From positions 770,545 to 834,544 of the forward strand of contig CAWBOK010000001.1 of NCBI GenBank assembly GCA_963790415.1: a stretch of 64,000 nt of DNA, written 5' to 3'. The notes under the pieces are model-generated. The model saw only the letters and a list, made by a program, of their open reading frames with translations, did no database searches and was not told the origin of the DNA. Source of the stretch: an uncultured Actinomycetota bacterium (lineage in GTDB: Bacteria; Actinomycetota; Thermoleophilia; RBG-16-64-13). The translations under genes were made by a program, and so were the position numbers. Numbering within the stretch: the stretch's first letter is position 1; every line of letters begins with the position of its first letter. This document shows positions 1 through 64,000 of this stretch, piece after piece.

Positions 1-202
1 CAGCGAGGTAGTTCATGAACAGGGTGACGTCGACAAGGCTCAGCTGCCCCGCCTTGGTAGAAGCGCGGATCGATTCGCTGCGGGTGGCCGAAGCCTCGGC
101 GTACTTCGTGGCCTGGACTCCACCCCAGCGGGCCGCCTGGTAGCCGCTCCACGCGGTGGCGACGGTCGCCACCGCCAGCAGGAACACGGCGGCGATCTCC
201 AT
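1..202 (-). CDS. hypothetical membrane protein, N-terminal fragment (gene runs off the left edge)
   Basis: ATG at 202..200. Translation MEIAAVFLLAVATVATAWSGYQAARWGG... starts with a TM helix. Open to the window edge. Confidence 0.4.
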   Translation of the reverse strand, partial: MEIAAVFLLAVATVATAWSGYQAARWGGVQATKYAEASATRSESIRASTKAGQLSLVDVTLFMNYLA

Positions 203-440
203 CCATCGCTCGAGTCTCTCCCGGTGGGTGTGCGGAGAGCGGAAGGTTCCTCTGGGTTCCTCCGTCACGGGCACAGGACACGTCCCCCGCAGCGGCGTGC
301 GGCCACGCCGACCGTGGTCGGACTCTGGCCGTGGCGGCGGGGCGATGGCGCGAACGGAGATCGCGGTGGATCAGACATGCAGGCGTCCTCCCTTGTCTCT
401 GCGCATTTCGACGGGCCATGCCCGGCCATGGAGGACGCCG

Positions 441-821
441 TCAGGCTGTCGTGCCTGCCGCGGCGTCGGGTTGGAGTAGGCCGACGACCAGGCCGGAAGG
501 GTCGGTCGCATAAGCCTGCCACCCGACGCCGGATATGGGGGCCTTCGGCGTGAGCGCCTTGCCTCCGGCCCGCTCGATCCGCGCGAGGGTCTGATCCAAG
601 TCGGGCACCTCCACAGTCACGACCACCCGCTGATCACCCGCGACGCCCAGAGGAGAGATAGCGCCATCGATGCCCGGACTCTCTCGCGCTCCGGTGCCCA
701 CCAGCCAGTACTCGAACGGCCCGCCCCACGTCTGGATCTCCCAGCCGAACACGTCACGGTAGAACGTCACGGCCTCGGCGGTTCTCTCGGCGAAGAGCTC
801 GAAGTGGACGACTCTGCCCAT
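441..821 (-). CDS. VOC/glyoxalase-bleomycin resistance family protein
   Basis: 126-aa ORF. The N-terminus VVHFELFAERTAEAVTFYRDVFGWEI is typical of the VOC fold. Confidence 0.8.
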   Translation of the reverse strand: MGRVVHFELFAERTAEAVTFYRDVFGWEIQTWGGPFEYWLVGTGARESPGIDGAISPLGVAGDQRVVVTVEVPDLDQTLARIERAGGKALTPKAPISGVGWQAYATDPSGLVVGLLQPDAAAGTTA

Positions 822-989
822 AGCCTGCCTCCCGTCGGTGTCCGGTCCTTGACCCCGTATTAGATTCTACGCCCCAGGTACACTCCCCTCAACCACCGGG
901 TTCGGTGACGACCCTTGCACTCGAAGGGATGTACCATTCCCGGTAGTCCCCCCTGAGGACAAGGGACCCGAGCAGGGAGCAGGAGGCCG

Positions 990-2609
990 ATGATGCCTGG
1001 AGCGCTTCGACGTGGTCGCGGCGGCGGCACGTATTCTCGTCGTCTGCTCTTCGCTCTGCTATCCGCCTTGGTCCCAGGCGCCGGACAGATCGCTGCCGGG
1101 GCGCGCCGGCGCGGCCTTATCATGCTCGCGGTAGTGGCGGCGTTGCTGATCTGTGGCGTGATCCTCGCGCTGCAAGGCGTGGACCAGGTCCTGTCGTACT
1201 TGATCCGACCCCGCGTTCTGCTTGCGCTGTTGGGGCTCAACATCCTCCTGCTGGCCTTCCGTCTGTTCGCAGTGATCGACGCGTATCGGGTGGGTGAAGC
1301 GTACTCCGGGGACCCCACCTCGGCTCCGCCTCTCAGGGACAAGTTCCCGGCCTCGCCTCCCCGAGACACGCTCGGAACAGCGCCTCGCCGGGAAGCGCCG
1401 GCAGCCTCGCTGCTCCGGGTTGGCGTCGCCGGCGCTGCGCTGAGCCTGTTGCTGGTCCTCACGGCGGGGCCGCACGGGATCGCGGGGTACTACACCTACC
1501 TCTCGCACGATCTGCTGACCTCGGTGTTCGTCAGCGAGAGCGACGCGGAACCGGGTTCCGTACCGGGCGGGCCCTCGACTGCGCCCGTTCCTTCCTCGAC
1601 ATCGACGGTCCCTACCGCCGTGACGACTACGACCGGGGCGGCGACGACCGGCATTCCGGCAACGACGACCACGTCCGCCACGGATGCCGCCCCCGCGCTC
1701 GAATCCGGTGAAGACCACAGGCTGACGGTGCTGCTGATCGGCACGGACGCCGGTTACGGTCGGAAGGGCGCCCGGGCCGACTCGATCATGGTGGGCACCG
1801 TCGATCTCCAGACCGGCTTCGTAGCTCTGTTCGGCATCCCACGCAACACGGGCGACCTGCCGCTGCGCGGGCAGGCCGCGGAAGCGCTGGGCACCAAGAC
1901 CTATGCCGGCATGATCAGCGACTTGTACCAAGAGGCGTGGAATCACCCGGAGCTGGCGCCCGAGGGGGGGAACCCGGGGGCCGAAGTGCTGCGCCAGACG
2001 GTGAGCACGCTGCTCGGCATCCCGGTGGACTACTACGCGGTGATAGACATGGGCGGCTTCGTGGACCTGGTCGACGCCTTCGGCGGGATCACCCTGAACG
2101 TGAAGGATCGGATCCACGTCCGTCTCTCCCCACCTCGAAAGGGAGAGCCGTGGCGGGAATACGACATTCAGCCTGGTAAGCGGCATCTGAACGGCTACGA
2201 GGCTCTGGCGTTCGCGCGCTCGCGAACGGGCACCAACGACTACGATCGCATGCGCCGACAGCGCTGCGTCCTCAAGGCTCTGATGTACCAGAACGGCGCC
2301 GCGGAGCTGGCGCTGAAGTTCGCGAGCGTCGTCAAGGTGGTCCGCGACCACGTGAGCACGGATATCCCCGTCGAGAGGCTTCCGGACCTTGTGAAGGTCA
2401 GGGGCAGACTGAAGACCGACCGGATGCTCACGGTCGGCTTCACGCCGCCGGACTACCTTGCCGGGCGAAACGACCTGGGCTACAACATCTTGGATAGGGC
2501 GCTGGTGCAGTCCACGGTACGGGAGATCATCGAGCGACCGGAACAAGCGCTGGAACGCCTGGGCCCCGAAACCAACGTCGACACGTCAGAATGCTGGCAG
2601 GTCAAGTGA
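990..2609 (+). CDS. LytR-CpsA-Psr (LCP) family cell-envelope phosphotransferase
   Basis: 539-aa ORF with AGGAGG 4 nt upstream. N-terminal TM segments and a Thr/Pro linker. LCP core LTVLLIGTDAGYGRKGARADSIMVGTVDL...FGIPRNT...GYEALAFARSR. Confidence 0.85.
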   Translation: MMPGALRRGRGGGTYSRRLLFALLSALVPGAGQIAAGARRRGLIMLAVVAALLICGVILALQGVDQVLSYLIRPRVLLALLGLNILLLAFRLFAVIDAYRVGEAYSGDPTSAPPLRDKFPASPPRDTLGTAPRREAPAASLLRVGVAGAALSLLLVLTAGPHGIAGYYTYLSHDLLTSVFVSESDAEPGSVPGGPSTAPVPSSTSTVPTAVTTTTGAATTGIPATTTTSATDAAPALESGEDHRLTVLLIGTDAGYGRKGARADSIMVGTVDLQTGFVALFGIPRNTGDLPLRGQAAEALGTKTYAGMISDLYQEAWNHPELAPEGGNPGAEVLRQTVSTLLGIPVDYYAVIDMGGFVDLVDAFGGITLNVKDRIHVRLSPPRKGEPWREYDIQPGKRHLNGYEALAFARSRTGTNDYDRMRRQRCVLKALMYQNGAAELALKFASVVKVVRDHVSTDIPVERLPDLVKVRGRLKTDRMLTVGFTPPDYLAGRNDLGYNILDRALVQSTVREIIERPEQALERLGPETNVDTSECWQVK

Positions 2610-2634
2610 ACGCGCTCACGCCGGGGGTGTCGAG

Positions 2635-2985
2635 GTGAGACGGAGATGGTGGGCGTGGCTGCTGGTGGCGCTCGGCGGGCTGGCGCTCGCCGCCGTGCTG
2701 GGCTTCGTGATCTGGGCGGAGACCCCCTCGGGGCCGATGCCGGAGGCGGTCGCCGCCATGGCATCGGACGATCGGGTGACGGTCGACCGGAACGATCTGA
2801 TCGTGTTCCGCCCGACCAAGACGACGCCGACCACGGGTCTGGTCTTCTACCCTGGAGCACACCTAGACCCGGTGTCGTACGCCCCGGCCATGCGCGCACT
2901 CGCCGAGCAACAGAGCCAGACGGTAGCCGCCACCCTGCGCCTGCTACGCGGCCTGGTCACTGGTAGGTCCGGCCATCATGCCTGA
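2635..2985 (+). pseudogene. alpha/beta hydrolase, N-terminal remnant (3' truncated)
   Basis: GTG start, signal anchor RRRWWAWLLVALGGLALAAVL, then LVFYPGAHLDPVSYAPAMRALAE. Similarity stops after about 110 aa. No alternative frame continues it. The 3' end overlaps the convergent gene 2957..3418. Confidence 0.5.
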
Positions 2986-3418
2986 TCCACCCCGGGACGT
3001 GACTCCCCGTCGGGTCGTGATGTGTCCAGTGCATGAGACCGCCCTGTGCGTTCCACTCGTACGCGCCCTTGAACGAGACGGTGTCGCCAACCCGCAGGGC
3101 ACTCACCCGTGGAGCAATGTCGATATTGTGCGTCACCAAGAGAGTCTGCCCTGAGTCCAGCCGGACGATGAACCGTTGATGCCTCGCACCATCAGTGTCG
3201 TCGGTCACTAGCTGCGTCACCGTTCCTTGCCCCTCGAGTTCCAGATTGCCGGCTCGATCGGCAAAGGCACGCGCAAAACTGGAGTCACCGCCGCTGACGG
3301 GCCTGGCTCCGCTGTCGGCACCTGTTTCGGTCGGGATGGCGGTCGCCGAACAGCCGCACTGCGTGACACCAACCAGACAAGCAACGACGACTGCGAGTGC
3401 GAGCAACAGCCTCTTCAT
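2957..3418 (-). CDS. DUF3465-like secreted lipoprotein
   Basis: 153 aa with lipobox-like signal MKRLLLALAVVVACLVGVTQCGC. Core HQRFIVRLDSGQTLLVTHNIDIAPRV...GDTVSFKGAYEWN. Confidence 0.7.
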   Translation of the reverse strand: MKRLLLALAVVVACLVGVTQCGCSATAIPTETGADSGARPVSGGDSSFARAFADRAGNLELEGQGTVTQLVTDDTDGARHQRFIVRLDSGQTLLVTHNIDIAPRVSALRVGDTVSFKGAYEWNAQGGLMHWTHHDPTGSHVPGWIRHDGRTYQ

Positions 3419-4680
3419 TCCGGATCCTCAACCATCGTGTCTTCTCCCGACCGCCCGAAAGTGGTCCGACATCAGTGCGGCACCCCGAACGTACCACGAG
3501 GTCGCCGCCTTCATCTCTGGTGTTTGTGTTGGGTCTGGCCGCAGTGGCCGACGCAGCCAGCCCGCCGATGGCCAAGTGGGTCGATCCGCTGCCGGTTCCA
3601 CCAGTGGCAACGAAGACGTTCAACAAGTTGATCTCAGGGTGGGCCGACTACTACGAGATCAACATGACGTCCAGCCGGCATCAGTTCAACTCCGACCTGG
3701 GCCCGGCCACAGTCTGGACGTACGGCCAGCCCGGGAAGTCGCCCGTCCTGCTTGGCCCCACGATCATTGCGAAAACGGGCCGGCCGGTGGTGGTCAAATA
3801 CATCAACAACCTTCCGACGGACCCGAGTCTCTTCCCGCTGAAGGCCTCGATCGACTCGACACTGATGGGGTGGGACGTGCCCTCGGGCGCAGCGATCCCG
3901 CACCTCCACGGAGGACACACCGCGGCGCGATTCGATGGGACTCCCGGGCAATGGTGGACAGCCGATGGGGTCAAAGGCCCCGACTATGTAACCAACACCT
4001 TCACGTACGTCAACGACCAGCCGGCTTCGCTGCTCTGGTACCACGACCACACGATGGGGGCCACCCGGTTCAAGCCCTACCTCGGACTGGCCGCGGCCTA
4101 CTTGATCTTCGACAAGGTCGACAACGGCACCACGATCAACGGCCAGCAGGTCCCGTCCGGCTACGGCAAGTACCACCTGCCGCTGGTGATCCAGGAGAAG
4201 CAGTTCAACGCCGACGGCACCTTGTTCTACCCCACAGAAGGCATCAGCTCCGTTCACCCGATATGGGTTCCTGAGTTCTTCGGCGACACTCCGGTCATCA
4301 ACGGCAAGGCCTATCCGTTCCTGGATGCCCAGCCTAGGAGATACCGCCTTCGCCTCCTGAACGGCTCGCAGGCCCGCTTCTACAACCTGCGGTTCAAGTC
4401 GGCCGAGAGTGACCTCCCCTTCTGGATCATTGGATCTGAACAAGGACTCCTCCCCGCCCCGGTGCCCGCCTCGGGATGTCGTGCTGAAGGAGACCATGGT
4501 TCCGGGCTTCGACCCTTCGGAGGAGGTGCCGAGCGAGGTGCTTCTCAACGGCTACCACTTCATGGACCCGACGACGGACGTCATCAAGGCCGGCACCACA
4601 GAGACCTGGCAGTGGATCAACCTCACGGTGGACGCCCACCCGATGCACCCGCACCTGGTGGCCTCCCAGGTGGTTGATGC
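3397..4680 (+). pseudogene. multicopper oxidase (CotA/bilirubin-oxidase type), frameshifted and 3' truncated
   Basis: HLHGGH and WYHDH copper motifs are in the frame of ORF 3397. The continuation LLNGYHF...TWQWINLTVDAHPMHPHLV is in the +1 frame (ORF 4409); the shift is near 4450-4480. The C-terminal HCH copper motif is absent. Confidence 0.7.
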
Positions 4681-4738
4681 GGCCGTTTGTGATCGTGAAA
4701 TAGAGCGAACGCCTCGGCGAACGTCACGGACATGTCTT

Positions 4739-4775
4739 GGGGGTGGGTCGACGCCGACCCACCCCCATCCTTTTC
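4739..4775 (+). terminator. rho-independent terminator
   Basis: Perfect 12-bp stem GGGGGTGGGTCG/CGACCCACCCCC with a 4-nt loop, followed by the T-rich tract atccttttc. Confidence 0.7.
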
Positions 4776-4900
4776 AGACCGCTATCGTTGGCCTTCTCCG
4801 CGGGTTGGCCTTTGCGGCGCTTCCGTTCTCACATCCCATTCCCCACTTAGAACTCAGGAGCTGTGACCGGAAACGGGCACACCCGCACCGCAGAGCCGCG

Positions 4901-5611
4901 TCAAGACAACCCGACCAGCTGCGCTTCGAGGTCGCGCACACGTCGCCCCATGACAACGGTGATCTCGCGCATCAGGTGGTAGCCGAGAACGGGATCGGCT
5001 TCGCACAGGGACTCGAGCTCCACCTTCCCCAGCACCGCCACCTCGCTGTCCACCATGGCGTGACCGGTTGCCGTGTAGTGGAAGGGAGGTACCGCGCCGG
5101 ACCAGGCAAACAGTTCACCCGGACGGACCGTATCGACCAGCACATGGCGACCGGACCCTGCTTCGACCAGGAGACCCACCCGCCCGGAGAGCAAGACACA
5201 GAGACCGAAGGCCTCGTCGCCCTCCCTCATGACAAGGTCGCACGCCCGGTACCGCCGGATCTCCGCGTGCTTGACCAATGCCGCTCGATCAGCCTCGAGA
5301 AGGTAGCGCAAGCCACCCGTACCGAGAAGGTTCCCCTCATCCGGGGGCTCTGCAGCCGGCGTTGCCGAGGGTGGCGTCGCGATGGCGGGCGTCGCGGTAG
5401 GCTGCGTCGAAGGGGGCGCGGGAACAGGAGGCGACGGGCCCGGGCCAACCGCACGCGCCGCCAACGCGCCGGCGGCTGTGGTTCCCGGCACAGAGCCAGA
5501 CACCGCCTGACCTGCGAGTGACGCCCGGGAGGCGCGGCGCGAAGAGAGCGCCCAGTAGATGAATAGCACGGCGAATATGGGGAATACGACGGCCATCGTG
5601 ATCACCTCCAC
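4901..5611 (-). CDS. membrane-anchored cyclic-nucleotide-binding domain protein
   Basis: 236 aa. N-terminal TM (VVFPIFAVLFIYWAL), Ala/Pro linker, and a cNMP-binding fold (YRACDLVMREGDEAFGLCVLLSGRVGLLV...RPGELFAWS). Confidence 0.7.
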   Translation of the reverse strand: MEVITMAVVFPIFAVLFIYWALSSRRASRASLAGQAVSGSVPGTTAAGALAARAVGPGPSPPVPAPPSTQPTATPAIATPPSATPAAEPPDEGNLLGTGGLRYLLEADRAALVKHAEIRRYRACDLVMREGDEAFGLCVLLSGRVGLLVEAGSGRHVLVDTVRPGELFAWSGAVPPFHYTATGHAMVDSEVAVLGKVELESLCEADPVLGYHLMREITVVMGRRVRDLEAQLVGLS

Positions 5612-5766
5612 GTCTGCGTGGAATCACACGGCCGAGCGTTGCGCCCGTACTATCGAGGAGCCAGGGGCGCGCTCGACATAGCCGCCAGTGTCGGTGCCAA
5701 GACCACGGTCGAGATGGGCACCCCGACCACCTACGGGTTTCCTGTCACCGTTGCGCCGGCACTTAT

Positions 5767-6127
5767 CTATAAATAGTATAGGCGTGTTGGGTTGTCGACG
5801 CAACCACTACCTTGCCGTCGCGGGCGGCCGAGGGAGATCAGCACCTCGGAGCCGAGCTCCATCACGCCCACCTCGATGGGCGGATAGTCCCCGTGGAGCC
5901 AAACCTTGGTCAGGTCGAACGGGTGGAACTGACACAGTATCGAGCGAGATGGTCGGCACGCGGTCCCGCACGCCACGATAGATCGCTTCCACGTCGGGAT
6001 GGGTGTCGCTGCCGGCGATCTCCCTGGCGACTTCCAGTCGCTGATGCGTCAGGCGCAGGCCGCTCTTGCGCAATGCTTGAGAGAACAGGGAGACGCGGCG
6101 CTCAACTTCGCTCTCTGGGATGGACAC
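5767..6127 (-). pseudogene. Fur-family regulator, apparently frameshifted/truncated
   Basis: GTG start. The winged-helix part [47 protein letters not shown] is intact. A plausible continuation ([17 protein letters not shown]) sits in the +1 frame (ORF 5767..5976). No HHH or CxxC metal-site motifs were found. Confidence 0.45.
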
Positions 6128-6316
6128 GGCAGTGCCTTTCGTTCTACAGCTAACCTTCTCTATTCAGTATAGATACGCAAGAGACTCCTGCAAGACGCCG
6201 GTCCGTGCCACGCGGGATGCCGCGACGGGTAGTCCGACCGAGGTAGAGCGCGTGAACTGCAGGCGAGGCGGAGACGACTGCCCCCGCCCTTCTTCGTCGC
6301 GCCCTCGCGGCAGCAC

Positions 6317-6742
6317 CTACGCGCAGTAAACGCGCACGTTGTCGCCGTTCTTGGAATCGACGTCGATCTCCATCTCGCGCAGCGACTCGATCAGCTCCTC
6401 GATGTCCTCCTGCTTGAGGTTAGCGAAGTCGATCGCCATGCCGCTGGCGGCCATCTGTTTGTTGATCTGATCCATCGCCTGGGGAGGAATCAGCGACGTG
6501 AGTTTGAGGCCGGCGCGCACCAGGCCCAGGGGGATCTTGACGTTCACGTTGTCTCCCTCCGTGCTCACCACCTTGACGTACATGAACTTCGGGGGGGCCG
6601 CCGACCCCGACCTTGACGGCGGGTCGGCAACTGCTGTCTGCGTTCCGTGCACATCCATGGCGTCGAGCAGGCGGGAGCCCTCTTCGGCGGTGATCTTGCC
6701 CTCGGCCACCAGACTCAGGATGCGTGTGCGTTCTTCGCCCAT
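6317..6742 (-). CDS. SHOCT-like domain protein (LiaX/YvlB N-terminal type)
   Basis: ATG at 6742 preceded by AAGGAG. N-terminus MGEERTRILSLVAEGKITAEEGSRLLDAM. Last gene of a three-gene operon led by the DUF2089 gene. Confidence 0.6.
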   Translation of the reverse strand: MGEERTRILSLVAEGKITAEEGSRLLDAMDVHGTQTAVADPPSRSGSAAPPKFMYVKVVSTEGDNVNVKIPLGLVRAGLKLTSLIPPQAMDQINKQMAASGMAIDFANLKQEDIEELIESLREMEIDVDSKNGDNVRVYCA

Positions 6743-6783
6743 GACGTACTCCTTTCCTCGCGCGCTCGCGACCAGGCGGCGCG

Positions 6784-7065
6784 TCACCATACCGTCACGT
6801 CGACGGTGCGGCTCTTGTTGTCTACGAACACTTGGGTCCCCCGTGTCTCGCCCAGCGCATCGAGGCAGCCGAGCATGAAGGTCGTGAACCGGTGCGGTCG
6901 TCCCGTCACGAAAAGGACGGCGTCGGCCAACGCCGCGGCCACGATAGCCAACCCGCCCAGGAGCAACAGCAGCGGCCACAGCACGAACACCGGGAGCCAC
7001 AGGTGGAGCTTCCGGCCGCCGGCCTCAGCCACGCGGACGTCGACGACCGCGGGCGGGGCCTTCAC
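6784..7065 (-). CDS. small membrane protein
   Basis: 93 aa with a hydrophobic core LWLPVFVLWPLLLLLGGLAIVAAALADAVLF. Its start overlaps the stop of the upstream gene (ATGA). Confidence 0.5.
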   Translation of the reverse strand: MKAPPAVVDVRVAEAGGRKLHLWLPVFVLWPLLLLLGGLAIVAAALADAVLFVTGRPHRFTTFMLGCLDALGETRGTQVFVDNKSRTVDVTVW

Positions 7066-7421
7066 TGGGCCAACCTCTCGGCCGCCTCGGCCGCGCTGAT
7101 CTCACCGCGTTCCAGCAGGTCCAGGATCTCGTCCCGCTCCGACACCTGCACGACCTGGGCCAACTGCAACTGCTGAACGATGCGGTTCAACCGGTTCTTG
7201 ACCGTGGGGTAGCTGATACCGAACGCCTTCTCCATGAACTTGATCGACCCATGGCAGCGGACGAACTCCGTCACGAACACCTGGTCCTCATAGCGCAGGC
7301 ACGCCAGCGGCGGGAGTTCGAACTCGCCCGCCAAGTCGATGCCCGTGTCGACCAGACGCACGCCGGTCACCAGGAACGGGCGTTCGCCGGTCAGGTCGGT
7401 CAGATCGTGCCAGTCGGCCAT
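7062..7421 (-). CDS. DUF2089-family DNA-binding protein
   Basis: ATG at 7421 preceded by AAGGAGGTGA. Contains the HTH segment FMEKAFGISYPTVKNRLNRI and the tail ILDLLERGEISAAEAAERL. Confidence 0.7.
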   Translation of the reverse strand: MADWHDLTDLTGERPFLVTGVRLVDTGIDLAGEFELPPLACLRYEDQVFVTEFVRCHGSIKFMEKAFGISYPTVKNRLNRIVQQLQLAQVVQVSERDEILDLLERGEISAAEAAERLAQ

Positions 7422-7468
7422 GTGGTCACCTCCTTCGGTTCTTCCCAACTATGGTGCACCCGATTACC

Positions 7469-7498
7469 AAGAAAATCAAGTCCACAATCAATTTTCTT
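7469..7498. promoter_or_regulatory. candidate operator (perfect 8-bp inverted repeat)
   Basis: AAGAAAAT-N14-ATTTTCTT, located 48 bp upstream of the DUF2089 start. AT-rich in a GC-rich background. Confidence 0.35.
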
Positions 7499-7818
7499 AA
7501 TCTATCGGCGCAGCTAGGTTGAACATTGACCTCGGTATCCTATCGAGCGTGCCGTGTGCCGCGCGGGCCGTTTCCAGGATCGGAGTGCGCGCCGCCGGTT
7601 CCTGGGCCTTTCCGCTGCGGCGATCGCGGCTCTCGTCCTCCAAGCGCGTGGGTGCCGCAGCTCGAGCCCTCCAGTTCCCCACCCGCAGGGTGGCGCAGCG
7701 CTCCGCGTCGGGCCGGAGAAGGGCGCCGCCTGTGCCCCCGTTTAGCTCTCAACGAACGCGGGTACGCTCTGTGCGGTTTTTCTGCCGGTCGACTAGCGAA
7801 GACACCAAGGAGAAGACG

Positions 7819-8331
7819 ATGAACGACGTACCCCTAGACATCCTGATCGCAGGCTACAGCGATCCCGATTCAGCCAAGCAGGACTACGACGCCCTGAAGA
7901 GGGCCCAACGCGACGGCCTCATCTTCATCGAGGGCGCCATCCTCGTAAGCCGGGAGGCCGACGGCACCCTCCACGTGAAGGAGACCGGCGACCACGACGT
8001 CTTCAAGGGCGCCACCCTGGGTATCGCCGGGGGCTTCGTCCTCGGGCTCTTCGCCCCTCCGCTCCTCGGCGCCATGGTGGTGGGCGGGGCCATCGGCGGC
8101 GTCCTCGGCAAGCTCACCAAGCACCATGACGAGAGCAAGATCAAGAAGGACATCGAGGACGTGCTCCCGCCCGGGACCTCGGGCGTCGTCGCCGTCTTCG
8201 ACGAGATCTGGGTGACGCAAGTGGAGAAGGAACTCGCCAAGGCCGAGAAGAAGGCTGTTTCGGCCGCCGACAAGGAGACCACGAAGGAACTGAAGGAAGC
8301 CCTCGCCGAGGCCAAGAAACAGGAGTCCTAG
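7819..8331 (+). CDS. DUF1269-family membrane protein
   Basis: ATG at 7819 after AAGGAGAAG. DILIAGYSDPDSAKQDYDAL...ILVSREADGTLHV, followed by a Gly-rich TM segment GATLGIAGGFVLGLFAPPLLGAMVVGGAIGGVLG. Confidence 0.7.
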   Translation: MNDVPLDILIAGYSDPDSAKQDYDALKRAQRDGLIFIEGAILVSREADGTLHVKETGDHDVFKGATLGIAGGFVLGLFAPPLLGAMVVGGAIGGVLGKLTKHHDESKIKKDIEDVLPPGTSGVVAVFDEIWVTQVEKELAKAEKKAVSAADKETTKELKEALAEAKKQES

Positions 8332-8373
8332 ATACACGAGAAGACCGGCGCCACGGCCAGGGAGGGACACGAC

Positions 8374-8883
8374 ATGAGGGCGATCGCCGTCTTGCTACTG
8401 CTGACTCTGGTCGCCGCCGTCTTCGGGTGCGGCGGAGGCGACACGACGACCACGACCGCGCCGCCGACCACGACCACCACCCTGACGCCCGCGGCTGAGG
8501 TCGAGAAGGCGCGGGCCCAGCTCGAGACAGACCTGGCCGCGTTCAAAGTGTCGCTCGAAGAACTGCGCACTTTGGGTCTGAGCTCGACGAAAGCCGACTT
8601 CGCCGCCGTCCGCGACACCATCGAGCGCTCCTGGATCGCGGTGAAGCAGTCCGCCACCGCGCTGAAGACGGCGCGGAGCAGCCAGATCCAAGGCGCCGCG
8701 GATGAGCTGCAGGGCCCGGTAGATGCGGTCCAACAGGCCTGGGACGGTCTCGGCACCCTCGTGGACGACGTCCAGAGCGGCACGATCACCGTGGGCGAGG
8801 CGCTCGTAGCGCTCCCTGCGAAGCTGGCCGCGCTGGCCTCGGCCGTAGGAGACCTCTCCGCGGCCGCCGCGAAGGAGGGGTAG
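8374..8883 (+). CDS. hypothetical lipoprotein
   Basis: Signal plus lipobox MRAIAVLLLLTLVAAVFGCGGG, a Thr-rich linker, then helical Ala/Leu-rich sequence. Confidence 0.55.
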   Translation: MRAIAVLLLLTLVAAVFGCGGGDTTTTTAPPTTTTTLTPAAEVEKARAQLETDLAAFKVSLEELRTLGLSSTKADFAAVRDTIERSWIAVKQSATALKTARSSQIQGAADELQGPVDAVQQAWDGLGTLVDDVQSGTITVGEALVALPAKLAALASAVGDLSAAAAKEG

Positions 8884-8940
8884 AGCAGCCCTCAAACGCG
8901 AACGGGAGGAGCGTTCACACCTACGAGCGCTCCGTACTGA

Positions 8941-8971
8941 GGGGGCCGGAATCCATCGGATTCCGGCCCCC
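8941..8971. terminator. bidirectional terminator hairpin
   Basis: Perfect 14-bp stem GGGGGCCGGAATCC/GGATTCCGGCCCCC with a 3-nt loop, between convergent genes. Confidence 0.75.
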
Positions 8972-9029
8972 TCTCTCTAGGTCAAGCGCGAAGGCCGCAG
9001 CGAGCGCACTCGGCAGCGCACCCAGGGCC

Positions 9030-10379
9030 CTACTGCACTACCACGGTCCCCGTCATCGAGGGGTGGATGCCGCAGTGGTACGGCACCGTCCCAGCAGCGG
9101 CGAACGTGAACTGGAACGATTCGCCCGGCGCCACGCTGCCGCTGTCGAACGAGCCGTCGTCGGCCACGATGGTATGGGCCGTCGTGTCCTCGTTGACCCA
9201 GGTCACGGTGTCCCCGGCATTCACCGTGATAGACGCCGGGTCGAAGGCAAGGTTGATGATGGTGACCTGGTCCACGACCGTTGTCGAGGTGGTCGCCGAC
9301 TCAGACGTGGTGGTAGTCGCCGGAGCCTCAGTCGTTGTGGTGGTCGCCGGAGCCTCGGTCGTGGGGGTGGCTGTGGTCGGCGGGGCTGTGGTCGGCGGGG
9401 CTGTCGTCGGAGGCGCCGTGCTCACCGGAGCGGTGCTGCCGTCCGATACCACCACGGCGACGCTCTCACCAGGAGCCACGGAGGTCCCCGCAGCCGGCGA
9501 CTGCGCGACGACCTCGCCCTGGGGCGCACTCGAGGCCGTAGTGCTGGCGGTGCCGGTCAATCCCAAGGCTGCCAGCATGTCTTCAGCCACGTTCTGCTGC
9601 ATGCCCACGAGGTTGGGGACCGCGACGGTGTCCGTGGGTGGTCCCTGGCTCAGTGTCAACGCGACACCGGAGCCTATGTTGGCCTGCGTGCCCCCGACGG
9701 GATCCTGCGCCAGTACGGTGCCTCGGGGCTCGGTGCTCTGTTCCCCTTTGACTCCGCTGATCATGAACCCGGCGGCCTCGAGGGCGTTGACGGCCGGCAA
9801 CGGCAACTGGCCCACCACGTCGGGCACGGTTGCAACAGGGACGTTAGTCGACAGCAGTACGCTCAGCTGGTCGCCCTTCTCAACCGCGGTGCCCGAGGTC
9901 GGATACTGAATCGTGACCAGGCCGGGCGCCACCGCGGTCGTGAACTGGATCCCGCGGACGACGTAAACCATACCTGCTTTCTCAGCCTCAGTCTTGGCCT
10001 GAGCGCTCGAGAGTCCGACGACGGACGGCACGCTGACCCCGCGCGTCAGCACCACGGCAAGGATAGCTACGATGGCCACGACAACGACTGCCACAACCAC
10101 CCAGAACCAGGTACGTTTCCAGAAGGGCTTATCTCCACCCGCCGGGCCGGTTGACATGCCCGTGAATCCGACGCCCGCTCCACCCGCGCCCGTGCCACCT
10201 GTCCCTGGCCCCCCGGGGCTCTTTCCCGGCGGGCGGACAGCCGTGACGTCGGGACCCAATTCAGCACTCGATGCGGCCGCGCCGGCGGCGACCGCCGCGC
10301 CCGCGGCAACAGGAAGCCCGCATTCCTCGCAGGCCTCACTCCCCTCACTGATCGGTGTTCCGCAATTAGCGCATTCCAT
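9030..10379 (-). CDS. zinc-ribbon / TM / 3x PASTA / cupredoxin (type-1 copper) membrane protein
   Basis: ATG at 10379 after GGGAGGA. Domains in order: zinc ribbon MECANCGTPISEGSEACEECG; TM WFWVVVAVVVVAIVAILAVVL; three PASTA-like repeats (VPSVVGLS.., VPDVVGQL.., VPNLVGMQ..); Thr/Pro linker; C-terminal VTWVNEDTTAHT...YHCGIHPSMTG (H, C-x2-H-x2-M ligand pattern). Confidence 0.75.
   Translation of the reverse strand: MECANCGTPISEGSEACEECGLPVAAGAAVAAGAAASSAELGPDVTAVRPPGKSPGGPGTGGTGAGGAGVGFTGMSTGPAGGDKPFWKRTWFWVVVAVVVVAIVAILAVVLTRGVSVPSVVGLSSAQAKTEAEKAGMVYVVRGIQFTTAVAPGLVTIQYPTSGTAVEKGDQLSVLLSTNVPVATVPDVVGQLPLPAVNALEAAGFMISGVKGEQSTEPRGTVLAQDPVGGTQANIGSGVALTLSQGPPTDTVAVPNLVGMQQNVAEDMLAALGLTGTASTTASSAPQGEVVAQSPAAGTSVAPGESVAVVVSDGSTAPVSTAPPTTAPPTTAPPTTATPTTEAPATTTTTEAPATTTTSESATTSTTVVDQVTIINLAFDPASITVNAGDTVTWVNEDTTAHTIVADDGSFDSGSVAPGESFQFTFAAAGTVPYHCGIHPSMTGTVVVQ
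9307..9413 (-). repeat. in-frame tandem repeats encoding the Thr/Pro linker
   Basis: A 27-nt unit occurs twice (9307-9333, 9334-9360; 24/27 identical). A 15-nt unit GGCTGTGGTCGGCGG occurs three times (9369-9413). Together they encode PTTAPPTTAPPTTA... and EAPATTTT repeats. Confidence 0.6.
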
Positions 10380-10514
10380 GAATGGTCCTCCCGACTCGGC
10401 ACTCACCACGAGCCGCAAGGTTCATTGTGCGGCTCGCTCTCACTTCGCTGCTATGGCACTTCGCCACCGACCAGAGATTTCCCCCCTGCGGATTCCATCC
10501 TGGGCCTTCATTCT

Positions 10515-10955
10515 TCATCCGATTCGACGGCCCCAGGCTAGCGACGGGTACGTCACGTCGCGCGCGCCTAGCAGGTACCCGCCGAGCCCCATCACAAAGA
10601 ACTCATGGATCCCCCCGGTATTGCCCGGAAGGACCCCAACGCCGAGGGCGCCGACACCGAACAACACCAGCGAGACGGCGAAGGATCTGCGCCGGTACGC
10701 CGCGTACACGAACACGGCTCCCACGATGATGAGGATGCCGGTGACGATCATGGTGGTATCGAAGATAGCGGCGGAAGGCTGCGCGACGATGCTATGTGGC
10801 GGCTCGGTCCCTCCGAGGTCGCTGATCATGCTTCCGCCGGTGGTGTAGCCGTCCGGGTAGAGCGATTCGGCAGTGATGATGCCCATGAAAGCGCCGGCTC
10901 CGGCGACGAACAGGAGCGCACCGGCGATCCGCGCCGACTTGGTTGACGTGCCCAT
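10515..10955 (-). CDS. DUF998-like membrane protein (short)
   Basis: ATG at 10955 overlaps the upstream stop (ATGA). Several TM segments: IAGALLFVAGAGAFMGIITAESLYPDGY, TTMIVTGILIIVGAVFVYAAY. Confidence 0.5.
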   Translation of the reverse strand: MGTSTKSARIAGALLFVAGAGAFMGIITAESLYPDGYTTGGSMISDLGGTEPPHSIVAQPSAAIFDTTMIVTGILIIVGAVFVYAAYRRRSFAVSLVLFGVGALGVGVLPGNTGGIHEFFVMGLGGYLLGARDVTYPSLAWGRRIG

Positions 10956-11365
10956 CACCGCCTGTAGCTTGCCGGGAATTGCTGAAGCAGCCACAGGTTG
11001 CCGTCGGGGTCGCTGAATTGAGCGTACAAGACGCCCTGCATATCTTCGACCTCGGCTACTTCGACTCCCCGCGCGATCAGCGCCTCCCGAGCCTCGACCA
11101 TGTCTGCCACGACCAGGTGCAGGCCCTTGACCGATCCCGGCTGCATGTCGGAGATCCCCGGCATACCGGTGCCAAATACGATCGAGCACGCCGATCCGGG
11201 TGGCGTGAACTGGATGACTCTCATGGTGTCGATCGGTCGCACGTCGACCTCTAGCTTGAATCCCGCTCTTGCATAGAATTCTTTGGCTCTATCAACGTCG
11301 GAGACAGGTATTGGAACCAACTCGAGTCTCATCTCAGGCATCGTACTAGTGTCGATTGTGGACAT
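10955..11365 (-). CDS. VOC/glyoxalase family protein
   Basis: ATG at 11365 after GAGGAG. LELVPIPVSDVDRAKEFYARAGFKLEVD...FSDPDGNLWLLQQ. Confidence 0.75.
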   Translation of the reverse strand: MSTIDTSTMPEMRLELVPIPVSDVDRAKEFYARAGFKLEVDVRPIDTMRVIQFTPPGSACSIVFGTGMPGISDMQPGSVKGLHLVVADMVEAREALIARGVEVAEVEDMQGVLYAQFSDPDGNLWLLQQFPASYRR

Positions 11366-11534
11366 CGTATGACTCCTCGTTGCCGCCCCGCGGCGCGACT
11401 GGACCGCTCCCGTGGGCGACGGTAGTGGTGGTGTTGCGCACACTAGATCCCCGGATCGGCGATCGGCGAACCGGATCCCTGGGCGGCGTGTCAATCGCCC
11501 GGATCAGCTACGGCTGACGTGATACGGTCTGAAC

Positions 11535-12344
11535 ATGGCCGACTACATCCTGGTTCTCGGTTCGATAGCGATCCTCACCTGCCCGACACTACTCGCGTGG
11601 CGCAGGAAGGCCGGTCCCTCTCGTTCACGCGGCCGCATGATCGGGCGCGCCGCTCTCGCCGTGTCGCTCGCCTCGCTGATCGTTGGTGTCGGCACCTACC
11701 ATATCTCGAAGTCCCGTTCCTTCCAGATAGTCGGCGGGCTCGTGCCGCGCGTGGAAACAACGGAGAAGGTCATAGCCCTCACGTTTGACGACGGACCAGC
11801 GCCAAAGTACACGGAGGAGATCCTCAGCGTCCTTCGGACTCTCGACGCGCCGGCCACCTTCTACCTGACAGGTCGGGAGTGCGACAACAACCCCGAGTTG
11901 CTCCGGGCGATCATCGACGCGGGACACGAAATCGGCAACCACACGTACTCGCACAGGCGCTTGTATTTCACGCCCGAGGCGACAGTGGCCCGCGAAGTGG
12001 AGCGGACGGACGCCATCTTCCGAGCGGCCGGCTACGACGGCCCGGTCACGTTCCGCATGCCCGGCTGCAAGCGCCTGCTCACGACCCCGATCTACCTGAC
12101 GCGCAACAAACGCACGACGGTGACCTGGGACCTTGAGCCCGATTCGATCGCCGGCGTTGCCGATAGCTCCGACGCCATCGTCGACTACGTCGTCGACAAT
12201 GCCCGCCCCGGCTCGATCGTACTGATGCACGTCATGTACGACTCCCGTGAGTCAACCCGCAAGGCACTGCCACGGATCCTGGAACAGCTGTCCGCGGAAG
12301 GCTATCGGTTCGTCACGGTTTCCGAGATGCTCGCTCTGCGCTAG
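11535..12344 (+). CDS. polysaccharide deacetylase (NodB homology domain)
   Basis: 269 aa. TM anchor followed by ALTFDDGP...ATFYLTG...GHEIGNHTYSHRRL motifs. Confidence 0.85.
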   Translation: MADYILVLGSIAILTCPTLLAWRRKAGPSRSRGRMIGRAALAVSLASLIVGVGTYHISKSRSFQIVGGLVPRVETTEKVIALTFDDGPAPKYTEEILSVLRTLDAPATFYLTGRECDNNPELLRAIIDAGHEIGNHTYSHRRLYFTPEATVAREVERTDAIFRAAGYDGPVTFRMPGCKRLLTTPIYLTRNKRTTVTWDLEPDSIAGVADSSDAIVDYVVDNARPGSIVLMHVMYDSRESTRKALPRILEQLSAEGYRFVTVSEMLALR

Positions 12345-12346
12345 CG

Positions 12347-12369
12347 GGCTGCTGAAAGGTGACGCAGCC
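12347..12369. repeat. GGCTGC/GCAGCC hairpin, member of the CTGCTGAA...CAGCCTCC motif family
   Basis: GGCTGC-tgaaaggtgac-GCAGCC followed by TCC, between the convergent deacetylase and amidase genes. Confidence 0.35.
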
Positions 12370-12377
12370 TCCCTGGA

Positions 12378-13772
12378 TCACCTGAGCGGATCGATGGGAG
12401 TCAGCCTGCCCACGACGCCTTCGATGACCTCGGCCGCCTCCAAGCACAGGTCCTCGCGCCACAGATCTGCGTAGATCTGTATCCCTGTCGGCAGGCCGTA
12501 CGCCACTCCCGTCGGCAGCGCCACCGACGGCAGCCCCAGTAGGTTGCCGGGAGTGATGAACCGCACCGTGTCCAGCACCAACCGCACTCCGGTCCCCGGC
12601 TCAAGATCGGCGTCGACCCGCCACGGCAGCTGCGTCCACGTCGGTCCGATCGCCACGGGGTACCGAACGAAGAACTCCGACCAGAGTCTGGCAAGACGCG
12701 AACGTGTGGCATGGATCTCGCTGTTCGCCTTGTCGCGAGCGTGGCTGCTCCTGCAGACATCCATCACGTAGTCGTACACCGGCCTCGTGATCATCGATCG
12801 GATACGTGGCATCAGCACGGAGAAATCGATGGAGAACAGGTCGAGCCACGTCTCGGTCACGAGGTCGAGTTCCGGCGGTTCCACGTGCTCGATCTCCCAT
12901 CCGGCGCCTGCAAGGATCCTGCCGGCGCGTTCGATCTCGGTGACCGTCTCCGGCGGTATCCCGCCGCTGGGGATCCGCGTCACCAAAGCGGCTCTGCGCG
13001 CGACCGGAGCGGGACCTTGCAAAGGCGCGTCAACGGACCGCGGATCGCGGATGTCACGTCCGGCCAGCACCGCCAAGCCGAGCCGCAGATCGGCGACCGA
13101 CCTGGCCATCGGGCCCTCCACGGCCATGACCTGGGTCGCCATCCCCCAGTCCAAAGGGGGGATCGAATTCGCCCGTGGTATGCGACCCACAGTCGGCTTG
13201 AGCGCCGTGATGCCACAACAATAGGCGGGGTTGCGGAGCGACCCGCCGATATCGTTCCCGAGAGCGAAGGGCGTCATACCGGTCGCCAGCGCCGCGGCGT
13301 CACCTCCGCTCGAGCCTCCCGGCGTGAGCAAGGGGTTCCACGGATTGAGGGTCGATCCGCGCAGTGGATTGTCGGTGGACAGCCTGAGAGCGAACTCGGG
13401 GAGGTTGGTCCGGCCCAGCACGATCCCCCCGGCGGCCTTCATCCGCGAGACGACTGGCGCGTCCCTCGACGGCATCGAGTGCTCCAGGGCCGGTACGCCG
13501 TGGGTGGTCGCGGAACCCACGCAGTCGATGTTCTCCTTGACGGTGAACGGTACCCCGTGGAACGGGCCCTTGACTGCGCCGCTGTCGACGGCATCGGCCA
13601 AGTCCGCCGCCGCAAGGGCGGATTCTCTCAGCACCACGGTGACCGCGTTGACATGTCCGTTCACCTCGTCGATGCGCGCGAGATGGGCTGCGACGACTTC
13701 CCGGCTGGACACCTCCCGCGCAGCGATCAATGCGGCCAATTCGGCCGCGGACCGTCTGCAGAGTCCTTCCAT
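12378..13772 (-). CDS. amidase (amidase-signature family)
   Basis: 464 aa. GGSSGG signature in TPGGSSGGDAAALATG and the typical LHGVPFTVKENI segment. Confidence 0.85.
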   Translation of the reverse strand: MEGLCRRSAAELAALIAAREVSSREVVAAHLARIDEVNGHVNAVTVVLRESALAAADLADAVDSGAVKGPFHGVPFTVKENIDCVGSATTHGVPALEHSMPSRDAPVVSRMKAAGGIVLGRTNLPEFALRLSTDNPLRGSTLNPWNPLLTPGGSSGGDAAALATGMTPFALGNDIGGSLRNPAYCCGITALKPTVGRIPRANSIPPLDWGMATQVMAVEGPMARSVADLRLGLAVLAGRDIRDPRSVDAPLQGPAPVARRAALVTRIPSGGIPPETVTEIERAGRILAGAGWEIEHVEPPELDLVTETWLDLFSIDFSVLMPRIRSMITRPVYDYVMDVCRSSHARDKANSEIHATRSRLARLWSEFFVRYPVAIGPTWTQLPWRVDADLEPGTGVRLVLDTVRFITPGNLLGLPSVALPTGVAYGLPTGIQIYADLWREDLCLEAAEVIEGVVGRLTPIDPLR

Positions 13773-13778
13773 CGGTTT

Positions 13779-14246
13779 CTACCTCACGACACGCACGAAC
13801 CGGAAGTCACACTGACTCGAGCCCTCCATGATGGTCTGTGTGCGCTCAAGCCTGATGTCACGGCTGAAGCCCTCGGCCATGGCGAAGTCCCGATTGCAGC
13901 TGAACAGATAGCCGAGTTCGGGGAGTCCCAATTCCTTGTAGAAATCGGCGTATCCGCACCGTGTCACGTTGAACCGAAGCTCGTCGGCCGAACTCACCAC
14001 CGACTCCATCTCCAGACTGCCGCCACCCGAGGCGACACCGAAGACCGCATCCATCCCCGCCAGGTCCGGGCCGAACTGCTGAGCCCATCGCCCTCCGTCT
14101 TCTCGAGCAAGCTCCAAGACGGCCTCACGAGCGATTTCGTTCGCGCGATCCGTTCCGATCGCCCGCTGAAATGCCTGGACCATGGGAATCAGTACCCCGG
14201 CCTCGATCTTTCGGCGTTCAAGATGAGTGATAGTCGGTCCTGACAT
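13779..14246 (-). CDS. L-2-amino-thiazoline-4-carboxylic acid hydrolase-like protein
   Basis: ATG at 14246 after GGGAGG. FNVTRCGYADFYKELGLPELGYLFSCNRDFAMAEGF...QCDFRF resembles the ATC-hydrolase family. Confidence 0.6.
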   Translation of the reverse strand: MSGPTITHLERRKIEAGVLIPMVQAFQRAIGTDRANEIAREAVLELAREDGGRWAQQFGPDLAGMDAVFGVASGGGSLEMESVVSSADELRFNVTRCGYADFYKELGLPELGYLFSCNRDFAMAEGFSRDIRLERTQTIMEGSSQCDFRFVRVVR

Positions 14247-14362
14247 CCGCGCCTCCCTCTTTATCGGTACCACATCCTACCCCGAGTCGGTGAGACGTGA
14301 CCCTCTCTGCAGCGAACCCGCCGAAGAGCTATCCTATGGGGGCGCGTCAAGAAGGAGTCGCG

Positions 14363-15472
14363 ATGCAGCCTGGTGGATACTGCGAGATGTGCTCGCGTTG
14401 GGTGTGGGTGAACGGCCGGGGTGAGTGCCAGTTCGGCCACCCGGCGAGCGCCGTCCGTGAGGTCCAGCCGCTCAAGCCGCGGAGCGGAGAGGATCGCGCG
14501 CCCACGAGTTCGGCCGCGGGGTCTACGTCGTTGGTCCTCGCGACCCCGGGCGCCCTCGCTGCTATGAACGTCGGCACGCCCACTCCCGACGCGCCTCCCG
14601 CGGCGGCCCGTCCCTACATCGGCCCGTTCCCGCCCCGAAAGCGCTCGACCGGCCGGTGGTGGTGGCGCCACTCCCTGTGGATCGTATGGACATTCTCCCT
14701 CGGCCTGTTCAACTGGCTAGCCTTCCTGTACATCGGAGTGCGGGCACGGCGGTGGCTGTGGCTGCTCGCGAGCCTCGTCTACCTGCTCCCCATCGCCCTC
14801 ACCGTCGCCTCCGTGGGCAGTGGATACCTGGGCCTCGCCGTCGGCTTCCAGCTGTTCATGTCAGGCGTGTCCATGCTGCACGCGTTCGTGGCACGGCCCC
14901 GGTACCGGGCCATCATGTTCGGCGATCCCCCGAGTGGGACAGCTCCCGCCCCGCCACCGGTCCTGGTCCGCACCCCGCGCGCCGCTCTTCCTCGGGGGCT
15001 CGACGACGACGTTGCCACGGTGATCCGGGACGCGCAGACCCAGGTGGACGAGATCGCCGCCGTGGCTGAGGCGATCGAGAAGCCCGACGTCCGCCGAAAG
15101 GTCACCGTCTTGTGCCGGACCGCGGAGAGCATCCTGCTGGAACTGCGCAACGAGCCGGGCCAGGTGTCGCTGGCCAGACCCTTCCTGAGCTACTACCTGG
15201 AAGCGGCCAATCGCATCGTTCGCGGCTACGTCGATCTGTCTCTGCGGAACCTCGATTCCCTCGATGCGCGCACCACGCGCGCGCGGGCCGAGGCCTCCCT
15301 CGACAGCATCCAGCGGGCATTCGACAGCCAGTTGGCCGGTCTCCTGCAACACCAGGTGCTCGACCTGGACAGCGAGATCGCCCTGCTCGAGAAGACGGTG
15401 CAGATGGACACGTTGATGAGCATGCCCATGTCACGTCCCGACCCCGTACCCAAGACTGGGGGAGCCAGATGA
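14363..15472 (+). CDS. zinc-ribbon / TM / XpaC-like (5-bromo-4-chloroindolyl phosphate hydrolysis) protein
   Basis: ATG at 14363 after GAAGGAG. CEMCSRWVWVNGRGECQFGH, then 3 TM segments, then a C-terminal helical domain LCRTAESILLELRNEPGQVSLARPFLSYYLEAANRIVRGY. Its stop overlaps the telA start. Confidence 0.65.
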   Translation: MQPGGYCEMCSRWVWVNGRGECQFGHPASAVREVQPLKPRSGEDRAPTSSAAGSTSLVLATPGALAAMNVGTPTPDAPPAAARPYIGPFPPRKRSTGRWWWRHSLWIVWTFSLGLFNWLAFLYIGVRARRWLWLLASLVYLLPIALTVASVGSGYLGLAVGFQLFMSGVSMLHAFVARPRYRAIMFGDPPSGTAPAPPPVLVRTPRAALPRGLDDDVATVIRDAQTQVDEIAAVAEAIEKPDVRRKVTVLCRTAESILLELRNEPGQVSLARPFLSYYLEAANRIVRGYVDLSLRNLDSLDARTTRARAEASLDSIQRAFDSQLAGLLQHQVLDLDSEIALLEKTVQMDTLMSMPMSRPDPVPKTGGAR

Positions 15473-16725
15473 ACGACGAGACCCACCCGGCAGGATCCGA
15501 CCCGTCGCCCCCGTACGCGGCCCCTTCCGGCCCGCCGGCGTCCACGGACCCTGCTCCCGGCGGCCCCGGAAACGAGTTGGTCCCTGCGGCCGGGGCCCAC
15601 GGCGGGCCGGTGCCCGCGGTCGGCGTCGTGAGCGCGGTAGTCTCCGCGGAAGCCCCCGGCGGAGTACCCGGCGCCGAGGCCGCGACCACACGGGCTCTGA
15701 CCGCGGAAGAACGCCTCCGCGTAGACAAGATCAAGGAGACGGTGGACATCACCGACCCGAACATGGTGATCCAGTACGGCCTCCCGGCGCAGAGCAAGAT
15801 CGCCGCCTTCGCCGACTCCCTGCTCGCCGACCTGCGGACCAAAGACGCCGACGCCGCCGGGGAGGCCATGACCGAGCTCCTCGCCAAGGTGAAAGAGCTC
15901 GACGTCGACGGACTCACCAAGGGGTCCCAGGGATCGCGCATCCCCCTCGTGGGGCGGTTCGTAGACCGCGTCAAGCGCTTCGATGCCCGCTACGAGAAGC
16001 TGTCCGTGACGGTGGACAAGCTCCTGACAGTCCTCGAGCGCACCCGCATGGGCCTGCTCAAGGACATCACCGTGCTGGACAAGATGTACGAACTCAACCT
16101 CGACCACCTGCGGCAACTCGACCTCTATATCCAGGCCGGTGGAGAGATGCTCGAGGAGCTCGAGACGACACGGGTGCCGAGCCTCGAGTTGGAGGCCCGC
16201 ACCACGAGCGACGCCCTCGCGGCCCAACGGCTCGCCGACCTCCGCCAGAGCGTCACCCGCTTCGAACGGCGCCTTCACGACCTCAAGCTGACGCGCATGA
16301 TCTCCATCCAGACGGCGCCCCAGGTCCGCCTCATCCAGGGGAACGACCAGAATCTCGTGGAGAAGATCCAGAGTTCCATCACCACCACGGTCCCCTTGTG
16401 GAAGAACCAGATCGTCATCGCGCTCAGCCTCTACCGCCAGCAGCAGGCCCTCGCCCTCCAGCGGGCGGTCACGGACACGGCGAACGAGCTCCTGGTCAAG
16501 AACGCCGAGCTCCTGCGCACAGGTTCGGCCGACGTGGCCCGCGAGACCGAGCGCGGCATCGTCGACGTCGAGTCGCTCCAGAAGGTCAATGACGAGTTGA
16601 TCGCGACGCTCGAAGAGACGATCCGGATCCAGGAGGAGGGCCACACGCGCAGGTTACAGGCGGAGGGCGAACTCCTCAGACTGCAGAGCGATCTCAGGCA
16701 GAAGCTGGTGGAGATCCGGGGGTAG
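15469..16725 (+). CDS. telA: TelA-family toxic anion resistance protein
   Basis: ATGA overlap with the upstream gene. VIQYGLPAQSKIAAFADSLL...KYEKLSVTVDKLLTVLERTRMGLLKDITVLDKMYE is typical TelA. Confidence 0.8.
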   Translation: MNDETHPAGSDPSPPYAAPSGPPASTDPAPGGPGNELVPAAGAHGGPVPAVGVVSAVVSAEAPGGVPGAEAATTRALTAEERLRVDKIKETVDITDPNMVIQYGLPAQSKIAAFADSLLADLRTKDADAAGEAMTELLAKVKELDVDGLTKGSQGSRIPLVGRFVDRVKRFDARYEKLSVTVDKLLTVLERTRMGLLKDITVLDKMYELNLDHLRQLDLYIQAGGEMLEELETTRVPSLELEARTTSDALAAQRLADLRQSVTRFERRLHDLKLTRMISIQTAPQVRLIQGNDQNLVEKIQSSITTTVPLWKNQIVIALSLYRQQQALALQRAVTDTANELLVKNAELLRTGSADVARETERGIVDVESLQKVNDELIATLEETIRIQEEGHTRRLQAEGELLRLQSDLRQKLVEIRG

Positions 16726-16894
16726 GCGGCTGCGGGGCTCGCCCCACATGGGGCCGCCGCGAACCCGTCCTACCGGCCAGGTCGAAGTCCCCCCTCGAGG
16801 CTCGGCTGAAGTCAGGCCACCCGGCTGAATCCGTGGTGCCCTCGCGAACGTATCGTTGATGCAGGAAGCATCCACGGAGAGCGGGGGTAGGATC

Positions 16895-19126
16895 ATGTCA
16901 TCGCAGTCATTTCTCGAATCCCTTGCCCGGCGGTGCGGCGCCCATCCCTGGCGCACGCTGTCTGCTTGGGCGGTGGCGTTGGTCGTCGCCGTGGCGCTGA
17001 CCGTGACGTTGCTCGGCGGCGCCCTCACCAGCGATGGCGCCGCGACCAACAACCCCGAGTCCGATCGGGCAGACAAGCTGATCAGCGCACGGCTCCACAC
17101 TGAGGACACCATCAACGAACTGGTCGTGCTGAAATCGACGGAGCGCACCGTGGACGACCCCGTCTTCCAGCAGCGCGCCAACGCCATGTTGGCCGCGGCC
17201 ATCGCGCTCGGACCCGACGTGGTCAAGGGGGGCGCTACCTACACCATGGTGCCCGACCCGTCTTTGATCTCCCGTGACCGTCACGCCACGGTCGTACCAG
17301 TGTCGATGACCGGCAGCCAGAGCGAGATCGAGAAGAACGTCGACGAACTGTCGGCGGCCGTCAAGAAGGCGGGCCAGGGGAACGGCTTCGAGGTGCTCGT
17401 CACCGGCGGGCCCAGCATCAACCGAGACTTTACCCAGATCGGCGAGAGCGACCTGAAGAGCGGCGAGGTGTTCGGCGTAGGAGTGGCCCTGGTCATCCTC
17501 GTACTCGTATTCGGAGCGCTCGTGGCCGCCGGCATCCCCCTCCTACTGTCGGTGGTCTCCATCGTGATCGCCATGGGCATGGCCGCCGTCGCCGGGCAGT
17601 TCCTTGAGCTCAGCACGTTCATCACCAACATGATCACCATGATCGGTCTGGCGATGGGTATCGACTACTCTCTCTTCATCGTCTCCCGCTACCGCGAAGA
17701 GCGGGGCGCGGGCCGGCCCAAGCTCGATGCGATCGCCCGCACCGGCGGGACGGCCGGCCGGGCCGTGCTCTTCAGCGGGGGCTCGGTCATCGTGGCTCTC
17801 GGCGGTCTGCTGCTCGTGCCCATGAGCATCTTCCACAGCATGGCCCTGGGCGCGATGTTCGCGGTGATGGGCGCCATCCTCGCCGCCCTCACGCTGCTGC
17901 CCGCCCTGCTCGGGCTCCTTGGCGACCGGGTGAACAGCCTCCGCGTCCCCTTCCTCAAGAGCGCCCGCAACGACGGACACCCCGGAGAGACCGGCTTCTG
18001 GCATCGGATCGCCCACGGCGTGATGGCCCGCCCGGTCGTCAGCCTGACCGTCGCGTGCCTCGTGCTCCTGGTGGCGGGTAGCTTCTACTTCCAGCTGGAT
18101 GAAGGATCCGTCGGTGTCGACACCCTTCCCGCAGACAAAGAGTCTCGGCAGGCGTATGACCTCCTGTCCACGGACTTCCCCTCCTCCCTGATGGCCAACG
18201 TCCAGATCGCCGTGGACGGCGCCGCCGCCGATCCGGCCGTCAAGCAGGCGGTAGCCTCCCTCACGGCCGCCATCGAGGCGGACCCCGCCTTCGAGGGCGC
18301 CATCACCACCACGACCAGCCCGGCCGGTGACCTGACCGTGCTCACCTTCCCGCAGGCGTCCGGGCAGACCGACGAGCAGGCCCGGGGGGCCGTTGGGCGG
18401 CTGCGGACCCAGGTGATCCCGCAGGCCTTCGCCGGCGTCCCCGCCACCGCGCTCGTCACCGGACAGGCCGCCTACGGGGTCGACTATCTGGCCACCATCG
18501 ACCAGTACACTCCTTGGGTGTTCCTGTTCGTGCTGGGCCTCAGCTTTATCTTCCTCACCGCAGTCTTCCGGTCGCTCGTGGTGCCGCTGAAAGCCATCCT
18601 CATGAACCTGCTGTCAGTGGGCGCCGCCTACGGGCTCCTGGTGATCGTGTTCCAGAAGGGATGGGGCGCGGGGTTGCTCGGTCTACAGCAGGTGGACTAC
18701 ATCGAGGCATGGATCCCGCTCTTCCTGTTCGCGATCCTCTTCGGCACCTCCATGGACTACCACGTCTTCCTGCTCAGCCGCATCCGCGAGCGCTTCGACG
18801 ACGGACACAGCAACACCGACTCGGTCGCCTTCGGATTGGGATCGACCGCGAAGATCATCACCGGCGCGGCGATCATCATGGTGGCGGTGTTCAGTGGTTT
18901 CGCCTCCGGCAGTCTCGTCATGTTCCAGCAACTCGGGTTCGGGTTGGCGGTGGCCGTGCTCCTCGACGCCACCATCGTCCGCACCGTGCTCGTGCCGTCC
19001 GCCATGCGCCTGCTCGGCGATGCCAACTGGTGGCTGCCCAAACACCTCAACTGGCTGCCCGACCTGCGCGTGGAGCGTAGCACCCGGCCGAAGCCCACCA
19101 CTCCGGTGGTGAGTACCGATAGCTAG
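16895..19126 (+). CDS. MMPL-family (RND superfamily) membrane transporter
   Basis: About 743 aa. Two 6-TM blocks with the repeated GIDYSLFIVSRYREE / SMDYHVFLLSRIRE motifs. Confidence 0.85.
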   Translation: MSSQSFLESLARRCGAHPWRTLSAWAVALVVAVALTVTLLGGALTSDGAATNNPESDRADKLISARLHTEDTINELVVLKSTERTVDDPVFQQRANAMLAAAIALGPDVVKGGATYTMVPDPSLISRDRHATVVPVSMTGSQSEIEKNVDELSAAVKKAGQGNGFEVLVTGGPSINRDFTQIGESDLKSGEVFGVGVALVILVLVFGALVAAGIPLLLSVVSIVIAMGMAAVAGQFLELSTFITNMITMIGLAMGIDYSLFIVSRYREERGAGRPKLDAIARTGGTAGRAVLFSGGSVIVALGGLLLVPMSIFHSMALGAMFAVMGAILAALTLLPALLGLLGDRVNSLRVPFLKSARNDGHPGETGFWHRIAHGVMARPVVSLTVACLVLLVAGSFYFQLDEGSVGVDTLPADKESRQAYDLLSTDFPSSLMANVQIAVDGAAADPAVKQAVASLTAAIEADPAFEGAITTTTSPAGDLTVLTFPQASGQTDEQARGAVGRLRTQVIPQAFAGVPATALVTGQAAYGVDYLATIDQYTPWVFLFVLGLSFIFLTAVFRSLVVPLKAILMNLLSVGAAYGLLVIVFQKGWGAGLLGLQQVDYIEAWIPLFLFAILFGTSMDYHVFLLSRIRERFDDGHSNTDSVAFGLGSTAKIITGAAIIMVAVFSGFASGSLVMFQQLGFGLAVAVLLDATIVRTVLVPSAMRLLGDANWWLPKHLNWLPDLRVERSTRPKPTTPVVSTDS

Positions 19127-19154
19127 CAACCGCTGCGAGGGAGCATCGAAGCAG

Positions 19155-19184
19155 GGCGGGGCCTTCGCGGGCCCCGCCTTTTTT
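19155..19184 (+). terminator. rho-independent terminator
   Basis: GGCGGGGCC-ttcgcg-GGCCCCGCC followed by TTTTTT. Confidence 0.85.
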
Positions 19185-19230
19185 GGCGCTTCTCGGCCCG
19201 GCGCAAACGCGGACCGTCGTCAGTGAGCCG

Positions 19231-19845
19231 CTAGCACCCGGCTTTCGCCTCGGAAACAACGGCGGGGAATGCCAACGCCTCGACCAACACAAAGGCCGCC
19301 TGCAGTGCCGACGTCGGACAGAGGGGAAAGCACTCCTTGCAGTCCCAGCACTCTCGGGCCGCGATCTCGGGGACGAAGCTGATCTCCCGTCTTGCCCCTC
19401 TGTCGACGAAGCCGACGGCGTTCGCCTGCTTGACCTCGGCGCAGTACCGGACGCACAGGCCGCAGTGGATGCAGAAGGAGGCTTCTTTCTCGAAGCGGTC
19501 TCTGTCTGCTTCATACGTCTGCGCGAGGTCCTGCAACACCAAAGAATCCGGCGCGTGGGCCAGCAACAGCTCCAGGATCATCTTGCGGATCCTGTCGATC
19601 TTCTCCGATCTGGTCCGTACGACCAGGCCGTTCTCCACAGGGTAGACGCAGGCGGCGACGAGCCGCGGCCAACCGCGCACCTCCACCTCGACGGTGCAGA
19701 GACGGCAGCCGCCGTGGGGATCCAGCTTCTCGTGGTAGCAGAGGGTCGGAATCTCTATCCCGGCCTTCTGCGCCGCCTCGAGGATGGTCATCCCCTCGTG
19801 CGCCTCGACCTCTCTTCCGTCGATCTGCAGCGTAGTCCCGCTCAT
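19231..19845 (-). CDS. bamI: 2Fe-2S/4Fe-4S protein, NuoG N-terminal-like (BamI-like)
   Basis: 204 aa and intact. [49 protein letters not shown] plus [11 protein letters not shown] and [12 protein letters not shown] motifs. Last gene of the cluster. Confidence 0.7.
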
Positions 19846-21781
19846 GTCTCTTGCTCTTTCTGACGACGGTTCTTTCGTCTTCGGGGAGGGGAGGCGGAAC
19901 GGGCTCGCCGGAGAGCTTCTTCACGGCACCATAGCGGGCGGGGCAGACTTCGAAGCACGTGCCGCACTTCGTGCACTTCTCCTGATCGATCACGTGGATC
20001 ACGTTCCTGTCGCCCTCGATCGCCTCGGCGGGGCAGTTCTTGGCGCAGAGCATGCAGCCCCGGCAACTGCCGGGTCGATGTAGTACGCGATCAGCTCCTT
20101 GCAGGACGAGGGCCGGGCACCGCTTCTCGTTGATGTGCGCCTCGTACTCGTCTCTGAAGTAGCGGAGCGTGCTCAGGAACGGGTTGGGGGCGCTCTTGCC
20201 GAGAGCGCAGAGGGAGGCCTCCTTGGCCACCTCGGACAGTTCCTCCAGGAGCTCGATGTCGCCCTCCCTGCCCCTGCCCTTGGTGATGTCGGTCAGGATC
20301 TTGAGCATCTGCCGCAGGCCCTCGCGGCAGGGGACGCACTTGCCGCACGACTCGTCGGTGAGGAAGTCGATGAAGTACCTGGCGACATCGACCATGCAGG
20401 TGTCTTCGTCCATGACGATCATCCCGCCGGAGCCCATCATCGAGCCGGCCGCGGTGAGCTCGTCGAAGCCGACCTCCAGGTCCAGCATCTCCTCGGGGAT
20501 GCACCCGCCCGACGGTCCCCCGGTCTGCACGGCCTTGAACTTCTTGCCGCCGGGGATGCCGCCGCCGATGTCGTAGATGATCTCCCTGAGCGTCATCCCC
20601 ATGGGCACTTCCACCAGGCCGGTGTTGGTGATCTTGCCGACCAGGGAGAAGATCTTCGTGCCCTTGCTCTTCTCGGTTCCGATCTTGGCGAACCAGTCGG
20701 CGCCCTCGTTGATGATCAGCGGGACGTTGGCCCAGGTCTCGACGTTGTTCAGTACGCTGGGCCTGTCCCACACACCCTTGACGGCCGTGTGGATGTACTT
20801 CGACCGCGGCTCTCCCACCCTGCCTTCCAAGGCCGTCATCAAAGCGCTGGACTCGCCGCACACGAAGGCGCCGGCCCCTTGGTGCACCGTGACGGCGAAG
20901 TCGAAGCCGGAGCCCAGGATGTTCTTGCCGAGAAGACCGTACTCCTCGGCCTTCCGGATGGCGATGTGGACGTTCTCCACCGCCAGCGGGTACTCCTGGC
21001 GCACGTAGATGTAGCCCTCGTGGGCGCCGATGGCGTAGGCGCCGATGGTCAGCCCCTCGAGCACGGAGTGAGGGTTCCCTTCCAGAAGGCTCCGGTCCAT
21101 GTAGGCGCCGGGGTCCCCCTCGTCGGCGTTGACGATCACGTACTTCGTCTCTCCCGGAGCGTTGCGGGCCTCTTCCCACTTCCTGCCCGCGGGGAAGCCG
21201 CCGCCGCCCCTGCCCCTCAGAGTCGGACTTCTTGACTTCCTCCAACACGCCGTTCGGCGGTCATCGTGGAGAGGGCCTTGGCCAGCGCCCGAGTAGCCAC
21301 CGATCGCCAGGTAGTCGTCGATGTCTCTTTGGATCGATGCTTCCGTTGGCGCCGAAGACGAGGCGCTCCTGGTGCTTGTAGAACGGGATCTCGCCCTCCC
21401 GCTCGATCCGTCTCGCCGGTGGCGGGGTCCACGTAGAGCAGACGCTCGACGACCTGCTTGTCCTGCAGCGTCTGGGAGACGATCTCGGGGACATCCTCGG
21501 GCTCGATCTGCAGGTAGCAGACTTCCTCGGGATGCATGACGACGATCGGGCCGCTCTCGCAGAACCCGTGACAACCGGTCTTTCGGATGTCCACTTCGTC
21601 GCTCAAGCCCCTGCTCCTGCGAGCTCCTCCTCGAGACGCGGCGGCGACCTCCGCGCTCCCAGAAGCGTGGCACGCGGACCCCGAGCAGAGCGTGACGCAG
21701 GGCCTCTTCGGGTCCCTCTTGGACAGGAGGTCGCTCCTGAATTCCTCCAGCTGCGGCGGGTGATTCGATCCGGGGCATCAT
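19842..21781 (-). pseudogene. bamH: NuoF/HydB-like flavoprotein with thioredoxin-like 2Fe-2S N-domain (BamH-like), multiply frame-disrupted
   Basis: The N-terminal 190 aa must be read across 6 successive +1 shifts (near 21757, 21412, 21328, 21288, 21254, 21222) to recover [90 protein letters not shown]. The rest is open and carries NADH/FMN/FeS motifs. There is a compensated frameshift pair at 20064-20112. The zero frame has no stop before 19511; a TGA overlapping the bamI ATG exists only in another frame. Confidence 0.75.
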
Positions 21782-21786
21782 TCGTC

Positions 21787-22261
21787 CTAAGTCGTAGTTC
21801 TTCAGCACGTCCGCGGTGCCGGCCGGCGTCGATCTTGCCGTGCGGCCTGCCGTCGACCTCCATGACCGGCCCCAGAGCGCAGCAGCCGAGGCAGTTGACG
21901 GTCTCCAGGCTGAACTTCAGGTCCAGGTCCGTCTCGCCCGGCATGATCCCGGTCAGGTCCTGCACCGAGTCGAGGACCCGGTCGGCCCCCCGAACATGGC
22001 AGGCCGTACCCATGCAGACGTGGATCTCGTGACGCCCCTTGGGCACCAGGCTGAACGCCTTGTAGAAGGTGGCGATGTGCTGGACGCGCGTCATAGGGCA
22101 CGTGCAGCCTCTCGCTCACCCGCTCCAGGACCTCCCTGGGCAGCCAGTGCTTCTCGGCTTGGATCTCCAGCAGTATCTGGATGAGCGCGCTTGCGTCCGC
22201 ATCGATACCTGTCGATGATCTGCTCGAGTCGGTCGTCACTCACGGTCGTTGCCTGCACCAT
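21787..22261 (-). pseudogene. bamG: NuoE-like thioredoxin-type 2Fe-2S protein (BamG-like), frame-disrupted
   Basis: ATG at 22261 after GGAAGGAAG. Pieces MVQATTVSDDRLEQIIDRY / DASALIQILLEIQAEKHWLPREVLERVSERLHVP / VQHIATFYKAFSLVPKGRHEIHVCMGTACHVRG...[16 protein letters not shown] / ADVLKNYD lie in successive +1 frames (shifts near 22200, 22095, 21833). The 3' end is uncertain. Confidence 0.7.
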
Positions 22262-22976
22262 CTTCCTTCCCCTCACCCACAGCCCGCTCTTGCGCCCTAG
22301 GCCAGAGCGAAGCGCTTGCGGCTCTCGTCGTACCTGACCAATCCCTGCCGTGACGCACTGTTGATCTGCTTCGCCACGTCCGACGGCTTCGACGCCCAGG
22401 CGCTCAGACAGCTCTCCCGTGGAGAGGGGGCTGTCTCCGAGGAGCGAGACGATCTGGCTCAAGGTCAGCTGCTCTCCGATCAGGTCGTCGAAGAGGCGGT
22501 CGAACTCGTCGCTGGCGAAGAACTCCTCGTACGCGGTCTGCGACTTGACGGGCACCCTCAGCCTCTCCCGTTCCACCAGCTTGATGTAGGGGATCAACCT
22601 CGTGGCCGCCTCGAGCTTGAACTTCAGCGTCATCGTCATCGATGCCCTCGCCCTCGCCCAGAGGTCCCAGCTGTTTCACGTGTGAGGAGAAGTCGTTCAT
22701 CACTTCCGCGAAGCGGATACCTTCGGACGACGACAACCATTCGAGCCGCAACCTATCGGGGTTCAACCCGATGTGTTCCAGAAGCTTCTTGCATATGTGC
22801 ATCATGCTCAAGGCATCGTAGTTGCCTTCGGTTATGTAGTGACATTCGCCCAGCCAGCACCCACCGACGAACACCCCGTCATTGCCATTCGAGAAGGCCC
22901 GGAGTACGAAGGCCAGATCGATCCTTCCGGTGCACATAAGTCGGACGATCCTGATGTCAGAAGCATATTGTAGTCT

Positions 22977-23009
22977 GGAAACTCCAGCCAAGTCCGCGGC
23001 GGAGTATCC
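22977..23009 (-). promoter_or_regulatory. candidate bacterial SECIS hairpin
   Basis: Starts directly after the UGA: GGAUACUCC-GCC-[GCGGACUU]-GGC-U-GGAGUUUCC. About 12 bp with one U.U mismatch and one bulge. The apical loop starts with G, 12 nt after the UGA. Confidence 0.4.
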
Positions 23010-23012
23010 TCA
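23010..23012 (-). other. in-frame TGA, probable selenocysteine codon
   Basis: Codon 19 of the MvhD-like gene, in the context C-N-W-TGA-G-Y-S. Cys-type homologs have C-N-W-C at this position. Confidence 0.65.
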
Positions 23013-23103
23013 CCAGTTACACAAGAACCCGAGGATCCTCGGCTTGAACTCGATTCCCGTACTCATCTCGACCTCCTTTCTGTGGTAGTGATCGCCGGTC
23101 CTT

Positions 23104-26100
23104 TCAGCAGACGACTTCCGCGAGGGCCGGAACCGCCGCGTCGATCTGGAGCATGATCTCCTCGTCGGTGTAGTGCTTCAGATAGATGGCCGCCGTGGGG
23201 CACTTGGCGTTGCAGAGGCCGTCGCCTTTGCAGAGCACGGGGTTGACCACGGCCTTCTTGCCGTGCTGGGTGTCGTGCAACTCGATGGCGCCATAGGTGC
23301 AGGCTGAGATGCAGGCGCCGCAGGCGACGCAATCCTCCTCCTTCACCTCGCACACCGAGCCCGACGCGGTGACGGTGTCGTGCGAGAGAAGGGTGATGGC
23401 CCGGCCGGCGGCACCGTAGGCCTGGCTGATCGTCTCCGAGAGGTGCTTGGGATAGTGGGCCGTGCCGCACAGGAAGATCCCGTCGGCGGCGAAGTCCACC
23501 GGCCGCAGCTTCACGTGGGCTTCCTGGAAGAAGCCGTCGGGGCTCAACGACACCTTGAACAAGCCGGGACATCTCGAGCGTCCCCCGCGACGAGACGACG
23601 GCCGCCGACAGCGCGAGCGCGTCGGCGTCGATGGCGATCCTCTGCCCCAGGATCGGATCGGTCACGGCGACCCTCAGGACGCGCCGACCGTCTTCGTCGA
23701 CGGCCTCCACCACCGGCTTGTCCTCGGGCTCGTAGCGGATGAAGCGCACGCCCCGCTCCGACGCCTCGCGGTAGTAGTCCTCACGGAAGCCGTAGGTGCG
23801 CATGTCCCGGAAGAGGACGTAGATGTCCATCTCGGGGTTGATCTCTTTGAGCTTCAGCGCGTTCTTGATGGCCTGGCTGCAGCAGATCCGGGCGCAGTAG
23901 TTCCGGTCCGGCTGCCGGCAGCCGACACACTGGATCATCACCATGCTCTGGGCGTCGGTCAGCCACTCCGCCCCGTCGGCGATCTGCTCCTCCAGCTCGA
24001 GCTGGGTCACGACCCGCTCGCCGGTGCCGTAGGAGTACTCGGTGGGCGTGTATTCCTCGGCGCCGGTGGCGAGGATGGCCGCTCCGTGGAGGATCTGCCT
24101 GACCCTGCCTTCGGACTGCACCGTCGTGACGAAGTTGCCCACGTAGCCGGAGACGTCGGTGATCGTGGCGTCTGTGGAGACGTGGACCAGCGGGTGGCGA
24201 TACACCTTGCGCACGAGCTCGCTCAGGAAGGCCTGGATGTCGAGCCCTTCCAGCGTGTGGCGGAGCCTCCGCGCCATGCCCCCCAGGTCCGATTCCTTCT
24301 CGACCAGGTAGACCTCGAAACCCTGCTCGGCCATGCTGAGGGCGCTGGTCATGCCGGCCACGCCCCCACCGACCACCAGCGCCGTCTTGTTGACGGGCAG
24401 CTCGAACTCCTCGAGCGGCTCCAGGAGGCGAGGTACGCGCCACCGACATCCGCACGATGTCCTTCGCCTTCTGGGTGGCCAGCTCCTTCTCGCGGCTGTG
24501 CACCCACGAGCAGTGCTCGCGGATGTTGGCCATGTCGAAGAAGTACTGGTTGATGCCGCCTTCGCGCAGCGTGTCCCGGAACAGCGGCTCGTGCGTTCTC
24601 GGGGTGCAGGCAGCCACGACCACGCGGTTGAGACCCTTCTCACGGATGGTGTTCGCTATCTGCGCGGCCGCGTCGGTGGAACAGATGAACAGTCCCTCTT
24701 CCGCGTGAACGACATTGTCCAAGGTCAGGGAGTAGTCGACCACCCCGGGCACGTCGACCACGCGGCCGATGTTGGAACCGCAGTGGCACACGAAGACGCC
24801 GACCCGGGTCTCCTCCTCGGAGACATCCCTCTCCACCGGGTAGACCCGATCCTTGGCCAGCCTACCCCGGCGGTAGTCGAGGAGTTGACCGCATTGCGAG
24901 CCGGCCCCGCTGGCCGACATCACCGACTCCGGGATGTCGATGGGTCCCTGGAAGGCCCCGCTGATGAAGACGCCGGGGCGGGAGGTCTCCATGGGGTTCA
25001 CCGGGTTGGTCTTGCAGAATCCGTACGAGTTGAGCTCGATGCCGAATGTCCTGGCGAAGTCCTGGGCATCGGACGGCGGGCTCATGCCCACCGAGAGCAC
25101 CACCATGTCGAACTCTTCCTCCACCACCCCGTCCGCGTCGGTGGCGTAGCGGACGGTGACGTTCTTCGTCTCGGGGATCTCTCTGCCGATGGAGACGTAG
25201 CTCCGGATGAACCGCACCCCGGGAAGCCTCTCCGCCCGCTGATAGAAGCGCTCGAAGTCCTTGCCGTACGACCGGATATCGTTGTGGAAGATGGTGGCCT
25301 TGGCGTCGGCGTCGTGATCCTTGGTCAGGATCACCTGCTTCTGAGTGTACGAGCAGCAGACCGCCGAGCAGTAGGTGTTGGCGCCCGGGATGACCTGCCG
25401 AGAGCCGACGCAGTGGATCCAGGCGATGTTGTGAGGATGCCGCTTGTTCGAGGGCCGCAGGATCTCGCCCTCGAACGGCCCGGTGGAACACAGCAGCCGC
25501 TCGTAGTCGAGACTGGTTACGACGTTCTCCATCGTCCCGTAGCCGTAGTCGCCCCTCAGTCCCGGGATCGAACACCTCGTAGCCCGGGGACAGGACGATG
25601 GCTCCCACGTTTAGCTCGATCTTCTCTGCCTTCTGATTGAGATCGATCGCGTCGTTCTTGCACACGCCCTCGCAGATGGCGCACTTCTTGTCCTGCAGAT
25701 ACCGGCAGCTGTCGTCGATGTACGTGACCAGCGGGACGGCCTGCGAGAAGTAGATGTGGACGGCCTTGTTGTCGGACAGCTCCTGGTTGTACGGATCGGG
25801 GATCTTGACCGGGCAGTACTCGACGCACGTGCCGCACCCCGTGCACTTGTCCTCGATGATGCGCCGGGGCTTCTTCGTGAGCGTGACCGTGAAGTCTCCG
25901 GCCTCTCCTTCGACGCTGTCGACTTCCGTGTAGGTGAGTATCTCGATGTTGGGGTGTCGGTCGCACTCGATGAACTTCGGCGATTCGATGCACATGGAGC
26001 AGTCGTTGGTGGGAAAGGTCTTGTCGAGCTGAGACATCTTGCCGCCGATGGTCGGCAGCTTCTCGACCAAGTAGACCTTGAAGCCCGAGGTGGCAAGGTC

Positions 26101-26223
26101 CAGGGCGGCCTGAATGCCGCTGATCCCACCACCGACCACCATGACGTCGCCGAAGTTGCCCGGCATGGGGCTCGCTATGACGTCCAGGTGAGAGAGTGCG
26201 TTGTGAAACGGTGCGTTATCCAC
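23104..26223 (-). pseudogene. bamE: large double HdrA-like FAD/FeS protein with ferredoxin inserts (BamE-like), three frame disruptions
   Basis: GTG start. Four pieces in successive +1 frames (shifts near 25548, 24433, 23563): VMVVGGGISGIQAALDLA...GYEVFDPG / LRGDYGYGTMENVVTSLDYERLL...IHCVGSRQ...AKDIVRMSVARTS / LLEPLEEFELPVNKTALVVGGGVAGMTSAL...IQCVGCRQ / LFKVSLSPDGFFQEAH...CVACGACISAC...CKGDGLCNAKCP. Confidence 0.8.
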
Positions 26224-26275
26224 TTCGTTCTATCCTCATCGGGTTGTCGCCGTCTCCAACTACCGTCGCCGTTTC

Positions 26276-27427
26276 CTAGACAACTGCTCGGACGATCTCG
26301 GTGATGTCCTTGATCTCGACGGCGTCGCTGTCTTCGCGGTTCATCCGGCTGTCTTCGAAGTTGGTGATGCAGTAGGGACAGGACGTGACCAGCACGTCGG
26401 CTCCCGCCTCGACCGCCTGATCGAGGCGGAGGTCGGAGAACCGTTCTCCCTTCACCGTCTCCATCCAGATCCTGCCGCCCCCGCCCCCGCAACAGAGACT
26501 GTCCACCCGCGTGTCCGGCATCTCGGCGAGCTCCAGCCCAGGTATCCTCTCGAGGATCTCCCGGGGCTCGTCGTACACGCCGTTGTGGCGTCCCAGGTAG
26601 CACGGGTCGTGGTACGTCACCGTCTTCGCGTACTCCTCCTTCAACTCCAGCCTGCCGTCGGCCATCAGTTGGAGAAGGAACTGCGACATGCTGACGACCT
26701 CGAAGTCCACCCGGAACTCCGTGTACTCGTTCTTGAACGCGTGGTAACAGTGCGGGGACGAGACCAGGATCTTCTTGACCCCATGGTCGATGAAGGTCTT
26801 GATGTTCTCCCTGGCCAGGCGCTTGAACAGGTCCTCGTTGCCCGTCTTGCGGATGCTCTCCCCGCAGCAGTTCTCGGCGGCGCCGAGGATCCCGAAATCG
26901 ACCCCGGCCTGCTTGAGCAACTCCGCCGTAGCTCTGGCCACCTTCTTCAAGCGCGGATCGTAGGCGAGATAGCAGCACGGGAAGTAGAGGTACTCCATGC
27001 CCTCCTTGAACGCCTTTACCCCGAGCCCCTCGGTCCACTTGGTCCGGTCTTCGCGCTTCTCGTTCAGCGGGTTCCCTTCGCTCTGGAGACTCGCGCTGAT
27101 CGTGCGGATAGGCTGCACGTGCTTGGGGAACACCTTGTACTCGGTGGCCATCCTGCGCAGCGCCACAGCATCCTCTATCTGCTGCACGTCCCGGGGGCAC
27201 CGCTGAGGGCATCTGCCGCAGGTAGTGCAGCGCCAGATGTCTTCGGTCTCGATGTCGGTCATGCCGAAGGTGGCCTCGCGAATGACCTTGCGCATACTGA
27301 AGTTCGTGACTCTATTCCAAGGGCACACGGTGTCGCACAAGCCGCATTGATAGCAGCGCTTGACCTGTTCGCCGCCGCTGTCCTTTATGACATCGACGAT
27401 CTCCCTATAGTCGGACAGATTCTCCAC
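26276..27427 (-). CDS. bamD: HdrD-type FeS/CCG-domain oxidoreductase (BamD-like)
   Basis: 383 aa and intact. CYQCGLCDTVCP and CTTCGRCPQRCP ferredoxin motifs, plus two CCG motifs (YFPCCY..NCCG; YHDPCYLGR..CCGGGGG). Confidence 0.8.
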   Translation of the reverse strand: MENLSDYREIVDVIKDSGGEQVKRCYQCGLCDTVCPWNRVTNFSMRKVIREATFGMTDIETEDIWRCTTCGRCPQRCPRDVQQIEDAVALRRMATEYKVFPKHVQPIRTISASLQSEGNPLNEKREDRTKWTEGLGVKAFKEGMEYLYFPCCYLAYDPRLKKVARATAELLKQAGVDFGILGAAENCCGESIRKTGNEDLFKRLARENIKTFIDHGVKKILVSSPHCYHAFKNEYTEFRVDFEVVSMSQFLLQLMADGRLELKEEYAKTVTYHDPCYLGRHNGVYDEPREILERIPGLELAEMPDTRVDSLCCGGGGGRIWMETVKGERFSDLRLDQAVEAGADVLVTSCPYCITNFEDSRMNREDSDAVEIKDITEIVRAVV

Positions 27428-27462
27428 TCTGTATCTACACTCTCTTCTTTCGCGGCGGTGGT

Positions 27463-28014
27463 TTAGCTCTTGATGGACATTCTGGCAACAGTCTCCACGA
27501 GCTTCTGGAGTCCGTACTTGTCCACCAGGGAATCCAGTCCCACCTCGAGTTCACCGCGCTTCTCTTCCTTCACGGATTCCCGGTCGTCCTCGCGTTCGAT
27601 GTACGTCAGCGCATCGCAGCGACAGACCTGGACACACCAGGGCTCCGTGAGAGTCTCATCTTCCTCGCACATATCGCACTTCAGAGGGAGGCCGGAGTCG
27701 GGCTCTTTGAAGTAGTCCCGCGCCGGGCAGGAAACCCCACAGAAGCTGCACTCGGAGTACTCTTTTCCTTCGATCGTGTAGATGTGTCTGCCCGTGCACT
27801 CGGCCTTCGTGTAGTCGCCCGCACGTATCGGGACGTAGACGTCTTTCAACTCGTCCAGCACGACGCGGATGCGCGACCTCGCCGGGTTCGTGCTGCTGAA
27901 TCTCGGATGGGCGTGGAACGCGGAACAGGCCAGTTCGCACGCGCGGCAGCCGATGCACTTGTCGATATCGACTTTGATTTCCTTGATCATGTTCGTCTTG
28001 GCGTCATCAGTCAC
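27463..28014 (-). CDS. bamC: multi-[4Fe-4S] ferredoxin-like subunit (BamC-like)
   Basis: 183 aa and intact. CIGCRACELAC, CSFCGVSCP and CDMCEED...CVQVCRCDA cysteine clusters. Sits immediately downstream of the AOR-family gene. Confidence 0.75.
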   Translation of the reverse strand: MTDDAKTNMIKEIKVDIDKCIGCRACELACSAFHAHPRFSSTNPARSRIRVVLDELKDVYVPIRAGDYTKAECTGRHIYTIEGKEYSECSFCGVSCPARDYFKEPDSGLPLKCDMCEEDETLTEPWCVQVCRCDALTYIEREDDRESVKEEKRGELEVGLDSLVDKYGLQKLVETVARMSIKS

Positions 28015-28044
28015 GACACATAACCCTTCACTCGCGCACCCCTC

Positions 28045-29991
28045 CTACCCCGCCACGGTCGCCGTCGCAGCCGCGCCCGCATCCGCGGTCAGGATGCCCC
28101 GCCGGACGAAATCGTCGCTCACGTAGCCCAGGCCCAACGAATCCAGCGTCGTCTTTCGTGGGAATGCCGTCGTTCGTCCACCCCTTGAACTCGTAGTAGG
28201 CGTCGAGCAGCTTCTCTTCGTTCTCCGGTTCCCGCTTCTTCCAATGGTCGGCGGGCGGCTTCTCGTCGACCCGCCGCATGCCCCTGCGGATGTTGAGGGC
28301 CCGTACCAGAGTTGCGGTTGCGTCGCCCGATCTCCCAGAGAGAGGTGTCGTCGAGATCGAACCCGGTCGCATGCGAGATGAACCCGGGCAGGTTGTAGAC
28401 GTGGTACGGCGGCCGGCCACCGAATTGACCCCTGAACGACGACAGGAACGCGCACGTGCCTATGGCGTCGTCGATGTAGTGCATGGTCTCGTTCCAGTCG
28501 GCGATGTTGACCGCCGCCTCAAAAGACTGGTGGGTGCGTGGTTCCCAATCCAGGTACCACTTCTTGAACTTCTCCGGAGCCGCGTCCCACCGGTCGACGA
28601 ACCGCTGTCTCTCTTCCTTGTCGGCGATGGGGATCTGGGGATACGACCCTTCGGTCTGGGTGATGTTCATCTTCTCGCCGGTGGCGTACATGAGGAAGTA
28701 CGGGTAGTTGACCGTGCCCAGCTTGATGGGCACCTGCTCGAACTTCTTCATGGTGTTGTGATCGAACGCCTCGGCGCCCTTGCCGATCTGGCGGGCAGCC
28801 CAGTAGACACCGTTCGCCAGGATGTCGCCGATGCCCTCCCGGCGAACGATCTTCTCGACCAGGTAGAAGAAACGCCCCGCCGTGTCGGGTGGGAATCCCG
28901 GCACGTCGTCGTCGGTGAGGATGCCGGCTTCGTACAACTCGACTGCGAAGGCGAGGAGCTGGGGCGTGGTGAACCCGTCAAGCCCGTATTCCTGGGTGAG
29001 GCTGAGCATGCTGTAGTTGAAGTCCAGTTCCTCATATGCCGCCATGGCATATGTCAGCTTGCTGTAGCACTTGAGCTGGAATATCTGGCGTCCCGGGTAG
29101 CGGATGCCGACATGGCAGTCCTTCGGACAGTTGTAGCAGCCCGTCCACCGCACCTCGTACTTGCGGGTGGTCTCCTCCCACTCCTTGGCGCGCTCCTCGG
29201 TCCATACACCCCTCACGCGATCGCGGGCGTTGCCCCAGGCGAAGTTGTCGACGTGCCACGTCTCGTCGTGCTCGTGCCGGAAGATGCACCCGCAGTCCGG
29301 GTTGTCGTAGATCTCCTTGTACTGCGCGTTGCAGATCTCGAAGAGCTCCGCGGGCCGAGCGACGTTGATGTCCTTCGTGCCTCGAACGGCGATCGCCTTC
29401 AGCCGTTTGTCGCCCATGATCACACCGACGCCCCGGGAGGCGCTGGAGTTGGAGTGCTCGATGGAAGACATGTAGACGCGGTTCTCGCCGGCCAGGCCGA
29501 TGGCCGCCACCTGGGCCTCGGGCTGCTTCAACTCCTCCTTGATCAGCGCGCCGGTCTCTATCGCGCCCTTGCCCCGGAGATGCGTGGCGTCACGGATCTC
29601 TATCTTGTCGTTGTGGATCCACAGATAGACCAGATCGTCCGCCTTACCGCGGATCACGATCTTGTCGAAGCCGGCATGCTTGAGTTCCGGCCCGAAGAAT
29701 CCGCCGAAGATGGAATGCGAATACAGGTTGGTCTGCGGCAGAGAAGGTGTCGACACAGGTACGATTGGCGCCGGGGACGGGCGTGCCATGCAGGATACCC
29801 GTGCTGAAGATGAGCAGATTGTCGGGCGAGAAGGGTTCGACGTCGGGGCCGACCCTGTCCCACAGTATCTTCGCGGCCGTGCCCTGGCCCCCCAAGTGCA
29901 GCGCGGTCAACCTCGGGTCGGTCTCTACCCTCTCGAGGCTTCCTCGGGACAGATCGACCTCCAGGTTGAACCCTGTCTCTGCGTACCTCAT
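28045..29991 (-). pseudogene. bamB: tungsten-pterin aldehyde:ferredoxin-oxidoreductase-family subunit (BamB-like), three frame disruptions
   Basis: ATG at 29991. MRYAETGFNLEVDLSRGSLERVETDPRL...GTPVPGANRTCVDTFS / PQTNLYSHSIFGGFFGPELKHAGFDKIVIRGK...(about 520 aa).../ TLVRALNIRRGMRRVDEKPPADHWKK...GWTNDGIPTK / TTLDSLGLGYVSDDFVRRGIL. +1 shifts near 29743, 28311 and 28153. N- and C-terminal strings closely resemble BamB as I recall it. Confidence 0.8.
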
Positions 29992-30013
29992 ATGCTTTCC
30001 CCTTCGAGATCAC

Positions 30014-30039
30014 CTGCTGAACACGAGGATCTGCTGAAC
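30014..30039 (-). promoter_or_regulatory. direct repeats in the bamB leader
   Basis: CTGCTGAAC at 30014-30022 and 30031-30039 on the plus strand (GTTCAGCAG on the coding strand), 23-48 nt upstream of the bamB ATG. An AT-rich tract lies at 30071-30099. Confidence 0.3.
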
Positions 30040-30136
30040 CGCACTGACGGACCCTCGGCGAGACCGTTCCGATAATTAACTGACTGACCAACCAATAACG
30101 CGAGCAGCGTACCACACCGACCGACGAGGCGCCAGC

Positions 30137-30165
30137 AGGTTGTTGAAGAATGGGGCTCCGCCGCC
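30137..30165. repeat. partial copy of the dispersed repeat (right-end variant)
   Basis: AGGTTGTTGAAGAATGGGGCTCCGCC versus the reverse complement of 39981-40005, AGGCTGTTGAAGAATGGCGCTTCGCC (22/26 by hand count). Confidence 0.4.
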
Positions 30166-30210
30166 GGGCTACGCTGGGTATGCGCAGGCGCGAGGGCACC
30201 GCGGCGTGCG

Positions 30211-32135
30211 CTACGGCAGCGCCGCCTTGTAGTCGGCGAACTGCTGCCGGAATCGATCGCGGGCCTTGCGACCCTCGTCGAAGTAGGGGTGACTCGTTTC
30301 TACGTTGCCCGAACTCCCCATGGCGTCGACGCCCTTCATGGTCTGGTCGATGCGGTATTGCATGGAGTCGGCCGCCTGGAAGATGAACTCGTGGGCCCGC
30401 TGGAACGAGGGCGGCACCGGTCTCCTACCGAGATCGCTCCGCGCCGCCTGGATGTCGTCGTACAAGGTCTGAAGCTCGCGGTTGACCGATGCCGGCACGC
30501 TCGGCGCGGTAGCGTTGATCTGGTCGGCGAGCACGGGGATGCGGTTGTCGGACCGTGTGAGGATGGCGTCCAGCGCGGTCAGCGCCGCTTGGTACGCGGC
30601 CGGATCGAGCGTGGTGGTGGTCAGCGAGGTCGCGGTGGTGCTGGTCGAGCCGCCGGAGTCGAACCCTGGGATCGTGACGGTGGTGCCGGTGCCCGGCAGG
30701 GTGGTCACCGTCGTCGTCAGGGTGCCGTCCGGGGGCATGGTCGTCTGGACGATCACGTCGGTCGTCTGGGTGTTGTTGTCGTCGGGCCCATTCGACGACG
30801 TGAGGTACAGCGCCGCCGCGGTCCCGCCTCCCACGAGGACCACCACGGCGGCGACTATGCCGATGATCAGGCCTCTCTTCCCGCGCGGCCTTCTCTCGCG
30901 GCGGCGCGTCGGCGATATATCCCGGCGGCGGGCTCCAGAACGCGCCCGAGGGTTGTGCAGGCGGCCCCGGTCCGCCCGAACCCACAGCGGGTGTGACGGG
31001 TCCAGGGCCTGACGCGGACGCTCCTGTTGGCGGCGGCTGCGAGCGCCGCCGCCGCGCGGGCCTCCACCCGGGTGGAATCGAGGCTTTCCAGCCGAGTCGA
31101 TCCGGCATCGGCAAGGGGGGGCACGACGGTCTTTCGTCCCGGTGCGAACGCCTCCGTGAGGGCCCGGGCAAGGTCTCCGGCCCGCTCGTAGCGCTTGCCA
31201 GGGTCTTTGGCGAGCGCGGTGTCGAGCACCGCTTCGACCGCCGGCGACACGTCGGGGTTCAACAGGTGCGCCATGGGGACGGGTGAGGAGAGGTGCTGCA
31301 CGATCACCGACACTGGGGTCTCGCCCTCGAAGGGCACTCGACCGATGACCACTTCGAAGAGCACCACGCCCAAGGAGTAGATGTCCGACCGCCCGTCGGC
31401 AGGGAGTCCCTGCGCCTGTTCGGGCGACATGTAGTGCACGGAGCCTATCACCAGGCCCGGGCTCGTAAACGATGTCGCGCCGGTGATCTTGGCGATGCCG
31501 TAGTCGGTGATCACCGGCACATGGTCGCTCGTGAGCATGATGTTGGCCGGTTTGATGTCCCGGTGGATCATCCCCTGCCCGTGAGCGTAGTCGAGCGCCG
31601 AGCACAGCGGCGTGAACAGGCGAACGATCTCTTCGGAGCTGACGCGCCGGCCTTGGTCGTGCAGCTCGGTGAGATAGGTGCTGAGCGACGGCCCGTCGAT
31701 GTACTCGAGGACCATATAGTACAAGTCGCCCTGGTTGTCGAAATCGAGCACCCGGACGATATTGGGATGCCGCAGTGCAGAGACGGCGTGGGCCTCCCGG
31801 CGGAAGCGCCCCACGAAGGTGGGGTCGCCGGCGAGGTGCGGATGGAGCACTTTGATGGCCACCGTCGTGCCCAGGCCGGGGTGCTCGGCCCGGTAGACAG
31901 TCGCCATCCCCCCGCGACCGATGAGCTCGATGATCTCGTACTTGCCCAGCCTTCGTCCGACCATCTCCTCGCCGACGTGAGGAGCCTCGGCGTCCATCGA
32001 GTCTGGCGCCGGAGCGGCTTGCGAAGCAGGGGCCTCCGCGACCACCGGCGGCGGGGCCACGGCCGCTCCGCAGTACTTGCAGAAGACCTTGCCTTCGTCC
32101 AGCGCCTTGCCGCACTGCAGACAGTCCACGGTCAC
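30211..32135 (-). pseudogene. zinc-ribbon Ser/Thr protein kinase with TM and extracellular domain, frame-disrupted linker
   Basis: CLQCGKALDEGKVFCKYCG followed by a Hanks kinase domain (GRGGMATVY, AIKVL, HRDIKPANIML, DYGIAK, SPEQ) in the frame of ORF 30867..32135. The Pro-rich linker and the TM/ectodomain (GLIIGIVAAVVVLVGGG...) lie in successive +1 frames (shifts near 31035 and 30905). Confidence 0.75.
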
Positions 32136-32305
32136 GTCCCTCTGGGTCGTCGCGGGCAGAGGTCAGGTGATGGTGTCGGTGCCGATCCCCTCATACCAAA
32201 GCCTAGTGTACGCGGGTCGCCCGCGCAAGGAAACAAGTCTTCGGATCCCCGTGGTAGTCTCCCGAGTCAACCGACGGCAATCAACACATGGCTTTCTCCG
32301 ACCCG

Positions 32306-33034
32306 TCATCCGTGCGCGATGTTGATGGCACGCGCGACGAGCATGGCCGCGATGCCGAACGAGAGCAGGCTCTCGGTCCCCATCACGAGCTTAGCCCGCT
32401 TCGTGTAGGGCATCGTGTCGGTGGGCGAGAACGCGATCGCGCTGGTGAGCGACACGAATAGATAGTCGGGGAAGGTGGGTTTCCAGTCGGCCGCCGCGAG
32501 TCCCTGCTGGTCCTCTTGTTGCTGGGGAAAGACGAGGTCGGGGTAGGCCTGGCATGCGTCGGCGCGGGCCTCAGGTCCGCCGCCGTCGAGTTCCCAGTAT
32601 GCGAGGGCAAAGACGGCCACATTGACGACCCAGAGCGCAGCGCCCGCAAACAGCAGGCCCGGCGGGCTGAGCCGTGACCCGATGAAGACCCCGCGCACGA
32701 GCAGCACGAGGCTGACCACGTTAGCGATGACGAGCACGGCCACCAGCCCGAGGGAGAGCACGCGCAAGGCTCTTTCCGGCTCGGACCGAGACGGTATGTA
32801 GACAGCCACCGAGGCCAGCAGAAGGATCCCGGCTACGGTCGGATACAGCCAGACCGGCCGCAACGACAGGCTGGTCGCCACCCACGTCTGGCCCGCGATG
32901 ATGATGACCACCGCCGCGAACGCCGGCCACCGGGATTCTGGTTCGGTGACACGTTGCCACGACGGCACAGCAGCGCCTGCGGGCCCTCTCACCCGTGGGT
33001 CGTTCGCGCCGTCATGATGCGGCCTATCGGCCAT
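32306..33034 (-). CDS. DUF1345-family membrane protein
   Basis: 242 aa with 5-6 TM segments. FALAYWELDGGGP...FPDYLFVSLTSAIAFSPTDT motif. Confidence 0.7.
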   Translation of the reverse strand: MADRPHHDGANDPRVRGPAGAAVPSWQRVTEPESRWPAFAAVVIIIAGQTWVATSLSLRPVWLYPTVAGILLLASVAVYIPSRSEPERALRVLSLGLVAVLVIANVVSLVLLVRGVFIGSRLSPPGLLFAGAALWVVNVAVFALAYWELDGGGPEARADACQAYPDLVFPQQQEDQQGLAAADWKPTFPDYLFVSLTSAIAFSPTDTMPYTKRAKLVMGTESLLSFGIAAMLVARAINIAHG

Positions 33035-33313
33035 CAGCTATCAGACGTGGGCGGTTCATCAGCGCTCCTTGGAGATAGGCAGACCCTATATGTCGGCCAC
33101 CCGACGGTCAACCCCGCCCTCAACGCCCGCCTCGCGGGCCTCTCCCTCCCGGCCGCGCTACGTCGGTGACCCCGACTCGTTGCGCTGCGTCGACCGCCCC
33201 TACTCGTTGACCTGAGGTTCTTCACTCGGTATCGTGCAGATCCATTGACGATGTGCCCGATTCCTCTGGAACGCCGGACCCCGGCAGAAGCACGACCACC
33301 ATGGAGGTACGCG

Positions 33314-33775
33314 ATGCGCCGCGTATGTGCCGACGACGCCGTCGAGATCCCCGGACCCCTGTCGCGGGTGTGGCAGGCGGTGAGCGATTTCGCCGCCTAT
33401 CCCCGCTGGTGGCCGTCGTCGGCCCACCTGACCGTTCGCCGAGTCACGCCGGATCTCGTGGGCTCCACCTTCGAGATCAAGCCATACGGAGGGAAGGCGT
33501 TCACGGTGGAAGTGGTCGGGGTCGAGCCGGGCTCGGCTCTGCACATGACCTACAGCGGCATCTACCGCGGCACCGGGAAATGGAAGGTCGCCGCGTCGAA
33601 CGACGGCAATTCCCTCATCAACTACCGCATCGACCTCGAGATCACCGACCGCTCGACAGCCCTGCTCTCCTACGTGCTTCCGGTCTCGCGTATCCATTCC
33701 CGCCTGATGCGCCAGGTGTTCGAAGGTCTACAGAACCAGCTCGCCTCCGACGCAGAGTCCACGCCGCCCGCCTGA
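33314..33775 (+). CDS. SRPBCC (START/polyketide-cyclase-like) family protein
   Basis: MRRVCADDAVEIPGPLSRVWQAVSDFAAYPRWWP... is a typical SRPBCC N-terminus. Confidence 0.65.
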   Translation: MRRVCADDAVEIPGPLSRVWQAVSDFAAYPRWWPSSAHLTVRRVTPDLVGSTFEIKPYGGKAFTVEVVGVEPGSALHMTYSGIYRGTGKWKVAASNDGNSLINYRIDLEITDRSTALLSYVLPVSRIHSRLMRQVFEGLQNQLASDAESTPPA

Positions 33776-34014
33776 CAGCGGGGGCGGCCGGTCCGCGCCG
33801 GCACTGGCGCTCTTCCAAGTCGAGCCACCACTTGCCGTCGTAGCGCGGTTTCCCATAGCCTGTAGCAACCTGCTCGAGCACCCGGACCCTTCGCACCGGG
33901 TTTGAAGCAGGTACACGGACGAAAGAATAGAGCAGGCAACCGTGTCGTGCAGCGCGGCGTTGCGCGCCGGCCGGGATGTTCACGTCACGTCGAGGCACGA
34001 GGAGGCACAGGTTC

Positions 34015-35520
34015 ATGAGCACCATATGGGAGGACTTCACGAACGCGCTGGGCAGTACGATCCCGCACATCATCGCGGCGGTCGCGATCCTGCTGATCGG
34101 CTGGTTGATCGCGTGGGTGGTGGCATCGGCCGTGCGCGGGGTCGTCAAGCGCACCGGCCTCGGAGAGCGCTTGGCCGGGCACGTGCGCGACCAGGACAAG
34201 GATCGCGTGGCCACCGTGGAGAACGGATTCTTCAAGGTCACCTTCTGGGTGATCATGATCTTCGTGATCGTCTCGGCCCTCGAGGCCCTTCGGCTGACCG
34301 TGGTCGCCGGACCGCTCAGCAGCATGCTCACCCAGTTCACGAACTACCTGCCGCGACTGCTCGGTGCCGGCGTCCTCATCGTCGTCGCCTGGCTGATCGC
34401 GACGCTCGTGCGCATGCTGGTGGCCAAGGTTCTCGGAGCGACGAGCGTGGACAAGCAGGTCGGCGGGCACGTGGCCGGTACGGACGACGCGAAACCGGTC
34501 CCGCTCAGCGCCACGCTGGCGGAGGTGGCCTACTGGTTGGTGTTCCTGCTGTTCCTCCCGGCGGTCGTGGGAGCCCTCGGTCTCACGGGACTGCTGCTCC
34601 CGGTTACCGCGTTGGTGAACAAGATCCTTGCCTTCCTGCCCAACCTCCTCGCCGCCGGCGTCATCGCGCTGGTCGTCTGGTTCGTGGCCCACATCGCGCG
34701 GCGCATCGTGGTGAGCCTGCTGGTCGCCGTGGGGCTGGATCGGCTGGGCGAGCGCATCGGCGTTGCCAAAGCCCTCGGGAAGCAGACGCTGTCGGGCCTG
34801 GTCGGGCTGGTGGTCTACGCGCTGATCGTCATCCCGGGTGTCGTGGCCGTCCTTGACGCCCTGAACCTCCAGGCTGTCGCGATACCGGTCAGCCAGATGC
34901 TGGGTAGCATCCTGGCGTCGATCCCGCTCCTCGTGGCGGCCGCCCTCGCGCTGGTGATCGCCTACTTTGTGGGCCGTCTGGTCGGGGATCTGGTGAAGAA
35001 CCTGCTGGCCGCGGTGGGCTTCAACGCCGTGCTGGCCAAGCTGGGCATCGGCAAGGAACAGACCGAGGGTGGGTGGACGCCGGCAGCGCTCGTCGGCAAC
35101 ATCGTGATGGTGGTGATCGTCCTCTTCGGTCTCATCGAGGCCTTCACTCTGCTGCGCTTCCCGGCGCTGGTCGACATCACCGTGCGCTCCATGGTCTTTG
35201 CAGCTCACATCTTGGTCGGATTGGTGATCTTCGGCATCGGCCTCTTCCTGGCCGACGTGATCGTGCGGGCCATCAGGGCGTCCAGTGTCGCCCACGCAAG
35301 TCTCCTCTCCCTCTTCGCGCGGATCGCCATCCTGTTGCTGGCGGGCGCCATGGCTCTGCAGCAGATGGGGTTGGCGAACAGCATCATAGTGGTGGGCTTC
35401 GCCCTGTTGCTGGGCTCCGTGTCCGTGGCCGCCGCGATCGCCTTCGGGGTGGGTGGCCGCGAGGTCGCGGGCAGAGAGCTCGCGAACTGGGTGGACACTA
35501 TCAAGTCGAAGAAAGAGTAG
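34015..35520 (+). CDS. multi-pass membrane protein with 'conserved TM helix' repeats (MscS-N-terminal-like)
   Basis: ATG at 34015 after GGAGG. Repeated pattern of helix plus short amphipathic linker (IAAVAILLIGWLIAWVVASAVRGVV, LLGAGVLIVVAWLIATLVRMLVAKVL, ...). Confidence 0.6.
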   Translation: MSTIWEDFTNALGSTIPHIIAAVAILLIGWLIAWVVASAVRGVVKRTGLGERLAGHVRDQDKDRVATVENGFFKVTFWVIMIFVIVSALEALRLTVVAGPLSSMLTQFTNYLPRLLGAGVLIVVAWLIATLVRMLVAKVLGATSVDKQVGGHVAGTDDAKPVPLSATLAEVAYWLVFLLFLPAVVGALGLTGLLLPVTALVNKILAFLPNLLAAGVIALVVWFVAHIARRIVVSLLVAVGLDRLGERIGVAKALGKQTLSGLVGLVVYALIVIPGVVAVLDALNLQAVAIPVSQMLGSILASIPLLVAAALALVIAYFVGRLVGDLVKNLLAAVGFNAVLAKLGIGKEQTEGGWTPAALVGNIVMVVIVLFGLIEAFTLLRFPALVDITVRSMVFAAHILVGLVIFGIGLFLADVIVRAIRASSVAHASLLSLFARIAILLLAGAMALQQMGLANSIIVVGFALLLGSVSVAAAIAFGVGGREVAGRELANWVDTIKSKKE

Positions 35521-35528
35521 GAGAATCA

Positions 35529-35567
35529 GGGTAGCGGTCGGGGCGACTTCGGCCCCGACCGCTACCC
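35529..35567. terminator. bidirectional terminator hairpin
   Basis: Perfect 16-bp stem GGGTAGCGGTCGGGGC/GCCCCGACCGCTACCC with a 7-nt loop, between convergent genes. Confidence 0.8.
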
Positions 35568-35620
35568 ATGTCCTGTAGATGCGGATCGCCAACACCGGCG
35601 CGCGACCAACCCGCGCGCTC

Positions 35621-36937
35621 CTACACCAACGGAGCCTTTCCGGCCTCCCTCTTCCCGTTGGTCCTGGAAGCCGCTTCCGGCGACTGAGCGACAACACCGG
35701 CCTCCAGCGGCACACGCACCGGCGCCTGCTCGGCGGGCGACAAGGTGACGAAGGCGCCGAACTTCTCCAGCTCGTCCACCCTGCAGCTCCAGACCAGCCG
35801 TCCCTTGTATGGGAGGATGTCGGGGCAGCCGTCGCACATGCTCTGCCGACCGTCGGACATGATGTCGCAGGGTTGGATGATCGTCAGCGTCTGCATGCGC
35901 AGGGGGGCGAACCAGTCGCCCGGAGACTTGATGAGGTTCCAGAACACCCGCGCCACGCTCTTGTTGACCAGTGCCACCGGCAGCATGGCGCGTGCGTGGC
36001 GCATCAAACCCGGCCGTGAGTAGGCCAAGTACGAGCCGTACCAGCGGTGATGCAGTGTCTGCACCCGTTCCATCATCTTGGAGTCCCAACAGCCGAACAT
36101 GCGCCGCGAATTGCCCATCCGCACCCCGACGAGCCACTTGAACGCCGCCGGATCCTCGGTGCCGTTCAGGTAACCGCAGGGATCGAACTGAGGGTAGGCC
36201 CGCCGGATACGATCGACGGCTTCTTGGGCCAGGATGTCTTTGGAGGCCTGCTGGGTGTCCAGCTGATACACGAGTTCGCCTACGTCCACCTTCTCGCCGC
36301 GTACGTATCCGTCGAAGCTGGACGTTGGCTTCACCGAGCGAAAAAGGATGAAGACCATGGTGCTGACGATATCTATGTGTTCCTGAGCCCAATCCACCAG
36401 CATGGGGATCTGATCGAGCGTATCCGGGTAGACCGTGGCGTTGAACGAGCAGGCTATGCGGCCCTTCCCGAATTCCGCTACCGTCCGCGCCAGCCGGAGG
36501 CGCAGTTCGTTGAGGTCCTCTTCGGTCTTGTCGCGCCAGCCGGGACGGTCCTGGTGCGAATCGACGTGGAACGTGAAGGCGACCAACCCGGCGTCCAGCA
36601 GCTTGGTGACCAACTCGGGCGTGAGCGCTTGGCCGTTGGTGTTGAGGATGGGCTTCCATCCCTGTGACGAGATGTAGCTCACCAGTTCCACGATGTCCGG
36701 ATAGATCAGCGGTTCGCCGCCGGCGATGGAGATGCCGTCAGATGTGCGCAGCAGCTTGACCGTCTCGAGTTCCTCCATCACCGTCTGCAGCGGCTTGTGG
36801 CCGGCGGGATCGTTCTCCCGATAGCAGCCCTCGCAGTAGAGGTTGCACTTGGTGGTGGGTTCCAGCCAGGTTATGGCGTTGTCGGCCAGGTTCCACGGCA
36901 ATCGATACAGCGTACGGTGGTCTACCGTCGCAGACAC
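35621..36937 (-). CDS. radical SAM enzyme with large C-terminal extension
   Basis: GTG at 36937 after AAGGAAGGAGA. CNLYCEGC (CxxxCxxC) in LEPTTKCNLYCEGCYR, a GGEPL motif, and a C-terminal Cys-containing tail (QSMCDGCPD...WSCRVDE). Confidence 0.7.
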   Translation of the reverse strand: MSATVDHRTLYRLPWNLADNAITWLEPTTKCNLYCEGCYRENDPAGHKPLQTVMEELETVKLLRTSDGISIAGGEPLIYPDIVELVSYISSQGWKPILNTNGQALTPELVTKLLDAGLVAFTFHVDSHQDRPGWRDKTEEDLNELRLRLARTVAEFGKGRIACSFNATVYPDTLDQIPMLVDWAQEHIDIVSTMVFILFRSVKPTSSFDGYVRGEKVDVGELVYQLDTQQASKDILAQEAVDRIRRAYPQFDPCGYLNGTEDPAAFKWLVGVRMGNSRRMFGCWDSKMMERVQTLHHRWYGSYLAYSRPGLMRHARAMLPVALVNKSVARVFWNLIKSPGDWFAPLRMQTLTIIQPCDIMSDGRQSMCDGCPDILPYKGRLVWSCRVDELEKFGAFVTLSPAEQAPVRVPLEAGVVAQSPEAASRTNGKREAGKAPLV

Positions 36938-37055
36938 AGTTCTCCTTCCTTCAGGCCGGCGGATGGAAGAGGAAAGCCAGCCTCTGCAGGATACAGCACG
37001 GTTGCGAGGCAGGGCGAGGCCGTCCGCACAAGGTGTGCCAAGAACGCGGGTCGGC

Positions 37056-37995
37056 TCAGCGGTGCTCGAGGTCCTGGATCTTCCACCCGTTCTCGGTCGA
37101 TACCACACGGTAGCGCCAGGTGTCGGTGTCGTAGCGCCACTCCTCTGTCGTAAGCACCCAGAACGTGCCGTCGCCCACCGGCTCAACCCCGTCGATCGTG
37201 AACGAGAGGAAGTCGCCGTTGCTGTAGCCGGCACTGGCGGCGTCCAAAGCGAACGGTTCGATCGTCAACGCGTGGGCGTCGTCAGGGCGGTCCTCTTGGA
37301 TCGCGCGAAGAAAGTCCTCCACCACGTACCTGGCCTGTTCCTCGTCGGTTGCGGGCACGTCGGAGCCGCCCTGGAAGGGGGATGAATCCGTCACCACCCA
37401 CCCGCTGCCCTGCACCAGCGTGACCACGTACACGGTGGCCCACTCACTGTTGAGCGGGCCGGCCCAGTAGGTCTTGCTCTTCTGGCCGTCCTCGACCAGC
37501 TTGGTTATCCATCCCTCGGGCAGCTGTTTCGCGAGTGCTTCCGAGGCGGTGGGAGCGCCGCCGGAGCCCGCGGTGACCATGGTCGTGCCCGTCGCACCCG
37601 GTGTCGAGGTTGGCCTCGTCGATGTGACGGCCCGCGTGGTCGAAGTGGCGGCCAGGGTAGTCGACGATGACACGTCCTTCCCGTCTCCGCGAACAAAGAG
37701 AAGATAGCCGCCGACCGCGACGACAAGGACAACCGCCACGGCCGTCAGTACCACGATGAGGGCGATGGAGGCGCTCGACCGAGGTGGTTTCGCGCCTGGA
37801 GGGGCACCGGGGGATCTCCCCGTACCCGCCCAAGCGGGCGGGAGCGGTGGCACGGGATTGTATCCCGAGCGGCTGGGGAGCGTAGCCCTGCCCGGCGGAG
37901 GGCGGCGTCTGGCCGCTCTGTGCCACCGGTGTTCCACACCGCGCGCAGAACGCGGCGGACGCCGCGAGGGGAGTTCCGCAGGTGGAGCAGTTCAC
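37056..37995 (-). pseudogene. zinc-ribbon / TM / extracellular-domain protein, one frame disruption
   Basis: MNCSTCGTPLAASAAFCARCGTPV... in the frame of ORF 37444..37995. TM IALIVVLTAVAVVLVVAVGGYLLF and the ectodomain lie in the +1 frame (ORF 37056..37937). Shift near 37865. Confidence 0.55.
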
Positions 37996-38001
37996 AGCCC
38001 G

Positions 38002-38376
38002 CTAACTCCGCGGCTCGTAGGCCTTCCCCGGCGTCGCGCCCAGCGCCAGCACCGTCAGACCGTCGGCACCGGGAACCAGCTTGCGCTTCGTGTCGTGCGG
38101 CACCCGGACAAGCGTGCCCGGCGCGAGCGGCCATTGTTGATCGCCTGCCACGAGCGTGCCGCCCCCGTCCAGGACGACATAGATCTCTTCCTGGCCATCG
38201 CCGGCGTGGTCGTGCTCGGGGTAGGCGGAGCAACCCGCCTCGAGTTCGAGGATGTTCATCCCCAAACCGGCAACGCCAAGTTCGCGCCCGGCCTGGAGAA
38301 ACTTGATGCCCGGTATGGAGTGCGGACCCGTGTAAGAATCGAGATCGCCGATTCGTGTGACCGTGATGTCGCTCAT
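38002..38376 (-). CDS. cupin-domain protein
   Basis: 124 aa. YPEHDHAGDGQEEIYVVLDGGGTL...PGTLVRVP is a cupin metal-site pattern. Confidence 0.75.
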   Translation of the reverse strand: MSDITVTRIGDLDSYTGPHSIPGIKFLQAGRELGVAGLGMNILELEAGCSAYPEHDHAGDGQEEIYVVLDGGGTLVAGDQQWPLAPGTLVRVPHDTKRKLVPGADGLTVLALGATPGKAYEPRS

Positions 38377-38553
38377 AGCGCGCCTCTCCTGATTTGGCGG
38401 GTTCCTGCCATTCTTCTCATCATACCGGCTGAACCTGCCGTGTGCTCCACGAAACGCGGAGCTGTAACCCTCGGCGACGTAGGTCTTCCCCTTACCTGAT
38501 TTTCACGCCGCACGAGCGCGCGCTTGACAGTTCGGAACCGCGACCCGGCCGAC

Positions 38554-39831
38554 TCAGAACCGCGCGAAATCCTCGATATCCTCTTCGAACTCGCGCACCA
38601 TCCCCCGGGAGAGCGTCGGCCGCACCTCCGAGATAGCACGCAGGAAGTCCTCGGTATCCGCGATTGCCCCCGATTCCCCGAACACGGCCCGCTCGAACGC
38701 GAACTGAGCCGCCTTGCGGGCGGCGAACTCCATGTCGGCCGGGGTGAAGAGTGCGCTGGCTTCTACCAGAGCGTCGAGATCGACCTCGGCGGCGGTGATG
38801 CCCTCGACGTAGCGTTCCCATATCGACCGGCGCGCCTGGTCATCGGGGGGACCGATCGGCAACAGGTGGTCGAACCGGCCGGGCCGCAGGAACGCCGAGT
38901 CCAGGGTGCGGATCGAGTTCGTAGCGCAGATGAGAAGCCGGTTCGGGTGGCCCCGGAAGACCGGGATCGCCTTCAGCAACTCGTTCGTCACCGCTTGGGA
39001 GACGGGCGCGTCGTCGCGGCTCTGGGCGATCTCCTCCACCTCGTCGATGAACACCACGGCGGCGTCGATCTCGGCCAGACGGTGGAAGAACATCCGCAGT
39101 TCATGGGCCTGCCCGTCCCGCCCTCCGGCGGCAAGCCGGCTGGGGAAGAGTTCGATGAACGGCCAGTCCAAACGAGAAGCGATCCCCTTGGCAAATGTCG
39201 TCTTGCCGGTCCCCGGCGGTCCGAAGAGCACGATGGCCTTGGGCGGCTGGACGCCGTGATGCTCGGCGAGGCCGGGTTTCGCGAGGGGCAGGATGATCCG
39301 GCGCTCGATGAGCTGCTTCTCGCGGTCCATCCCTTTGAGCCGGTCCCACAGGCCGGTCGGCATCCGCTGCCCACCCAACTCGGCGAGAAGGTTGAGCTCG
39401 GCCGGTCTGGCGGGGAGGAACCGTTCGAAGTAGCTGACCTCGGGGCGGATGGTGAACCCATGGTCCAAGAAGAGCTGTTCCTCGACTTCTCCAGGTGGGA
39501 ACACGGCCGTGGTTTGCCGGACGCCCTTGTCGAGCAGCTCGCGATGGATGGCGTCGAGCAGACTGCTCCTCACCCCCCGCCGGCGCCAGGCCGGCGAGAC
39601 TGCCAGACGGAGGATCCACGCCCGGTCGCCGCTGACACGGCTGACCACAGTGCCGATCACCTGCCCCTCCACCACGGCCACCAGGGCCGGTTCGGCGGCG
39701 AGGATGGCGGCCACGACCTCCGCTATCCGAAAGAGCGGCGCCGATCCCTCGACGGTGGCTTCTTCCCATAGGTGCACTGCCTGATCTAAGTCGCTATCCT
39801 CAAAATCACGTATCTGCCAGATGGGTCGCAT
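38554..39831 (-). CDS. GNAT acetyltransferase - AAA+ ATPase fusion protein
   Basis: ATG at 39831. N-terminal GNAT (IRDFEDSDLDQAVHLWE...LAVSPAWRRRGV). C-terminal AAA+ domain with Walker A GPPGTGKT, Walker B VVFIDEVE and RPGRFD. Confidence 0.8.
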   Translation of the reverse strand: MRPIWQIRDFEDSDLDQAVHLWEEATVEGSAPLFRIAEVVAAILAAEPALVAVVEGQVIGTVVSRVSGDRAWILRLAVSPAWRRRGVRSSLLDAIHRELLDKGVRQTTAVFPPGEVEEQLFLDHGFTIRPEVSYFERFLPARPAELNLLAELGGQRMPTGLWDRLKGMDREKQLIERRIILPLAKPGLAEHHGVQPPKAIVLFGPPGTGKTTFAKGIASRLDWPFIELFPSRLAAGGRDGQAHELRMFFHRLAEIDAAVVFIDEVEEIAQSRDDAPVSQAVTNELLKAIPVFRGHPNRLLICATNSIRTLDSAFLRPGRFDHLLPIGPPDDQARRSIWERYVEGITAAEVDLDALVEASALFTPADMEFAARKAAQFAFERAVFGESGAIADTEDFLRAISEVRPTLSRGMVREFEEDIEDFARF

Positions 39832-39840
39832 GAGGGCCCC

Positions 39841-40011
39841 CTTAGGAGGCTGTTGAAGATCGAAGCCTTGGCCGCCAGAAGGCACTGGCCGGCGCGATAC
39901 GGTGTCCTCGGTCGCGCACGTAGCGCTGCTACGAGCTATCCTTGCGTCCTTGTCTCACGCTCAGCGCAAGCGCCCTGGTGGCGAAGCGCCATTCTTCAAC
40001 AGCCTGTTAGG
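39841..40011. repeat. MITE/REP-like element with imperfect terminal inverted repeats
   Basis: Left end TTAGGAGGCTGTTGAAGATCGAAGCCTTGGCCGCCAG. The right end reverse-complements to CCTAACAGGCTGTTGAAGAATGGCGCTTCGCCACCAG, sharing a 13-nt core AGGCTGTTGAAGA. The left 96 nt are repeated in inverted orientation at 40426-40520. Confidence 0.5.
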
Positions 40012-40201
40012 TCTGCTTCGTCGGCAAGCGGGGCAGTCTACCCCTTGGGGACGGCGGAGACCAATTCCGGGCCGGCGGCGTGCCACGGGCGGTCACGGGT
40101 GTGCGATACAATGCGACCGATTCACGGCAGCATCGTGATCGCCGCACGTGCATCGGGCGCCGCCGTGATAGTCGGCCCGGAATACGACGGAAGGGAGAAC
40201 C

Positions 40202-40354
40202 GTGGCAACGACCATCTACAAGAGCGGCGAGAAGCCCGGTGAGGGTGTCTACCGCTGCACAGCGTGCGGGCGGCGGGTCACGCTTCACGACGACGACGAG
40301 CCGCTCCCCCTCTGCGTGCAGTGCAGAGCGGACACCTGGATGAAGGTGAAGTAG
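40202..40354 (+). CDS. small zinc-ribbon protein (50 aa)
   Basis: GTG after GGAAGGGAGAA. VATTIYKSGEKPGEGVYRCTACGRRVTLHDDDEPLPLCVQCRADTWMKVK has two CxxC pairs. Too short for the ORF track. Confidence 0.5.
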   Translation: MATTIYKSGEKPGEGVYRCTACGRRVTLHDDDEPLPLCVQCRADTWMKVK

Positions 40355-40425
40355 AGCACGACTCCGCGCGCGCGGCCGACGACACTCTACTGTCCACCGC
40401 GAGCGAGCCAACACCGCCGCCCGCC

Positions 40426-40520
40426 GCTCGTAGCAACGCTACGCGCGAGACCGAGGACGCCGTATCGCGCCGGCCAGTGCGTTCTGGGAGCCAAGGCTTC
40501 GGTTATCAGCAGCCTCCTAG
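40426..40520. repeat. inverted copy of the left arm of the 39841-40011 element
   Basis: Hand alignment to the reverse complement of 39841-39936: 84 of 96 positions identical, including a 21-nt exact run CCGTATCGCGCCGGCCAGTGC. Confidence 0.6.
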
Positions 40521-40699
40521 TGCGTCAGCCATGAGATGAAGAAGTACAGGATCACACCGATGATGACGATCACAGTGCCGTACAATGCGATCGGTCCCAC
40601 GCAGCAGCCTGTCAACTGGTTCCGAGACTCCAACCAGGGCCAGGTCATTACCCGCCACGCGGGCCAATCCTGTTCGCGGTGCTGCTTTTCTTCGTTCAT
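40517..40699 (-). CDS. small membrane protein (about 60 aa)
   Basis: MNEEKQHREQDWPAWRV...GPIALYGTVIVIIGVILYFFISWLTH has a clear C-terminal TM helix. The competing plus-strand ORF 40536..40919 looks like its antisense shadow. Confidence 0.35.
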   Translation of the reverse strand: MNEEKQHREQDWPAWRVMTWPWLESRNQLTGCCVGPIALYGTVIVIIGVILYFFISWLTH

Positions 40700-40779
40700 G
40701 GGCCCAGTGAATGTCATCGGCTCTGGCAGGTCAGATTGCCCACATCGGAGGGCGTCAACCCGACGTGGCACCACCGGAG

Positions 40780-41397
40780 TCACCTCAAAGGATCCAGGGC
40801 GCGTGCGAGACCGACGAGTATCCCGGCGGTGGCTCCCCAAATACGGCGGCCCGGGTAGGGCAGGACGTAGAAGGTATGGAACTCGCCATCCCGAACGATG
40901 CTTTTGCGCTGATGGTTAGCCGGGTCGAGCACGAAACTCAGCGGCACTTGAAAGACGGAAGCCACCTCACGCGTTTCGAGCACGAACGCGACCGGCGGTT
41001 CGATCCAGCCCACGAACGGGAACACGAGGAAACCCGTGACGGTCTCGTAGGCAGGTAGGCACCCCAAGAGTTCCACCCTTTCTGGAGCCAGGCCGATCTC
41101 CTCAAAGGCCTCGCGCAGCGCCGCGGCCGCCGGCCCGGCATCACCTGCTTCGATCCGGCCTCCGGGCAGGCTGATCTCGGCCGCGTGGTCCTTCAGGTGA
41201 GCGGCCCGCTCGGTCAGGATGACGTGCGGACCTCCTGGGTGCGCAAGCAGCCCGATGAGGACGGCCGCGGGAATCCCCGCCAGAGACGACCCTGCACGCT
41301 CGGCCGGCCCGCACGCCGTCTGCAGCCGAACGCGCACCTCCTCACGGTTCACCGGCCGACTTCCAGATCGGCGCGGAACTCTGCCTTCGTGCATCAT
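40780..41397 (-). CDS. NUDIX hydrolase, CoA pyrophosphatase type
   Basis: Nudix box GGRIEAGDAGPAAAALREAFEEIGL, plus AAVLIGL...HVILTERAAHLKDHAAEISLPGG typical of the NudL/PCD1 group. Confidence 0.75.
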   Translation of the reverse strand: MMHEGRVPRRSGSRPVNREEVRVRLQTACGPAERAGSSLAGIPAAVLIGLLAHPGGPHVILTERAAHLKDHAAEISLPGGRIEAGDAGPAAAALREAFEEIGLAPERVELLGCLPAYETVTGFLVFPFVGWIEPPVAFVLETREVASVFQVPLSFVLDPANHQRKSIVRDGEFHTFYVLPYPGRRIWGATAGILVGLARALDPLR

Positions 41398-41493
41398 GGG
41401 CTAGAGGATAGCAAGCAGCAGCCTGTGCGGGGCTTCATACACCGCTCGAAGGGGAAGAATAGTAGTGCAACAAGATCAGAAACGGGGGACGCA

Positions 41494-41907
41494 ATGCTTG
41501 CCAAGTCCATGTTCTATCCCACGCTCCCGGCCTCGGACCTCGAACGGGCAAAACGCTTCTACGGCGATACGCTCGGCTTCCGCCTGATAGAGGGCACGGG
41601 GGATTCCGGCGGCGTGTTTTATCGCGTCGGCGATCAGGTTCTGTTCGTGTACAAGACAGCCACGCCGCGGGGTGGCAACACCGCACTCTCGTTCGTGGTC
41701 GATGACCTCGACGCCGAGATGACGGAGCTGCGCGCCAAGGGCGTCACGTTCGAGGAATACGACATGCCCGGTCTGAAAACCCAGAACGGCGTGGTCGAGT
41801 TCGATGGCATGCGGGGCGCGTGGTTCAAGGATTCAGAAGACAACATCCTGAGCATCCAGCAACCGTCGGCCGAGCAGGCCCGAGTGATGCGGGAAGCCTT
41901 GAAGTAG
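41494..41907 (+). CDS. VOC/glyoxalase family protein
   Basis: ATG at 41494. FYPTLPASDLERAKRFYGDTLGFRL...AWFKDSEDNILSI. Confidence 0.75.
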   Translation: MLAKSMFYPTLPASDLERAKRFYGDTLGFRLIEGTGDSGGVFYRVGDQVLFVYKTATPRGGNTALSFVVDDLDAEMTELRAKGVTFEEYDMPGLKTQNGVVEFDGMRGAWFKDSEDNILSIQQPSAEQARVMREALK

Positions 41908-41960
41908 GCTTCGCAGAGATCGTCAAGGTCGGCGAGCACTCACTGCACGCCGTCATGCCC

Positions 41961-41992
41961 CGCTCCGACGCCCCGCCCAAGGCGTCGGAGCG
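41961..41992. terminator. bidirectional terminator hairpin
   Basis: 12-bp stem CGCTCCGACGCC/GGCGTCGGAGCG with an 8-nt loop, between convergent genes. Confidence 0.65.
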
Positions 41993-41997
41993 CTTGG

Positions 41998-42029
41998 GGC
42001 CAAGGCTTCTTTCTTCACCAGCCTCCTAA
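41998..42029. repeat. 32-nt dispersed repeat copy
   Basis: GGCCAAGGCTTCTTTCTTCACCAGCCTCCTAA. Its last bases contain the TAG stop of the FMN reductase gene on the opposite strand. Confidence 0.5.
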
Positions 42030-42583
42030 CGCCCTCGCAGAAGCAGGGTCCATTCCCAAAGCGCAGCCATCAGGGAGCCTATCTGCTCGCGGTATCGTTC
42101 ATTGATCAAACGCCCGTGCTCGTCGAACTGACTGCGGGCGTCGGCGATGTACACCTGCGGATCCACCATCACCTGCATCCTGGTGAACACGGCTACCTGG
42201 CGCAGGTGCAGCTGAGCGCGGGCCGTACCCATACGTCCTCCGGCCCCGAGAAGAGCCACCGGCTTGTCTTTCAACGGCGAGCTGTCAGCCGGGCGCGACG
42301 CCCAGTCGATGGCGTTCTTGAGGACCCCGGCGATCGAGTAGTTGTACTCCGGTGTGGCGATGAGCAGCGCATCGGCCCGGGCGATCCTCTCCTTGAAATC
42401 GACCACCCCCAGGGGAGGCCCCGCCGTCTCCACGTCGGCGTTGTAGAGCGGGATGGGCGCAAGGTCGAAGACCTCGACCTCCATGCCCTCCGGGGCCAGC
42501 TCCGCCGCAACGTACAAGGCCGCCTTGTTGTACGACCCGCGCCGGAGACTACCGGCAAAGGCCAGCACGCGCACGGACGTCAC
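42026..42583 (-). CDS. NADPH-dependent FMN reductase
   Basis: GTG start after GGGGGAGGTGAGGAGG. VRVLAFAGSLRRGSYNKAAL...LLIATPEYNYSIAGVLKNAIDWASR. Confidence 0.75.
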   Translation of the reverse strand: MTSVRVLAFAGSLRRGSYNKAALYVAAELAPEGMEVEVFDLAPIPLYNADVETAGPPLGVVDFKERIARADALLIATPEYNYSIAGVLKNAIDWASRPADSSPLKDKPVALLGAGGRMGTARAQLHLRQVAVFTRMQVMVDPQVYIADARSQFDEHGRLINERYREQIGSLMAALWEWTLLLRGR

Positions 42584-42590
42584 CACCTCC

Positions 42591-43070
42591 TCACCTCCCC
42601 CTACTCTTCGCACGATCGATATCTGCCGCTCTCTCGAGCGCCGCCACCTTCGCGAGTCTGCGCAGGTGCCTCTCCCCGCCTATGAAGCGGGCTCCAAGAA
42701 AGGCCTGGACGAACTCCCAGGCCAGGTAGGAGCCCAGTACGCGCCCCCCGAGGCACATGATGTTCATGTCATCGTCTTCCACTCCCTGGTGCGCGGAGAA
42801 CACATCGTGGATGAGCGCGGCGCGCACCCCAGACACCTTGTTGGCGGCAACGCAGGCGCCCACCCCGCTACCGCACACGGCAAGCCCGCGCTCCACCTGG
42901 CCCGCGGCCACCGCCCGCGCCAGAGGGATCACGTAGTCGGGATAGTCATCGGAAGGCTCGTTACGAAACGCGCCCATATCCACTATCTCGTGCCCGGCCT
43001 CACGCAGTCTCAAGACCAGCTGCTCCTTCAGTTCGAAGCCACCATGGTCGGCAGCTATTCCCACGCGCAC
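42591..43070 (-). CDS. rpiB: ribose-5-phosphate isomerase B
   Basis: GTG start giving MRVGIAADHGGFELKEQL...GLAVCGSGVGACVAANKVSGVRAAL...GGRV. This is the RpiB/LacAB signature. Confidence 0.8.
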   Translation of the reverse strand: MRVGIAADHGGFELKEQLVLRLREAGHEIVDMGAFRNEPSDDYPDYVIPLARAVAAGQVERGLAVCGSGVGACVAANKVSGVRAALIHDVFSAHQGVEDDDMNIMCLGGRVLGSYLAWEFVQAFLGARFIGGERHLRRLAKVAALERAADIDRAKSRGR

Positions 43071-43720
43071 GATGTTCCACCCAGCAACCGCACGTGCGCC
43101 TCCACCGGTTCTCCCGCGTTGACGGGGAGGAGGTCCTGAGGGCATGCGGAGAAAACCAAGACGCAATCGCACTCGGCCCTGAGAGTGACGTAGTCACCCG
43201 GCGCGGAGACCGGGGCTCGGAACTCGAGACGTCGTCCGTCGACCGCCGGTGTGTTCATGAAGAGGTTCCAGGGGCTCGGGGTCTCCGGCACTGTGAGACC
43301 GATCTCGGCCAGAGCGGCGGCCAGGTTGTCGGTGCAGTTCTCGTGGTGCGTGGTGCAGCCGAGCTGCTCGTAGCGGTACCGGTCGCACGCCGCGATCAGG
43401 GTGTCGTGAACGCCGGGTGACGAGTCCTCCAGCAGTGTGATGATCGGACGCCGGCGATTGGTCACGAGGCTCTGGCCCACACTGACGGACAGACTGAAGA
43501 GCGCGGCCCGAGTATGCTCCATGGACATGTGCTCGGTCAGATCCGGGTCGCAGAAGGCCCAGGTGTCCACGACCTGATGACCATGCGTGTTGATGACCTG
43601 CAGCGCTCGGCCCGAGCGGAGGCGGATCGCCAGACCCCGCCGCGCCGGGATCGTCAGCAAGCCGGTCTCAGGCACAGTGACTCTCCTTTGTTCGAGCGGC
43701 CGATATGGCCTCCGCAGCAC
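43055..43720 (-). CDS. DUF1989 (urea-carboxylase-associated) family protein
   Basis: 221 aa. LQVINTHGHQVVDTWAF...HMSMEHTR...CTDNLAAALAE...NLFMNTP...GDYVTLRAECDCVLVFSACPQD. Confidence 0.7.
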   Translation of the reverse strand: MLRRPYRPLEQRRVTVPETGLLTIPARRGLAIRLRSGRALQVINTHGHQVVDTWAFCDPDLTEHMSMEHTRAALFSLSVSVGQSLVTNRRRPIITLLEDSSPGVHDTLIAACDRYRYEQLGCTTHHENCTDNLAAALAEIGLTVPETPSPWNLFMNTPAVDGRRLEFRAPVSAPGDYVTLRAECDCVLVFSACPQDLLPVNAGEPVEAHVRLLGGTSCAWE

Positions 43721-43856
43721 TCTTCCCCTTCCAGAGCTCGGTCAACCCGGGTGGGCAAACGATGGCAACGCACCATCGCGTGGATCCCGATCGTACGGGA
43801 GGTGGAGTATGGTGGCCCTCAAGTTCGGCGCTGGGACATGCGGAGAAGGGGGAGAC

Positions 43857-44261
43857 ATGAACGACGCAGTTCGCCTTAGGTACCTTCGGATCGCGCTGAT
43901 CGTGATCGGCGCGCTCTCGGTGGTGGGGATCTACCCGCTCATGCGCATCTGGCCGTCCGGGTTTGCGTGGCATACGGGCTCGTACTCGGACTATGCGCTC
44001 ATGATCGTCGGAATCTACGCCACGTTGGGCGTGTTTCTGATTCTGGCCGCCCGGGACCCTCTGGCCAATCTCAGTCTCATCTGGTTCGCGGTCTGGTCGA
44101 GTGTCGTACATGGCTGCATCATGGCAGCGCAGGCGCTTGCGCACACCGGCAATGTCGGCCACCTTGCGGGTGACGTGCCCTTACTGTTCATCGTGGCGGC
44201 CGTGCTGGCGATCCTTACCCCGCGTGGTGCGAGGGCCAGAGCACTGCGAGGCCGGACGTAG
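43857..44261 (+). CDS. hypothetical 4-TM membrane protein
   Basis: ATG at 43857 after GGGGGAG. Hydrophobic segments IALIVIGALSVVGIYPL, YALMIVGIYATLGVFLILAA, LIWFAVWSSVVHGCIMAA. Confidence 0.5.
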   Translation: MNDAVRLRYLRIALIVIGALSVVGIYPLMRIWPSGFAWHTGSYSDYALMIVGIYATLGVFLILAARDPLANLSLIWFAVWSSVVHGCIMAAQALAHTGNVGHLAGDVPLLFIVAAVLAILTPRGARARALRGRT

Positions 44262-44393
44262 CCTGATATGCCGCGGGGGCCTTCTACCGGCGTGGCGCCG
44301 GTTCAAAGAGGCACAACGGGATCCCGTCCGGGTCGAGGATCATGCCCCAGAAGCCGATTCGTGGGCCCCAGCCGGAGGCGCACCCTGGTGAGA

Positions 44394-45863
44394 TTACGCC
44401 GCATGCTCGCCCGGCAAGGGCAGAAGAACTTGAAAGAGCGAGCCGCCGTCGGGCCGCTGGGCCACGTTCACCGACCCGCCGTGAGCCGCTGCTATGGCCG
44501 CCACGATGGACAGCCCCAGCCCGGTCCCACCGGCTTCGCGACCGCGGCCGGGATCCGACCGATAGAACGGCTCGAACACACGCTCGGCCTCGTCGCCGGA
44601 CAGGCCGTCGCCCCGGTCGGCCACGCTGAGCACGGCCATGCCGTCCTCTGCCGCGACGGTCACCTCTACCGGGCTCCCCGCCGGCGTGTGGATCAGAGCG
44701 TTGGCGAGCAGATTCGACGCGACCTGGCGCAGCCGATCCCCGTCGCCCATCACGATCACCGGACCTGACGGCCTCAGCGATATGGGGCGGGCGGGGTCGG
44801 CAGCACAGGCGTCATGGACGGCGTCGGCCGCGATACCCGCCAGGTCCACGGGGGCGACGGCGAGCGGACGCGGCTGGTCGAGTCGCGCCAGCATCAGCAT
44901 GTCCTCGACCAACACGCCCATGCGGGCTGACTCCTGCTCGATCCGCCGCATCGAGGACGCCAGATCCTCAGGACGCTGCCCAGCACCGCGACGGAAGAGT
45001 TCCGCGTATCCTCGAATGGACGTGAGGGGTGTGCGGAGTTCGTGAGAGGCGTCCGCCAGGAAGCGCCTCAACCGCTCCTCTGAGGCCAGCCGGTCGGCAA
45101 ACGCCCGCTCGATCTGGGCCAGCATCGCGTTGAGTGACAGTCCCAACCGGCCGACCTCGGTCCGCGGATCGGTGACCTCCACCCGCCGCGACAGATCTCC
45201 GTCCGCGATGGCAGCGGCGGTGACGCCCATCCGATCGAGCGGCCGGAGACCTCGGCGCACGATCCACCAGGACAGGACAGCCAGACCGAGCAACACCCCG
45301 ACCGTTGCGGGAAACTCGATCCAGAGCAGCCGGTCGAGCGTCCGGGAGACCTCGGTCAAGGGGACCGCGACGATCACCGTCCCCGAGGCACCGCGCGCAG
45401 GCACGGCCAAGACGCGATATTGCATCGACGAGCCCCCGCTCGCGCCCACGGTGAAGGCCTGAGACTGTTGCGCGTCGGCGGCGGCAACCGGGATCTCACT
45501 GGGCAACGCAGGCGTGGCCACCGAGGTATCGCTGTAGGTGAACTGCACTCGGTTCACGACCGTGCCGTCGAGGCCGCGGACTTCGCCGTAGGTGCCGGGA
45601 GGAAGCAATGCCGGAGGCGCCCCTGGAGGCGTTTGGAATGGAGAGATCTGTCCCGTAGCCGGCGGGCCGGAGGAGGACGTCGCCCCTTGGTCGGTGGACC
45701 CCAGCAGGGAGCGCGAGACGGGCCCCACGGCTTCCTGCAGCTGCTGATCCACGCGGACCAGGAGAAAGGACCGCAACGACGCATACATCACGGAATCGGA
45801 GACCAGGAGGCCCACGGCTACCAGACCGACGACCACGAGGGCGAGACGCAGGCGCAGAGACAC
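44394..45863 (-). CDS. sensor histidine kinase (TM-HAMP-HisKA-HATPase)
   Basis: 489 aa. H-box FLADASHELRTPLTSIRG, N/G boxes NLLANALIHTP, DRGDGL, GTGLGLSIV. Confidence 0.85.
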   Translation of the reverse strand: MSLRLRLALVVVGLVAVGLLVSDSVMYASLRSFLLVRVDQQLQEAVGPVSRSLLGSTDQGATSSSGPPATGQISPFQTPPGAPPALLPPGTYGEVRGLDGTVVNRVQFTYSDTSVATPALPSEIPVAAADAQQSQAFTVGASGGSSMQYRVLAVPARGASGTVIVAVPLTEVSRTLDRLLWIEFPATVGVLLGLAVLSWWIVRRGLRPLDRMGVTAAAIADGDLSRRVEVTDPRTEVGRLGLSLNAMLAQIERAFADRLASEERLRRFLADASHELRTPLTSIRGYAELFRRGAGQRPEDLASSMRRIEQESARMGVLVEDMLMLARLDQPRPLAVAPVDLAGIAADAVHDACAADPARPISLRPSGPVIVMGDGDRLRQVASNLLANALIHTPAGSPVEVTVAAEDGMAVLSVADRGDGLSGDEAERVFEPFYRSDPGRGREAGGTGLGLSIVAAIAAAHGGSVNVAQRPDGGSLFQVLLPLPGEHAA

Positions 45864-45866
45864 GGC

Positions 45867-46559
45867 CTACTCCCGGGGCAGACGGAGACAGTAGCCGACT
45901 CCGCGCACCGTGTGGAGGAGCGGCGGACCCGTGCCGTCCAGCTTCTTGCGCAGGTAGCTCACGTACGTCTCCACCACGTTGGCGTCGCCGCCGAAGTCGT
46001 AGTTCCATATGCGATCCAGGATCTGCGTCTTCGAGAGTACCCGGCGCGGGTTGAGCATGAAGTAGTGCAGGAGCCTGAACTCGGTGGGGGTCAGCTCCAG
46101 CGGAGACTCTCCCCGCCAGACCTCGTGGGTCTCCTCGTCGAGTTCGAGATCGGCGAAGGTCAGGCGCTCCTCCGACTGTTCACTCTGTCCGGAGCGCCGC
46201 AGGATCGCCCGGATGCGCGCGATGAGCTCCTCCAAGCTGAAGGGCTTGGTGACGTAGTCGTCGCCGCCTCCCGTCAGCCCCCTCACCTTGTCTTCGACCG
46301 CATCTCGAGCTGTAAGGAAGAGGATCGGCGCCCGCGACCCCCGGGCCTCGAGTTCCCGCGCCACAGCGAAGCCGTCCTTGTCGGGGAGCATGATGTCCAG
46401 CACGATCAGGTGAGGGCGAAACGTATCCGCGACCGTCAGGGCGCTTCCGCCCGAGTCGGCGACCGCTACCTCGAAGGACTCGTAGCGGAGCGCCATCGTG
46501 AGCAGGTCGGTGATGTTGGGCTCGTCGTCTACTACCAAGATGCGTGCGGGCTCGGACAT
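45867..46559 (-). CDS. OmpR/PhoB-family response regulator
   Basis: 230 aa. ILVVDDEPNI...DIMLPDKDGF receiver domain and a winged-helix C-terminus (TPTEFRLLHYFMLNPRRVLSKTQILDRIW). Confidence 0.9.
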   Translation of the reverse strand: MSEPARILVVDDEPNITDLLTMALRYESFEVAVADSGGSALTVADTFRPHLIVLDIMLPDKDGFAVARELEARGSRAPILFLTARDAVEDKVRGLTGGGDDYVTKPFSLEELIARIRAILRRSGQSEQSEERLTFADLELDEETHEVWRGESPLELTPTEFRLLHYFMLNPRRVLSKTQILDRIWNYDFGGDANVVETYVSYLRKKLDGTGPPLLHTVRGVGYCLRLPRE

Positions 46560-46598
46560 GCTTCACCCCTTTGTCTTTTTGCATTGTACCGGGGGAAG

Positions 46599-46631
46599 CT
46601 GTGGGAATCCTGTGAGTATGCTGTGAACCCT
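46599..46631. promoter_or_regulatory. three 11-bp-phased direct repeats (candidate OmpR-family binding site) at the regulator's own promoter
   Basis: CTGTGGGAATC / CTGTGAGTATG / CTGTGAACCCT starting at 46599, 46610 and 46621. A TACAAT-like -10 (plus-strand attgta, 46583-46588) lies between the repeats and the ATG at 46559. Confidence 0.45.
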
Positions 46632-46735
46632 CGCAAGACAGATTCCCGGGCCGCGCCAAGGACACGCCGCGAGGGGCGCCTGTCGGCGCCCCTCGCAGGA
46701 GACCGGGTGGCCCGGTGGCCTCATCGCGCCGCGGC

Positions 46736-55928: not shown

Positions 55929-57599
55929 ATGGACAATGTGACCGATACGGGGGCCGTACGCGAGATTTGCGCGCGCTTTCAGGGCGCGTGCCGCGCGATG
56001 CACCTCTATCCTCCCGGACACTCGATGATCGAAAGCCAAATGAAGCCGCTCGCCTCTTCCTTGTCCGCCTTCCTCTCGCAACACGACTCTCTCCCCCTGC
56101 AGGTAGAGGAATCCAGCCTGGAGTACCGTGGGGAGGAGGTCTTTCGACAGGATGAACTGCGCGACGACCTAGCGTTCATGCTCTATAGAGAGGGCGTCCG
56201 CCTTCTGACTCTGCACGCCGGACTCGACCACGAGGAACTCAATGGTCTCGTCGAGTGCTTCAGTCGCGCGCCCGAGGCCACCGCATTCGACCAAGATCTG
56301 GTGACACTCCTCTGGGAACAGGACTTTGCCCACGTAGACTATGCGTTGGTCGATCCTCTGCGGCTGGAGGTCTCCGGTGCAGGCAGCTTTGAGGCCTTGA
56401 AGACCGACGTGCGGACGCGGCTGCACGACTCGGTGGACGCCGACCTGAGCCTGACCACACCCGGGTGGTACGACCTTCCCGCCGGCCAACTCATGGAGAT
56501 CGAGACCGGAGCCCTTGTCGGATCCGAAGAACTCGCCGCCCTGGAGCGTGCGATCAGGCAGGAAGCCCGGCCTCTCGAGCAGCTGGTCGACGTGCTGGTG
56601 GAGATGCTGGTCTGCTCAGAATCCGCCCGCGGGTCAGAATCCGCCGCCGGCGCACTCAGCCGTCTGCTGGTGTCCGAACTCAGGCGCGGAGATCTCGCGC
56701 TCGTGCAATCAGTTGTGGGCCGTCTTCACGACCTGAGAGGTCGGCGGCCGGATTGTTCAGCCATCGTCGACGGCATTCTGGTCGACATCGCTCAGACCGA
56801 GTCGCTGAGGCGAGTAGTCCTCGGCCTCGATGGTGCGCCGCGCGAACGGCAAGGGGAGGTGGAGGCCCTGCTTCATCAGCTCGCTCCGCACAGTTACCCG
56901 GCCCTGCTCGATCTGCTCGCCGAAGCCGAGGGGGGACGCTCGAGGAAGTGCCTGCTGAACGAGCTGACCACCGATCGGCGACTGCCCGTCGAACTGCTCG
57001 AACAGCGCCTCTCCGACCCACGCTGGTTCGTAGTCCGCAATATGGTGGTTCTCCTCAGGGCGACCCAGGATCGCTGCCCAGCCGATGTCCTGGCGCGCGT
57101 GTTGCGGCACGCCGACGACAGGGTGCGCCGCGAGGTGGTGCGTACACTTGCCGGGCTCACAGAGCCGCGGGCATCGACCCTTCTGCGCTCTGCCCTCACC
57201 GACTCGTCCCCCGCCGTACGGACTGCGGCAGCCCACGCTTTGGGGCAGCGGAAAGACGCAGACGCTCTTCCCGACCTGCTCGACTGTGTGAGATCCCCGG
57301 GGTTCACGGGCCGAGCGTCGGGAGAGGTCGTCGGCTTTCTCGAGGCTCTGGCAGAAGTGGCAGATGATCGCGCAGTCCCCACGCTCGTATCGCTGTCAAG
57401 GGATCGGCTCCTACACCCGCTGCCCCTGGATCTCCGCCTGAGCGCCCTCCGGGCTCTGGCCCATATCGGCACGCCGACCGCCGCAGAGAGCCTGCAGAAA
57501 GTCCGGCAGTCGAGGAACCGGACCGTCCGTCGTGAAGCCGAGCGCTGTCTGTTCGAAGTGGCGAACCGGCGCAAACCACCTCGCCCACAGAGCGACTGA
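55929..57599 (+). CDS. HEAT-repeat protein
   Basis: ATG at 55929. The C-terminal half has repeated D.RVRREVVRTLAGL / SPAVRTAAAHALGQ / LRLSALRALAHIG units. Confidence 0.6.
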   Translation: MDNVTDTGAVREICARFQGACRAMHLYPPGHSMIESQMKPLASSLSAFLSQHDSLPLQVEESSLEYRGEEVFRQDELRDDLAFMLYREGVRLLTLHAGLDHEELNGLVECFSRAPEATAFDQDLVTLLWEQDFAHVDYALVDPLRLEVSGAGSFEALKTDVRTRLHDSVDADLSLTTPGWYDLPAGQLMEIETGALVGSEELAALERAIRQEARPLEQLVDVLVEMLVCSESARGSESAAGALSRLLVSELRRGDLALVQSVVGRLHDLRGRRPDCSAIVDGILVDIAQTESLRRVVLGLDGAPRERQGEVEALLHQLAPHSYPALLDLLAEAEGGRSRKCLLNELTTDRRLPVELLEQRLSDPRWFVVRNMVVLLRATQDRCPADVLARVLRHADDRVRREVVRTLAGLTEPRASTLLRSALTDSSPAVRTAAAHALGQRKDADALPDLLDCVRSPGFTGRASGEVVGFLEALAEVADDRAVPTLVSLSRDRLLHPLPLDLRLSALRALAHIGTPTAAESLQKVRQSRNRTVRREAERCLFEVANRRKPPRPQSD

Positions 57600-57601
57600 G
57601 C

Positions 57602-59029
57602 ATGCCTGACACGCACGCCACCCAGGGCACGCCCCGCAGTCGCCTTCACGATCGCAACCGGCATCTGGTGCACTGCCTGGTCATAGGACTGAGAACCGTA
57701 CAGCTGCACGCGGCCGAGAACACCATGGTGGGCGCGGCCGTGGATCAACTCTACAACGCGGTAAACGAGCGTCTCTCCGACGCCGAATCGGTCACCGTAT
57801 CGGCCCGGAACCTGTGCCTATTCGTCGACACGGATCGCGTGCGCGTGACCTCCGCGGATTACGTGAACGTCCGCTACTTGATGCGCATGATGGAAGACTG
57901 GAGCCTGCCCGGGCTGCGCTTCAACCCGCGGGTGACGCCGAAGGAGATCGAAGAACTCCTGGTGTTCCTAGGCAGGACGACACCTCAGTCGAGCCCGGAC
58001 CTTCCTTGGGACAAGGCGGGTGGCGTCACCGCGGAAGCCCCTCCGGCGATCTCCTCGCCTGCCACCCGCGTCGACGACACTCTGCGCGTCTACACGGCGG
58101 CCATGGACGTCTCGCGCAGCCTATACGAAGCCCTCGACACCGACGAACCCACCCAGCAGCGGAGCCTGCGCCGCGTCACCCAGACGCTGGTGGACACCCT
58201 GCTGGAAGACGAGAGCGCCTTGCTCGGTATGACATCCATCAGGAATTACGACGGCTACCTCTTCAATCACTGCACCAACGTAGCCGTGCTCTCGGTTGCG
58301 CTGGGCCGGCGTCTGGCTCTCACCAAGCCACGGTTGGGAGAATTGTTCGTGGCGGGCCTCCTGCACGATCTGGGAAAGACCGTGGTGACAAAGGAGACCT
58401 TGGACAAGACCGGGACCCTGACCGATGACGAGTGGCAGGAGATACGCCGGCACCCGGTGCGCGGAGTGGAGATACTCCTCGAGCAGGGACACATCGGCTC
58501 GAGCATCCTTGCGGCGATCGTTGCCGGCTTCGAGCATCACCTCGACTACGATCTTTCCGGTTATCCTCATCTGCTACAGAAGGATCGCGTCTCGCTGTTC
58601 GGCCGCATCGTCGCGGTGGCGGACTGCTACGACGCCATCACGACGCCGCGTCCCTACCGGACGGTCAACCTCACGCCCTTCGACGGCATCCGCTTCCTTG
58701 TCGAGCACATGGGTACCAAGTTCGACCCCATCTTAGTGAAGATGTTCGTCGAGTTGCAGGGCGTCTACCCTCCAGGAACGATGGTCCGACTCTCTTCCGA
58801 CGAAGTGGGCGTCGTTTCCCGCGCCCCGTTGCCCGGTAGCCCGCTCGACCGGCCGTTGGTGCGCATCGTGAGGGGTTCCAGATCGGATTCGTACCTGGAC
58901 CTAGCAGAAGCCCAGGACGGCCACGATCGCACACCGGTCGTGACGGCCGTCATCAATCCCGACAATCAGGGATTACTCCCGGCGCTCGACATGTCGTTGC
59001 TTGCGAATGACGAGGTCGCTGAGACCTGA
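57602..59029 (+). CDS. HD-GYP domain protein (putative c-di-GMP phosphodiesterase)
   Basis: HCTNVAVLSVAL...AGLLHDLGK...HHLDYDLSGYP...VAVADCYDAITTPRPYR. Starts 2 nt after the HEAT-repeat gene. Confidence 0.8.
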   Translation: MPDTHATQGTPRSRLHDRNRHLVHCLVIGLRTVQLHAAENTMVGAAVDQLYNAVNERLSDAESVTVSARNLCLFVDTDRVRVTSADYVNVRYLMRMMEDWSLPGLRFNPRVTPKEIEELLVFLGRTTPQSSPDLPWDKAGGVTAEAPPAISSPATRVDDTLRVYTAAMDVSRSLYEALDTDEPTQQRSLRRVTQTLVDTLLEDESALLGMTSIRNYDGYLFNHCTNVAVLSVALGRRLALTKPRLGELFVAGLLHDLGKTVVTKETLDKTGTLTDDEWQEIRRHPVRGVEILLEQGHIGSSILAAIVAGFEHHLDYDLSGYPHLLQKDRVSLFGRIVAVADCYDAITTPRPYRTVNLTPFDGIRFLVEHMGTKFDPILVKMFVELQGVYPPGTMVRLSSDEVGVVSRAPLPGSPLDRPLVRIVRGSRSDSYLDLAEAQDGHDRTPVVTAVINPDNQGLLPALDMSLLANDEVAET

Positions 59030-59820
59030 TCGACCGCCGTTCTAAGCCGGGCGAGCAGAACCGAAGCTCGGTCGACCGCCTCCCCCCCGAGTCGATCCCC
59101 CACCGCTTGCAGTAGCGCGCTGCCCACGATAACGCCGTCCGAGACCGCCGCGAAGCTGCGGGCGCCCACCTCGCCCGCTACGCCGAAGCCCACGAGCGCG
59201 GGCAGGTCGGTGTGCCGACGCACCCGGGCGACCGTGCGGGCAGCCGGGGCGGTGCGTCTCGTCTCGCCGCCGGTCACTCCGTCGACAGAGGCGCAGTACA
59301 CGAACCCGCTGCACCTGTCGACGATGGTAGGGATCATGCGCTCGGGTGTTCCGGGCGTCACCAGAACGACCATCTCCAGACCAGCCGCGGTCACGGACGC
59401 CACGAATGCGTCTGCACCCTCCGGAGCGAGTTCGGCGACCAACATGCCGTCGATACCTGCCTCCGCGGCCGCGCTGCACAGACCCGCCGTCCCGAAAGCG
59501 TGAACCGGCTCGGAGTAGGTCATGAGGAGAAGCGGCACACGAAGCCCTCGCGCGCGGCAGCCCGCGACACACTCGAACAGCGAGGTGACGGTGGCGCCCG
59601 CGGCCAGAGCCAGATGCGACGCACGCCTGATCACCGGTCCGTCGGCCGCCGGGTCCGAGAACGGGAGGCCCACCTCCACGACGTCGGCCCCGGCCGCCTC
59701 GGCGGCGAAGAGCAGGCCCTCGAACGTGTCAACATCTGGATAGCCGAACATCAGAAAGACCACCAACGCCTTGCCACCCCGCGAGCGCTTCTCCCGCAGC
59801 GCGGCCTCGATGCGGCTCAC
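58966..59820 (-). CDS. trpA: tryptophan synthase alpha chain
   Basis: 284 aa. VEVGLPFSDPAADGPVIRRA and VGFGV motifs. The start overlaps the trpC stop. Confidence 0.9.
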   Translation of the reverse strand: MSRIEAALREKRSRGGKALVVFLMFGYPDVDTFEGLLFAAEAAGADVVEVGLPFSDPAADGPVIRRASHLALAAGATVTSLFECVAGCRARGLRVPLLLMTYSEPVHAFGTAGLCSAAAEAGIDGMLVAELAPEGADAFVASVTAAGLEMVVLVTPGTPERMIPTIVDRCSGFVYCASVDGVTGGETRRTAPAARTVARVRRHTDLPALVGFGVAGEVGARSFAAVSDGVIVGSALLQAVGDRLGGEAVDRASVLLARLRTAVDQVSATSSFASNDMSSAGSNP

Positions 59821-60644
59821 GAACCTCCTCCCACAAGCTCCGCGAGGGCCTTCCCCGGGTCGGCCGCCGTCAGCAACATCTCACCTATCAGGAACGCATG
59901 CGCGCCCGCGTGCGCAAGCCCGTCGAGATCGGCCGAACTGCGCAACCCGCTCTCGCTCACTGCCATCACGCCAGCAGGTATGAGGGGGAGCAACTCACGG
60001 CCCACCGCCTTGTCCACCGTGAACGTCTTGAGGTTTCGATTGTTGACCCCCACCACCGTCGCCCCAGCCGCCAGGGCTACATCCAGCTCCGGACCGCAGT
60101 GGACTTCGACCAGGGGCTCGAGACCTGCCTCGCGCGCGAGAGCGACGTACTCCGCCGTCTGCTCGCCGAGCGCCGCCACGATCAGCAACACGAGGTCGGC
60201 CCCGCAGGCGCGCGCCTCCCAGATCTGGTAGGGATCGACGACGAAATCCTTGAAGAGCAGAGGGACGTCCACTACGTCGCGCACCGCGGCGAGATGAGCC
60301 GGCGACCCGCCGAAGTGGTCGGGCTCCGTAAGCACGGAGATGGCGAACGCCCCATTCCGCGCGTAGGCGCGACCCACATCCGCGGCGTCCAGTCCGGGCC
60401 GGATCGAACCCTTTGACGGGCTGCGGCGCTTGATCTCGGCGATGACGGCCCGCTGGTCTTCCGGCCAGGCCGCCAAACGCGAAGACACGTCGAGCGCCGG
60501 TGCGCGGCGGCCGGCCTGATCGCGGAGCGCCTTCACCGAGAGGCTTCGACGGGCCTCCTGCACCCGGTGGTGACGGTCGCGGACGATCCGCTCGAGGAAC
60601 GAATGGTGGTCCGCCGCGGTCGCCCAGGACGAAGTCGGCATCAC
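59817..60644 (-). CDS. trpC: indole-3-glycerol phosphate synthase
   Basis: 275 aa. [13 protein letters not shown]...FLIDPYQI-like [24 protein letters not shown]...VGVNNRNL. Confidence 0.9.
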
Positions 60645-61831
60645 GGCATCACCGTCGCGGCCCGACCATGGCCCGCCGCCGAGTCCGCGACCATGCCGGC
60701 GGCCCGCGTCGTCACGTCGATCAGCGATTCGAGTTTCCCAAGCGCCCTGCCGGAGTCGATGCTCTCGGCGGCGGCGGCCACGCCCGAGGCCAGATCGCTC
60801 GCGACACCCGCCACCAGCAGGGCCGCGCCCGCGTTGAGCAGCACGACGTCTCGCCGAGGGCCCGCCTCCCCCGCCAGTACCGACCGCGCCAAAACCGCAT
60901 TCTCAAAGGCATCCCCCCCACGGATGGATCCGATCGGAGCCACGGTCATCCCTACCTGCTCAGGTCGGATCTCGTATTCGCGCACGCGACCGTCTACCCA
61001 CTCGGCCACATGGGTCGGACCGGTGATGGTGATCTCATCTAACCCGTCAGAACCGTGCACCACCATGGCGCGTGTACTGCCCAGACGCCCCAGCGCGGCG
61101 GCCAACACCGGCGCCATGCAGGCCCGATATACGCCCACCACCTGTCGCTCCGCGCCCGCCGGATTCGTCAGCGGCCCCAGGAGGTTGAAGATGGTCCTGA
61201 TCCCCATGTCCCGACGCACCGGTGCCATGTGCCGCATGGCCGCATGAAGGGCGGGTGCGAAGAGGAAACCGATACCCAGCTGCGCCACGCACCGCCCCAC
61301 CACCCCGGCCGATACGTCCAGTCTGACGCCCATGGCTTCGAGCACGTCGGCGCTCCCACAACTACTGGACACGGCCCTGTTGCCGTGCTTGGCCACCCGC
61401 ACGCCCGCGCCGGCCAGCACGAACGCGGCCGTGGTGGAGATATTGAACGTACCGATGGCGTCGCCGCCCGTGCCGCACGTATCCATCAGCGCACCGGCGC
61501 CCACGTCGGGGATAGCGGTGGCGCGCCCCCGCATCACCCGAGCCGCTCCGACGATCTCGTCCACCGTCTCCCCTTTCATCCGCAACGCAGTCAGGAACGA
61601 AGCCGACTGCGCGTCCGGCACGCTGCCGCTCATCAGGGCCTCGACCGCCTCGATCATGTCGCGTTCCGTCAGATCCTCGCCTTCGACCAGCCGTCCGATC
61701 AACCGGCCCAGCCCGACGCCACCGCCTGCCACGCCGGCAGCCGGCCGGCCCATCGTGGCCACAGGCACCGTAGGGTGCTCGACCGGCCTGGCCGCCGTCG
61801 CCGCGAGCGCCACCGGCGCTGTCGCACTCAT
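60641..61831 (-). CDS. trpD: anthranilate phosphoribosyltransferase
   Basis: 396 aa. [23 protein letters not shown]...KHGNRAVSS...LGPLTNPA. Confidence 0.9.
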
Positions 61832-62400
61832 GCCGTCACCTTCAGGAAGTTGTCGAGGATCGCATGGCCGAACTCCGTCAGCATGGATTCCGGGTGGTAC
61901 TGCACCCCGTAGAGCCCGGCGGCATCGTCCACGATGGCCATCACCTCACCGTCGTCGGCTGCCCAGGCGCTCACGCGGAACCGGGCCGGGAGAGTCTCAC
62001 GGCTGATCACCAGGGAGTGATACCGGGTCGCAAGGAACGGATCGGGCAACCCCCGGCCGAGACCGGAGCCATCGTGACGAATGGGCGACGTCTTGCCGTG
62101 ACGCACACTTCCCGCCCGTTCGATGTGTGCTCCGAAGGCAAAACCCATCGCCTGATGACCCAGGCACACGCCGAGGATGGGGATCATTCCGGCGAACCGC
62201 CGGATCGCGTCGACGCTCACCCCCGCGTCTTCCGGGCCTCCGGGACCCGGCGAGATCACGATGTGTTCCGGCCCGAGCGCCTCGATCTCATCCACGGTGA
62301 CGCCATCGTTACGGCGCACTTCCACCTCCTGGCCCAGATCCCAGAAGTACTGCACCAGGTTGTAGGTGAAGGAGTCGTAGTTGTCGATCATGAGCAGCAC
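61828..62400 (-). CDS. trpG: anthranilate synthase component II (glutamine amidotransferase)
   Basis: 190 aa. [15 protein letters not shown]...[11 protein letters not shown]...VQYHPES. Confidence 0.9.
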
Positions 62401-63992
62401 GAGGTCACCTCCGCGACGGCGGATGTCTCCGCGGCCGGGACGAGCCCGGCGGCGGCCAGATCGAGGGCCCGGCGCAACGCCCGGGCCTTGTGCAGGGTCT
62501 CTTCGTACTCACGGCTCGGGTCCGAGTCGGCCACCACGCCCGCGCCTGCCTGCAGCCGGACGCGGCCGTCACTGAAGACCATCATGCGGATGGCGATGCA
62601 GGTATCGAGGTCGCCGTCGAAGCCCAGGTAGCCGACCGCGCCTCCGTAGACGCCACGCGGCCGCCCCTCCAGCTGGGCTATCAACTCCATCGCCCGCACC
62701 TTGGGTGCTCCCGACACGGTGCCCGCGGGAAAGGCGGCCATAAGGGCGTCCATGCCGTCGAGGCCGTCGCGCAGCACGGCGGAGACCGTCGACACCATGT
62801 GCATCACGTGGGAGTACCGCTCGATGGTGAAGGACTCTTCCACCCGTACGGTCCCCGGAGCGCCGACCCGGCCCAGGTCGTTGCGCCCCAGGTCGACGAG
62901 CATCACGTGCTCGGCGCGCTCCTTGTCGTCGGCCAACAGGTCGGCCTCCAGAGCCTGGTCTTCGGCCTCGTCCGTACCGCGGGGTCGCGTGCCCGCGATG
63001 GGACGCAGGAGCGCCCTGCCCCCTTCCACGCGCAACATGACCTCGGGGCTCGCCCCCACCAGAGCGGTCTCGCCCAGGGACAGGTAGAAGAGGTACGGCG
63101 TCGGATCGAGTGCCCGGAGGGCTCGGTAGGCCGTGAAAGGATCGACCTCGCTCTCGCCCTCGAACGGCTGAGACACCACCACCTGGATGGCCTCCCCCGA
63201 CCGCACCGATTCGCGCGCCTTTGAGACCATGAGTTCGAACTCCTCGCGGCGCACCAACGGCTCGATCAGCGGCGCTCGGCAGGGTCGCGGCGTGACAGTC
63301 TCTTCCGGAAGCGGCCGGCGCAGCTTCGCGAGCAAGTCGTCGATCTCGGCCTGCGCTCGGCCCTCCGCCGCCGCGAGATCCTCCGCGTCGACGCACTCGA
63401 TCAGCACCATCAGGTCCAGAGTCTTGCGGACATTGTCGAAGGCGAGGATCTTCCGGGGAGCGAAAAGGCAGATATCGGGGAGGCCGAAGGGATCACGATC
63501 GTCGCGAGGAGCGCGGTCGTAGCGGCCGGCGTGCCCGCGTGGGGCTGTACCGTTGCCGCGCGGCTTGACCGGCGCCGAGGAGTCCAGCATCTGGGAAGCA
63601 AACAGGCGGGCGGCGCCGTAGCCGAGATAGCCCACCAGCCCTCCGGTCAGCCGAGCCAAATCGGGGAACCGCGGCATCTCATATACGTCGAGGATCCGTC
63701 GGAGGGCGGCGATCGGGTCGTCCGACAGCTCCTGCCCGGTTCCCGTCCGGATCACGGCCCGGTCGCCTTGGATCTTGATGATGAGAAAGGGGTCAAAGCC
63801 CACGAGCGAGTAGCGGCTCCAGCGGGTTCCGCCCTCCACGCTCTCGAACAGGAACGACCACGGTCCGCGGGCGAGCTTCAGATAGGTGCTCACCGGGGTC
63901 TCCGTATCGGCGGGCACCCGACGCACCACCGGGATCAACCTGCCTGCGCCGGTGGGCTCGCCGACACTCGAGCTCTTGGTCGCTGACATCAT
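62388..63992 (-). CDS. trpE: anthranilate synthase component I
   Basis: 534 aa. LFESVEGG...PYLFYL...GAPKVRAMELI...RGVYGGAVGYL...IAIRM. Confidence 0.9.
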   Translation of the reverse strand: MMSATKSSSVGEPTGAGRLIPVVRRVPADTETPVSTYLKLARGPWSFLFESVEGGTRWSRYSLVGFDPFLIIKIQGDRAVIRTGTGQELSDDPIAALRRILDVYEMPRFPDLARLTGGLVGYLGYGAARLFASQMLDSSAPVKPRGNGTAPRGHAGRYDRAPRDDRDPFGLPDICLFAPRKILAFDNVRKTLDLMVLIECVDAEDLAAAEGRAQAEIDDLLAKLRRPLPEETVTPRPCRAPLIEPLVRREEFELMVSKARESVRSGEAIQVVVSQPFEGESEVDPFTAYRALRALDPTPYLFYLSLGETALVGASPEVMLRVEGGRALLRPIAGTRPRGTDEAEDQALEADLLADDKERAEHVMLVDLGRNDLGRVGAPGTVRVEESFTIERYSHVMHMVSTVSAVLRDGLDGMDALMAAFPAGTVSGAPKVRAMELIAQLEGRPRGVYGGAVGYLGFDGDLDTCIAIRMMVFSDGRVRLQAGAGVVADSDPSREYEETLHKARALRRALDLAAAGLVPAAETSAVAEVTSCCS

Positions 63993-64000
63993 GTGTACCT

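What the first reader, a model, noticed from the sequence alone, without database searches (positions are those of the whole stretch)
9030..10379. Unusual domain architecture: zinc ribbon - TM - 3x PASTA - Thr/Pro linker - type-1 copper cupredoxin
PASTA domains are known almost exclusively from PBP2x-type penicillin-binding proteins and PknB-type kinases, where they bind muropeptides.

Here three PASTA-like repeats are tethered to the membrane by a cytoplasmic CxxC...CxxC ribbon. They end not in an enzyme but in a blue-copper domain with the full ligand set (H in TTAHT; C, H, M in YHCGIHPSM).

This suggests an electron-transfer protein positioned in or on the cell wall. I am not aware of this arrangement being described.
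Basis: partly seen in the sequence, partly recalled or inferred. Interest (0 to 1): 0.6.

Follow-up and report, generated by a model that had tools for sequence, protein, structure and literature searches.

The report
PASTA-stalked membrane-anchored blue copper protein
This gene encodes a membrane protein that holds a small blue-copper electron-carrier domain outside the cell on a stalk of three cell-wall-binding (PASTA) modules, a real but very rare and undescribed domain combination whose redox partner is still unknown.

Summary
Window 9033-10379 (-) encodes a 449-aa protein with these parts, in order:
- a CxxC...CxxC zinc ribbon
- a disordered Gly/Ala/Pro stretch
- one transmembrane helix
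- three PASTA domains
- a 50-residue Thr/Pro linker
- an amicyanin-like type-1 copper domain

Pfam scores, AlphaFold models and Foldseek matches all agree. The copper ligands H402, C436, H439 and M442 are invariant in all relatives.

The fusion is real. About a dozen independent metagenome sequences show the same architecture, and both the PASTA and the copper parts are under purifying selection.

It is very rare. I found three clusters at 50% identity among the best-scoring hits in 1.84 billion representatives. None of 60 related genomes has it, and no paper describes it.

Its copper domain is closest to lipoprotein-anchored cupredoxins of the same genus and family. Its scaffold is shared with one paralog in the same genome that carries a different C-terminal domain.

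The best reading is an anchor swap: a tethered single-electron carrier moved from a lipid anchor onto a PASTA stalk in the cell-wall zone. The redox partner and the role of the PASTA modules remain inferred, and gene neighbourhood gives no clue.

This is a new variant of known kinds, of moderate interest.

The parts
9030..10379 (-). Whole gene (449 codons plus stop) for the PASTA-cupredoxin membrane protein
   Evidence: ORF list; translation; full-length relatives at 66-89% identity
10386..10392 (-). Shine-Dalgarno-like GGGAGGA, 6 nt upstream of the ATG
   Evidence: Read directly from the sequence
10308..10379 (-). Cytoplasmic zinc ribbon, residues 1-24 (C3, C6, C17, C20)
   Evidence: Pfam Zn_Ribbon_1, E 5e-4, below cut-off. 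The motif is kept in the distant members P0011 and P0165. It is degraded in the P0006/P0009 sublineage.
10116..10307 (-). Low-complexity Gly/Ala/Pro cytoplasmic segment, residues 25-88, predicted disordered
   Evidence: AF2 pLDDT below 50 over residues 25-85; poorly conserved and variable in length
10044..10115 (-). Single transmembrane helix, residues 89-112, N-in/C-out by the positive-inside rule
   Evidence: Hydropathy maximum 3.4 over 19 residues, with K84/K88/R89 before it; helix 90-112 in the AF2 model
9834..10034 (-). PASTA repeat 1, residues 116-182
   Evidence: Pfam PASTA; own HMM boundaries; Foldseek matches to PrkC/PknB PASTA
9633..9830 (-). PASTA repeat 2, residues 184-249
9435..9626 (-). 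PASTA repeat 3, residues 252-315
9285..9434 (-). Thr/Pro-rich linker, residues 316-365
   Evidence: Composition over residues 314-362: 20 T, 10 P and 10 A out of 49; pLDDT below 50; present in all family members
9033..9284 (-). Type-1 copper cupredoxin domain, residues 366-449. Ligand codons: H402 (9174-9176), C436 (9072-9074), H439 (9063-9065), M442 (9054-9056).
   Evidence: Pfam; AF2 pLDDT above 93 for the fold; Foldseek TM 0.7-0.8 to amicyanin/plastocyanin/9cck; ligand alignment; ligands invariant

Best explanation
The gene encodes a type-II (N-in, C-out) single-pass membrane protein. A small zinc ribbon and a disordered tail lie in the cytoplasm. Outside the membrane, three PknB-type PASTA domains form a stalk. 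A roughly 50-residue Thr/Pro linker then carries a mononuclear type-1 (blue) copper domain with an amicyanin-length ligand loop (His...Cys-x2-His-x2-Met).

I read it as a tethered single-electron carrier. Its usual lipid anchor (lipobox plus Thr-rich linker, as in its closest relatives in the same genus and family) has been exchanged for a zinc ribbon-TM-PASTA scaffold that this lineage also uses for another C-terminal domain.

The copper domain would shuttle electrons between extracytoplasmic redox proteins. The genome has three heme-copper oxidase genes, a CuA subunit II and many c-type cytochromes. The PASTA stalk would hold the carrier in the peptidoglycan zone and may bind peptidoglycan.

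Shown: the architecture, the intact and conserved copper site, the extracytoplasmic placement predicted from the sequence, purifying selection, rarity, and the relationship to lipoprotein cupredoxins and to the scaffold paralog.

Inferred: electron transfer as the activity, the identity of the partners, peptidoglycan binding by these PASTA repeats, and any benefit of the stalk.
For: Domains and folds:
- Domain scores.
- PASTA fold matches to PrkC and PknB, PDB 3py9, 3m9g, 5e12.
- Cupredoxin model with pLDDT 88 matching amicyanin, plastocyanin and the C-terminal cupredoxin of 9cck at TM 0.7-0.8 and rmsd 1-2 A.
- Ligands align with those of amicyanin with an identical loop length and are invariant in 9 family members.
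- TM helix and positive-inside charges.

Reality of the fusion:
- The same architecture appears in independent JGI, ENA and Logan assemblies.
- It is also kept in members at 46-53% identity, which retain the zinc ribbon.

Selection:
- dN/dS is 0.09-0.17 for PASTA and 0.21-0.27 for the cupredoxin.

Anchor swap:
- The nearest cupredoxins are lipoproteins with a lipobox and a T/G-rich linker, ending in GTVVVQ.
- In the tree the fusion domains sit in one cluster with the same-genus and same-family lipoprotein cupredoxins.
- The same-genus lipoprotein's best match in this genome is the fusion's copper domain (65% aa), while the syntenic site lacks a cupredoxin.

Scaffold:
- The paralog at G000 C3:545623-547539 has a zinc ribbon, a TM helix and 3 PASTA domains (38% identity, gapless over 226 aa) plus a T/P linker, with a different C-terminal domain.

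Possible partners in the genome:
- COX1 x3, COX2, 12 cytochrome c domain matches, and cytochrome c maturation genes.
Against: - No redox partner is genetically linked. Neighbours here are DUF998, a VOC protein, a lipoprotein and DUF1269.
- Relatives' contigs share no synteny around the gene.
- The related lipoprotein cupredoxins sit among unrelated genes: GT4, NlpC/P60, nitroreductase, HAD, Ddl.
- A rigid stalk of three PASTA domains would hold the carrier away from membrane oxidases unless the linker folds back.
- Muropeptide binding by these repeats is untested.
- The zinc ribbon is lost in one sublineage, so its role is unclear.
- No RNA run could be listed that holds the gene.
- The fusion is absent from 60 related genomes, including two of the same genus, so it is dispensable.
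Confidence: 0.55

Rival explanations
1. Neutral domain shuffling. The protein is an ordinary tethered blue copper carrier, and the PASTA repeats serve only as an inert spacer and anchor. They have no peptidoglycan-related role, and wall positioning brings no special benefit. The fusion arose by recombination between Thr-codon-rich linker sequences.
For: - T/P-rich stretches occur in both putative parents: the lipoprotein cupredoxin linkers and the C-terminal tails of PknB-type kinases of the family.
- The fusion is rare and dispensable.
- Zinc ribbon-TM anchors followed by T/S-rich stretches are common in this genome, in at least 8 ORFs.
Against: - The PASTA repeats are the most strongly constrained part of the protein (dN/dS 0.09-0.17).
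- All three are kept in members down to 46% identity.
- An inert spacer would be expected to drift or shrink.
Confidence: 0.2
2. Transmembrane sensor. The copper domain senses copper or redox state outside the cell, PASTA senses wall fragments, and the signal passes through the helix to the cytoplasmic zinc ribbon, which binds a regulator (anti-sigma-like).
For: - The single-pass layout with an N-terminal cytoplasmic zinc-binding motif resembles many anti-sigma factors and sensors (own knowledge).
- The zinc ribbon is kept in distant members.
- A Fur-like gene and a multicopper oxidase remnant lie within 5 kb.
Against: - The zinc ribbon cysteines are lost in P0006 and P0009, while PASTA and cupredoxin stay constrained.
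- The cytoplasmic part is mostly low-complexity and disordered.
- No sigma factor or regulator is adjacent, and the neighbourhood is not conserved.
- The same ribbon-TM anchor heads many unrelated exported proteins here.
Confidence: 0.1
3. Copper handling rather than electron transfer: a CopI-like copper-resistance or copper-delivery cupredoxin held in the wall.
For: - A weak NCBIfam hit to CopI (E 0.041).
- A multicopper oxidase remnant 4.3 kb away.
Against: - The CopI hit is far below cut-off (13.7 against 280 bits) and covers only residues 344-396.
- There is no His/Met-rich segment. The only His residues are 402, 435 and 439.
- The oxidase is broken, and it is not found next to relatives.
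- The best sequence and fold matches are electron carriers.
Confidence: 0.08
4. Assembly artefact: two neighbouring genes joined by an indel in an error-prone assembly.
For: Earlier notes on this genome report many single-base insertion errors. Two other cupredoxin genes in the genome look frameshifted or truncated.
Against: - The same uninterrupted architecture is found in about a dozen sequences from separate JGI, ENA and Logan assemblies at 46-91% identity.
- There is codon-level purifying selection across the junction.
Confidence: 0.01

Closest known systems
Extracellular PASTA region of PknB/PrkC/StkP Ser/Thr kinases (PDB 2kui, 5e12, 3py9, 3m9g)
   Same: - A single TM helix followed by tandem PASTA repeats outside the membrane.
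- Best sequence and fold matches.
- NCBIfam PknB_PASTA_kin aligns from the TM helix to the last PASTA (residues 89-312 against model positions 331-563).
- PknB PASTA domains bind muropeptides and localise the kinase (PMC3145798, abstract).
   Different: - There is no kinase domain: 127 bits against a cut-off of 450, and no HRDxKPxN motif.
- The cytoplasmic part is a zinc ribbon plus a disordered tail.
- The repeats are followed by a redox domain.
Amicyanin / plastocyanin-type type-1 blue copper proteins
   Same: - Greek-key cupredoxin fold.
- His...Cys-x2-His-x2-Met ligand set with amicyanin's short loop.
- About 30-35% identity.
   Different: - Scores are below the equivalog cut-offs for amicyanin (40.9 against 110.2) and plastocyanin (41.5 against 87.85).
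- It is not a soluble periplasmic protein.
Lipid- or helix-tethered blue copper carriers (auracyanins of Chloroflexi, halocyanin of haloarchaea) and the lipoprotein cupredoxins of this actinobacterial family
   Same: - A cupredoxin held at the outer face of the membrane by an N-terminal anchor and a flexible Thr/Gly-rich tether.
- The nearest relatives of the copper domain are such lipoproteins.
- Auracyanin acts as the periplasmic electron acceptor of alternative complex III (PMC10873879, abstract).
   Different: - There is no signal peptide or lipobox.
- Three folded PASTA domains are inserted between the anchor and the tether.
Paralog in the same genome, G000 C3:545623-547539 (family P0270-P0272)
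   Same: Zinc ribbon, TM helix, three collinear PASTA repeats (38% identity without gaps) and a T/P linker. Its cytoplasmic insert is also present in the fusion family member P0011.
   Different: The C-terminal domain is a ~190-residue module with no Pfam or PDB sequence match instead of a cupredoxin.
Enzymes with a fused C-terminal cupredoxin (Nitrosopumilus maritimus NirK-like multicopper oxidase, PDB 9cck; Thermus scotoductus NirK, 6hbe)
   Same: The best PDB sequence match of the copper domain (E 3e-19, 9cck) is a cupredoxin fused to another module.
   Different: There the fusion partner is the enzyme the cupredoxin is fused to. Here the partner is a non-catalytic wall-binding stalk.

Membership tests
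PASTA domain (Pfam PF03793) | Sequence profile match above the gathering score, in tandem repeats | tested here: met
   117.2 bits against 23.2, three repeats
PASTA domain (Pfam PF03793) | Small alpha/beta fold (one helix packed on a three-stranded sheet) like PknB/PBP2x PASTA | tested here: met
   AF2 pLDDT 70-88 with one helix plus strands per repeat; Foldseek top hits 3py9, 3m9g, 5e12, 2kui, probability 1.00
PASTA domain (Pfam PF03793) | Binding of muropeptides, lipid II or beta-lactams | not testable with these tools
   Needs binding assays
PASTA Ser/Thr kinase (PknB/Stk1, NCBIfam NF033483) | N-terminal Hanks-type kinase domain | tested here: not met
   127 bits against a cut-off of 450; only model positions 331-563 matched; no HRDxKPxN or DFG motif
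Class B penicillin-binding protein (PBP2x/SpoVD) | Transpeptidase domain with SxxK and KTG motifs | tested here: not met
   The SpoVD model matches only its last PASTA (18.8 against 688 bits); no KTG-type signature
Type-1 blue copper protein (Pfam PF00127 / PF13473) | Profile match above the gathering score | tested here: met
   42.8 against 21.2 and 43.8 against 27
Type-1 blue copper protein (Pfam PF00127 / PF13473) | Ligand set His, Cys, His, Met at the canonical positions | tested here: met
   H402, C436, H439 and M442 align with the amicyanin ligand positions; invariant in 9 family members
Type-1 blue copper protein (Pfam PF00127 / PF13473) | Greek-key beta-sandwich cupredoxin fold | tested here: met
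   Model pLDDT above 93 over the fold; TM 0.7-0.8 and rmsd 1-2 A to amicyanin, plastocyanin and 9cck
Type-1 blue copper protein (Pfam PF00127 / PF13473) | Copper binding, blue absorbance, reversible one-electron redox | not testable with these tools
   Needs purified protein
Amicyanin proper (TIGR02657) | Equivalog score and a methylamine dehydrogenase context | tested here: not met
   40.9 against 110.2 bits; no such genes among the neighbours
Lipoprotein-tethered cupredoxin (as in same-family relatives; auracyanin A / halocyanin type) | Signal peptide with a lipobox cysteine | tested here: not met
   The N-terminus is a zinc ribbon and the only other Cys is ligand C436. Relatives do carry lipoboxes such as VGCGG and LVGCSS.
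Zinc ribbon (Pfam PF13240/PF13248) | Two CxxC knuckles and a profile match | tested here: inconclusive
   The motif C3-x2-C6...C17-x2-C20 is present, but scores are 20.3 and 19.5 against cut-offs of 25 and 27. It is conserved in most members but not all.

The most novel reading that the evidence does not exclude
The PASTA stalk and long Thr/Pro linker place a high-potential copper centre within or beyond the peptidoglycan layer of a monoderm sediment bacterium. There it would act as a wall-spanning electron relay between extracellular or wall-associated donors or acceptors (for example reduced metals or humics) and the membrane respiratory chain. This would be a copper-based counterpart of the wall-embedded multihaem cytochromes proposed for Gram-positive metal reducers. 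More generally, zinc ribbon-TM-PASTA3-T/P would be a lineage-specific 'display scaffold' that presents interchangeable functional heads in the cell wall.
Probability: 0.12. Interest if true: 0.75.

Novelty: new variant of a known kind. Interest (0 to 1): 0.45.

Why it matters
PASTA domains are studied almost only as sensors attached to kinases or to penicillin-binding proteins. Blue copper carriers are studied as soluble or lipid-tethered proteins.

This family shows that a PASTA stalk can be used to hold an unrelated functional head, here a redox centre, outside the membrane of a monoderm bacterium. The same scaffold carries a second, unknown head in the same genome.

If the PASTA part binds peptidoglycan, this would be a simple natural example of targeting an electron carrier to the cell wall. 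That bears on how Gram-positive-type cells move electrons across a thick wall.

It also gives a clean pair for experiments. The lipoprotein form in a sister species and the PASTA-anchored form here carry closely related copper domains on different tethers.

The practical impact is limited by rarity. The family is confined to an uncultured freshwater-sediment actinobacterial lineage, and no partner is known.

Tried and rejected
- Gene neighbourhood as a guide to the redox partner gave nothing:
  - The window's neighbours are unrelated.
  - Contigs of relatives share no synteny.
  - Neighbours of the related lipoprotein cupredoxins in four syntenic MAG loci and in the same-genus contig are non-respiratory.
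- A link to the nearby multicopper oxidase remnant (window ~3397-4700) was rejected. It is frameshifted and is absent next to relatives. Separately, a genome-wide search with PF07732 found no Cu-oxidase_3 domain.
- Assembly chimera was rejected because of the independent relatives.
- Literature searches for PASTA plus cupredoxin, plastocyanin or blue copper found nothing relevant.
- No RNA sequencing run could be listed that holds the gene.
- The earlier-findings index had no look-alike sequences.
- The C-terminal domain of the scaffold paralog had no Pfam or PDB sequence match.
- The first full-length AF2 model was poor for the copper-site loop. A second model of the C-terminal domain with a 45-sequence alignment fixed this.
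- Taxonomy could not be resolved beyond Actinomycetota.
Full report
**1. What is in the sequence**

The finding's coordinates lie in an ORF at 9030-10418 on the minus strand. The start is the ATG at 10379. A GGGAGGA lies 6 nt upstream, and relatives start with the same Met-Glu-Cys-x-Asn-Cys. The product, P0001, is 449 aa.

Pfam gives three PASTA repeats (117 bits, cut-off 23.2), Cupredoxin_1 (43.8 against 27) and Copper-bind (42.8 against 21.2). The zinc-ribbon models fall just under their cut-offs.

NCBIfam aligns residues 89-312 with the TM-plus-PASTA half of the PknB/Stk1 kinase model, but at 127 bits against a cut-off of 450. The kinase half is therefore missing.

Other features read from the sequence:
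- The only strongly hydrophobic segment is residues ~89-112, with Lys/Lys/Arg on its N-terminal side. This predicts N-in, C-out topology, as in PknB.
- Residues 316-365 are a Thr/Pro/Ala linker.
- The protein has five cysteines: four in the ribbon, plus C436.
- It has three histidines: 402, 435 and 439.

**2. Structure**

The full-length AlphaFold model has a low overall score (pLDDT 64). The reason is that residues 25-85 and 317-372 are predicted disordered. The TM helix and the three PASTA repeats are confident (70-88).

Foldseek against the PDB returns the extracellular PASTA regions of S. aureus PrkC and M. tuberculosis PknB first, then the PBP PASTA domains, then cupredoxins.

A second model covered the last 101 residues and used 45 homologous domains. 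It reaches pLDDT above 93 across the fold. It superposes on amicyanin, plastocyanin and the C-terminal cupredoxin of a Nitrosopumilus NirK-like oxidase, with TM 0.7-0.8 and rmsd 1-2 A.

The HMMER alignment to amicyanin places H402, C436, H439 and M442 on the four copper ligands. The loop has the same short Cys-x2-His-x2-Met spacing.

**3. Is the fusion real, and how common is it?**

A word-indexed search of 5.8 billion proteins found ten clusters (P0002-P0011) with both PASTA and cupredoxin Pfam domains. All come from metagenomes (JGI, ENA, Logan). The only names given by a source are 'beta-lactam-binding protein with PASTA domain'.

An exhaustive phmmer run over 1.84 billion 50%-identity representatives added one more, P0165.

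I scanned all 269 retrieved proteins with my own PASTA and cupredoxin HMMs. Only 12 had both domains, all with the same order of three PASTA then one cupredoxin. They fall into three 50% clusters.

Only the 150 best-scoring hits of the phmmer run were listed. More distant independent fusions therefore cannot be excluded.

Distribution in genomes:
- None of 60 related genomes has the fusion. The set was 2 of the same genus, 34 of the same family and 24 of the same class. They have PknB-type kinases and separate ~140-160 aa cupredoxins instead.
- A pattern scan of 185,579 species-representative genomes matched only the cupredoxin part in its best 80 loci.
- No paper in the library combines the terms 'PASTA domain' and 'cupredoxin', and a follow-up search found nothing relevant.

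Because the same uninterrupted architecture recurs in separate assemblies at 46-91% identity, an assembly chimera is excluded. Earlier notes had flagged indel errors in this genome.

**4. Conservation**

The copper ligands are invariant, and many PASTA core positions are too.

| Region | Pairwise dN/dS against two relatives |
|---|---|
| PASTA block | 0.09-0.17 |
| Cupredoxin | 0.21-0.27 |
| Linker and cytoplasmic tail | higher |

The zinc-ribbon cysteines are kept in most members. That includes the two distant ones: P0011, and P0165, whose true start lies upstream of the called one. They are degraded in the P0006/P0009 sublineage, where the ribbon shows dN/dS above 1.

**5. Where the parts came from**

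*The copper domain.* Its closest relatives are small lipoproteins with a signal peptide, a lipobox cysteine, a Thr/Gly-rich tether and a cupredoxin ending in GTVVVQ. They occur in same-genus and same-family genomes and in named soil MAGs.
- A tree of 54 domains is weakly resolved, with only 84 columns. It puts all six fusion domains in one cluster with the same-genus and same-family lipoprotein cupredoxins. A single origin of the fusion is not ruled out.
- The same-genus contig carrying the lipoprotein gene is syntenic with contig C6 of this genome. The C6 site holds no cupredoxin.
- The lipoprotein's best match in this genome is the fusion's copper domain, at 65% aa identity.

*The scaffold.* The same genome encodes a paralog at C3:545623-547539. 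It has a zinc ribbon, a TM helix, three PASTA repeats (38% identical to P0001 over 226 residues without a gap) and a T/P linker. Its C-terminal domain is a different ~190-residue module with no Pfam or PDB sequence match.
- That paralog family is equally rare, with three clusters.
- Its cytoplasmic insert is shared with fusion member P0011.
- PknB-type kinases of related genomes end in T/P-rich tails after the last PASTA.
- At least eight other ORFs in this genome start with a zinc ribbon, one TM helix and a T/S-rich stretch.

Taken together, this points to an anchor swap. A cupredoxin with its Thr-rich tether was joined to a zinc ribbon-TM-PASTA scaffold. Recombination within Thr-codon repeats may have done this, but that mechanism is my inference.

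**6. Function**

An intact, conserved type-1 copper site of the amicyanin/plastocyanin kind is best explained as a one-electron carrier. The topology places it outside the membrane.

The genome encodes plausible partners:
- three heme-copper oxidase catalytic subunits
- one CuA subunit II
- twelve matches to a cytochrome c domain, including a four-domain protein next to one oxidase
- cytochrome c maturation genes

Gene neighbourhood gives no link, however. This holds in the window, in contigs of relatives, which share no synteny, and around the related lipoprotein cupredoxins. The nearby multicopper oxidase is a frameshifted remnant and is not conserved next to relatives. A genome-wide PF07732 search found no Cu-oxidase_3 domain.

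The organism comes from freshwater sediment and wetland samples. According to earlier notes it carries an anaerobic benzoyl-CoA reductase operon, so it probably lives at oxic-anoxic interfaces.

On geometry, from my own knowledge of PknB PASTA rods, three PASTA domains span roughly 10 nm. A 50-residue extended linker can add up to about 15 nm. The copper domain could therefore reach back to the membrane surface or out through the wall. Which of the two matters is unknown.

The strong constraint on the PASTA repeats argues that they do more than fill space. Peptidoglycan binding, as shown for PknB (PMC3145798, abstract), is the obvious candidate, but it is untested.

**7. Rivals**

- A sensor reading is weakened by loss of the ribbon cysteines in one sublineage, by the disordered tail, by the lack of any adjacent regulator, and by the generic use of this anchor.
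- A copper-handling (CopI-like) reading rests on one far-sub-threshold hit and a broken neighbouring oxidase.
- A purely neutral spacer reading remains possible, but it fits poorly with the constraint on PASTA.

**8. Verdict**

The protein belongs to neither the PASTA kinases nor the PBPs, and it is not amicyanin proper. It is a new, very rare architecture built from known domains. It is best described as a blue copper carrier whose lipid tether was replaced by a PASTA stalk. That stalk is part of a small lineage-specific scaffold family with exchangeable C-terminal heads.

Interest is moderate. The architecture is new and offers a neat test system. Against that, it is confined to one uncultured lineage, and its partner and physiological role are unknown.

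Noticed in passing
G000 C3:545623-547539 (outside the window): Paralog with the same zinc ribbon-TM-3xPASTA-T/P linker scaffold. It also has an extra cytoplasmic domain and a ~190-aa C-terminal domain with no Pfam or PDB sequence match. Only three clusters of it exist in 5.8 billion proteins.
   Followed up: partly
window 3397-4700 (+): Multicopper-oxidase-like gene split by a frameshift and lacking its C-terminal part, 4.3 kb from the PASTA-cupredoxin gene. It is not found next to relatives of that gene.
   Followed up: partly
G000 C1:~28735-28786: Isolated 18-codon cupredoxin C-terminus (YHCGIHPQMKGTVVVQ, then a stop) with no recognisable cupredoxin frame upstream. It may be a remnant of another copy.
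   Followed up: partly
G000 C9:569617-570084 (-): A third cupredoxin gene whose copper-site loop reads CTMHPYDHGAG. It looks like a single-base frameshift just after the second ligand His, in line with the indel errors reported for this assembly.
   Followed up: no
L095:9279-9647, and G000 C8:79130, C8:211797, C1:27356, C9:2397: A ~122-aa PLDc_N/SHOCT gene directly precedes the related gene in one relative. It is present in at least four copies (82-86% nt identity) in this genome, so it is a multi-copy and possibly mobile small gene.
   Followed up: no
window 8374-8883 (+): Convergent neighbour encoding a lipoprotein (lipobox VFGCGGG) with a TTTTTAPPTTTTT tether and a helical domain without a Pfam match. 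The same tether style appears in the cupredoxin lipoproteins.
   Followed up: no
window 6317-7448 (-): A run of three small genes: DUF2089 HTH with a SHOCT-like C-terminus, a small membrane protein, and a SHOCT-like protein.
   Followed up: no
L088-L093 (PknB-type kinases of same-family genomes): These PASTA kinases end in extracellular Thr/Pro-rich tails after the fourth PASTA. That arrangement could favour recombination with other Thr-rich linkers.
   Followed up: no
G000 C6:73852-74923 (-): At the site syntenic to the same-genus lipoprotein cupredoxin there is instead a zinc ribbon-Pro-rich-TM-Thr-rich protein, apparently frameshifted, next to a ParE/RelE-like small gene.
   Followed up: no

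Follow-up and report, generated by a model that had tools for sequence, protein, structure and literature searches.

Class II benzoyl-CoA reductases are tungsten- and selenium-dependent, ATP-independent enzymes that break the benzene ring in anaerobes. The closest described system is BamBCDEFGHI of Geobacter metallireducens (Gmet_2087-2080), which forms the complex Bam[(BC)2DEFGHI]2. Its eight subunit types, their order and their orientation are all found again in the locus described here, parts of which also resemble other complexes. BamB/C correspond to WorL/S and BamG/H/I to WorC/B/A of class IV WorLSABC, and BamG/H/I also correspond to HydC/B and the HydA N-terminus of HydABC-type bifurcating modules. 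In methanogen HdrABC-MvhAGD, the homologues of BamE, BamD and BamF are HdrA, HdrBC and MvhD, respectively, and the logic of flavin-based bifurcation is the same.

The window is the whole stretch of DNA analysed, 64,000 nucleotides in length. On its minus strand, from 29991 to 19231, eight co-directional genes lie in the order BamB-C-D-E-F-G-H-I, as a sequence-only reading had stated:

28045..29991, minus strand: bamB, tungsten-pterin catalytic subunit, 647 aa once corrected (Pfam AFOR_N and AFOR_C)
27463..28014, minus strand: bamC, Cys-rich 3x[4Fe-4S] electron-transfer subunit, 183 aa, intact ORF
26276..27427, minus strand: bamD, HdrD/HdrBC-fusion-like subunit, 383 aa, intact ORF (Pfam 2x Fer4 and 2x CCG)
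23104..26223, minus strand: bamE, fused double-HdrA flavoprotein, 1038 aa once corrected (Pfam Pyr_redox_2/FAD_oxidored twice and Fer4)
22297..23066, minus strand: bamF, MvhD/FlpD-like adaptor, 255 aa, with a C-terminal extension of ~120 aa (Pfam FlpD, residues 11-134)
21787..22261, minus strand: bamG, NuoE/HydC-like [2Fe-2S] subunit, ~157 aa (Pfam 2Fe-2S_thioredx, 170 bits)
19842..21781, minus strand: bamH, NuoF/HydB-like FMN/NAD subunit, ~640 aa, with N-terminal Trx-like [2Fe-2S] and C-terminal 2x[4Fe-4S] (Pfam Complex1_51K, NADH_4Fe-4S, SLBB, Fer4 and partial 2Fe-2S_thioredx)
19231..19845, minus strand: bamI, NuoG-N-terminus-like subunit with [2Fe-2S] and 2x[4Fe-4S], 204 aa, intact ORF (Pfam Fer2_4, Fer2, Fer4_7 and Fer4_Nqo3)

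After frame correction, the Pfam domain architectures of all eight subunits match Bam. Many independent genomes have the order BamCDEFGHI next to BamB, among them MAGs of Geobacter, Myxococcota, Bacillota and Actinomycetota (subunits 61-83% identical), indicating that the arrangement is not due to chance. The domains and this recurrence bear out the proposal that composition and order equal those of the BamBCDEFGHI module. The locus is a genuine member of the already known Bam system, and we suggest that it is probably the bamBCDEFGHI operon of a class II benzoyl-CoA reductase in an uncultured high-GC, Thermoleophilia-related actinobacterium. This rests on homology and gene order, on the conserved cofactor-binding and catalytic residues, and on a selenocysteine codon with a SECIS-like element.

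Judged from sequence, the lineage is Actinomycetota and the genome is high-GC and Thermoleophilia-like; among named relatives, Thermoleophilia MAGs come closest for both BamB (84% identity) and TrpD (76%). The closest named genome is the Thermoleophilia bacterium MAG FR_37 (GCA_027493445.1, JAOSKU010000001.1; loci L001 and L007), also of high GC. Its cluster, annotated only as 'aldehyde dehydrogenase', has the identical order with BamB 82-84% and BamC-I 71-81% identical, and both BamBs fall in one BamB sub-clade. FR_37 differs in having a tandem pair of BamF paralogues that both contain Sec (276 and 255 aa), an upstream PadR regulator and other flanking genes. Species- or genus-level kin were found in JGI samples 3300063141, 3300063111 and 3300086344, namely the metagenome loci L004/L005 (98% BamB identity) and L003 (93%), with 92% and 84% DNA identity, respectively. 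Unlike in the window, the reading frames are intact in these relatives. The window and L003 have in common a DUF1989 gene and the sequence that lies downstream of the MMPL gene, but in L003 an acetyltransferase gene follows bamBCDEF, and bamGHI are missing. In the literature searched, the Bam system seems undocumented in the actinobacterial lineage, in agreement with the earlier statement that it is not well documented there. That statement was nevertheless too strong for public genomes, since BamB is already present in Actinomycetota MAGs, and all eight genes occur in this order in at least three further actinobacterial MAGs, where the sole annotation is "aldehyde oxidoreductase".

When we compared the corrected BamB with the crystal structure of G. 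metallireducens BamB (4z3w_A), the match extended over the full length with 835 bits and 59.6% identity, while the best solved AOR/FOR/WOR match reached 224 bits, leaving a gap of 611 bits. The tungsten ligand Cys322, which separates BamB and YdhV from other AOR/WOR members (PMC12096430), is conserved as C308. The Glu251/His255/Glu257/His260 proton relay is conserved as E240/H241/E243/H246, and the Fe-S cysteines C285, C288 and C292 are also kept. These scores and the cysteine ligand support the earlier assignment of the AOR-family subunit to BamB and not to a generic AOR, and the N- and C-terminal strings quoted for it align residue for residue with G. metallireducens BamB. BamC matches 4z3w_E with 214 bits and 53.7% identity; 12 of its 13 cysteines align with G. 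metallireducens BamC, which likewise has three clusters. Two differences from G. metallireducens were observed in these subunits. First, the identity is only ~60% for BamB and 54% for BamC. Second, the BamB Glu/His loop is three residues shorter (Glu251-His255 spacing), as it is in nearly all of the 82 homologues compared.

The remaining subunits form Hdr-like and Nuo-like modules. The PDB matches of BamD are HdrC and HdrB, and its identity is 89% to BamD of L003 and 69% to that of a Geobacter MAG (L041). Its H226, W321 and Y352 correspond to H230, W325 and Y356 of G. metallireducens, and this His/Trp/Tyr set is predicted to block the heterodisulfide pocket in the same way. The distal CCG motif reads SSPHC, whereas the Geobacter MAG has SSPHS, so that one more Cys is kept here. 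BamE matches HdrA (5odc_A) with 617 bits in three stretches. As in G. metallireducens, two HdrA units are fused in it, and both the CxxC motif and the lysine of the bifurcating FAD are present; its CxxC 75/78, K295 and Q783 are equivalent to C59/C62, K280 and Q768. BamH shares the Trx and Fd domains and Asp219 with its G. metallireducens counterpart and is 78-80% identical to BamH of FR_37 (L001). BamD, BamE and BamH thus retain the residues highlighted in a 2026 cryo-EM study. BamI is 74% identical to BamI of L001 and 72% to that of the Geobacter MAG. Overall, BamD-I are 61-72% identical to the BamD-I that follow BamB in the Geobacter MAG, in line with the earlier view that the Hdr/Nuo-like subunits belong with Bam, and 70-83% identical to Actinomycetota MAG counterparts. 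None of the Hdr/Nuo-like subunits reaches the NCBIfam equivalog cut-offs for Hdr, Nuo, Hox or Fdh.

These data bear on whether the locus is an ordinary aldehyde-oxidising class IV WOR (WorLSABC-like) or a heterodisulfide system of the Hdr/Flx type with a mere resemblance to Bam, a reading to which we give hardly any credence. Homologues are publicly annotated as 'aldehyde:ferredoxin oxidoreductase' or 'aldehyde dehydrogenase', BamGHI share homology with WorABC, and the HdrA score of BamE is high. However, such an identity is contradicted by the cysteine tungsten ligand, the bit-score gap, the apparently blocked BamD pocket and the unmet curated cut-offs, and the window contains no hydrogenase or Flx genes. 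As a Bam system, the locus differs from WorLSABC and HydABC by the added Hdr-like BamDEF module and the cysteine on tungsten, and from WorLSABC also by a presumably aromatic substrate instead of an aldehyde. It differs from HdrABC-MvhAGD by the duplicated and fused HdrA, the pocket and the lack of hydrogenase subunits.

If the complex works like its G. metallireducens homologue, reduced ferredoxin and NADH would deliver electrons to BamGH, with confurcation at the HydBC-like FMN site. The BamI clusters, followed by the ferredoxin domain of BamE, would then relay the electrons to the [2Fe-2S]/Sec19 adaptor BamF, from which they would reach the bifurcating FAD in BamE. From there, the low-potential electron would travel over the three [4Fe-4S] clusters of BamC and the [4Fe-4S] cluster of BamB to the W-bis-metallopterin, where benzoyl-CoA would be reduced to cyclohexa-1,5-diene-1-carbonyl-CoA. 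The high-potential electron would leave via BamD to an acceptor, which in Geobacter is ETF.

We infer benzoyl-CoA as the substrate, and the reductase activity, from the same homology. Every BamB residue that is described as lining the benzoyl-CoA site or serving it, and that could be mapped, is conserved, and BamB shares 71% identity with the copy of a Syntrophus aciditrophicus MAG and 77-79% with copies from Desulfobacterales that have the same cluster; class II reductase activity is known from these groups. Both points argue against a genuine Bam-type bifurcating tungsten enzyme with a different substrate or role, such as a substituted aryl-CoA or another low-potential reduction, which we consider unlikely. 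In that case, the presence of the cluster would not indicate that the lineage degrades benzoate or aromatics. It would fit the identity of only ~60% to crystallised BamB, the existence in G. metallireducens itself of a 66% identical BamB2 of unknown role, the shorter Glu/His loop and the SSPHC motif. It would also fit the pathway context: genes for dch/had/oah, benzoate-CoA ligase, ETF, tungstate uptake, molybdopterin and the selenocysteine machinery were found neither within the 64-kb window nor in the Bam flanks of three actinobacterial relatives. The cluster differs from that of G. metallireducens in lying outside an aromatic-catabolism island, with no adjoining oah/bamA, and in having a high-GC actinobacterium as host. 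On the other hand, the benzoyl-CoA pathway genes of G. metallireducens are scattered too.

BamF carries two further features on the minus strand:

23010..23012, minus strand: in-frame TGA, bamF codon 19, read as selenocysteine (context FLCNW*GYSAADLAG)
22975..22987, minus strand: SECIS-like hairpin CUGGAGUUUCCAG, beginning 25 nt 3' of the UGA first base

Codon 19 is TGA in 37 of 42 BamB-adjacent homologues and encodes Cys in the other five. G. metallireducens BamF has Sec19 and a C-terminal extension as well, and residues 1-159 are 76% identical to the 255-aa Sec-containing paralogue of FR_37 (L001). Codons 27-31 (GCT GGA GTT TCC AGA) are near-invariant in the 37 TGA-bearing genes, including synonymous sites, whereas the five Cys-bearing homologues have varied codons there. 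The hairpin is visible in folds.

The gene set had been called complete. All eight genes are present, but it is complete only once ~24 single-base indels are removed. As given, only BamC, BamD and BamI are intact ORFs; in BamB, E, F, G and H, ~22 one-base insertions and two one-base deletions distribute the coding sequence of each over two or more frames. The +1 insertions lie at ~29739, 28310 and 28150 in bamB (apparent both from direct comparison with L004 and L003 DNA and from a frameshift-aware alignment), ~25566, 24428 and 23563 in bamE, ~22631 and 22390 in bamF, and ~22201, 22098, 21830 and 21790-21795 in bamG. The last one conceals the TAG stop, and where relatives finish ...NYE* the window reads TACGACTTAGG. 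In bamH, there are ~10 insertions in 21754-21224 and one at 20110, with deletions at ~20068 and 19850-19855; its stop codon is out of frame, with one base missing compared with seven relatives.

Such damage could mark a decaying pseudogene relic with real frameshift mutations and an enzyme no longer made. The frame disruption of five of eight genes, the uneven density (~11 indels in 1 kb over bamG and 5' bamH, none in 2.75 kb of trp genes) and the absence of bamGHI from the close relative L003, evidence that the module can be lost, would agree with this. We nevertheless regard decay as quite improbable. Nearly every indel is a +1 insertion, and most lie away from homopolymers, a spectrum unusual for natural frameshifts; like insertions break unrelated genes across the window (SDR at 52858 and 52558, AlaX-like at 53563, kinase-like at 30888, and PMT-like). 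The corrected frames contain no premature stops or larger deletions, and the Sec codon and SECIS-like element are intact. Differences from relatives in bamB are distributed 13:11:126 over the codon positions, with bamD and bamE similar; this ~10-fold third-position enrichment is, as a sequence pattern, that of purifying selection. Since the insertions extend to flanking genes, substitutions are biased to third positions and premature stops are lacking, we read the indels as assembly errors and not decay; on the inference that all ~24 arose in sequencing or assembly, the organism itself would have an intact operon.

The flanking genes named earlier (LCP, PASTA, MMPL, GT39 and a trp operon) are present as LytR_cpsA_psr, PASTA, MMPL, PMT_2/GT39-like and trpE/G/D/C/A plus trpF. 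One further feature lies between the convergent bamI and MMPL genes:

19155..19178, no strand assigned: GC-rich perfect hairpin GGCGGGGCC-N6-GGCCCCGCC

This hairpin is absent from the list of a consensus terminator scan, but it is a probable bidirectional terminator, judging from its form and position, and its region is conserved in L003.

The window has a G+C content of 60-70% throughout, and an unbroken coding signal runs along its minus strand from 29991 to 19231, within which the frame shifts repeatedly inside presumed single genes. When we mapped the proteins of relatives onto the window by tblastn, all eight subunits were found to be present, co-directional and in the order B, C, D, E, F, G, H, I, and all eight corrected proteins showed the expected domain architecture in Pfam. 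The map and the architectures confirm the eight co-directional bam-type genes, in the order that the sequence-only reading had listed. The identical B-I order was also observed in L001 (Thermoleophilia MAG FR_37), L041 (a Geobacter MAG), the actinobacterial loci L031 and L044, and L013, L027 and L037. The gene set had also been called complete, which holds for the subunits but not for the frames, since about 24 single-base indels interrupt BamB, E, F, G and H in the uncorrected sequence. The tally was obtained from frameshift-aware protein-to-DNA alignment and gene-end comparison with seven relatives. For bamH, a simple GC3 Viterbi model and greedy one-deletion-at-a-time correction were insufficient, and the frames were resolved only with a frameshift-aware protein-DNA dynamic programme.

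Single-base indels and frame changes in the window
bamB (minus strand): 3 insertions
bamC (minus strand): none
bamD (minus strand): none
bamE (minus strand): 3 insertions
bamF (minus strand): 2 insertions
bamG (minus strand): 4 insertions, the last of which masks the TAG stop
bamH (minus strand): about 10 insertions and 2 deletions, one of which throws the TGA stop out of frame
bamI (minus strand): none
30888, 52858, 52558, 53563 and 47958-48161: insertions or frame changes outside the bam genes
2606 and 4428: frame changes outside the bam genes

DNA alignment with two JGI metagenome relatives, L004 (92% identical) and L003 (84%), revealed a single extra base in the window at every frame change of bamB and bamE, and one extra base in the upstream kinase-like gene as well. 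The indels lie mostly outside homopolymers. Genes unrelated to bam, namely the kinase-like, SDR, AlaX-like and PMT-like glycosyltransferase genes, are also broken by single-base insertions; one SDR domain extends across three frames at 52294-53024, and the PMT domain and the AlaX-like gene are likewise split. After correction, the bam genes contain no premature stops, and the differences of bamB from its relatives are distributed 13:11:126 by codon position, with similar distributions in bamD and bamE, indicating that these genes have been under purifying selection. Since the indels are mostly non-homopolymer, also occur in unrelated genes and give corrected frames under purifying selection, they are most likely assembly errors. 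Programmed frameshifting was rejected, because the sites are too many, share no common motif and also affect unrelated genes. A BamG-BamH fusion was rejected as well, because the relatives have a stop at this position and deleting one base restores the stop in the window. The trpG-trpD-trpC region shows no indels over 2.75 kb when compared with a 95%-identical contig, and the indel density is therefore patchy. The window seems to derive from an assembly that was polished imperfectly, and in it single-base insertions are frequent enough to defeat ordinary gene callers.

The corrected full-length BamB scored 835 bits against the crystallised BamB of Geobacter metallireducens (4z3w_A, residues 1-635) with 59.6% identity, while the best AOR scored 224 bits. 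Even before correction, the central bamB fragment scored 563 bits against 4z3w_A, with a Pyrococcus AOR as the runner-up at 157 bits. A protein search returned intact BamB homologues of about 650 amino acids at 98%, 93%, 85% and 84% identity, the last from a Thermoleophilia MAG. According to a 2025 review, Cys322 ligates tungsten in all BamB proteins and in YdhV, but in no other member of the AOR/WOR family (PMC12096430). The corresponding residue in the window is C308, within the motif LKCYSKLTY. The zinc site and proton conduit of BamB is formed by Glu251, His255, Glu257 and His260 (PMC12096430), to which E240, H241, E243 and H246 of the window align, and the Fe-S cysteines are kept as well. 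This conservation of Bam residues is a direct observation, and together with the scores it supports the sequence-only reading of the gene set as a class II benzoyl-CoA reductase, the catalytic subunit being probably a member of the BamB branch within the AOR/WOR family. An aldehyde-oxidising AOR or class IV WOR was rejected, since that type has no protein ligand to tungsten whereas the window has Cys at the Cys322 position; the second-shell ligands of AOR are absent from BamB (PMC12096430), and the NCBIfam AOR equivalog matched only the N-terminal third of the window BamB, with 217 bits against a cut-off of 868.

The Glu/His loop of the window BamB (residues 222-246) is three residues shorter than that of the crystallised protein, and the shorter loop is found in nearly all 82 aligned BamB homologues, Syntrophus and Geobacter MAG copies among them. 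Across the whole set of 82, identity to the crystallised BamB is 58-62%. Most of the homologues contain Asp at the position of His255, but His is retained in the window BamB and its closest relatives; the Asp in most environmental BamBs conflicts with the description of the zinc and relay residues as invariant.

The 183-residue BamC, which adjoins bamB, showed 53.7% identity to G. metallireducens BamC (4z3w_E, 214 bits), and its 12 aligned Cys residues are consistent with three predicted [4Fe-4S] clusters. For structural comparison, BamD-I had Hdr homologues and the residue numbers given in the cryo-EM preprint, the numbering of BamD, BamE and BamH being carried over through the offsets of the Geobacter MAG locus L041. 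On this inferred numbering, BamE is a double fused HdrA of 1038 amino acids in Pfam and PDB comparison, with a CxxC at C75/C78, K295 at the bifurcating-FAD position and Q783 at the second FAD; H226, W321 and Y352 of BamD correspond to the His/Trp/Tyr triad by which the heterodisulfide pocket is blocked; and BamH has Trx and Fd domains and keeps Asp219. BamG, BamH and BamI are 70-81% identical to the copies in Actinomycetota MAGs and 71-72% identical to those in the Geobacter MAG. The BamDEF module, with its HdrD-like BamD, fused double-HdrA BamE and long MvhD-like BamF, and the HydBC/NuoEFG-like BamGHI module match the known descriptions of class II reductases. An HdrABC-MvhAGD complex was rejected on the basis of the blocked H/W/Y pocket and the duplicated fused HdrA, as opposed to a separate HdrA of about 650 amino acids; the 64-kb window contains no hydrogenase genes. 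None of the Bam subunits of the window reached the curated NCBIfam cut-offs for Hdr, Nuo, Hox, Fdh or AOR, which agrees with the Hdr- and Nuo-like subunits not belonging to unrelated complexes, although NCBIfam has no Bam-specific models and the scan speaks only to the misfit with other curated equivalogs. The distal BamD cluster of G. metallireducens is reported to be a modified [3Fe-4S], owing to a Cys-to-Ser exchange (bioRxiv 10.64898/2026.04.10.717634). At BamD residues 222-227, the final motif in the first CCG domain is SSPHC in the window, in contrast to SSPHS in the Geobacter MAG, and a different distal cluster may therefore be present in the actinobacterial BamD.

The window bamF contains an in-frame TGA at codon 19, the position occupied by Sec19 in the cryo-EM structure of G. 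metallireducens BamF (Appel et al., bioRxiv 10.64898/2026.04.10.717634). This codon is TGA in 37 of the 42 BamF homologues adjoining BamB and Cys in the other five. Codons 27-31 (GCT GGA GTT TCC AGA) are almost invariant, even at synonymous positions, and only in the TGA-bearing homologues. These codons build the following hairpin.

22987-22975, minus strand: CUGGAGUUUCCAG

The hairpin had no match in Rfam; its features are those of a SECIS-like element, a putative selenocysteine insertion signal for the BamF UGA. In L001 of FR_37, two tandem BamF paralogues of 276 and 255 amino acids (17138-18867) both carry an in-frame TGA at the Sec position, and neither has a Pfam match as called by the gene caller. 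The bamG of this MAG is uncalled and appears frameshifted.

By homology to the G. metallireducens complex (Appel et al., bioRxiv 10.64898/2026.04.10.717634), reduced ferredoxin and NADH would enter at BamGH and confurcate at the FMN. The electrons would then pass through BamI, the ferredoxin domain of BamE and the [2Fe-2S]/Sec site of BamF to the bifurcating FAD of BamE, from which the low-potential electron would travel via BamC to the tungsten cofactor of BamB, reducing benzoyl-CoA to the cyclic 1,5-dienoyl-CoA, while the high-potential electron would exit via BamD to ETF. We infer the substrate and the activity of the window complex by this analogy.

The 64-kb window contains no dch/had/oah (bamRQA), aryl-CoA ligase, ETF, tungstate transporter, molybdopterin or selenocysteine-machinery (selABCD) genes, and the same pathway and cofactor genes were absent from the flanks of L001, L031 and L038, as were the pathway genes from the flank of the actinobacterial locus L009. 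The absence of the pathway genes is weak evidence, because in G. metallireducens the benzoyl-CoA pathway genes are dispersed too. ARAGORN detected no tRNA and Rfam, at gathering thresholds, no RNA family in the 64 kb, and a scan of the bam cluster for sigma-70 promoters and intrinsic terminators gave nothing above shuffled expectation.

The flanks code for LCP, PASTA, MMPL, PMT/GT39-like, Ser/Thr kinase and trp proteins, in line with the flanking genes named from the sequence, and the closest named relative of TrpD is from a Thermoleophilia MAG (76% identity). When we scanned species-representative genomes, BamB was found in MAGs labelled Thermoleophilia (two), Actinomycetes (two) and Actinomycetota (two), with a best match of 85%, and in many Desulfobacterota, Geobacter, Syntrophus, Bacillota, Chloroflexota, Myxococcota and betaproteobacterial MAGs. 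Three actinobacterial MAGs have the complete B-I order (L007 of FR_37, L031 and L044). The sequence-only reading had placed the system in a lineage where it is not well documented. This stands as far as the literature is concerned, where our searches found nothing pairing bamB, benzoyl-CoA reductase or class II reductases with Thermoleophilia or Actinobacteriota, but public actinobacterial genomes already show the cluster. The window cluster is a further member of a known system, present in public genomes of the lineage and not discussed in the literature searched.

In a crude neighbour-joining tree without support values, the window BamB clusters with L004, L003, an Actinomycetes MAG and FR_37 in a high-GC clade adjacent to two sequences from Desulfobacterota. 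Other actinobacterial BamBs fall elsewhere, and the Actinomycetota BamBs as a whole occupy at least two or three separate places. This scatter suggests that bamB was transferred into Actinomycetota more than once. Tentatively, and with slightly less than even confidence, we propose that Thermoleophilia-like Actinomycetota are unrecognised, strictly anaerobic degraders of aromatic rings with a horizontally acquired W/Se bifurcating class II reductase. If this is true, the ATP-free dearomatisers of benzoyl-CoA gain a major soil and subsurface phylum.

The gene content also varies among related loci. L003, an 11-kb contig (JGI 3300086344) with a 93% identical BamB, corresponds to window positions 18914-30042 and 43079-43674, carrying bamBCDEF, an acetyltransferase and then the region past MMPL. 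It has no bamGHI, and its BamF has a C-terminal 2x[4Fe-4S] domain instead; the GHI module is therefore subject to gain or loss between close relatives. A DUF1989 gene adjoins bamB in L003 and lies 13 kb away in the window. In L009 (Actinomycetes MAG SKS1.bin6), a second AOR-family gene of 613 amino acids (3990-5828) is located upstream of the BamB homologue, at a distance of about 4 kb. At many loci BamC alone follows the BamB homologue, without BamD-I (L047-L054, L060, L067, L071, L074, L076 and others), an arrangement resembling that of BamB2/BamC2 in G. metallireducens.

In strict anaerobes, aromatic degradation has class II benzoyl-CoA reductase as its key enzyme, and environmental studies use bamB as a marker. 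Should the operon function in Thermoleophilia-like actinobacteria, this phylum ought to be included in bamB surveys and in models of carbon cycling in anoxic soils and sediments. Public records naming these genes 'aldehyde oxidoreductase' need correction. The locus also provides a phylogenetically distant form of the complex, from a high-GC genome, for comparison with the new Geobacter cryo-EM structure, the points of comparison being the shorter Glu/His loop of BamB, the different distal motif of BamD, and the presence of BamGHI in some close relatives but not in others. Beyond the sequence-only reading, the analysis adds the indel map and the artefact argument, the Sec19 codon with its SECIS-like hairpin, the match, residue by residue, to the BamB crystal structure and to the 2026 account of the cryo-EM structure, and the presence of the cluster in related actinobacterial MAGs too.

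Three further features of the window were observed outside the bam cluster.

59022-64000, minus strand: trpE-trpG-trpD-trpC-trpA, with no trpB between trpC and trpA
55215-55830, plus strand: trpF, 3 kb away from the other trp genes
9031-10176, minus strand: membrane-anchored protein with three PASTA domains, a Thr/Pro-rich linker and a C-terminal cupredoxin/plastocyanin-like copper-binding domain

The trp layout is shared by the relative L086, and the pairing of PASTA with cupredoxin is unusual.

Follow-up and report, generated by a model that had tools for sequence, protein, structure and literature searches.

The 24 frame disruptions in the bam cluster of the window, the 64,000-nucleotide stretch of DNA analysed here, are most likely single-base errors that remain in the consensus of an otherwise intact operon, and are very probably absent from the DNA of the organism itself. 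The region they affect is a complete class II benzoyl-CoA reductase operon, bamBCDEFGHI, specifying the ATP-independent enzyme that depends on tungsten and selenium. A sequence-only reading of this DNA had offered two explanations for the disruptions, a locally poor consensus and a decaying locus. The first is favoured by the spectrum of the lesions, the state of the related genes, the dN/dS ratios, and the occurrence of +1 changes outside the cluster; the second has found no support.

Frame Changes in the bam Operon

Homologues from related loci, run by tblastn against the cluster, made the frame changes visible, and these were mapped by frameshift-aware protein-to-DNA alignment with the bam genes of loci L001, L004, and L087 as references. 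Events missed at that stage were recovered by DNA alignment to closer relatives and by realignment at a lower frameshift penalty. The total for the cluster is 22 insertions and two deletions in 10.8 kb, and every one of the 24 is a single-nucleotide event. The 17 frame changes that the sequence-only reading had assigned to bamB, bamE, bamF, bamG, and bamH are all confirmed, none of them more than about 20 nt from its proposed position, and the compensated pair that it described in bamH was also found. Its per-gene tally was nevertheless incomplete by five events: four insertions, three in bamH and one in bamG, and one deletion in bamH.

All of the genes and sites described in this section lie on the minus strand; a number in brackets after a site is the position at which the change had first been placed. 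The gene for the tungsten-containing catalytic subunit of the AOR family, bamB (28045–29991), has three +1 insertions, at 29736–29739 (29743), 28310–28314 (28311), and 28150–28157 (28153). Corrected BamB contains the Pfam domains AFOR_N and AFOR_C, both at full length, and matches chain A of the Geobacter metallireducens benzoyl-CoA reductase (PDB 4Z3W) from end to end, with E = 9e-250. Three genes, bamC, bamD, and bamI, had been said to need no correction, and the alignments bear this out with zero events. The Fe-S subunit gene bamC (27463–28014) is a single ORF of 183 aa that shows no frameshift event against L087 and, as its sole indel against L081, a pair of in-frame 3-nt gaps. A single ORF of 383 aa likewise constitutes bamD (26276–27427), whose product is an HdrD-like subunit with CCG domains, 90% identical to the intact proteins P0001 and P0003. 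At the other end of the operon, bamI (19231–19845) is one ORF of 204 aa for a NuoG-N-terminal-like Fe-S subunit.

After correction bamE (23104–26223) would encode a fused, HdrA-like flavoprotein 1038 aa long, in which Pfam domains were found. Its three +1 insertions are located at 25559–25567 (25548), where the window reads GGGACTGAGG and L082 reads GGG-CTGAGG; at 24425–24430 (24433), where CCTCGCCT stands against CCTC-CCT in relatives; and at 23560–23566 (23563). Alignment of bamE DNA to L081 and L082, over 3181 and 3171 nt respectively, gives exactly three gaps of 1 nt each. Two +1 insertions, at 22628–22632 (22630) and 22390–22392 (22380), interrupt bamF (22297–23066), the gene for an MvhD/FlpD-like adaptor that is also a selenoprotein; corrected BamF spans profile positions 1–123 of 123 in Pfam FlpD. 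The NuoE/HydC-like [2Fe-2S] subunit gene, bamG (21787–22261), has four +1 insertions: at 22201–22203 (22200), with TATCGATG in the window and TATC-ATG in relatives; at 22092–22098 (22095); at 21827–21830 (21833); and at 21793, two codons ahead of the TAG stop, an event missed earlier but seen against both L087 and L088. The corrected protein covers positions 2–144 of 145 in the profile 2Fe-2S_thioredx.

Ten +1 insertions and two −1 deletions fall in bamH (19842–21781), which would encode a NuoF/HydB-like FMN/NAD subunit. Six of the insertions had been recognized before, at 21751–21760 (21757), 21407–21411 (21412), 21324–21326 (21328), 21285–21289 (21288), 21249–21255 (21254), and, directly ahead of an LRGRGG motif, 21221–21222 (21222). 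Three others, missed earlier and revealed by comparison with L087 and L088, lie within 21605–21640, near 21640, 21620, and 21606; their sum of 3 nt brings the frame back. The compensated pair (20069–20108) comprises a +1 at 20107-08 and a −1 at 20069-71. The remaining deletion, also missed earlier and evident against the same two relatives, reduces AAA to AA at 19853, three codons ahead of the stop; it abolishes that stop, and the bamH frame consequently continues to 19513. Corrected BamH is 88–89% identical to the intact proteins P0121 and P0122 and contains full-length Complex1_51K and NADH_4Fe-4S domains.

Distribution of Frame Changes across the Window

The claim that disruptions are concentrated in the bam genes holds: their density is 2.23 per kb in the cluster versus 0.13 per kb in the other coding sequence of the window (binomial P = 1e-12), a local enrichment of 17-fold. 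The trp operon and the MMPL, telA, amidase, HK/RR, HD-GYP, and radical SAM genes, which had been listed as undisrupted, each read in one frame, and alignment of the trp region to a 95%-identical relative contains zero gaps. The densest stretch holds 15 events within 1.4 kb, and 2.6 kb with bamC and bamD, inside the enriched region, is clean. This clean stretch and the 17-fold enrichment call for a local cause, and in that respect they count against a reading of the lesions as consensus errors.

The other coding sequence, about 45.5 kb, was screened by codon-usage Viterbi segmentation, junction analysis, and Pfam. Only six more frame changes emerged, all in the +1 direction. One is on the plus strand, in a multicopper oxidase gene (4420–4435, near 4427). 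The others are on the minus strand: two in a PMT_2/YkcB-type glycosyltransferase gene (47950–48180, near 48175 and 47957), two in a short-chain dehydrogenase (SDR) gene (52555–52860, near 52855 and 52561), and one in an AlaX-like (tRNA_SAD) gene (53545–53556, near 53551). The SDR changes were detected with Pfam, positions 1–42, 51–149, and 152–194 of adh_short falling in three successive frames; the other four were detected by segmentation, junctions, and Pfam.

Lesion Spectrum and the Question of Decay

Loss of a dispensable catabolic operon is plausible, and the tight clustering of disruptions in a single operon might reflect a genuine and very recent pseudogenisation, in which the operon no longer functions in this strain and real frameshifts are accruing, with bamC, bamD, and bamI spared by chance. 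We judge this to be very unlikely on several grounds. Chance sparing of those three genes has P = 0.003 if the 24 events are placed uniformly. Natural indels in bacteria are commonly biased towards deletion, vary in size, and favour repeats, whereas 22 of the 24 cluster lesions add a single base, for the most part outside repeats; across the window 28 of 30 indels are +1 (binomial P = 9e-7), including those in unrelated genes outside the cluster. With the alignments read by eye, the inserted base differs from both neighbours at about 18 of the 22 cluster sites, so that these are not homopolymer extensions, and A, C, G, and T are inserted in about equal numbers even though the region is 60–66% G+C.

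Signs of decay were sought directly. The corrected bam genes contain no in-frame stop besides the conserved Sec19 TGA of bamF, and no indel larger than 1 nt was found in them as a sign of decay. The dN/dS ratio of the corrected genes lies between 0.04 and 0.12 over all eight, and is as low in the shifted genes as in the intact ones; in the insertion-dense codons 1–190 of bamH it is 0.114, and for two intact relatives the same segment gives 0.119. At least 19 neutral indels would predict many times more substitutions, yet none appear near the sites, there being no enrichment of mismatches against relatives within 4 nt of the insertions. Mycobacterium leprae exemplifies the decaying operons and pseudogene clusters of reductive genome evolution. 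The window resembles decay of that type in having many frame disruptions in adjacent genes of one pathway, but differs from it in the absence of nonsense mutations, of multi-base or large deletions, of deletion bias, and of relaxed dN/dS, and in the presence of lesions outside the operon. The further suggestion that the decaying locus was perhaps horizontally acquired fares no better: in L087 the same cluster adjoins the same amidase and glyoxalase genes as in the window, which argues against a recently acquired island.

Comparison with Related Assemblies

Four related loci, L081, L082, L087, and L088, are short-read assemblies with 83–91% nucleotide identity to the window. Their bam genes are full length, and in their alignments a 1-nt gap occurs at each insertion site covered. 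Natural indels among the lineages of the window and its relatives either keep the frame (3 and 9 nt) or lie between genes. A search for bam relatives closer than about 90% protein identity found none.

It might be argued that the insertions are real and that the genes are expressed by recoding, through programmed +1 ribosomal frameshifting or transcript-level correction at each site. In its favour, nearly all of the shifts are in the +1 direction, and the coding sequence flanking each is under strong purifying selection. However, the extra base is missing from the orthologues at every covered site; the 22 sites, in alignments read by eye, have no motif, slippery sequence, stop codon, or downstream structure in common; and two −1 events exist too, one of them the loss of the bamH stop. 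Nor are we aware of any operon that relies on about 20 recoding sites, and we regard recoding as exceedingly improbable.

Lesions like those of the window occur in the bam clusters of L070 and L045, loci from MAGs that were assembled from Nanopore reads only, with Flye and one round of Medaka (PMC12313526). Each cluster has 4–5 single-base frameshifts, mostly non-homopolymer insertions, and four sister MAGs have zero. The gene-fragmenting indel errors known from Nanopore or PacBio long-read assemblies and MAGs share with the window lesions their single-base size, their splitting of conserved genes, their patchiness, and their absence from short-read assemblies of relatives. Such errors have been described as mainly homopolymer-associated, with Nanopore biased towards deletions (PMC12007338), whereas the window has almost entirely insertions, mostly non-homopolymer, at an extreme local density. 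Its near-pure spectrum of non-homopolymer insertions thus departs from the published pattern but agrees with L070 and L045.

A narrower version of the artefact explanation treats the contig as a mixed or chimeric consensus. The bam operon would act as a repeat common to strains, genomes, or paralogues, and misalignment of the collapsed reads would generate spurious insertions. Many bam genomes contain the cluster in two or three paralogous copies (L028/L030, L037/L038/L040, and L042/L043 are examples), metagenomes contain related populations with bam DNA 87–91% identical, and long-read assemblies are documented to acquire indel errors, with apparent frameshifts, when allelic variants are collapsed (PMC8445201). 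Against this sub-case, differences from known relatives are not enriched at the insertion sites, and the smaller patches elsewhere affect genes with no obvious reason for being shared. Furthermore, the downstream flank is syntenic with L087, and that junction at least is therefore not chimeric. A mixed consensus is possible, but we consider it doubtful.

We favour residual consensus errors in general because +1 changes also break unrelated genes; because, once corrected, the proteins have Pfam domains at full length and, for BamB, the end-to-end match to 4Z3W; because the lesions are overwhelmingly +1, mostly non-homopolymer, and base-balanced; because decay signs are absent and dN/dS is equal in shifted and intact genes; because short-read relatives are intact and the Nanopore-only loci have like lesions; and because the 45 nt that follow the bamF selenocysteine codon are fully conserved. 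Errors of this type are typical of assemblies prone to error, here probably one made from long reads alone or with incomplete polishing, and the spurious single-base insertions would gather where read support is poor. The densest patch would have its centre at bamG and the first part of bamH, thinning both ways, with smaller patches at 4.4, 48, and 52.5–53.5 kb. Local low coverage, mixed strains, or cross-mapping of paralogues may account for the clustering. We infer this local cause, as we do the technical origin of the disruptions, which is most likely given the spectrum, the lack of decay signs, the intact relatives, and the likeness to Nanopore MAGs.

Selenocysteine and the Geobacter Counterpart

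The in-frame TGA at 23010–23012 of bamF (minus strand) does not count as a disruption. It is the conserved codon for Sec19, in the context FLCNW-TGA-GYS, and relatives have a stop at the equivalent place. BamE is uninterrupted in the window, L081, L087, and L004; in L001, L032, and L086 it has an in-frame stop near residue 70 that may be a selenocysteine codon as well.

The G. metallireducens BamBCDEFGHI complex is known from PDB 4Z3W for BamBC and from cryo-EM of the whole complex, reported in a preprint (10.64898/2026.04.10.717634) that also reports Sec19 in BamF. That system belongs to the Desulfuromonadales, whereas the host of the window is probably an uncultured, Thermoleophilia-like actinobacterium, and only the window, as deposited, holds the 24 single-base indels. 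The gene order B-C-D-E-F-G-H-I is nonetheless common to both, and after frame correction each subunit has the same domain make-up. In both BamF proteins residue 19 is selenocysteine, and a conserved hairpin follows. In the window this hairpin, CTGGA-GUU-UCCAG, is part of a SECIS-like element (22965–23009, minus strand) directly 3′ of the Sec codon, with an RNA fold of z = −2.6; the hairpin is also present in L004 and L007. Between the window, L081, L087, and L088 the 45 nt of the element show 100% identity, against 83–91% for the loci overall, a degree of conservation consistent with a working SECIS.

Identity and Surroundings of the bam Operon

Eight co-linear genes, bamBCDEFGHI, occupy the minus strand from 29991 to 19231 in the order B-C-D-E-F-G-H-I, as seen in tblastn searches with homologues from fetched loci and in Pfam and PDB comparisons. 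By homology, this is an operon for a class II, ATP-independent benzoyl-CoA reductase, the activity of which is putative; the predicted reaction is the reduction of benzoyl-CoA to a cyclic dienoyl-CoA. Frame-corrected BamB matches PDB 4Z3W_A end to end (residues 1–635 of 643, E = 9.4e-250), and its second-best PDB match, the AOR structure 1AOR, reaches only 1e-64. With both AFOR_N and AFOR_C present, corrected BamB belongs to the tungsten AOR family and is close kin of the solved Geobacter metallireducens enzyme. All three modules of the system can be recognized: BamBC, the HdrABC/MvhD-like BamDEF, and the HydABC/NuoEFG-like BamGHI. After frame correction, Pfam assigns Pyr_redox_2/Fer4 to BamE and full-length domains to BamF (FlpD), BamG (2Fe-2S_thioredx), and BamH (Complex1_51K and NADH_4Fe-4S). 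BamI has a full-length Fer2_4 domain, and the database matches of BamD carry CCG and Fer4 domains.

Protein searches and contig look-ups yielded four short-read contigs carrying only full-length bam genes: L081 (ENA, assembled with megahit), L082 (JGI), and the Logan assemblies L087 and L088; L087, of 29.9 kb, carries the whole operon. Their bam DNA is 83–91% identical to that of the window, and they are not the same strain. Exact-product look-ups in public collections returned no identical copies of BamD, BamC, or BamI. The highest BamD identity among species-representative genomes is 75%, and the best named match of BamD is an Actinobacteria MAG at 84%; TrpD, at the protein level, is 76% identical to its best named match, a Thermoleophilia MAG, and 97% identical to a product of an ENA contig. 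The window thus probably derives from an uncultured Thermoleophilia-like actinobacterium. Amidase and glyoxalase genes follow bamI on its 3′ side both in the window and in L087, and the operon thus lies in a conserved neighborhood. A horizontally acquired island had been suggested from the sequence; with its flank conserved in L087, the operon does not look like a fresh one.

Distribution and Character of the Frame Disruptions

Lesions in the cluster were located with a self-written protein-to-DNA aligner tolerant of single-nucleotide insertions and deletions, using as queries orthologues from a Smithellaceae MAG (L001), an Acidobacteriota MAG (L004), and the closer relative L087. All 17 frame changes proposed in the sequence-only reading were recovered, within ~20 nt of the positions assigned to them, and each consists of one extra nucleotide flanked immediately by conserved residues. 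In blastn alignments, the four short-read relatives have a 1-nt gap opposite every one of these sites that they cover; the alignment of bamE to a relative, for example, spans 3181 nt and contains exactly three gaps. Natural indels among these lineages are of another kind: of 3 nt in bamC, of 9 nt in the neighboring amidase gene, or intergenic. The compensated pair described for bamH is likewise present (+1 at 20107–08, then −1 at 20069–71), and bamC, bamD, and bamI, said to be intact, require no correction in the frameshift-aware alignment.

The earlier list of lesions was correct in what it contained and incomplete by five events, which were revealed by DNA alignments with the relatives. Three are +1 insertions in bamH, at ~21640, ~21620, and ~21606, on which the protein-level alignment agrees; they add up to 3 nt, which brings the frame back. 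A fourth, +1 at 21793, lies two codons upstream of the bamG stop. The fifth, −1 at 19853, changes AAA to AA and removes the bamH stop, so that the frame continues to 19513. Once the stop is gone, an ORF caller reports 765 residues (19511..21808), and this reading frame overlaps bamI, which lies in a different one.

Altogether the cluster contains 22 insertions and 2 deletions, all 24 of them 1 nt long. Their density is highest over bamG and the beginning of bamH and declines in both directions; 15 of the insertions are packed into 1.4 kb, from 21221 to 22631. A clean stretch of 2.6 kb inside the cluster spans bamC and bamD. On reading the alignments, some 18 of the 22 inserted bases match neither neighbor and are not run extensions. 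A, C, G, and T are inserted about equally, in a region of 60–66% G+C. A search of the insertion sites for a shared motif (homopolymers, GATC, TCGA, slippery heptamers, stop codons) gave nothing convincing; TCGA recurs at several sites, in several of which it is created by the inserted base. The ~34–37 nt spacing of the bamH insertions at 21324, 21287, 21252, and 21222 is taken as chance, since the pattern is not continued at other sites. Paired 1-nt gaps relative to L087 at 28608/28602 and 20277/20270 proved, when the codons were read, to be alignment artefacts of in-frame substitutions.

A Selenocysteine Codon in bamF

Codon 19 of bamF is an in-frame TGA (23012–23010, minus strand). G. metallireducens BamF is reported to have selenocysteine at residue 19 (preprint 10.64898/2026.04.10.717634), the same position as in the operon of the window. 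On the 3′ side of the TGA, 45 nt (to 22965) show 100% identity between the window and L081, L087, and L088, relatives that are otherwise just 83–91% identical to it. They contain the hairpin CTGGA-GUU-UCCAG, which is kept also in the Acidobacteriota loci L004 and L007. Judged by the TGA at codon 19 and the conserved hairpin downstream, the triplet is a selenocysteine codon rather than a lesion, and the element after it is likely to be a bacterial SECIS.

BamE (26223–23104) is uninterrupted in the window, as it is in L081, L087, and L004; the orthologues of L001 and two further loci, L032 and L086, are interrupted near residue 70 by an in-frame stop, which is probably a second selenocysteine. 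The use of Sec or Cys in BamE seems to vary by lineage.

Frame Changes outside the Cluster

The whole window was segmented with a seven-state Viterbi model of codon usage, trained on its own long ORFs, which recovers the bam frame changes as a positive control; each same-strand frame junction was then examined for an accompanying stop and start. Outside the cluster, neither codon is present at six junctions: ~4427, 48175, 47957, 53551, 52855, and 52561. Translation and Pfam show that each splits a single gene, always with a shift of the kind that a +1 insertion gives. The short-chain dehydrogenase (52294–53018; changes at 52855 and 52561) is the clearest case, with adh_short positions 1–42, 51–149, and 152–194 in three successive frames. 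The others are a multicopper oxidase (3515–4910; near 4427), a PMT_2/YkcB-type glycosyltransferase (46794–48997; 48175 and 47957), and an AlaX-like editing protein (53104–53823; 53551). Candidates admitted at a lower penalty, at 1549–1674, 9281–9550, and 38494–38554, proved not to be frameshifts; they are linkers of low complexity or genuine boundaries between genes.

The multicopper oxidase also seems to stop early, after 4682; its Cu-oxidase_2 match ends at profile position 68 of 137, and ~230 nt without coding signal follow. The early end may be another error patch or a true truncation.

Genes previously named as intact do run in one frame each, and the trp genes (59813–62564) align with the ENA contig L089 (ERZ27247694) at 94.9% identity over 2752 nt with no gaps. 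The contrast in density drawn from the sequence also stands, at 2.23 events per kb in the cluster versus 0.13 elsewhere (P = 1e-12), and the chance of finding none in bamC, bamD, and bamI is P = 0.003. The clustering is therefore genuine; this contrast notwithstanding, the rest of the window is not free of frame changes.

Rfam and ARAGORN found no RNA genes or tRNAs to account for the long stretches scored as non-coding. One such stretch, of ~1.1 kb (39764–40858), holds a 111-nt inverted repeat (39826–39936 and 40426–40536) whose arms are 83% complementary and lie 489 nt apart. Related copies of ~165 nt occur in the bamD–bamE and bamE–bamF spacers of L081 and L082 and are absent from the corresponding spacers of the window. 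The repeat looks like a small mobile (MITE-like) element common to this lineage.

Consensus Error or Decay

The sequence-only reading offered two explanations for the disrupted genes, a decaying locus and a locally poor consensus. A pseudogene would be expected to show nonsense codons and deletion-biased, repeat-associated indels of varied size; no such spectrum was found in the cluster. The corrected bam genes contain no in-frame stop besides that at Sec19. Across the window, 28 of 30 events are +1 insertions (P = 9e-7), and none exceeds 1 nt. Bacterial indel spectra are commonly deletion-biased, and most natural single-base insertions extend a run. Nor are substitutions enriched around the insertions of the cluster. 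Nei–Gojobori dN/dS, calculated for every bam gene against three relatives, is 0.06–0.12 in the disrupted genes and 0.04–0.12 in the intact bamC, bamD, and bamI; the first 190 codons of bamH, where insertions are dense, give 0.114, and a comparison of two intact relatives over this segment gives 0.119. Thus dN/dS gave no sign of relaxed selection in disrupted genes relative to intact genes or orthologues. With no stops, uniformly 1-nt indels, and equally low dN/dS, the decaying locus finds no support.

The disruptions instead point to an artefact of consensus or assembly. Unrelated genes elsewhere on the contig are shifted in the same +1 direction, and the lesions are missing from short-read assemblies of relatives, albeit other strains at 83–91% nucleotide identity. 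The +1 spectrum, low dN/dS, intact relatives, and lesions elsewhere in the contig together support the poor-consensus explanation.

Indels that fragment genes are documented in long-read assemblies (PMC12007338). The nearly pure non-homopolymer insertions of the window are unlike textbook long-read errors (PMC12007338) and resemble those of two Nanopore-only Acidobacteriota MAGs from the Microflora Danica project, assembled with Flye and one round of Medaka (PMC12313526). The bam loci of MFD02979.bin.2.93 (L070, ~9712–17574) and MFD00032.bin.2.131 (L045, ~774–10826) each have 4–5 single-base frameshifts, mainly non-homopolymer insertions, and none of four sister MAGs has bam frameshifts. L070 and L045 share an extra C at one BamH position (reference residue 612), which might reflect either systematic error or genuine divergence from the reference.

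The error patches look like stretches of poor read support, which might arise from a coverage dip, mixed strains, or cross-mapping between paralogous bam clusters; such paralogues are frequent in bam-carrying genomes. Spurious indels are also documented from the collapse of variant haplotypes (PMC8445201). Placement of the insertions at positions that vary among relatives was considered on this account; the mismatch rate within 4 nt of the insertion gaps equals background, deciding neither way.

It is conceivable that the ~22 single-base insertions in this selenium- and tungsten-dependent operon of an uncultured actinobacterium are genuine, produced by localized insertion-biased mutation or tolerated as recoding, and too recent for other signs of decay to have appeared. 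Such a genuine origin is very improbable. If the insertions were genuine, their almost exclusively +1, non-repeat spectrum would imply an unknown mutational or recoding process.

Implications

The frameshift pattern is itself of low biological interest and is useful mainly as a caution. Read literally, the sequence would yield five annotated pseudogenes and an organism scored as incapable of anaerobic benzoyl-CoA reduction. With 22 bases removed and 2 restored, a complete class II benzoyl-CoA reductase operon emerges, which shows purifying selection, a conserved Sec codon, and a SECIS-like element. In genome-scan pipelines, error can be separated from decay without reads by the indel spectrum (size, direction, and context), by dN/dS in the corrected frame, and by short-read contigs of relatives. 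Once corrected, the operon is a typical representative of an already known enzyme system; its probable host, a Thermoleophilia-like actinobacterium, is somewhat unusual, being an uncommon carrier of class II benzoyl-CoA reductase. It would place a strictly anaerobic, aromatic-ring-reducing enzyme in such an organism, a matter of modest ecological interest.

What the first reader, a model, noticed from the sequence alone, without database searches (positions are those of the whole stretch)
22977..23012. In-frame UGA at a conserved Cys of the MvhD-like (BamF-like) gene, with an adjacent hairpin: probable selenocysteine plus SECIS
Translation from ATG 23066 gives MSTGIEFKPRILGFLCNW-TGA-GYSAADLAGVSRLQY... 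The frame is unchanged across the TGA; the ORF-track entry 22404..22991 is in the same frame.

In Cys-type MvhD/FlpD proteins the motif is C-N-W-C-x-Y, so the TGA replaces a cluster-ligand-type Cys. Sec-containing MvhD/VhuD/BamF homologs are established.

Directly downstream, GGAUACUCCGCC[GCGGACUU]GGCUGGAGUUUCC can fold into a stem of about 12 bp. Its G-initiated apical loop sits at a distance compatible with bacterial SECIS elements.
Basis: partly seen in the sequence, partly recalled or inferred. Interest (0 to 1): 0.7.

Follow-up and report, generated by a model that had tools for sequence, protein, structure and literature searches.

The report
Selenocysteine codon in BamF gene

Summary
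An ORF starts at ATG 23066 on the minus strand, behind an AGGAGG ribosome-binding site. It reads MSTGIEFKPRILGFLCNW-TGA-GYSAADLAG, with the TGA at 23012..23010.

The gene is bamF (MvhD/FlpD domain plus a winged-helix tail). It lies in a colinear bamBCDEFGHI cluster for class II benzoyl-CoA reductase.

I compared 87 BamF genes (86 loci and the window). Sixty-eight have TGA at this codon and 19 have TGC or TGT. A 2026 cryo-EM preprint reports Sec19 in Geobacter metallireducens BamF, which is the same codon number.

It folds well in this sequence (-17.2 kcal/mol), but about 45 of 62 distinct Sec-type relatives cannot form its central pairs. It also lies too close to the UGA for the published bacterial SECIS model.
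- **The constrained element.** This is CUGGA-GUU-UCCAG (22987..22975). Its synonymous sites are frozen in Sec-type genes and free in Cys-type genes.
- **The role of the residue.** Per the preprint, Sec19 is a redox residue next to the [2Fe-2S] cluster. The preprint does not describe it as a ligand.

One caveat applies. In this assembly the bam cluster alone carries about 24 single-base insertions, two of them inside bamF. The Sec machinery could not be checked.

The parts
22297..23066 (-). bamF-like gene (FlpD/MvhD domain, about 110-aa extension and winged-helix tail; about 255 codons once repaired). In this assembly it is interrupted by two 1-nt insertions.
   Evidence: Pfam FlpD E=1e-48. The repaired product aligns end to end with 255-aa homologs at 64-70% identity. 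tblastn with the L002 BamF shows three frames: 23066-22590, 22630-22388 and 22389-22303. MvhD structure 5odc_D matches at E=3e-43.
23072..23077 (-). Ribosome-binding site AGGAGG, 5 nt upstream of the ATG (23064..23066).
   Evidence: Read directly from the sequence. GGAGG plus a start codon is kept in relatives L001-L003 and L005-L007.
23010..23012 (-). In-frame UGA, codon 19, read as selenocysteine (motif C16-N-W-U19).
   Evidence: TGA at the aligned codon in 68 of 87 BamF genes, TGC/TGT in 19. Sec19 in G. metallireducens BamF. CxxU is the listed Sec motif of the PF02662 selenoprotein family.
22975..22987 (-). Conserved SECIS core: 5-bp stem with GUU triloop (CUGGA-GUU-UCCAG), starting 22 nt after the UGA. 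The loop starts 27 nt after the UGA.
   Evidence: It is the RNAalifold consensus of 68 Sec-type sequences. 99.4% of cells are paired, and G31 and U32 are invariant. Codon entropy is about 0 at codons +8..+12 in Sec-type genes against 1.3-2.0 bits in Cys-type genes; Arg is AGR in 67/67 against CGN in 18/19. The exact 13-mer occurs once in the window. It occurs once per locus in 62 of 67 Sec-type loci, never elsewhere and never in Cys-type loci.
22971..22990 (-). Possible extended SECIS helix: UGG/CUA adds 3 pairs below the core, with A22974 bulged.
   Evidence: 93.5% of cells are paired across 62 distinct sequences; pair U23-R42 is U-A in 30 and U-G in 27. Leu +13 uses CUG/CUA in 44 of 47. Energy is -6.9 kcal/mol, or -9.3 with a further 3-bp lower stem. 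This becomes the window's MFE fold once UGA+12 nt are held single-stranded.
22977..23009 (-). It is a clade-specific alternative fold that cannot coexist with the conserved core hairpin.
   Evidence: -17.2 kcal/mol, z=-3.1. It is not conserved across the family. However, the six closest sequences share an invariant 44-nt block from TGG-TGA to +38, and the next-longest invariant run in bamF is 11 nt.
22633..22633 (-). 1-nt insertion (frameshift) in bamF relative to all close relatives.
   Evidence: GACGAtGAC against GACGA-CAC.
22394..22394 (-). Second 1-nt insertion (frameshift) in bamF.
   Evidence: GGGCGtCGAAG against GGGCG-CGAAG.
19231..29991 (-). bamBCDEFGHI cluster: bamB 28090-29991, bamC 27469-28032, bamD 26279-27295, bamE 23107-26223, bamF 22297-23066, bamG about 21788-22261, bamH 19850-21666, bamI 19231-19845.
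   Evidence: Pfam domains. tblastn with the intact L002 cluster gives 84-91% aa identity for most segments. The BamB fragment matches G. metallireducens BamB 4z3w_A at E=6e-167, against 1e-44 or weaker for other AOR enzymes.

Best explanation
The TGA at 23012..23010 is a selenocysteine codon, Sec19 of BamF. BamF is the MvhD-like [2Fe-2S] adaptor subunit that links the NADH/ferredoxin-oxidising BamGHI module to the HdrA-like bifurcating BamE subunit in class II (tungsten) benzoyl-CoA reductase.

**Proposed mechanism (inferred, not shown here).**
- When the ribosome places UGA19 in its A site, roughly the next 12 nt lie inside the mRNA channel.
- That melts the long clade-specific hairpin which starts right after the UGA.
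- The downstream stretch can then fold as the conserved mini-hairpin CUGGA-GUU-UCCAG (22987..22975), possibly extended to 8 bp with a bulged A.
- The invariant GpU at the 5' side of its loop is the expected contact for SelB-GTP-Sec-tRNA(Sec), which delivers Sec in competition with RF2.

**Role in the protein.** According to the G. metallireducens structure, Sec19 sits beside the [2Fe-2S] cluster. It is not described as a ligand. It is proposed to take part in selenol/thiol redox chemistry on the way to the bifurcating FAD.

**Shown here:** the codon, its homology to Cys and Sec in relatives, the RNA-level constraint, and the operon context.
**Inferred:** SelB binding, ribosome-driven refolding, and the chemistry.
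For: 1. The in-frame TGA has an intact upstream ORF and ribosome-binding site.
2. The 10 closest database proteins (81-95% identity) are all 212 aa, that is, called from Met44. Three further truncated hits (74-81% identity) are 221-230 aa. The contigs of six of these proteins were fetched (7 loci). All carry the same TGA preceded by a conserved N-terminus.
3. TGA occurs in 68 of 87 BamF genes and TGC/TGT in 19. The next residue is A/G in all translatable Sec-type genes (67 of 68) and C/S in all Cys-type genes.
4. Published Sec19 in G. metallireducens BamF. PF02662 is an established selenoprotein family with motif CxxU.
5. RNA constraint: the RNAalifold consensus is the mini-hairpin. Synonymous-codon entropy collapses only at codons +8..+12 in Sec-type genes and not in Cys-type genes. 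G31 and U32 of the loop are invariant while the third loop base varies.
6. There are at least 3 Sec/Cys switches on the tree. L010, a Cys-type gene nested among Sec-type genes, has lost the hairpin codons.
7. The mini-hairpin meets three of the four bSECIS criteria outright: loop of 3 nt, G then U at the loop start, and 27 nt spacing.
8. With UGA+12 nt blocked, the mini-hairpin is in the MFE fold of 52 of 68 sequences, the window included.
9. TGA is the ordinary stop of 16 of 31 Pfam-supported ORFs here, so there is no genome-wide recoding.
10. Context: a colinear bamB-I cluster, with BamB matching 4z3w at E=6e-167.
Against: - No selA, selB, selD or tRNA-Sec was found in the 64 kb. The rest of the genome is not available.
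- Rfam reports no SECIS.
- The mini-hairpin shows no compensatory double changes; it is simply invariant. Alone it is weak (-4.0 kcal/mol), below the -7.5 threshold unless extended.
- In this sequence the unconstrained MFE fold is the competing long hairpin.
- In this assembly bamF and its neighbours carry frameshifting 1-nt insertions. As written, the gene could not yield full-length BamF.
Confidence: 0.9

Rival explanations
1. The reader's long 12-bp hairpin (23009..22977) is the functional SECIS in this particular clade, and the GUU mini-hairpin is incidental.
For: It is the MFE fold, at -17.2 kcal/mol with z=-3.1. Its loop has G at the second position. In the six closest sequences the whole 44 nt from TGG-TGA to +38 is invariant, including codons +1..+7, while the next-longest invariant run in bamF is 11 nt. 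Several changes in the wider GYS subgroup fall in the loop or are wobble-compatible C-to-U changes.
Against: The central pairs 5-35, 10-30 and 11-29 are unpaired in about 45 of 62 distinct Sec-type sequences. The third base of the Ser codon, which pairs with G28, changes to G or A without compensation in L014, L026, L036, L040 and L079. The loop starts 13 nt after the UGA, outside the 16-37 nt of the bSECIS model. Its 5' arm would lie in the ribosomal mRNA channel when UGA is decoded (inference).
Confidence: 0.12
2. The bam operon in this genome is dead. The roughly 24 single-base insertions are real, so the Sec codon and SECIS are an intact-looking relic of a recently inactivated gene.
For: The insertions are confined to 19.2-30 kb. 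Neighbouring genes are uninterrupted, among them MMPL, amidase, TelA and TrpE; TrpE aligns over 100% of its length to a 93%-identical homolog. A uniform sequencing error rate would not give that pattern.
Against: About 3,300 repaired bam codons contain no nonsense codon other than the Sec TGA, and protein identity to intact relatives remains 84-91% for most segments. The events are almost all +1 insertions, many adjacent to a SNP. That looks like a consensus artefact from mixed strains or paralogs and is unlike the deletion-biased decay usual in bacteria (general knowledge).
Confidence: 0.12
3. The TGA is a true stop or a base-call error, and BamF starts at Met44 as gene callers annotate it.
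For: Automatic annotation of the 10 closest relatives gives 212-aa proteins starting at Met44. This assembly is visibly error-prone in this region.
Against: Sixty-seven further loci from different samples and assemblers have TGA at the same codon. The 18 upstream codons, including the invariant Cys16, and the ribosome-binding site are conserved. The FlpD model starts at residue 11. The window's errors are insertions, not substitutions.
Confidence: 0.02
4. TGA is reassigned genome-wide (to Trp or Gly) in this organism.
For: None beyond the in-frame TGA itself.
Against: TGA terminates 16 of 31 Pfam-supported ORFs in the window. The aligned residue in homologs is Cys. G+C content is 65.7%.
Confidence: 0.01

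Closest known systems
BamF of Geobacter metallireducens class II benzoyl-CoA reductase (Gmet_2083; BamBCDEFGHI complex)
   Same: Same operon order, bamB to bamI. Same architecture: an MvhD domain, more than 100 extra residues, and a winged helix. Selenocysteine at codon 19 in the motif C-x-W-U.
   Different: Only about 60% protein identity to Geobacteraceae BamF (L025). The host appears to be an uncultured high-G+C, probably actinobacterial lineage, not a Geobacter. The residue after Sec is Gly, not Ala. In this assembly the gene is frameshifted twice.
MvhD/VhuD/FrhD selenoprotein family (PF02662, Sec motif CxxU) of methanogens and sulfate reducers
   Same: The N-terminal 140 residues align over the full length of MvhD structures 5odc_D, 7bkb_F and 8rvu_F (E about 1e-43), with Cys opposite Sec19. 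The family is listed as an experimentally verified selenoprotein family.
   Different: MvhD is about 140 aa and partners a [NiFe] hydrogenase and HdrABC. This protein is about 255 aa with a wHTH tail and partners BamGHI/BamE. The archaeal members use 3'-UTR SECIS elements, not an in-ORF hairpin.
Bacterial SECIS consensus (bSECISearch model; E. coli fdhF and Moorella SelB-binding hairpins)
   Same: A stem-loop inside the ORF just 3' of the UGA. It has a small apical loop starting with G-U, an upper stem of 5-8 bp, and 27 nt from the UGA to the loop.
   Different: The core is very short and weak (-4 kcal/mol) and reaches the -7.5 threshold only with flanking pairs. No Rfam family matches. In this clade it competes with a much more stable alternative hairpin.

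Membership tests
BamF subunit of class II benzoyl-CoA reductase | Encoded between bamE (double HdrA-like) and bamG (2Fe-2S thioredoxin-like) in a bamBCDEFGHI cluster headed by a BamB-type tungsten AOR | tested here: met
   Pfam domains of the flanking ORFs. Colinear tblastn against the intact L002 cluster. BamB matches 4z3w_A at E=6e-167, against 1e-44 for the next AOR.
BamF subunit of class II benzoyl-CoA reductase | MvhD-like domain extended by more than 100 residues, ending in a winged helix-turn-helix | tested here: met
   The repaired product is about 255 aa against 140-aa MvhD. Full-length homologs carry precomputed HTH_5/MarR_2 domains. The architecture is described in the preprint. The window needs two frame repairs to show it.
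BamF subunit of class II benzoyl-CoA reductase | Selenocysteine at position 19 next to the [2Fe-2S] site | tested here: met
   TGA is codon 19. Sec19 in G. metallireducens. Incorporation of Se itself was not tested.
MvhD/FrhD selenoprotein family (PF02662) | FlpD domain with the Sec motif CxxU aligned to CxxC in Cys-type homologs | tested here: met
   FlpD E=1e-48. C16-N-W-U19 against C-N-W-C in 19 Cys-type BamF genes and in the MvhD structures. Motif as listed.
Bacterial SECIS (bSECIS consensus model) | Apical loop of 3-9 nt on an upper stem of 4-16 bp | tested here: met
The mini-hairpin has a 3-nt loop and 5 bp, or 8 bp with a bulge.
Bacterial SECIS (bSECIS consensus model) | G in one of the first two loop positions, usually followed by G or U | tested here: met
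The loop is GUU, and G31 and U32 are invariant in 68 sequences.
Bacterial SECIS (bSECIS consensus model) | 16-37 nt between the UGA and the apical loop | tested here: met
27 nt for the mini-hairpin (columns 4-30).
Bacterial SECIS (bSECIS consensus model) | Minimum free energy of -7.5 kcal/mol or lower | tested here: inconclusive
The core alone is -4.0, the 8-bp version -6.9, and -9.3 with a 3-bp lower stem.
Bacterial SECIS (bSECIS consensus model) | Binds SelB and directs Sec insertion | not testable with these tools
   This needs a SelB binding assay or a read-through reporter.
Sec-decoding organism | selA, selB, selC (tRNA-Sec) and selD present in the genome | not testable with these tools
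   None was found in the 64-kb window: ARAGORN found no tRNA, and Pfam scans of 30 major ORFs outside the bam cluster found no sel genes. The source contig is not on record, so the rest of the genome cannot be examined.

The most novel reading that the evidence does not exclude
**RNA.** The Sec-type bamF SECIS is a minimal GUU-triloop hairpin held nucleotide-for-nucleotide across MAGs labelled as at least eight different phyla. That would imply the operon travels with a SECIS that diverse SelB proteins accept. In the window's clade this hairpin is locked inside a stronger competing hairpin that starts at the UGA. Sec insertion would then depend on ribosome-driven refolding, a kinetic switch that could tune or gate Sec decoding.

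**Protein.** There is a perfect coupling of U-[A/G] in 67 Sec-type genes with C-[C/S] in 19 Cys-type genes. This suggests that one Sec functionally replaces a vicinal Cys-Cys/Ser redox pair beside the [2Fe-2S] cluster.
Probability: 0.2. Interest if true: 0.5.

Novelty: new member of a known kind. Interest (0 to 1): 0.3.

Why it matters
- **Annotation.** Gene callers truncate this protein at Met44, as seen in the 10 closest database entries. That removes Cys16 and Sec19, part of the redox site of the adaptor that couples the two bifurcation modules of class II benzoyl-CoA reductase. Recognising the Sec codon gives the correct protein.
- **Physiology.** It flags a selenium (and tungsten) requirement for anaerobic aromatic degradation in an uncultured, probably actinobacterial lineage.
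- **A practical signature.** The comparative analysis yields TGA-G..-N19-CUGGAGUUUCCAG, which finds Sec-type bamF genes in metagenomes.
- **A more precise SECIS definition.** It places the signal in the GUU mini-hairpin, not the more obvious long hairpin.

The biology itself, Sec in BamF, is already established.

Tried and rejected
- **Rfam.** A scan of the whole window at gathering thresholds, and of 22850-23120 at E up to 10, gave no SECIS or other meaningful RNA family.
- **ARAGORN.** No tRNA, and so no tRNA-Sec, in the window.
- **Pfam.** Scans of 30 major ORFs outside the bam cluster found no SelA, SelB or SelD domains.
- **Source contig.** Exact-match look-ups of BamI and the amidase were not on record.
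- **Species match.** The GTDB species-representative scan found no relative above 71% BamF identity, so the source species was not identified there.
- **Covariation.** Counting gave no compensatory changes for either hairpin. Support for the mini-hairpin therefore rests on synonymous-site conservation and the Sec/Cys contrast.
- **Literature.** PMC374395 (Peters, Rother and Boll 2004) is not held.
- **Rejected readings.** TGA as stop with a Met44 start, base-call error, and genome-wide TGA reassignment; see the rival explanations.

Full report
**1. The observation**

On the minus strand an ORF begins at ATG 23066..23064, five bases after AGGAGG (23077..23072). It reads MSTGIEFKPRILGFLCNW, then TGA (23012..23010), then continues in the same frame as GYSAADLAGVSRLQYASDIRIVRLMCTGR....

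With Cys placed at the TGA, the first 146 residues match Pfam FlpD (PF02662, MvhD delta subunit) over the whole model at E=1e-48. They also match solved MvhD structures (5odc_D, 7bkb_F, 8rvu_F) at about 1e-43, with a Cys opposite the TGA.

**2. What the gene is**

The neighbours on the same strand are:
- a tungsten AOR-type protein whose best solved relative is G. metallireducens BamB (4z3w_A, E=6e-167; other AORs 1e-44 or weaker);
- a Fer4_11 protein;
- an HdrD-like protein (no Pfam hit in the window; its 84%-identical L002 counterpart carries a CCG domain);
- a double HdrA-like protein;
- this FlpD protein;
- a thioredoxin-like 2Fe-2S protein;
- a NuoF-like protein with ferredoxin domains;
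- a Fer2 protein.

tblastn with an intact relative cluster (L002) shows colinear bamB-C-D-E-F-G-H-I, with most segments at 84-91% identity.

Once repaired, the product is about 255 aa and aligns end to end with 255-aa homologs that carry HTH_5/MarR-type C-terminal domains. This matches the published description of BamF as an MvhD adaptor more than 100 residues longer than usual, with a winged helix (bamF = Gmet_2083 'hydrogenase delta subunit; HTH').

**3. Is the TGA real, and is it Sec?**

- **Database hits.** The 10 closest proteins (81-95% identity) are all 212 aa, that is, called from Met44. Three further truncated hits (74-81%) are 221-230 aa.
- **Their DNA.** I fetched the contigs of six of these proteins, giving seven loci from different metagenomes and assemblers. 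All carry TGA at the same codon, preceded by the same conserved 18 codons. The six whose contigs reach far enough upstream also keep the ribosome-binding site.
- **Wider sample.** A scan of GTDB species representatives added 80 loci. Of 87 BamF genes in all, 68 have TGA and 19 have TGC or TGT at this codon.
- **Published precedent.** The cryo-EM preprint on G. metallireducens BCRII reports Sec19 in BamF. The window's TGA is also codon 19. PF02662 is listed among experimentally verified selenoprotein families with motif CxxU.
- **No recoding.** TGA is also the ordinary stop of 16 of 31 Pfam-supported ORFs in the window, so genome-wide recoding is excluded.

A base-call error and a Met44 start are therefore effectively refuted.

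**4. Which RNA element is constrained?**

I aligned 63 nt from the UGA for the 68 Sec-type genes (A2).

*The consensus structure.* RNAalifold returns a 5-bp stem with a GUU loop, CUGGA-GUU-UCCAG, at columns 26-38 (window 22987..22975). In that small hairpin 99.4% of cells pair. G31 and U32 of the loop are invariant, while the third loop base varies.

*Codon usage.* Among Sec-type genes, synonymous-codon entropy is 0-0.46 bits at codons +8 to +12:

| Codon | Sec-type usage |
|---|---|
| Ala | GCU 63/63 |
| Gly | GGA 64/67 |
| Val | GUU 62/67 |
| Ser | UCC 66/66 |
| Arg | AGR 67/67 |

The same residues in Cys-type genes have 1.26-1.99 bits, with Arg as CGN in 18 of 19.

*Distribution of the motif.* The exact 13-mer is unique in the window. 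It occurs once in each of 62 of the 67 Sec-type loci, always at the same offset. It occurs nowhere else in the loci and in no Cys-type locus.

*Phylogenetic contrast.* An NJ tree needs at least three Sec/Cys switches. L010, a Cys-type gene nested beside Sec-type L005, has lost the hairpin codons.

*Limits of this evidence.* There are no compensatory double changes. The evidence is conservation at synonymous sites plus the Sec/Cys contrast, not covariation.

**5. Comparison with the bacterial SECIS model**

The criteria below are as quoted in PMC13188914.

|---|---|---|
| Loop 3-9 nt | 3 nt | 6 nt |
| Stem 4-16 bp | 5 bp (8 bp with a bulged A; 93.5% of cells paired) | 12 bp |
| G then G/U at loop start | G-U | G at position 2 |
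| 16-37 nt from UGA to loop | 27 nt | 13 nt (fails) |
| MFE of -7.5 kcal/mol or lower | -4.0 core, -6.9 extended, -9.3 with a lower 3-bp stem: borderline | -17.2 |

The two folds cannot coexist. If UGA+12 nt are held single-stranded, as they would be in the ribosome's mRNA channel (an inference from general knowledge), the window refolds into the extended mini-hairpin. That hairpin is then in the MFE fold of 52 of 68 sequences.

One observation favours some extra constraint in the window's own clade. The six closest sequences share a 44-nt invariant block from TGG-TGA to +38, while the next-longest invariant run in bamF is 11 nt. I therefore keep the long hairpin as a minority rival, or as a possible regulatory competitor.

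**6. Role of the residue**

The preprint describes the equivalent MvhD cysteine as lying near the [2Fe-2S] cluster and forming a regulatory disulfide. It proposes a selenenylsulfide intermediate for Sec19. Cys16, 45, 70 and 75 are invariant and can supply the four ligands; Cys45, 70 and 75 are invariant in all 15 aligned sequences and Cys16 in the 13 that reach it.

A side observation: Sec is always followed by Ala or Gly, and Cys is always followed by Cys or Ser.

**7. Caveats**

*Frameshifts in the bam cluster.*
- Relative to L002, the window's bam cluster has about 24 single-base insertions. Two lie in bamF (about 22633 and 22394) and others in bamB, E, G and H.
- Flanking genes are uninterrupted. 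These include MMPL, amidase, TelA and TrpE; TrpE aligns 100% to a 93%-identical homolog.
- The repaired bam frames contain no stop other than the Sec TGA.
- I judge a local consensus artefact more likely than true decay. This needs the reads.

*Source organism.* It is probably an uncultured high-G+C actinobacterial lineage. The best BamF hit among species representatives is an Actinomycetes MAG at 71%. The best named TrpE hits are Thermoleophilia MAGs at 69%. This assignment is tentative.

**8. Verdict**

This is a real selenocysteine codon in a known selenoprotein (BamF), with a refined SECIS assignment. I rate it a new member of a known kind, of modest interest.

Noticed in passing
window 19231-29991 (bam cluster), e.g. 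29991, 29736, 28310, 28151, 25559, 24428, 23565, 22633, 22394, 22203, 22099, 21831: About 24 single-base insertions relative to intact relatives break bamB, E, F, G and H into several frames. They are not in homopolymers and are often next to a SNP. Flanking genes (MMPL, amidase, TelA, TrpE) are uninterrupted, and the repaired bam frames contain no nonsense codons. This looks like a local consensus artefact from mixed strains or paralogs, but a recently inactivated operon is not excluded.
   Followed up: partly
window 39826-39936 and 40426-40536: An inverted repeat with 111-nt arms, 83% complementary, 489 nt apart. The arms are 86-93% identical to the bamG-bamH intergenic sequence of relatives L004 (1224-1313) and L007 (1910-2080). 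This suggests a dispersed repeat or small mobile element shared by this lineage. No Rfam family matches.
   Followed up: partly
codon 20 of bamF (window 23007-23009) and the same codon in loci L001-L087: There is a perfect coupling. All 67 translatable Sec-type genes have Ala or Gly after Sec, so the base after UGA is always G. All 19 Cys-type genes have Cys or Ser after the Cys. This could reflect UGA context, SECIS constraints, or a vicinal redox partner made redundant by Sec.
   Followed up: no
loci L008-L087 (record titles): Sec-type bamF genes with the identical 13-nt hairpin occur in MAGs labelled Actinomycetes, Desulfobacterota groups, Planctomycetota, Anaerolineae/Chloroflexota, Bacteroidetes, Fibrobacteraceae, Acidobacteriota and Myxococcales. 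This suggests wide horizontal spread of the operon together with its SECIS. MAG binning errors were not assessed.
   Followed up: no
window 3195-5521 (+) and 6320-7448 (-): Runs of overlapping high-GC3 ORFs in different frames suggest that a few genes outside the bam cluster may also be frameshifted. One example is the multicopper-oxidase-like region, which has only a partial Cu-oxidase_3 hit. This was not checked against homologs.
   Followed up: no
window 1-64000: The gene content and best named hits suggest an uncultured Actinomycetota source. The content includes LytR_cpsA_psr, MMPL, a Ser/Thr kinase and TelA, at 65.7% G+C. TrpE is closest to Thermoleophilia MAGs at 69%. Such a group is not classically associated with class II benzoyl-CoA reductase or with selenoproteins.
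   Followed up: partly

Follow-up and report, generated by a model that had tools for sequence, protein, structure and literature searches.

Palindromic MITEs such as the Correia elements of Neisseria, ERIC and the RUP-type elements are about 100–200 bp long, have long-hairpin potential and lie in dozens to hundreds of intergenic copies near gene ends, as full, deleted and nested variants. Correia elements duplicate TA. The repeat family analysed here shares size range, folding potential, copy number, intergenic placement near gene ends and variants with these elements, but has different termini and a different target, and a promoter and terminator consensus scan of positions 39700–40750 at this locus found nothing.

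A closer described system is MITEPsy1 of Pseudomonas syringae pv. phaseolicola, a 100-nt IS5-derived MITE that duplicates CTAG or YTAA (PMC3189936). Like MITEPsy1 (PMC3189936), our family is short, non-coding and multicopy, carries terminal inverted repeats (TIRs) matching an IS5-family insertion sequence, and is found at CTAG/YTAA-type sites with a 4-nt duplication. Unlike MITEPsy1 (PMC3189936), it is 161 bp rather than 100 bp long, unrelated in sequence and present at ~149 loci rather than 6; its host is an uncultured member of the Thermoleophilia/Gaiellales, its mobility is inferred from empty sites rather than experimental trapping, and its cognate insertion sequence was not found in its own genome. 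A literature search returned no published description of this repeat family, and a search for MITEs in Thermoleophilia found only matches concerning arthropod mites. The family is undescribed, its kind well known, and nothing here challenges the understanding of IS5-type MITEs. The two inverted arms that drew attention to this locus are very probably independent copies of such a MITE, one full-length and one a 5' half, with their geometry a by-product of where the copies came to lie. The locus is ordinary and its local geometry incidental.

Architecture of the locus

The window is a 64,000-nt stretch of an uncultured Actinomycetota bacterium (C1:770545–834544 of a 3.64-Mb assembly in 10 contigs, 66% G+C). 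Positions below are those of the window, and the features of the locus are as follows.

38554–39831, minus strand: gene for a GNAT–AAA+ fusion protein, 425 aa from ATG 39831 (ORF list, Pfam, orthologues); a neighbour, outside the element
39842–39845: left TTAG target-site duplication, repeated after the body at 40007–40010; empty alleles hold one short site
39846–40006, plus strand: full-length MITE body, 161 bp (64 full-length copies; orthologous site without the MITE in G001, L106 and L108)
39846–39859 and 39993–40006: TIRs of the MITE body, GAGGCTGTTGAAGA / TCTTCAACAGCCTG
39914–39936: central hairpin of the left MITE copy, GCGCACGTAGC-GCT-GCTACGAGC
40007–40010: right TTAG target-site duplication, matching the left TTAG
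40011–40201: native divergent intergenic region between the GNAT–AAA+ and zinc-ribbon genes, single-copy and collinear with the MITE-free contigs L106 and L108; contains a conserved GATACAAT box, with TACAAT at 40107–40112
40202–40354, plus strand: zinc-ribbon protein gene, 50 aa, two CxxC, DUF1451-type C-terminal ribbon (Pfam PF07295; homologues with intact frames)
40384–40425: synteny breakpoint and ~40 nt of filler, between the region downstream of the zinc-ribbon gene and the truncated MITE; L106/L108 homology stops near 40383, and the filler has no other match in the genome
40426–40516, minus strand: truncated MITE, 5' half only, consensus positions 1–96 (flanking CTAG 40517–40520 included), in the opposite orientation to the full copy
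40517–40520: CTAG target site at the outer end of the half-copy, holding the minus-strand TAG stop of the small membrane-protein gene
40517–40699, minus strand: small membrane-protein gene, 60 aa from ATG 40699, longest ORF to 40840; a neighbour, with a homologue in G002

A repeat search places the arms at 39826–39936 and 40426–40536, where 111 nt are 83% complementary across a spacing of 489 nt, as the preliminary description had given it. That description had also aligned the arms by hand, and global alignment of the reverse complement of 39841–39936 with 40426–40520 reproduces its result exactly: 84 of 96 columns are identical, with a longest exact run of 21. The 171-bp unit that it had delimited at 39841–40011, with imperfect TIRs, is real and consists of TTAG, the 161-bp body and TTAG. 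Its placement of the outer ends holds as well, the left end lying 10 nt from the confirmed GNAT–AAA+ start codon (ATG at 39831) and the right end on the stop codon of a small membrane ORF, since the CTAG at 40517–40520 contains that minus-strand TAG. Of the sequence between the arms, the first 75 nt belong to the 3' part of the full copy and are the only repeated portion; segment 40012–40425 is single-copy in the genome.

The ORF at 40202–40354, which had been described with two CxxC pairs, is present and encodes 50 aa from a GTG start. It matches Pfam PF07295 (DUF1451, zinc-ribbon-containing domain) with 34.4 bits against a cut-off of 26.1. An exact-sequence look-up of the protein gave no match; near-identical relatives came from homology search, with homologues at 94%, 87%, 76% and 71% identity, all with intact frames. 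The most distant of these (G009; 47 aa, 71% identical) overlaps the leuD stop. Third-position changes are visible in the alignment of the gene, and in the closer relatives the changes look mostly synonymous. The GATACAAT box lies ~90 nt upstream and is retained in each of the three alleles. The ORF is, on these comparisons, a real gene.

The protein encoded on the left is a GNAT acetyltransferase fused to an AAA+ ATPase (Pfam AAA, 1.8e-25; Acetyltransf_1, 1.6e-8), with orthologues in G001 (93%) and G005 (65%). In G005 (L052:1–2766) the gene follows ftsZ directly, 5 nt past its stop, and the window gene is away from that context. The 60-aa protein on the right, which is probably unannotated, carries a single transmembrane helix at its C terminus and a conserved motif, MTWPW...LTGCC. 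It has no Pfam match. Its homologue in G002 is MTWPWSASWNELTGCCAGRAALYAVAVLLVGVILYFFVSWLTR (MTWPW...ILYFFVSWLTR), and the small membrane-protein gene, too, is real. Annotation of this region should mask the repeat as a MITE family and call both the 50-aa zinc-ribbon and the 60-aa membrane-protein genes.

The repeat family and its target sites

The similarity of the arms is not due to chance. Elsewhere in the genome there are 64 full-length matches to the 171-nt unit, with E-values down to 1e-61; these lie on all 10 contigs, are 74–91% identical to the left copy and are accompanied by many partial copies. A search with the family consensus gives 186 matches at ~149 loci. These comprise 51 full-length loci with a single match, 33 multi-hit loci (composite or nested variants, and full copies with an additional match to their own opposite strand), 33 5'-terminal fragments, 20 3'-terminal fragments and 12 internal pieces; the full-length total of 64 is counted across these classes. 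The best copies are 92–97% identical to the consensus, CTAG|GAGGCTGTTGAAAATCGAAGCC ... GCGCACGTAGC-GCT-GCTACGAGCGC ... GCGTCACTCTTCAACAGCCTG|CTAG. The 161-bp body is short and has no transposase coding capacity, as expected of a MITE. Its termini have the form (G/C)AGGCTG(T/C)TGAA, extended to (G/C)AGGCTG(T/C)TGAA(A/G)A as 13–14-bp TIRs, and the two ends (GAGGCTGTTGAAGA and the reverse complement of the other, CAGGCTGTTGAAGA) match at 13 of 14 positions and are conserved across the 64 copies. The suggestion that the left arm is part of a MITE-like element, and the footprint of a mobile element, was thus right. An absence of further copies in the genome, which had been named as the finding that would overturn it, is decisively contradicted by the ~149 loci.

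Several variants of the family were observed. A ~335-bp composite (G000 C10:23477–23814; C1:634187–634521; C1:681749–682084; C1:313251–313590) carries a second element in the loop of the central hairpin of the first. The nested element has a related ~130-nt core and different ends, GGAACTCGCTCCAG...CTGGAGCGAGCTC. It occurs only inside the composite, which is itself multicopy (four full copies and truncated derivatives), so the composite seems to have spread as a unit. The window holds three further derivatives: a 32-nt 5'-end fragment at 41998–42029, ending on a CTAA that contains the TAG stop of the FMN-reductase gene (42026–42028); a mini-derivative of ~46 bp at 50529–50578, TTAG|AGGCTGCTGAAAACCGAAGCCTTGGCCACACTCTTCAGCAGCCTG|ATGG, which has both ends and no core; and a diverged 3'-end fragment at 30134–30185. 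A fixed truncation point for half-copies was considered and rejected, the ends of 5' fragments being scattered over positions 25–154 with a loose cluster at 80–96.

In most copies, the 4 nt at each end of the 161-bp body fit YTAR. CTAG dominates, then come TTAG and CTAA, and the right side often has a variant that departs from YTAR by one transition. A check for target-site duplications had been proposed, and in addition to these flanks it gave a perfect TTAG/TTAG pair around the left copy. The genome has 1,876 CTAG sites, a low density of 0.5 per kb against 6.9 per kb for GATC. For the empty-site comparison, the 150-nt flanks of 16 copies were joined with one 4-mer kept and searched in two congeneric genomes. 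In one of these (G001), the junction is spanned without a 160-nt insertion at ~10 of the 16 tested sites, two of which align over 300 of 300 nt at 90% identity. At one of the ~10 sites, G001 reads ...ATGCGGGACTAGTGCCGACC... and our genome ...ATGCGGGATTAG–MITE–CTAGTGCCGACC...; at a second, the corresponding sequences are ...CTCGACTAGAATGCC... and ...CTCGACTAG–MITE–TTAGAATGCC.... The single CTAG in G001, where our genome has YTAG–MITE–YTAG, shows a precise 4-bp target-site duplication. Together with the state of the present site, which is empty in G001 and in the metagenome contig L106, these comparisons establish presence/absence polymorphism.

For 23 of the 64 full-length copies (36%), an end coincides with the stop codon of a gene-like ORF; the figure for all other CTAG sites is 27%. 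A special preference for stop codons was therefore rejected, the association mostly tracking the occurrence of CTAG; that ends fall at gene boundaries reflects mainly the target sequence, plus the cost of insertion within genes. The presence of TAG on both strands of CTAG, combined with counter-selection inside genes, leaves copies at stop codons and in short intergenic spacers, and it is in this way that both arms come to adjoin gene boundaries.

An earlier proposal was that the arms are duplicated leader or small-RNA sequences. In such a reading, the 161-nt unit or its 5' half would form a structured RNA that acts on adjacent genes. The unit does fold strongly (–79.8 kcal/mol on the plus and –80.3 kcal/mol on the minus strand, z-scores –3.7 and –4.4), and copies often lie beside gene starts or ends. 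However, both strands fold equally, as a DNA palindrome does, and copies are found in either orientation, with no set distance from genes. Departures from the predicted pairs, with two fixed G–T positions excluded, are symmetric between G–U (35) and A–C (32), leaving no strand-specific signal of selection on an RNA. The Rfam scan that had been proposed as a check was run over 38500–42000 at E<=1 and left the feature without a match, its only hit being a chance CRISPR-DR56 match at 41769, outside the feature. A structured regulatory RNA would be recognized by a curated family match or by strand-specific covariation, and the unit has neither; the emptiness of ~10 of the 16 tested sites in a congener fits a transposon rather than a conserved regulator. 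The proposal is without support, and we consider an RNA function of this kind very improbable.

History of the two copies

The left copy is delimited by TTAG at 39842–39845 and 40007–40010, a perfect duplication around the body at 39846–40006, and its site is found in other states in relatives. In G001, the GNAT–AAA+ start region joins directly to the sequence on the right of the MITE, ...GAGGGCCCCC-TTGATAAGC-TTCGTCGGCGAACGG.... Two metagenome contigs, L106 and L108, encode zinc-ribbon proteins 94% and 87% identical to that of the window and keep the GNAT–AAA+/zinc-ribbon arrangement, repeat-free on both sides. In L106 the site is empty (CCCCC-TCGATATGC-TTCGTCGG), and the order is the GNAT–AAA+ start, the empty site, the same intergenic region, the zinc-ribbon gene and a DsrE-like gene. 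Empty sites at this locus have diverged, with 9–10 nt differing between relatives; the duplication is proved most cleanly at the other copies described above. On the evidence of these alleles, the divergent GNAT–AAA+/zinc-ribbon pair is shown to be older than the repeats.

The contig L108 carries a third allele. It reads CCCCC-TTAG-GAGGCTG-TTGG-GTATGC-TTCGTCGG, that is, the site with an 11-nt remnant that starts with the first 10 nt of the MITE. This stretch (L108:383–410) is orthologous to window 39842–40016 and holds the remnant at the exact insertion site. The remnant would fit a loss of 154 nt bordered by the direct repeats AGGCTGTT and AGCCTGTT of the element's two ends, or the excision footprint of a transposase. 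Contigs of a public sediment run contain a matching joint that jumps from 39849 to 40004, skipping 154 nt, with a microhomology of 5 nt. Excision footprints are known from the eukaryotic PIF/Harbinger relatives of IS5. At this one site, the TTAG duplication and the G001, L106 and L108 alleles thus document a filled, an empty and a footprint state, and the site can serve as a marker of recent transposon activity and of strain variation in this uncultured lineage.

In G001, a change of sequence occurs ~55 nt from the MITE site. Its contig C179 (L051:1405 onward, opposite window 40064) continues into a homologue of window 32301–32984 (82%) rather than into the zinc-ribbon gene. This is either a rearrangement of its own or a chimeric 5-kb contig.

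The right half-copy is 92% identical to consensus positions 1–96 (blastn) and 88% identical to the left copy, and its homology ends just past the central hairpin; it belongs to the 33 5'-terminal fragments counted above. Homology with L106 and L108 ends near 40383, after which the three sequences differ from one another; ~40 nt of unmatched sequence follow before the half-copy begins, so that its inner end lies ~40 nt beyond the breakpoint. At its outer end, the small membrane-protein homologue of G002 ends in TAA, without a MITE and with a different downstream gene, and in G005 a histidine kinase gene comes after the adjacent Nudix gene, with neither the small ORF nor a MITE. We infer that the stop codon of the small membrane protein was once the site of a full MITE copy, which later lost its 3' half by rearrangement. 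As CTAG is duplicated on insertion, the stop codon would have been preserved.

The outermost ends of the two copies are both 5' termini, inverted and flanked by TTAG and CTAG, an arrangement in which the 671-bp block 39846–40516 could have moved whole by means of two outward-facing 5' ends. Alternatively, the right arm could be a local copy of the left. A composite transposon would have carried its cargo with both ends and left one outer duplication, but here the outer flanks differ (TTAG and CTAG), and a perfect TTAG/TTAG duplication already brackets the left copy alone. The supposed cargo, comprising the intergenic region and zinc-ribbon gene, lies beside the GNAT–AAA+ gene in relatives that have neither arm; the middle segment is single-copy, and a second 671-bp block was not found in this genome. 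The two arms match the family consensus at 90 and 87 of 96 positions and each other at 84 of 96. Each is thus nearer to the consensus than to the other arm, which argues for independent descent from the family and against local duplication. Movement as a block, or local copying, is exceedingly improbable.

The arms had also been taken as possible borders of an invertible segment. In that case they would be recombination sites between which the 489-bp segment with the zinc-ribbon gene and its promoter flips as a switch. Inverted arms of ~95 nt with 88% identity, 489 bp apart, do surround a promoter-bearing small gene, and homologous recombination between them is physically possible. Switches of the Hin/Gin/Fim type, however, combine locus-specific repeats with a nearby recombinase. 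The arms belong instead to a repeat at ~149 loci, and the main ORFs at 35.6–43.7 kb (radical SAM, cupin, GNAT–AAA+, Nudix, glyoxalase, FMN reductase, RpiB and DUF1989) gave no recombinase, invertase or transposase domains. The present orientation is that of the repeat-free relatives, taken as ancestral, which indicates that no inversion has occurred. In public runs (Logan), which yielded short contigs only (best <=17% of sampled words), summed repeat depth is huge and no strand-switch joints were seen. The notion of an invertible segment finds no support in the spread of the repeat, the neighbouring ORFs or the relatives, and a switch at this locus is highly unlikely. Where Thermoleophilia MAGs show a small ORF between inverted repeats of this sort, a pair of MITE insertions is the best reading, not a switch.

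The events can be ordered as follows. The GNAT–AAA+ and zinc-ribbon genes already formed a divergent pair, as the repeat-free alleles show. An element inserted into TTAG 10 nt upstream of the GNAT–AAA+ start, as recorded by the duplication, the empty alleles and the footprint allele; another copy, as its position shows, occupies the CTAG in which the small membrane-protein gene has its stop codon. Subsequently, a rearrangement that had one of its ends within this right copy may have cost it the 3' half and brought the remainder next to the sequence downstream of the zinc-ribbon gene. We also considered a reading in which MITE copies actively shape the locus: the right copy would mark a MITE-associated rearrangement that replaced the DNA downstream of the zinc-ribbon gene, the 95-nt pair could still flip the 489-bp promoter-plus-gene segment by homologous recombination, and the L108 remnant would be a transposase footprint and not a deletion by replication slippage. 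This reading is unlikely.

Candidate mobilising elements and distribution

Relatives of this genome contain NF033581-type IS5-family transposases: G007 has ~10 identical copies, and further ones occur in G010 and G011. The G007 element, ~1.43 kb in length, reads TTAA|CAGGCTGCTGAAAAAG...CAGCGGCCTG|TTAA (right end also read TATTTCAGCGGCCTG), and that of G011, ~1.37 kb, reads CTAG|CAGGCTGCTGAAAAC...TTTTCAGCAGCC (also read CTAG|CAGGCTGCTGAAAACG...CCTTTTCAGCAGCC). These autonomous elements have ends that match those of the MITE. They share with it the termini CAGGCTGCTGAAAA, a 4-bp YTAR duplication (TTAA in G007) and the taxonomic family of their hosts, but differ from it in being ~1.4 kb long and transposase-coding, and in going undetected in the window's own genome. 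Similarity between MITE and insertion sequence is confined to ~14 terminal nucleotides. IS5-family elements with these termini are the likely mobilisers of the MITE.

The element is a 161-bp non-coding, strongly palindromic unit whose TIRs are the same as the IS5-family ends in related genomes. A transposase supplied in trans would cut at these TIRs and insert the element at YTAR, mostly at the rare CTAG, with duplication of 4 bp. A profile search of the window's own genome gave no NF033581 match and one weak PF01609 match. Mobilisation is thus either not current, or its source lies in the ~11% missing from the assembly. Inverted end pairs 1.6 kb apart in this genome were examined as a candidate autonomous element and proved to be two separate MITEs.

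The family is found in 14 of 31 related genomes. MAGs that share an exact 21-mer from its core are labelled Thermoleophilia, Gaiellales, Gaiellaceae, Solirubrobacteraceae and Actinomycetes. The same 21-mer is also present in one MAG labelled Christensenellales, a Firmicute (L085, JBMNUF010000007.1:3729–3749), a match that may reflect chance, binning contamination or transfer. The family is abundant in sediment and soil metagenomes.
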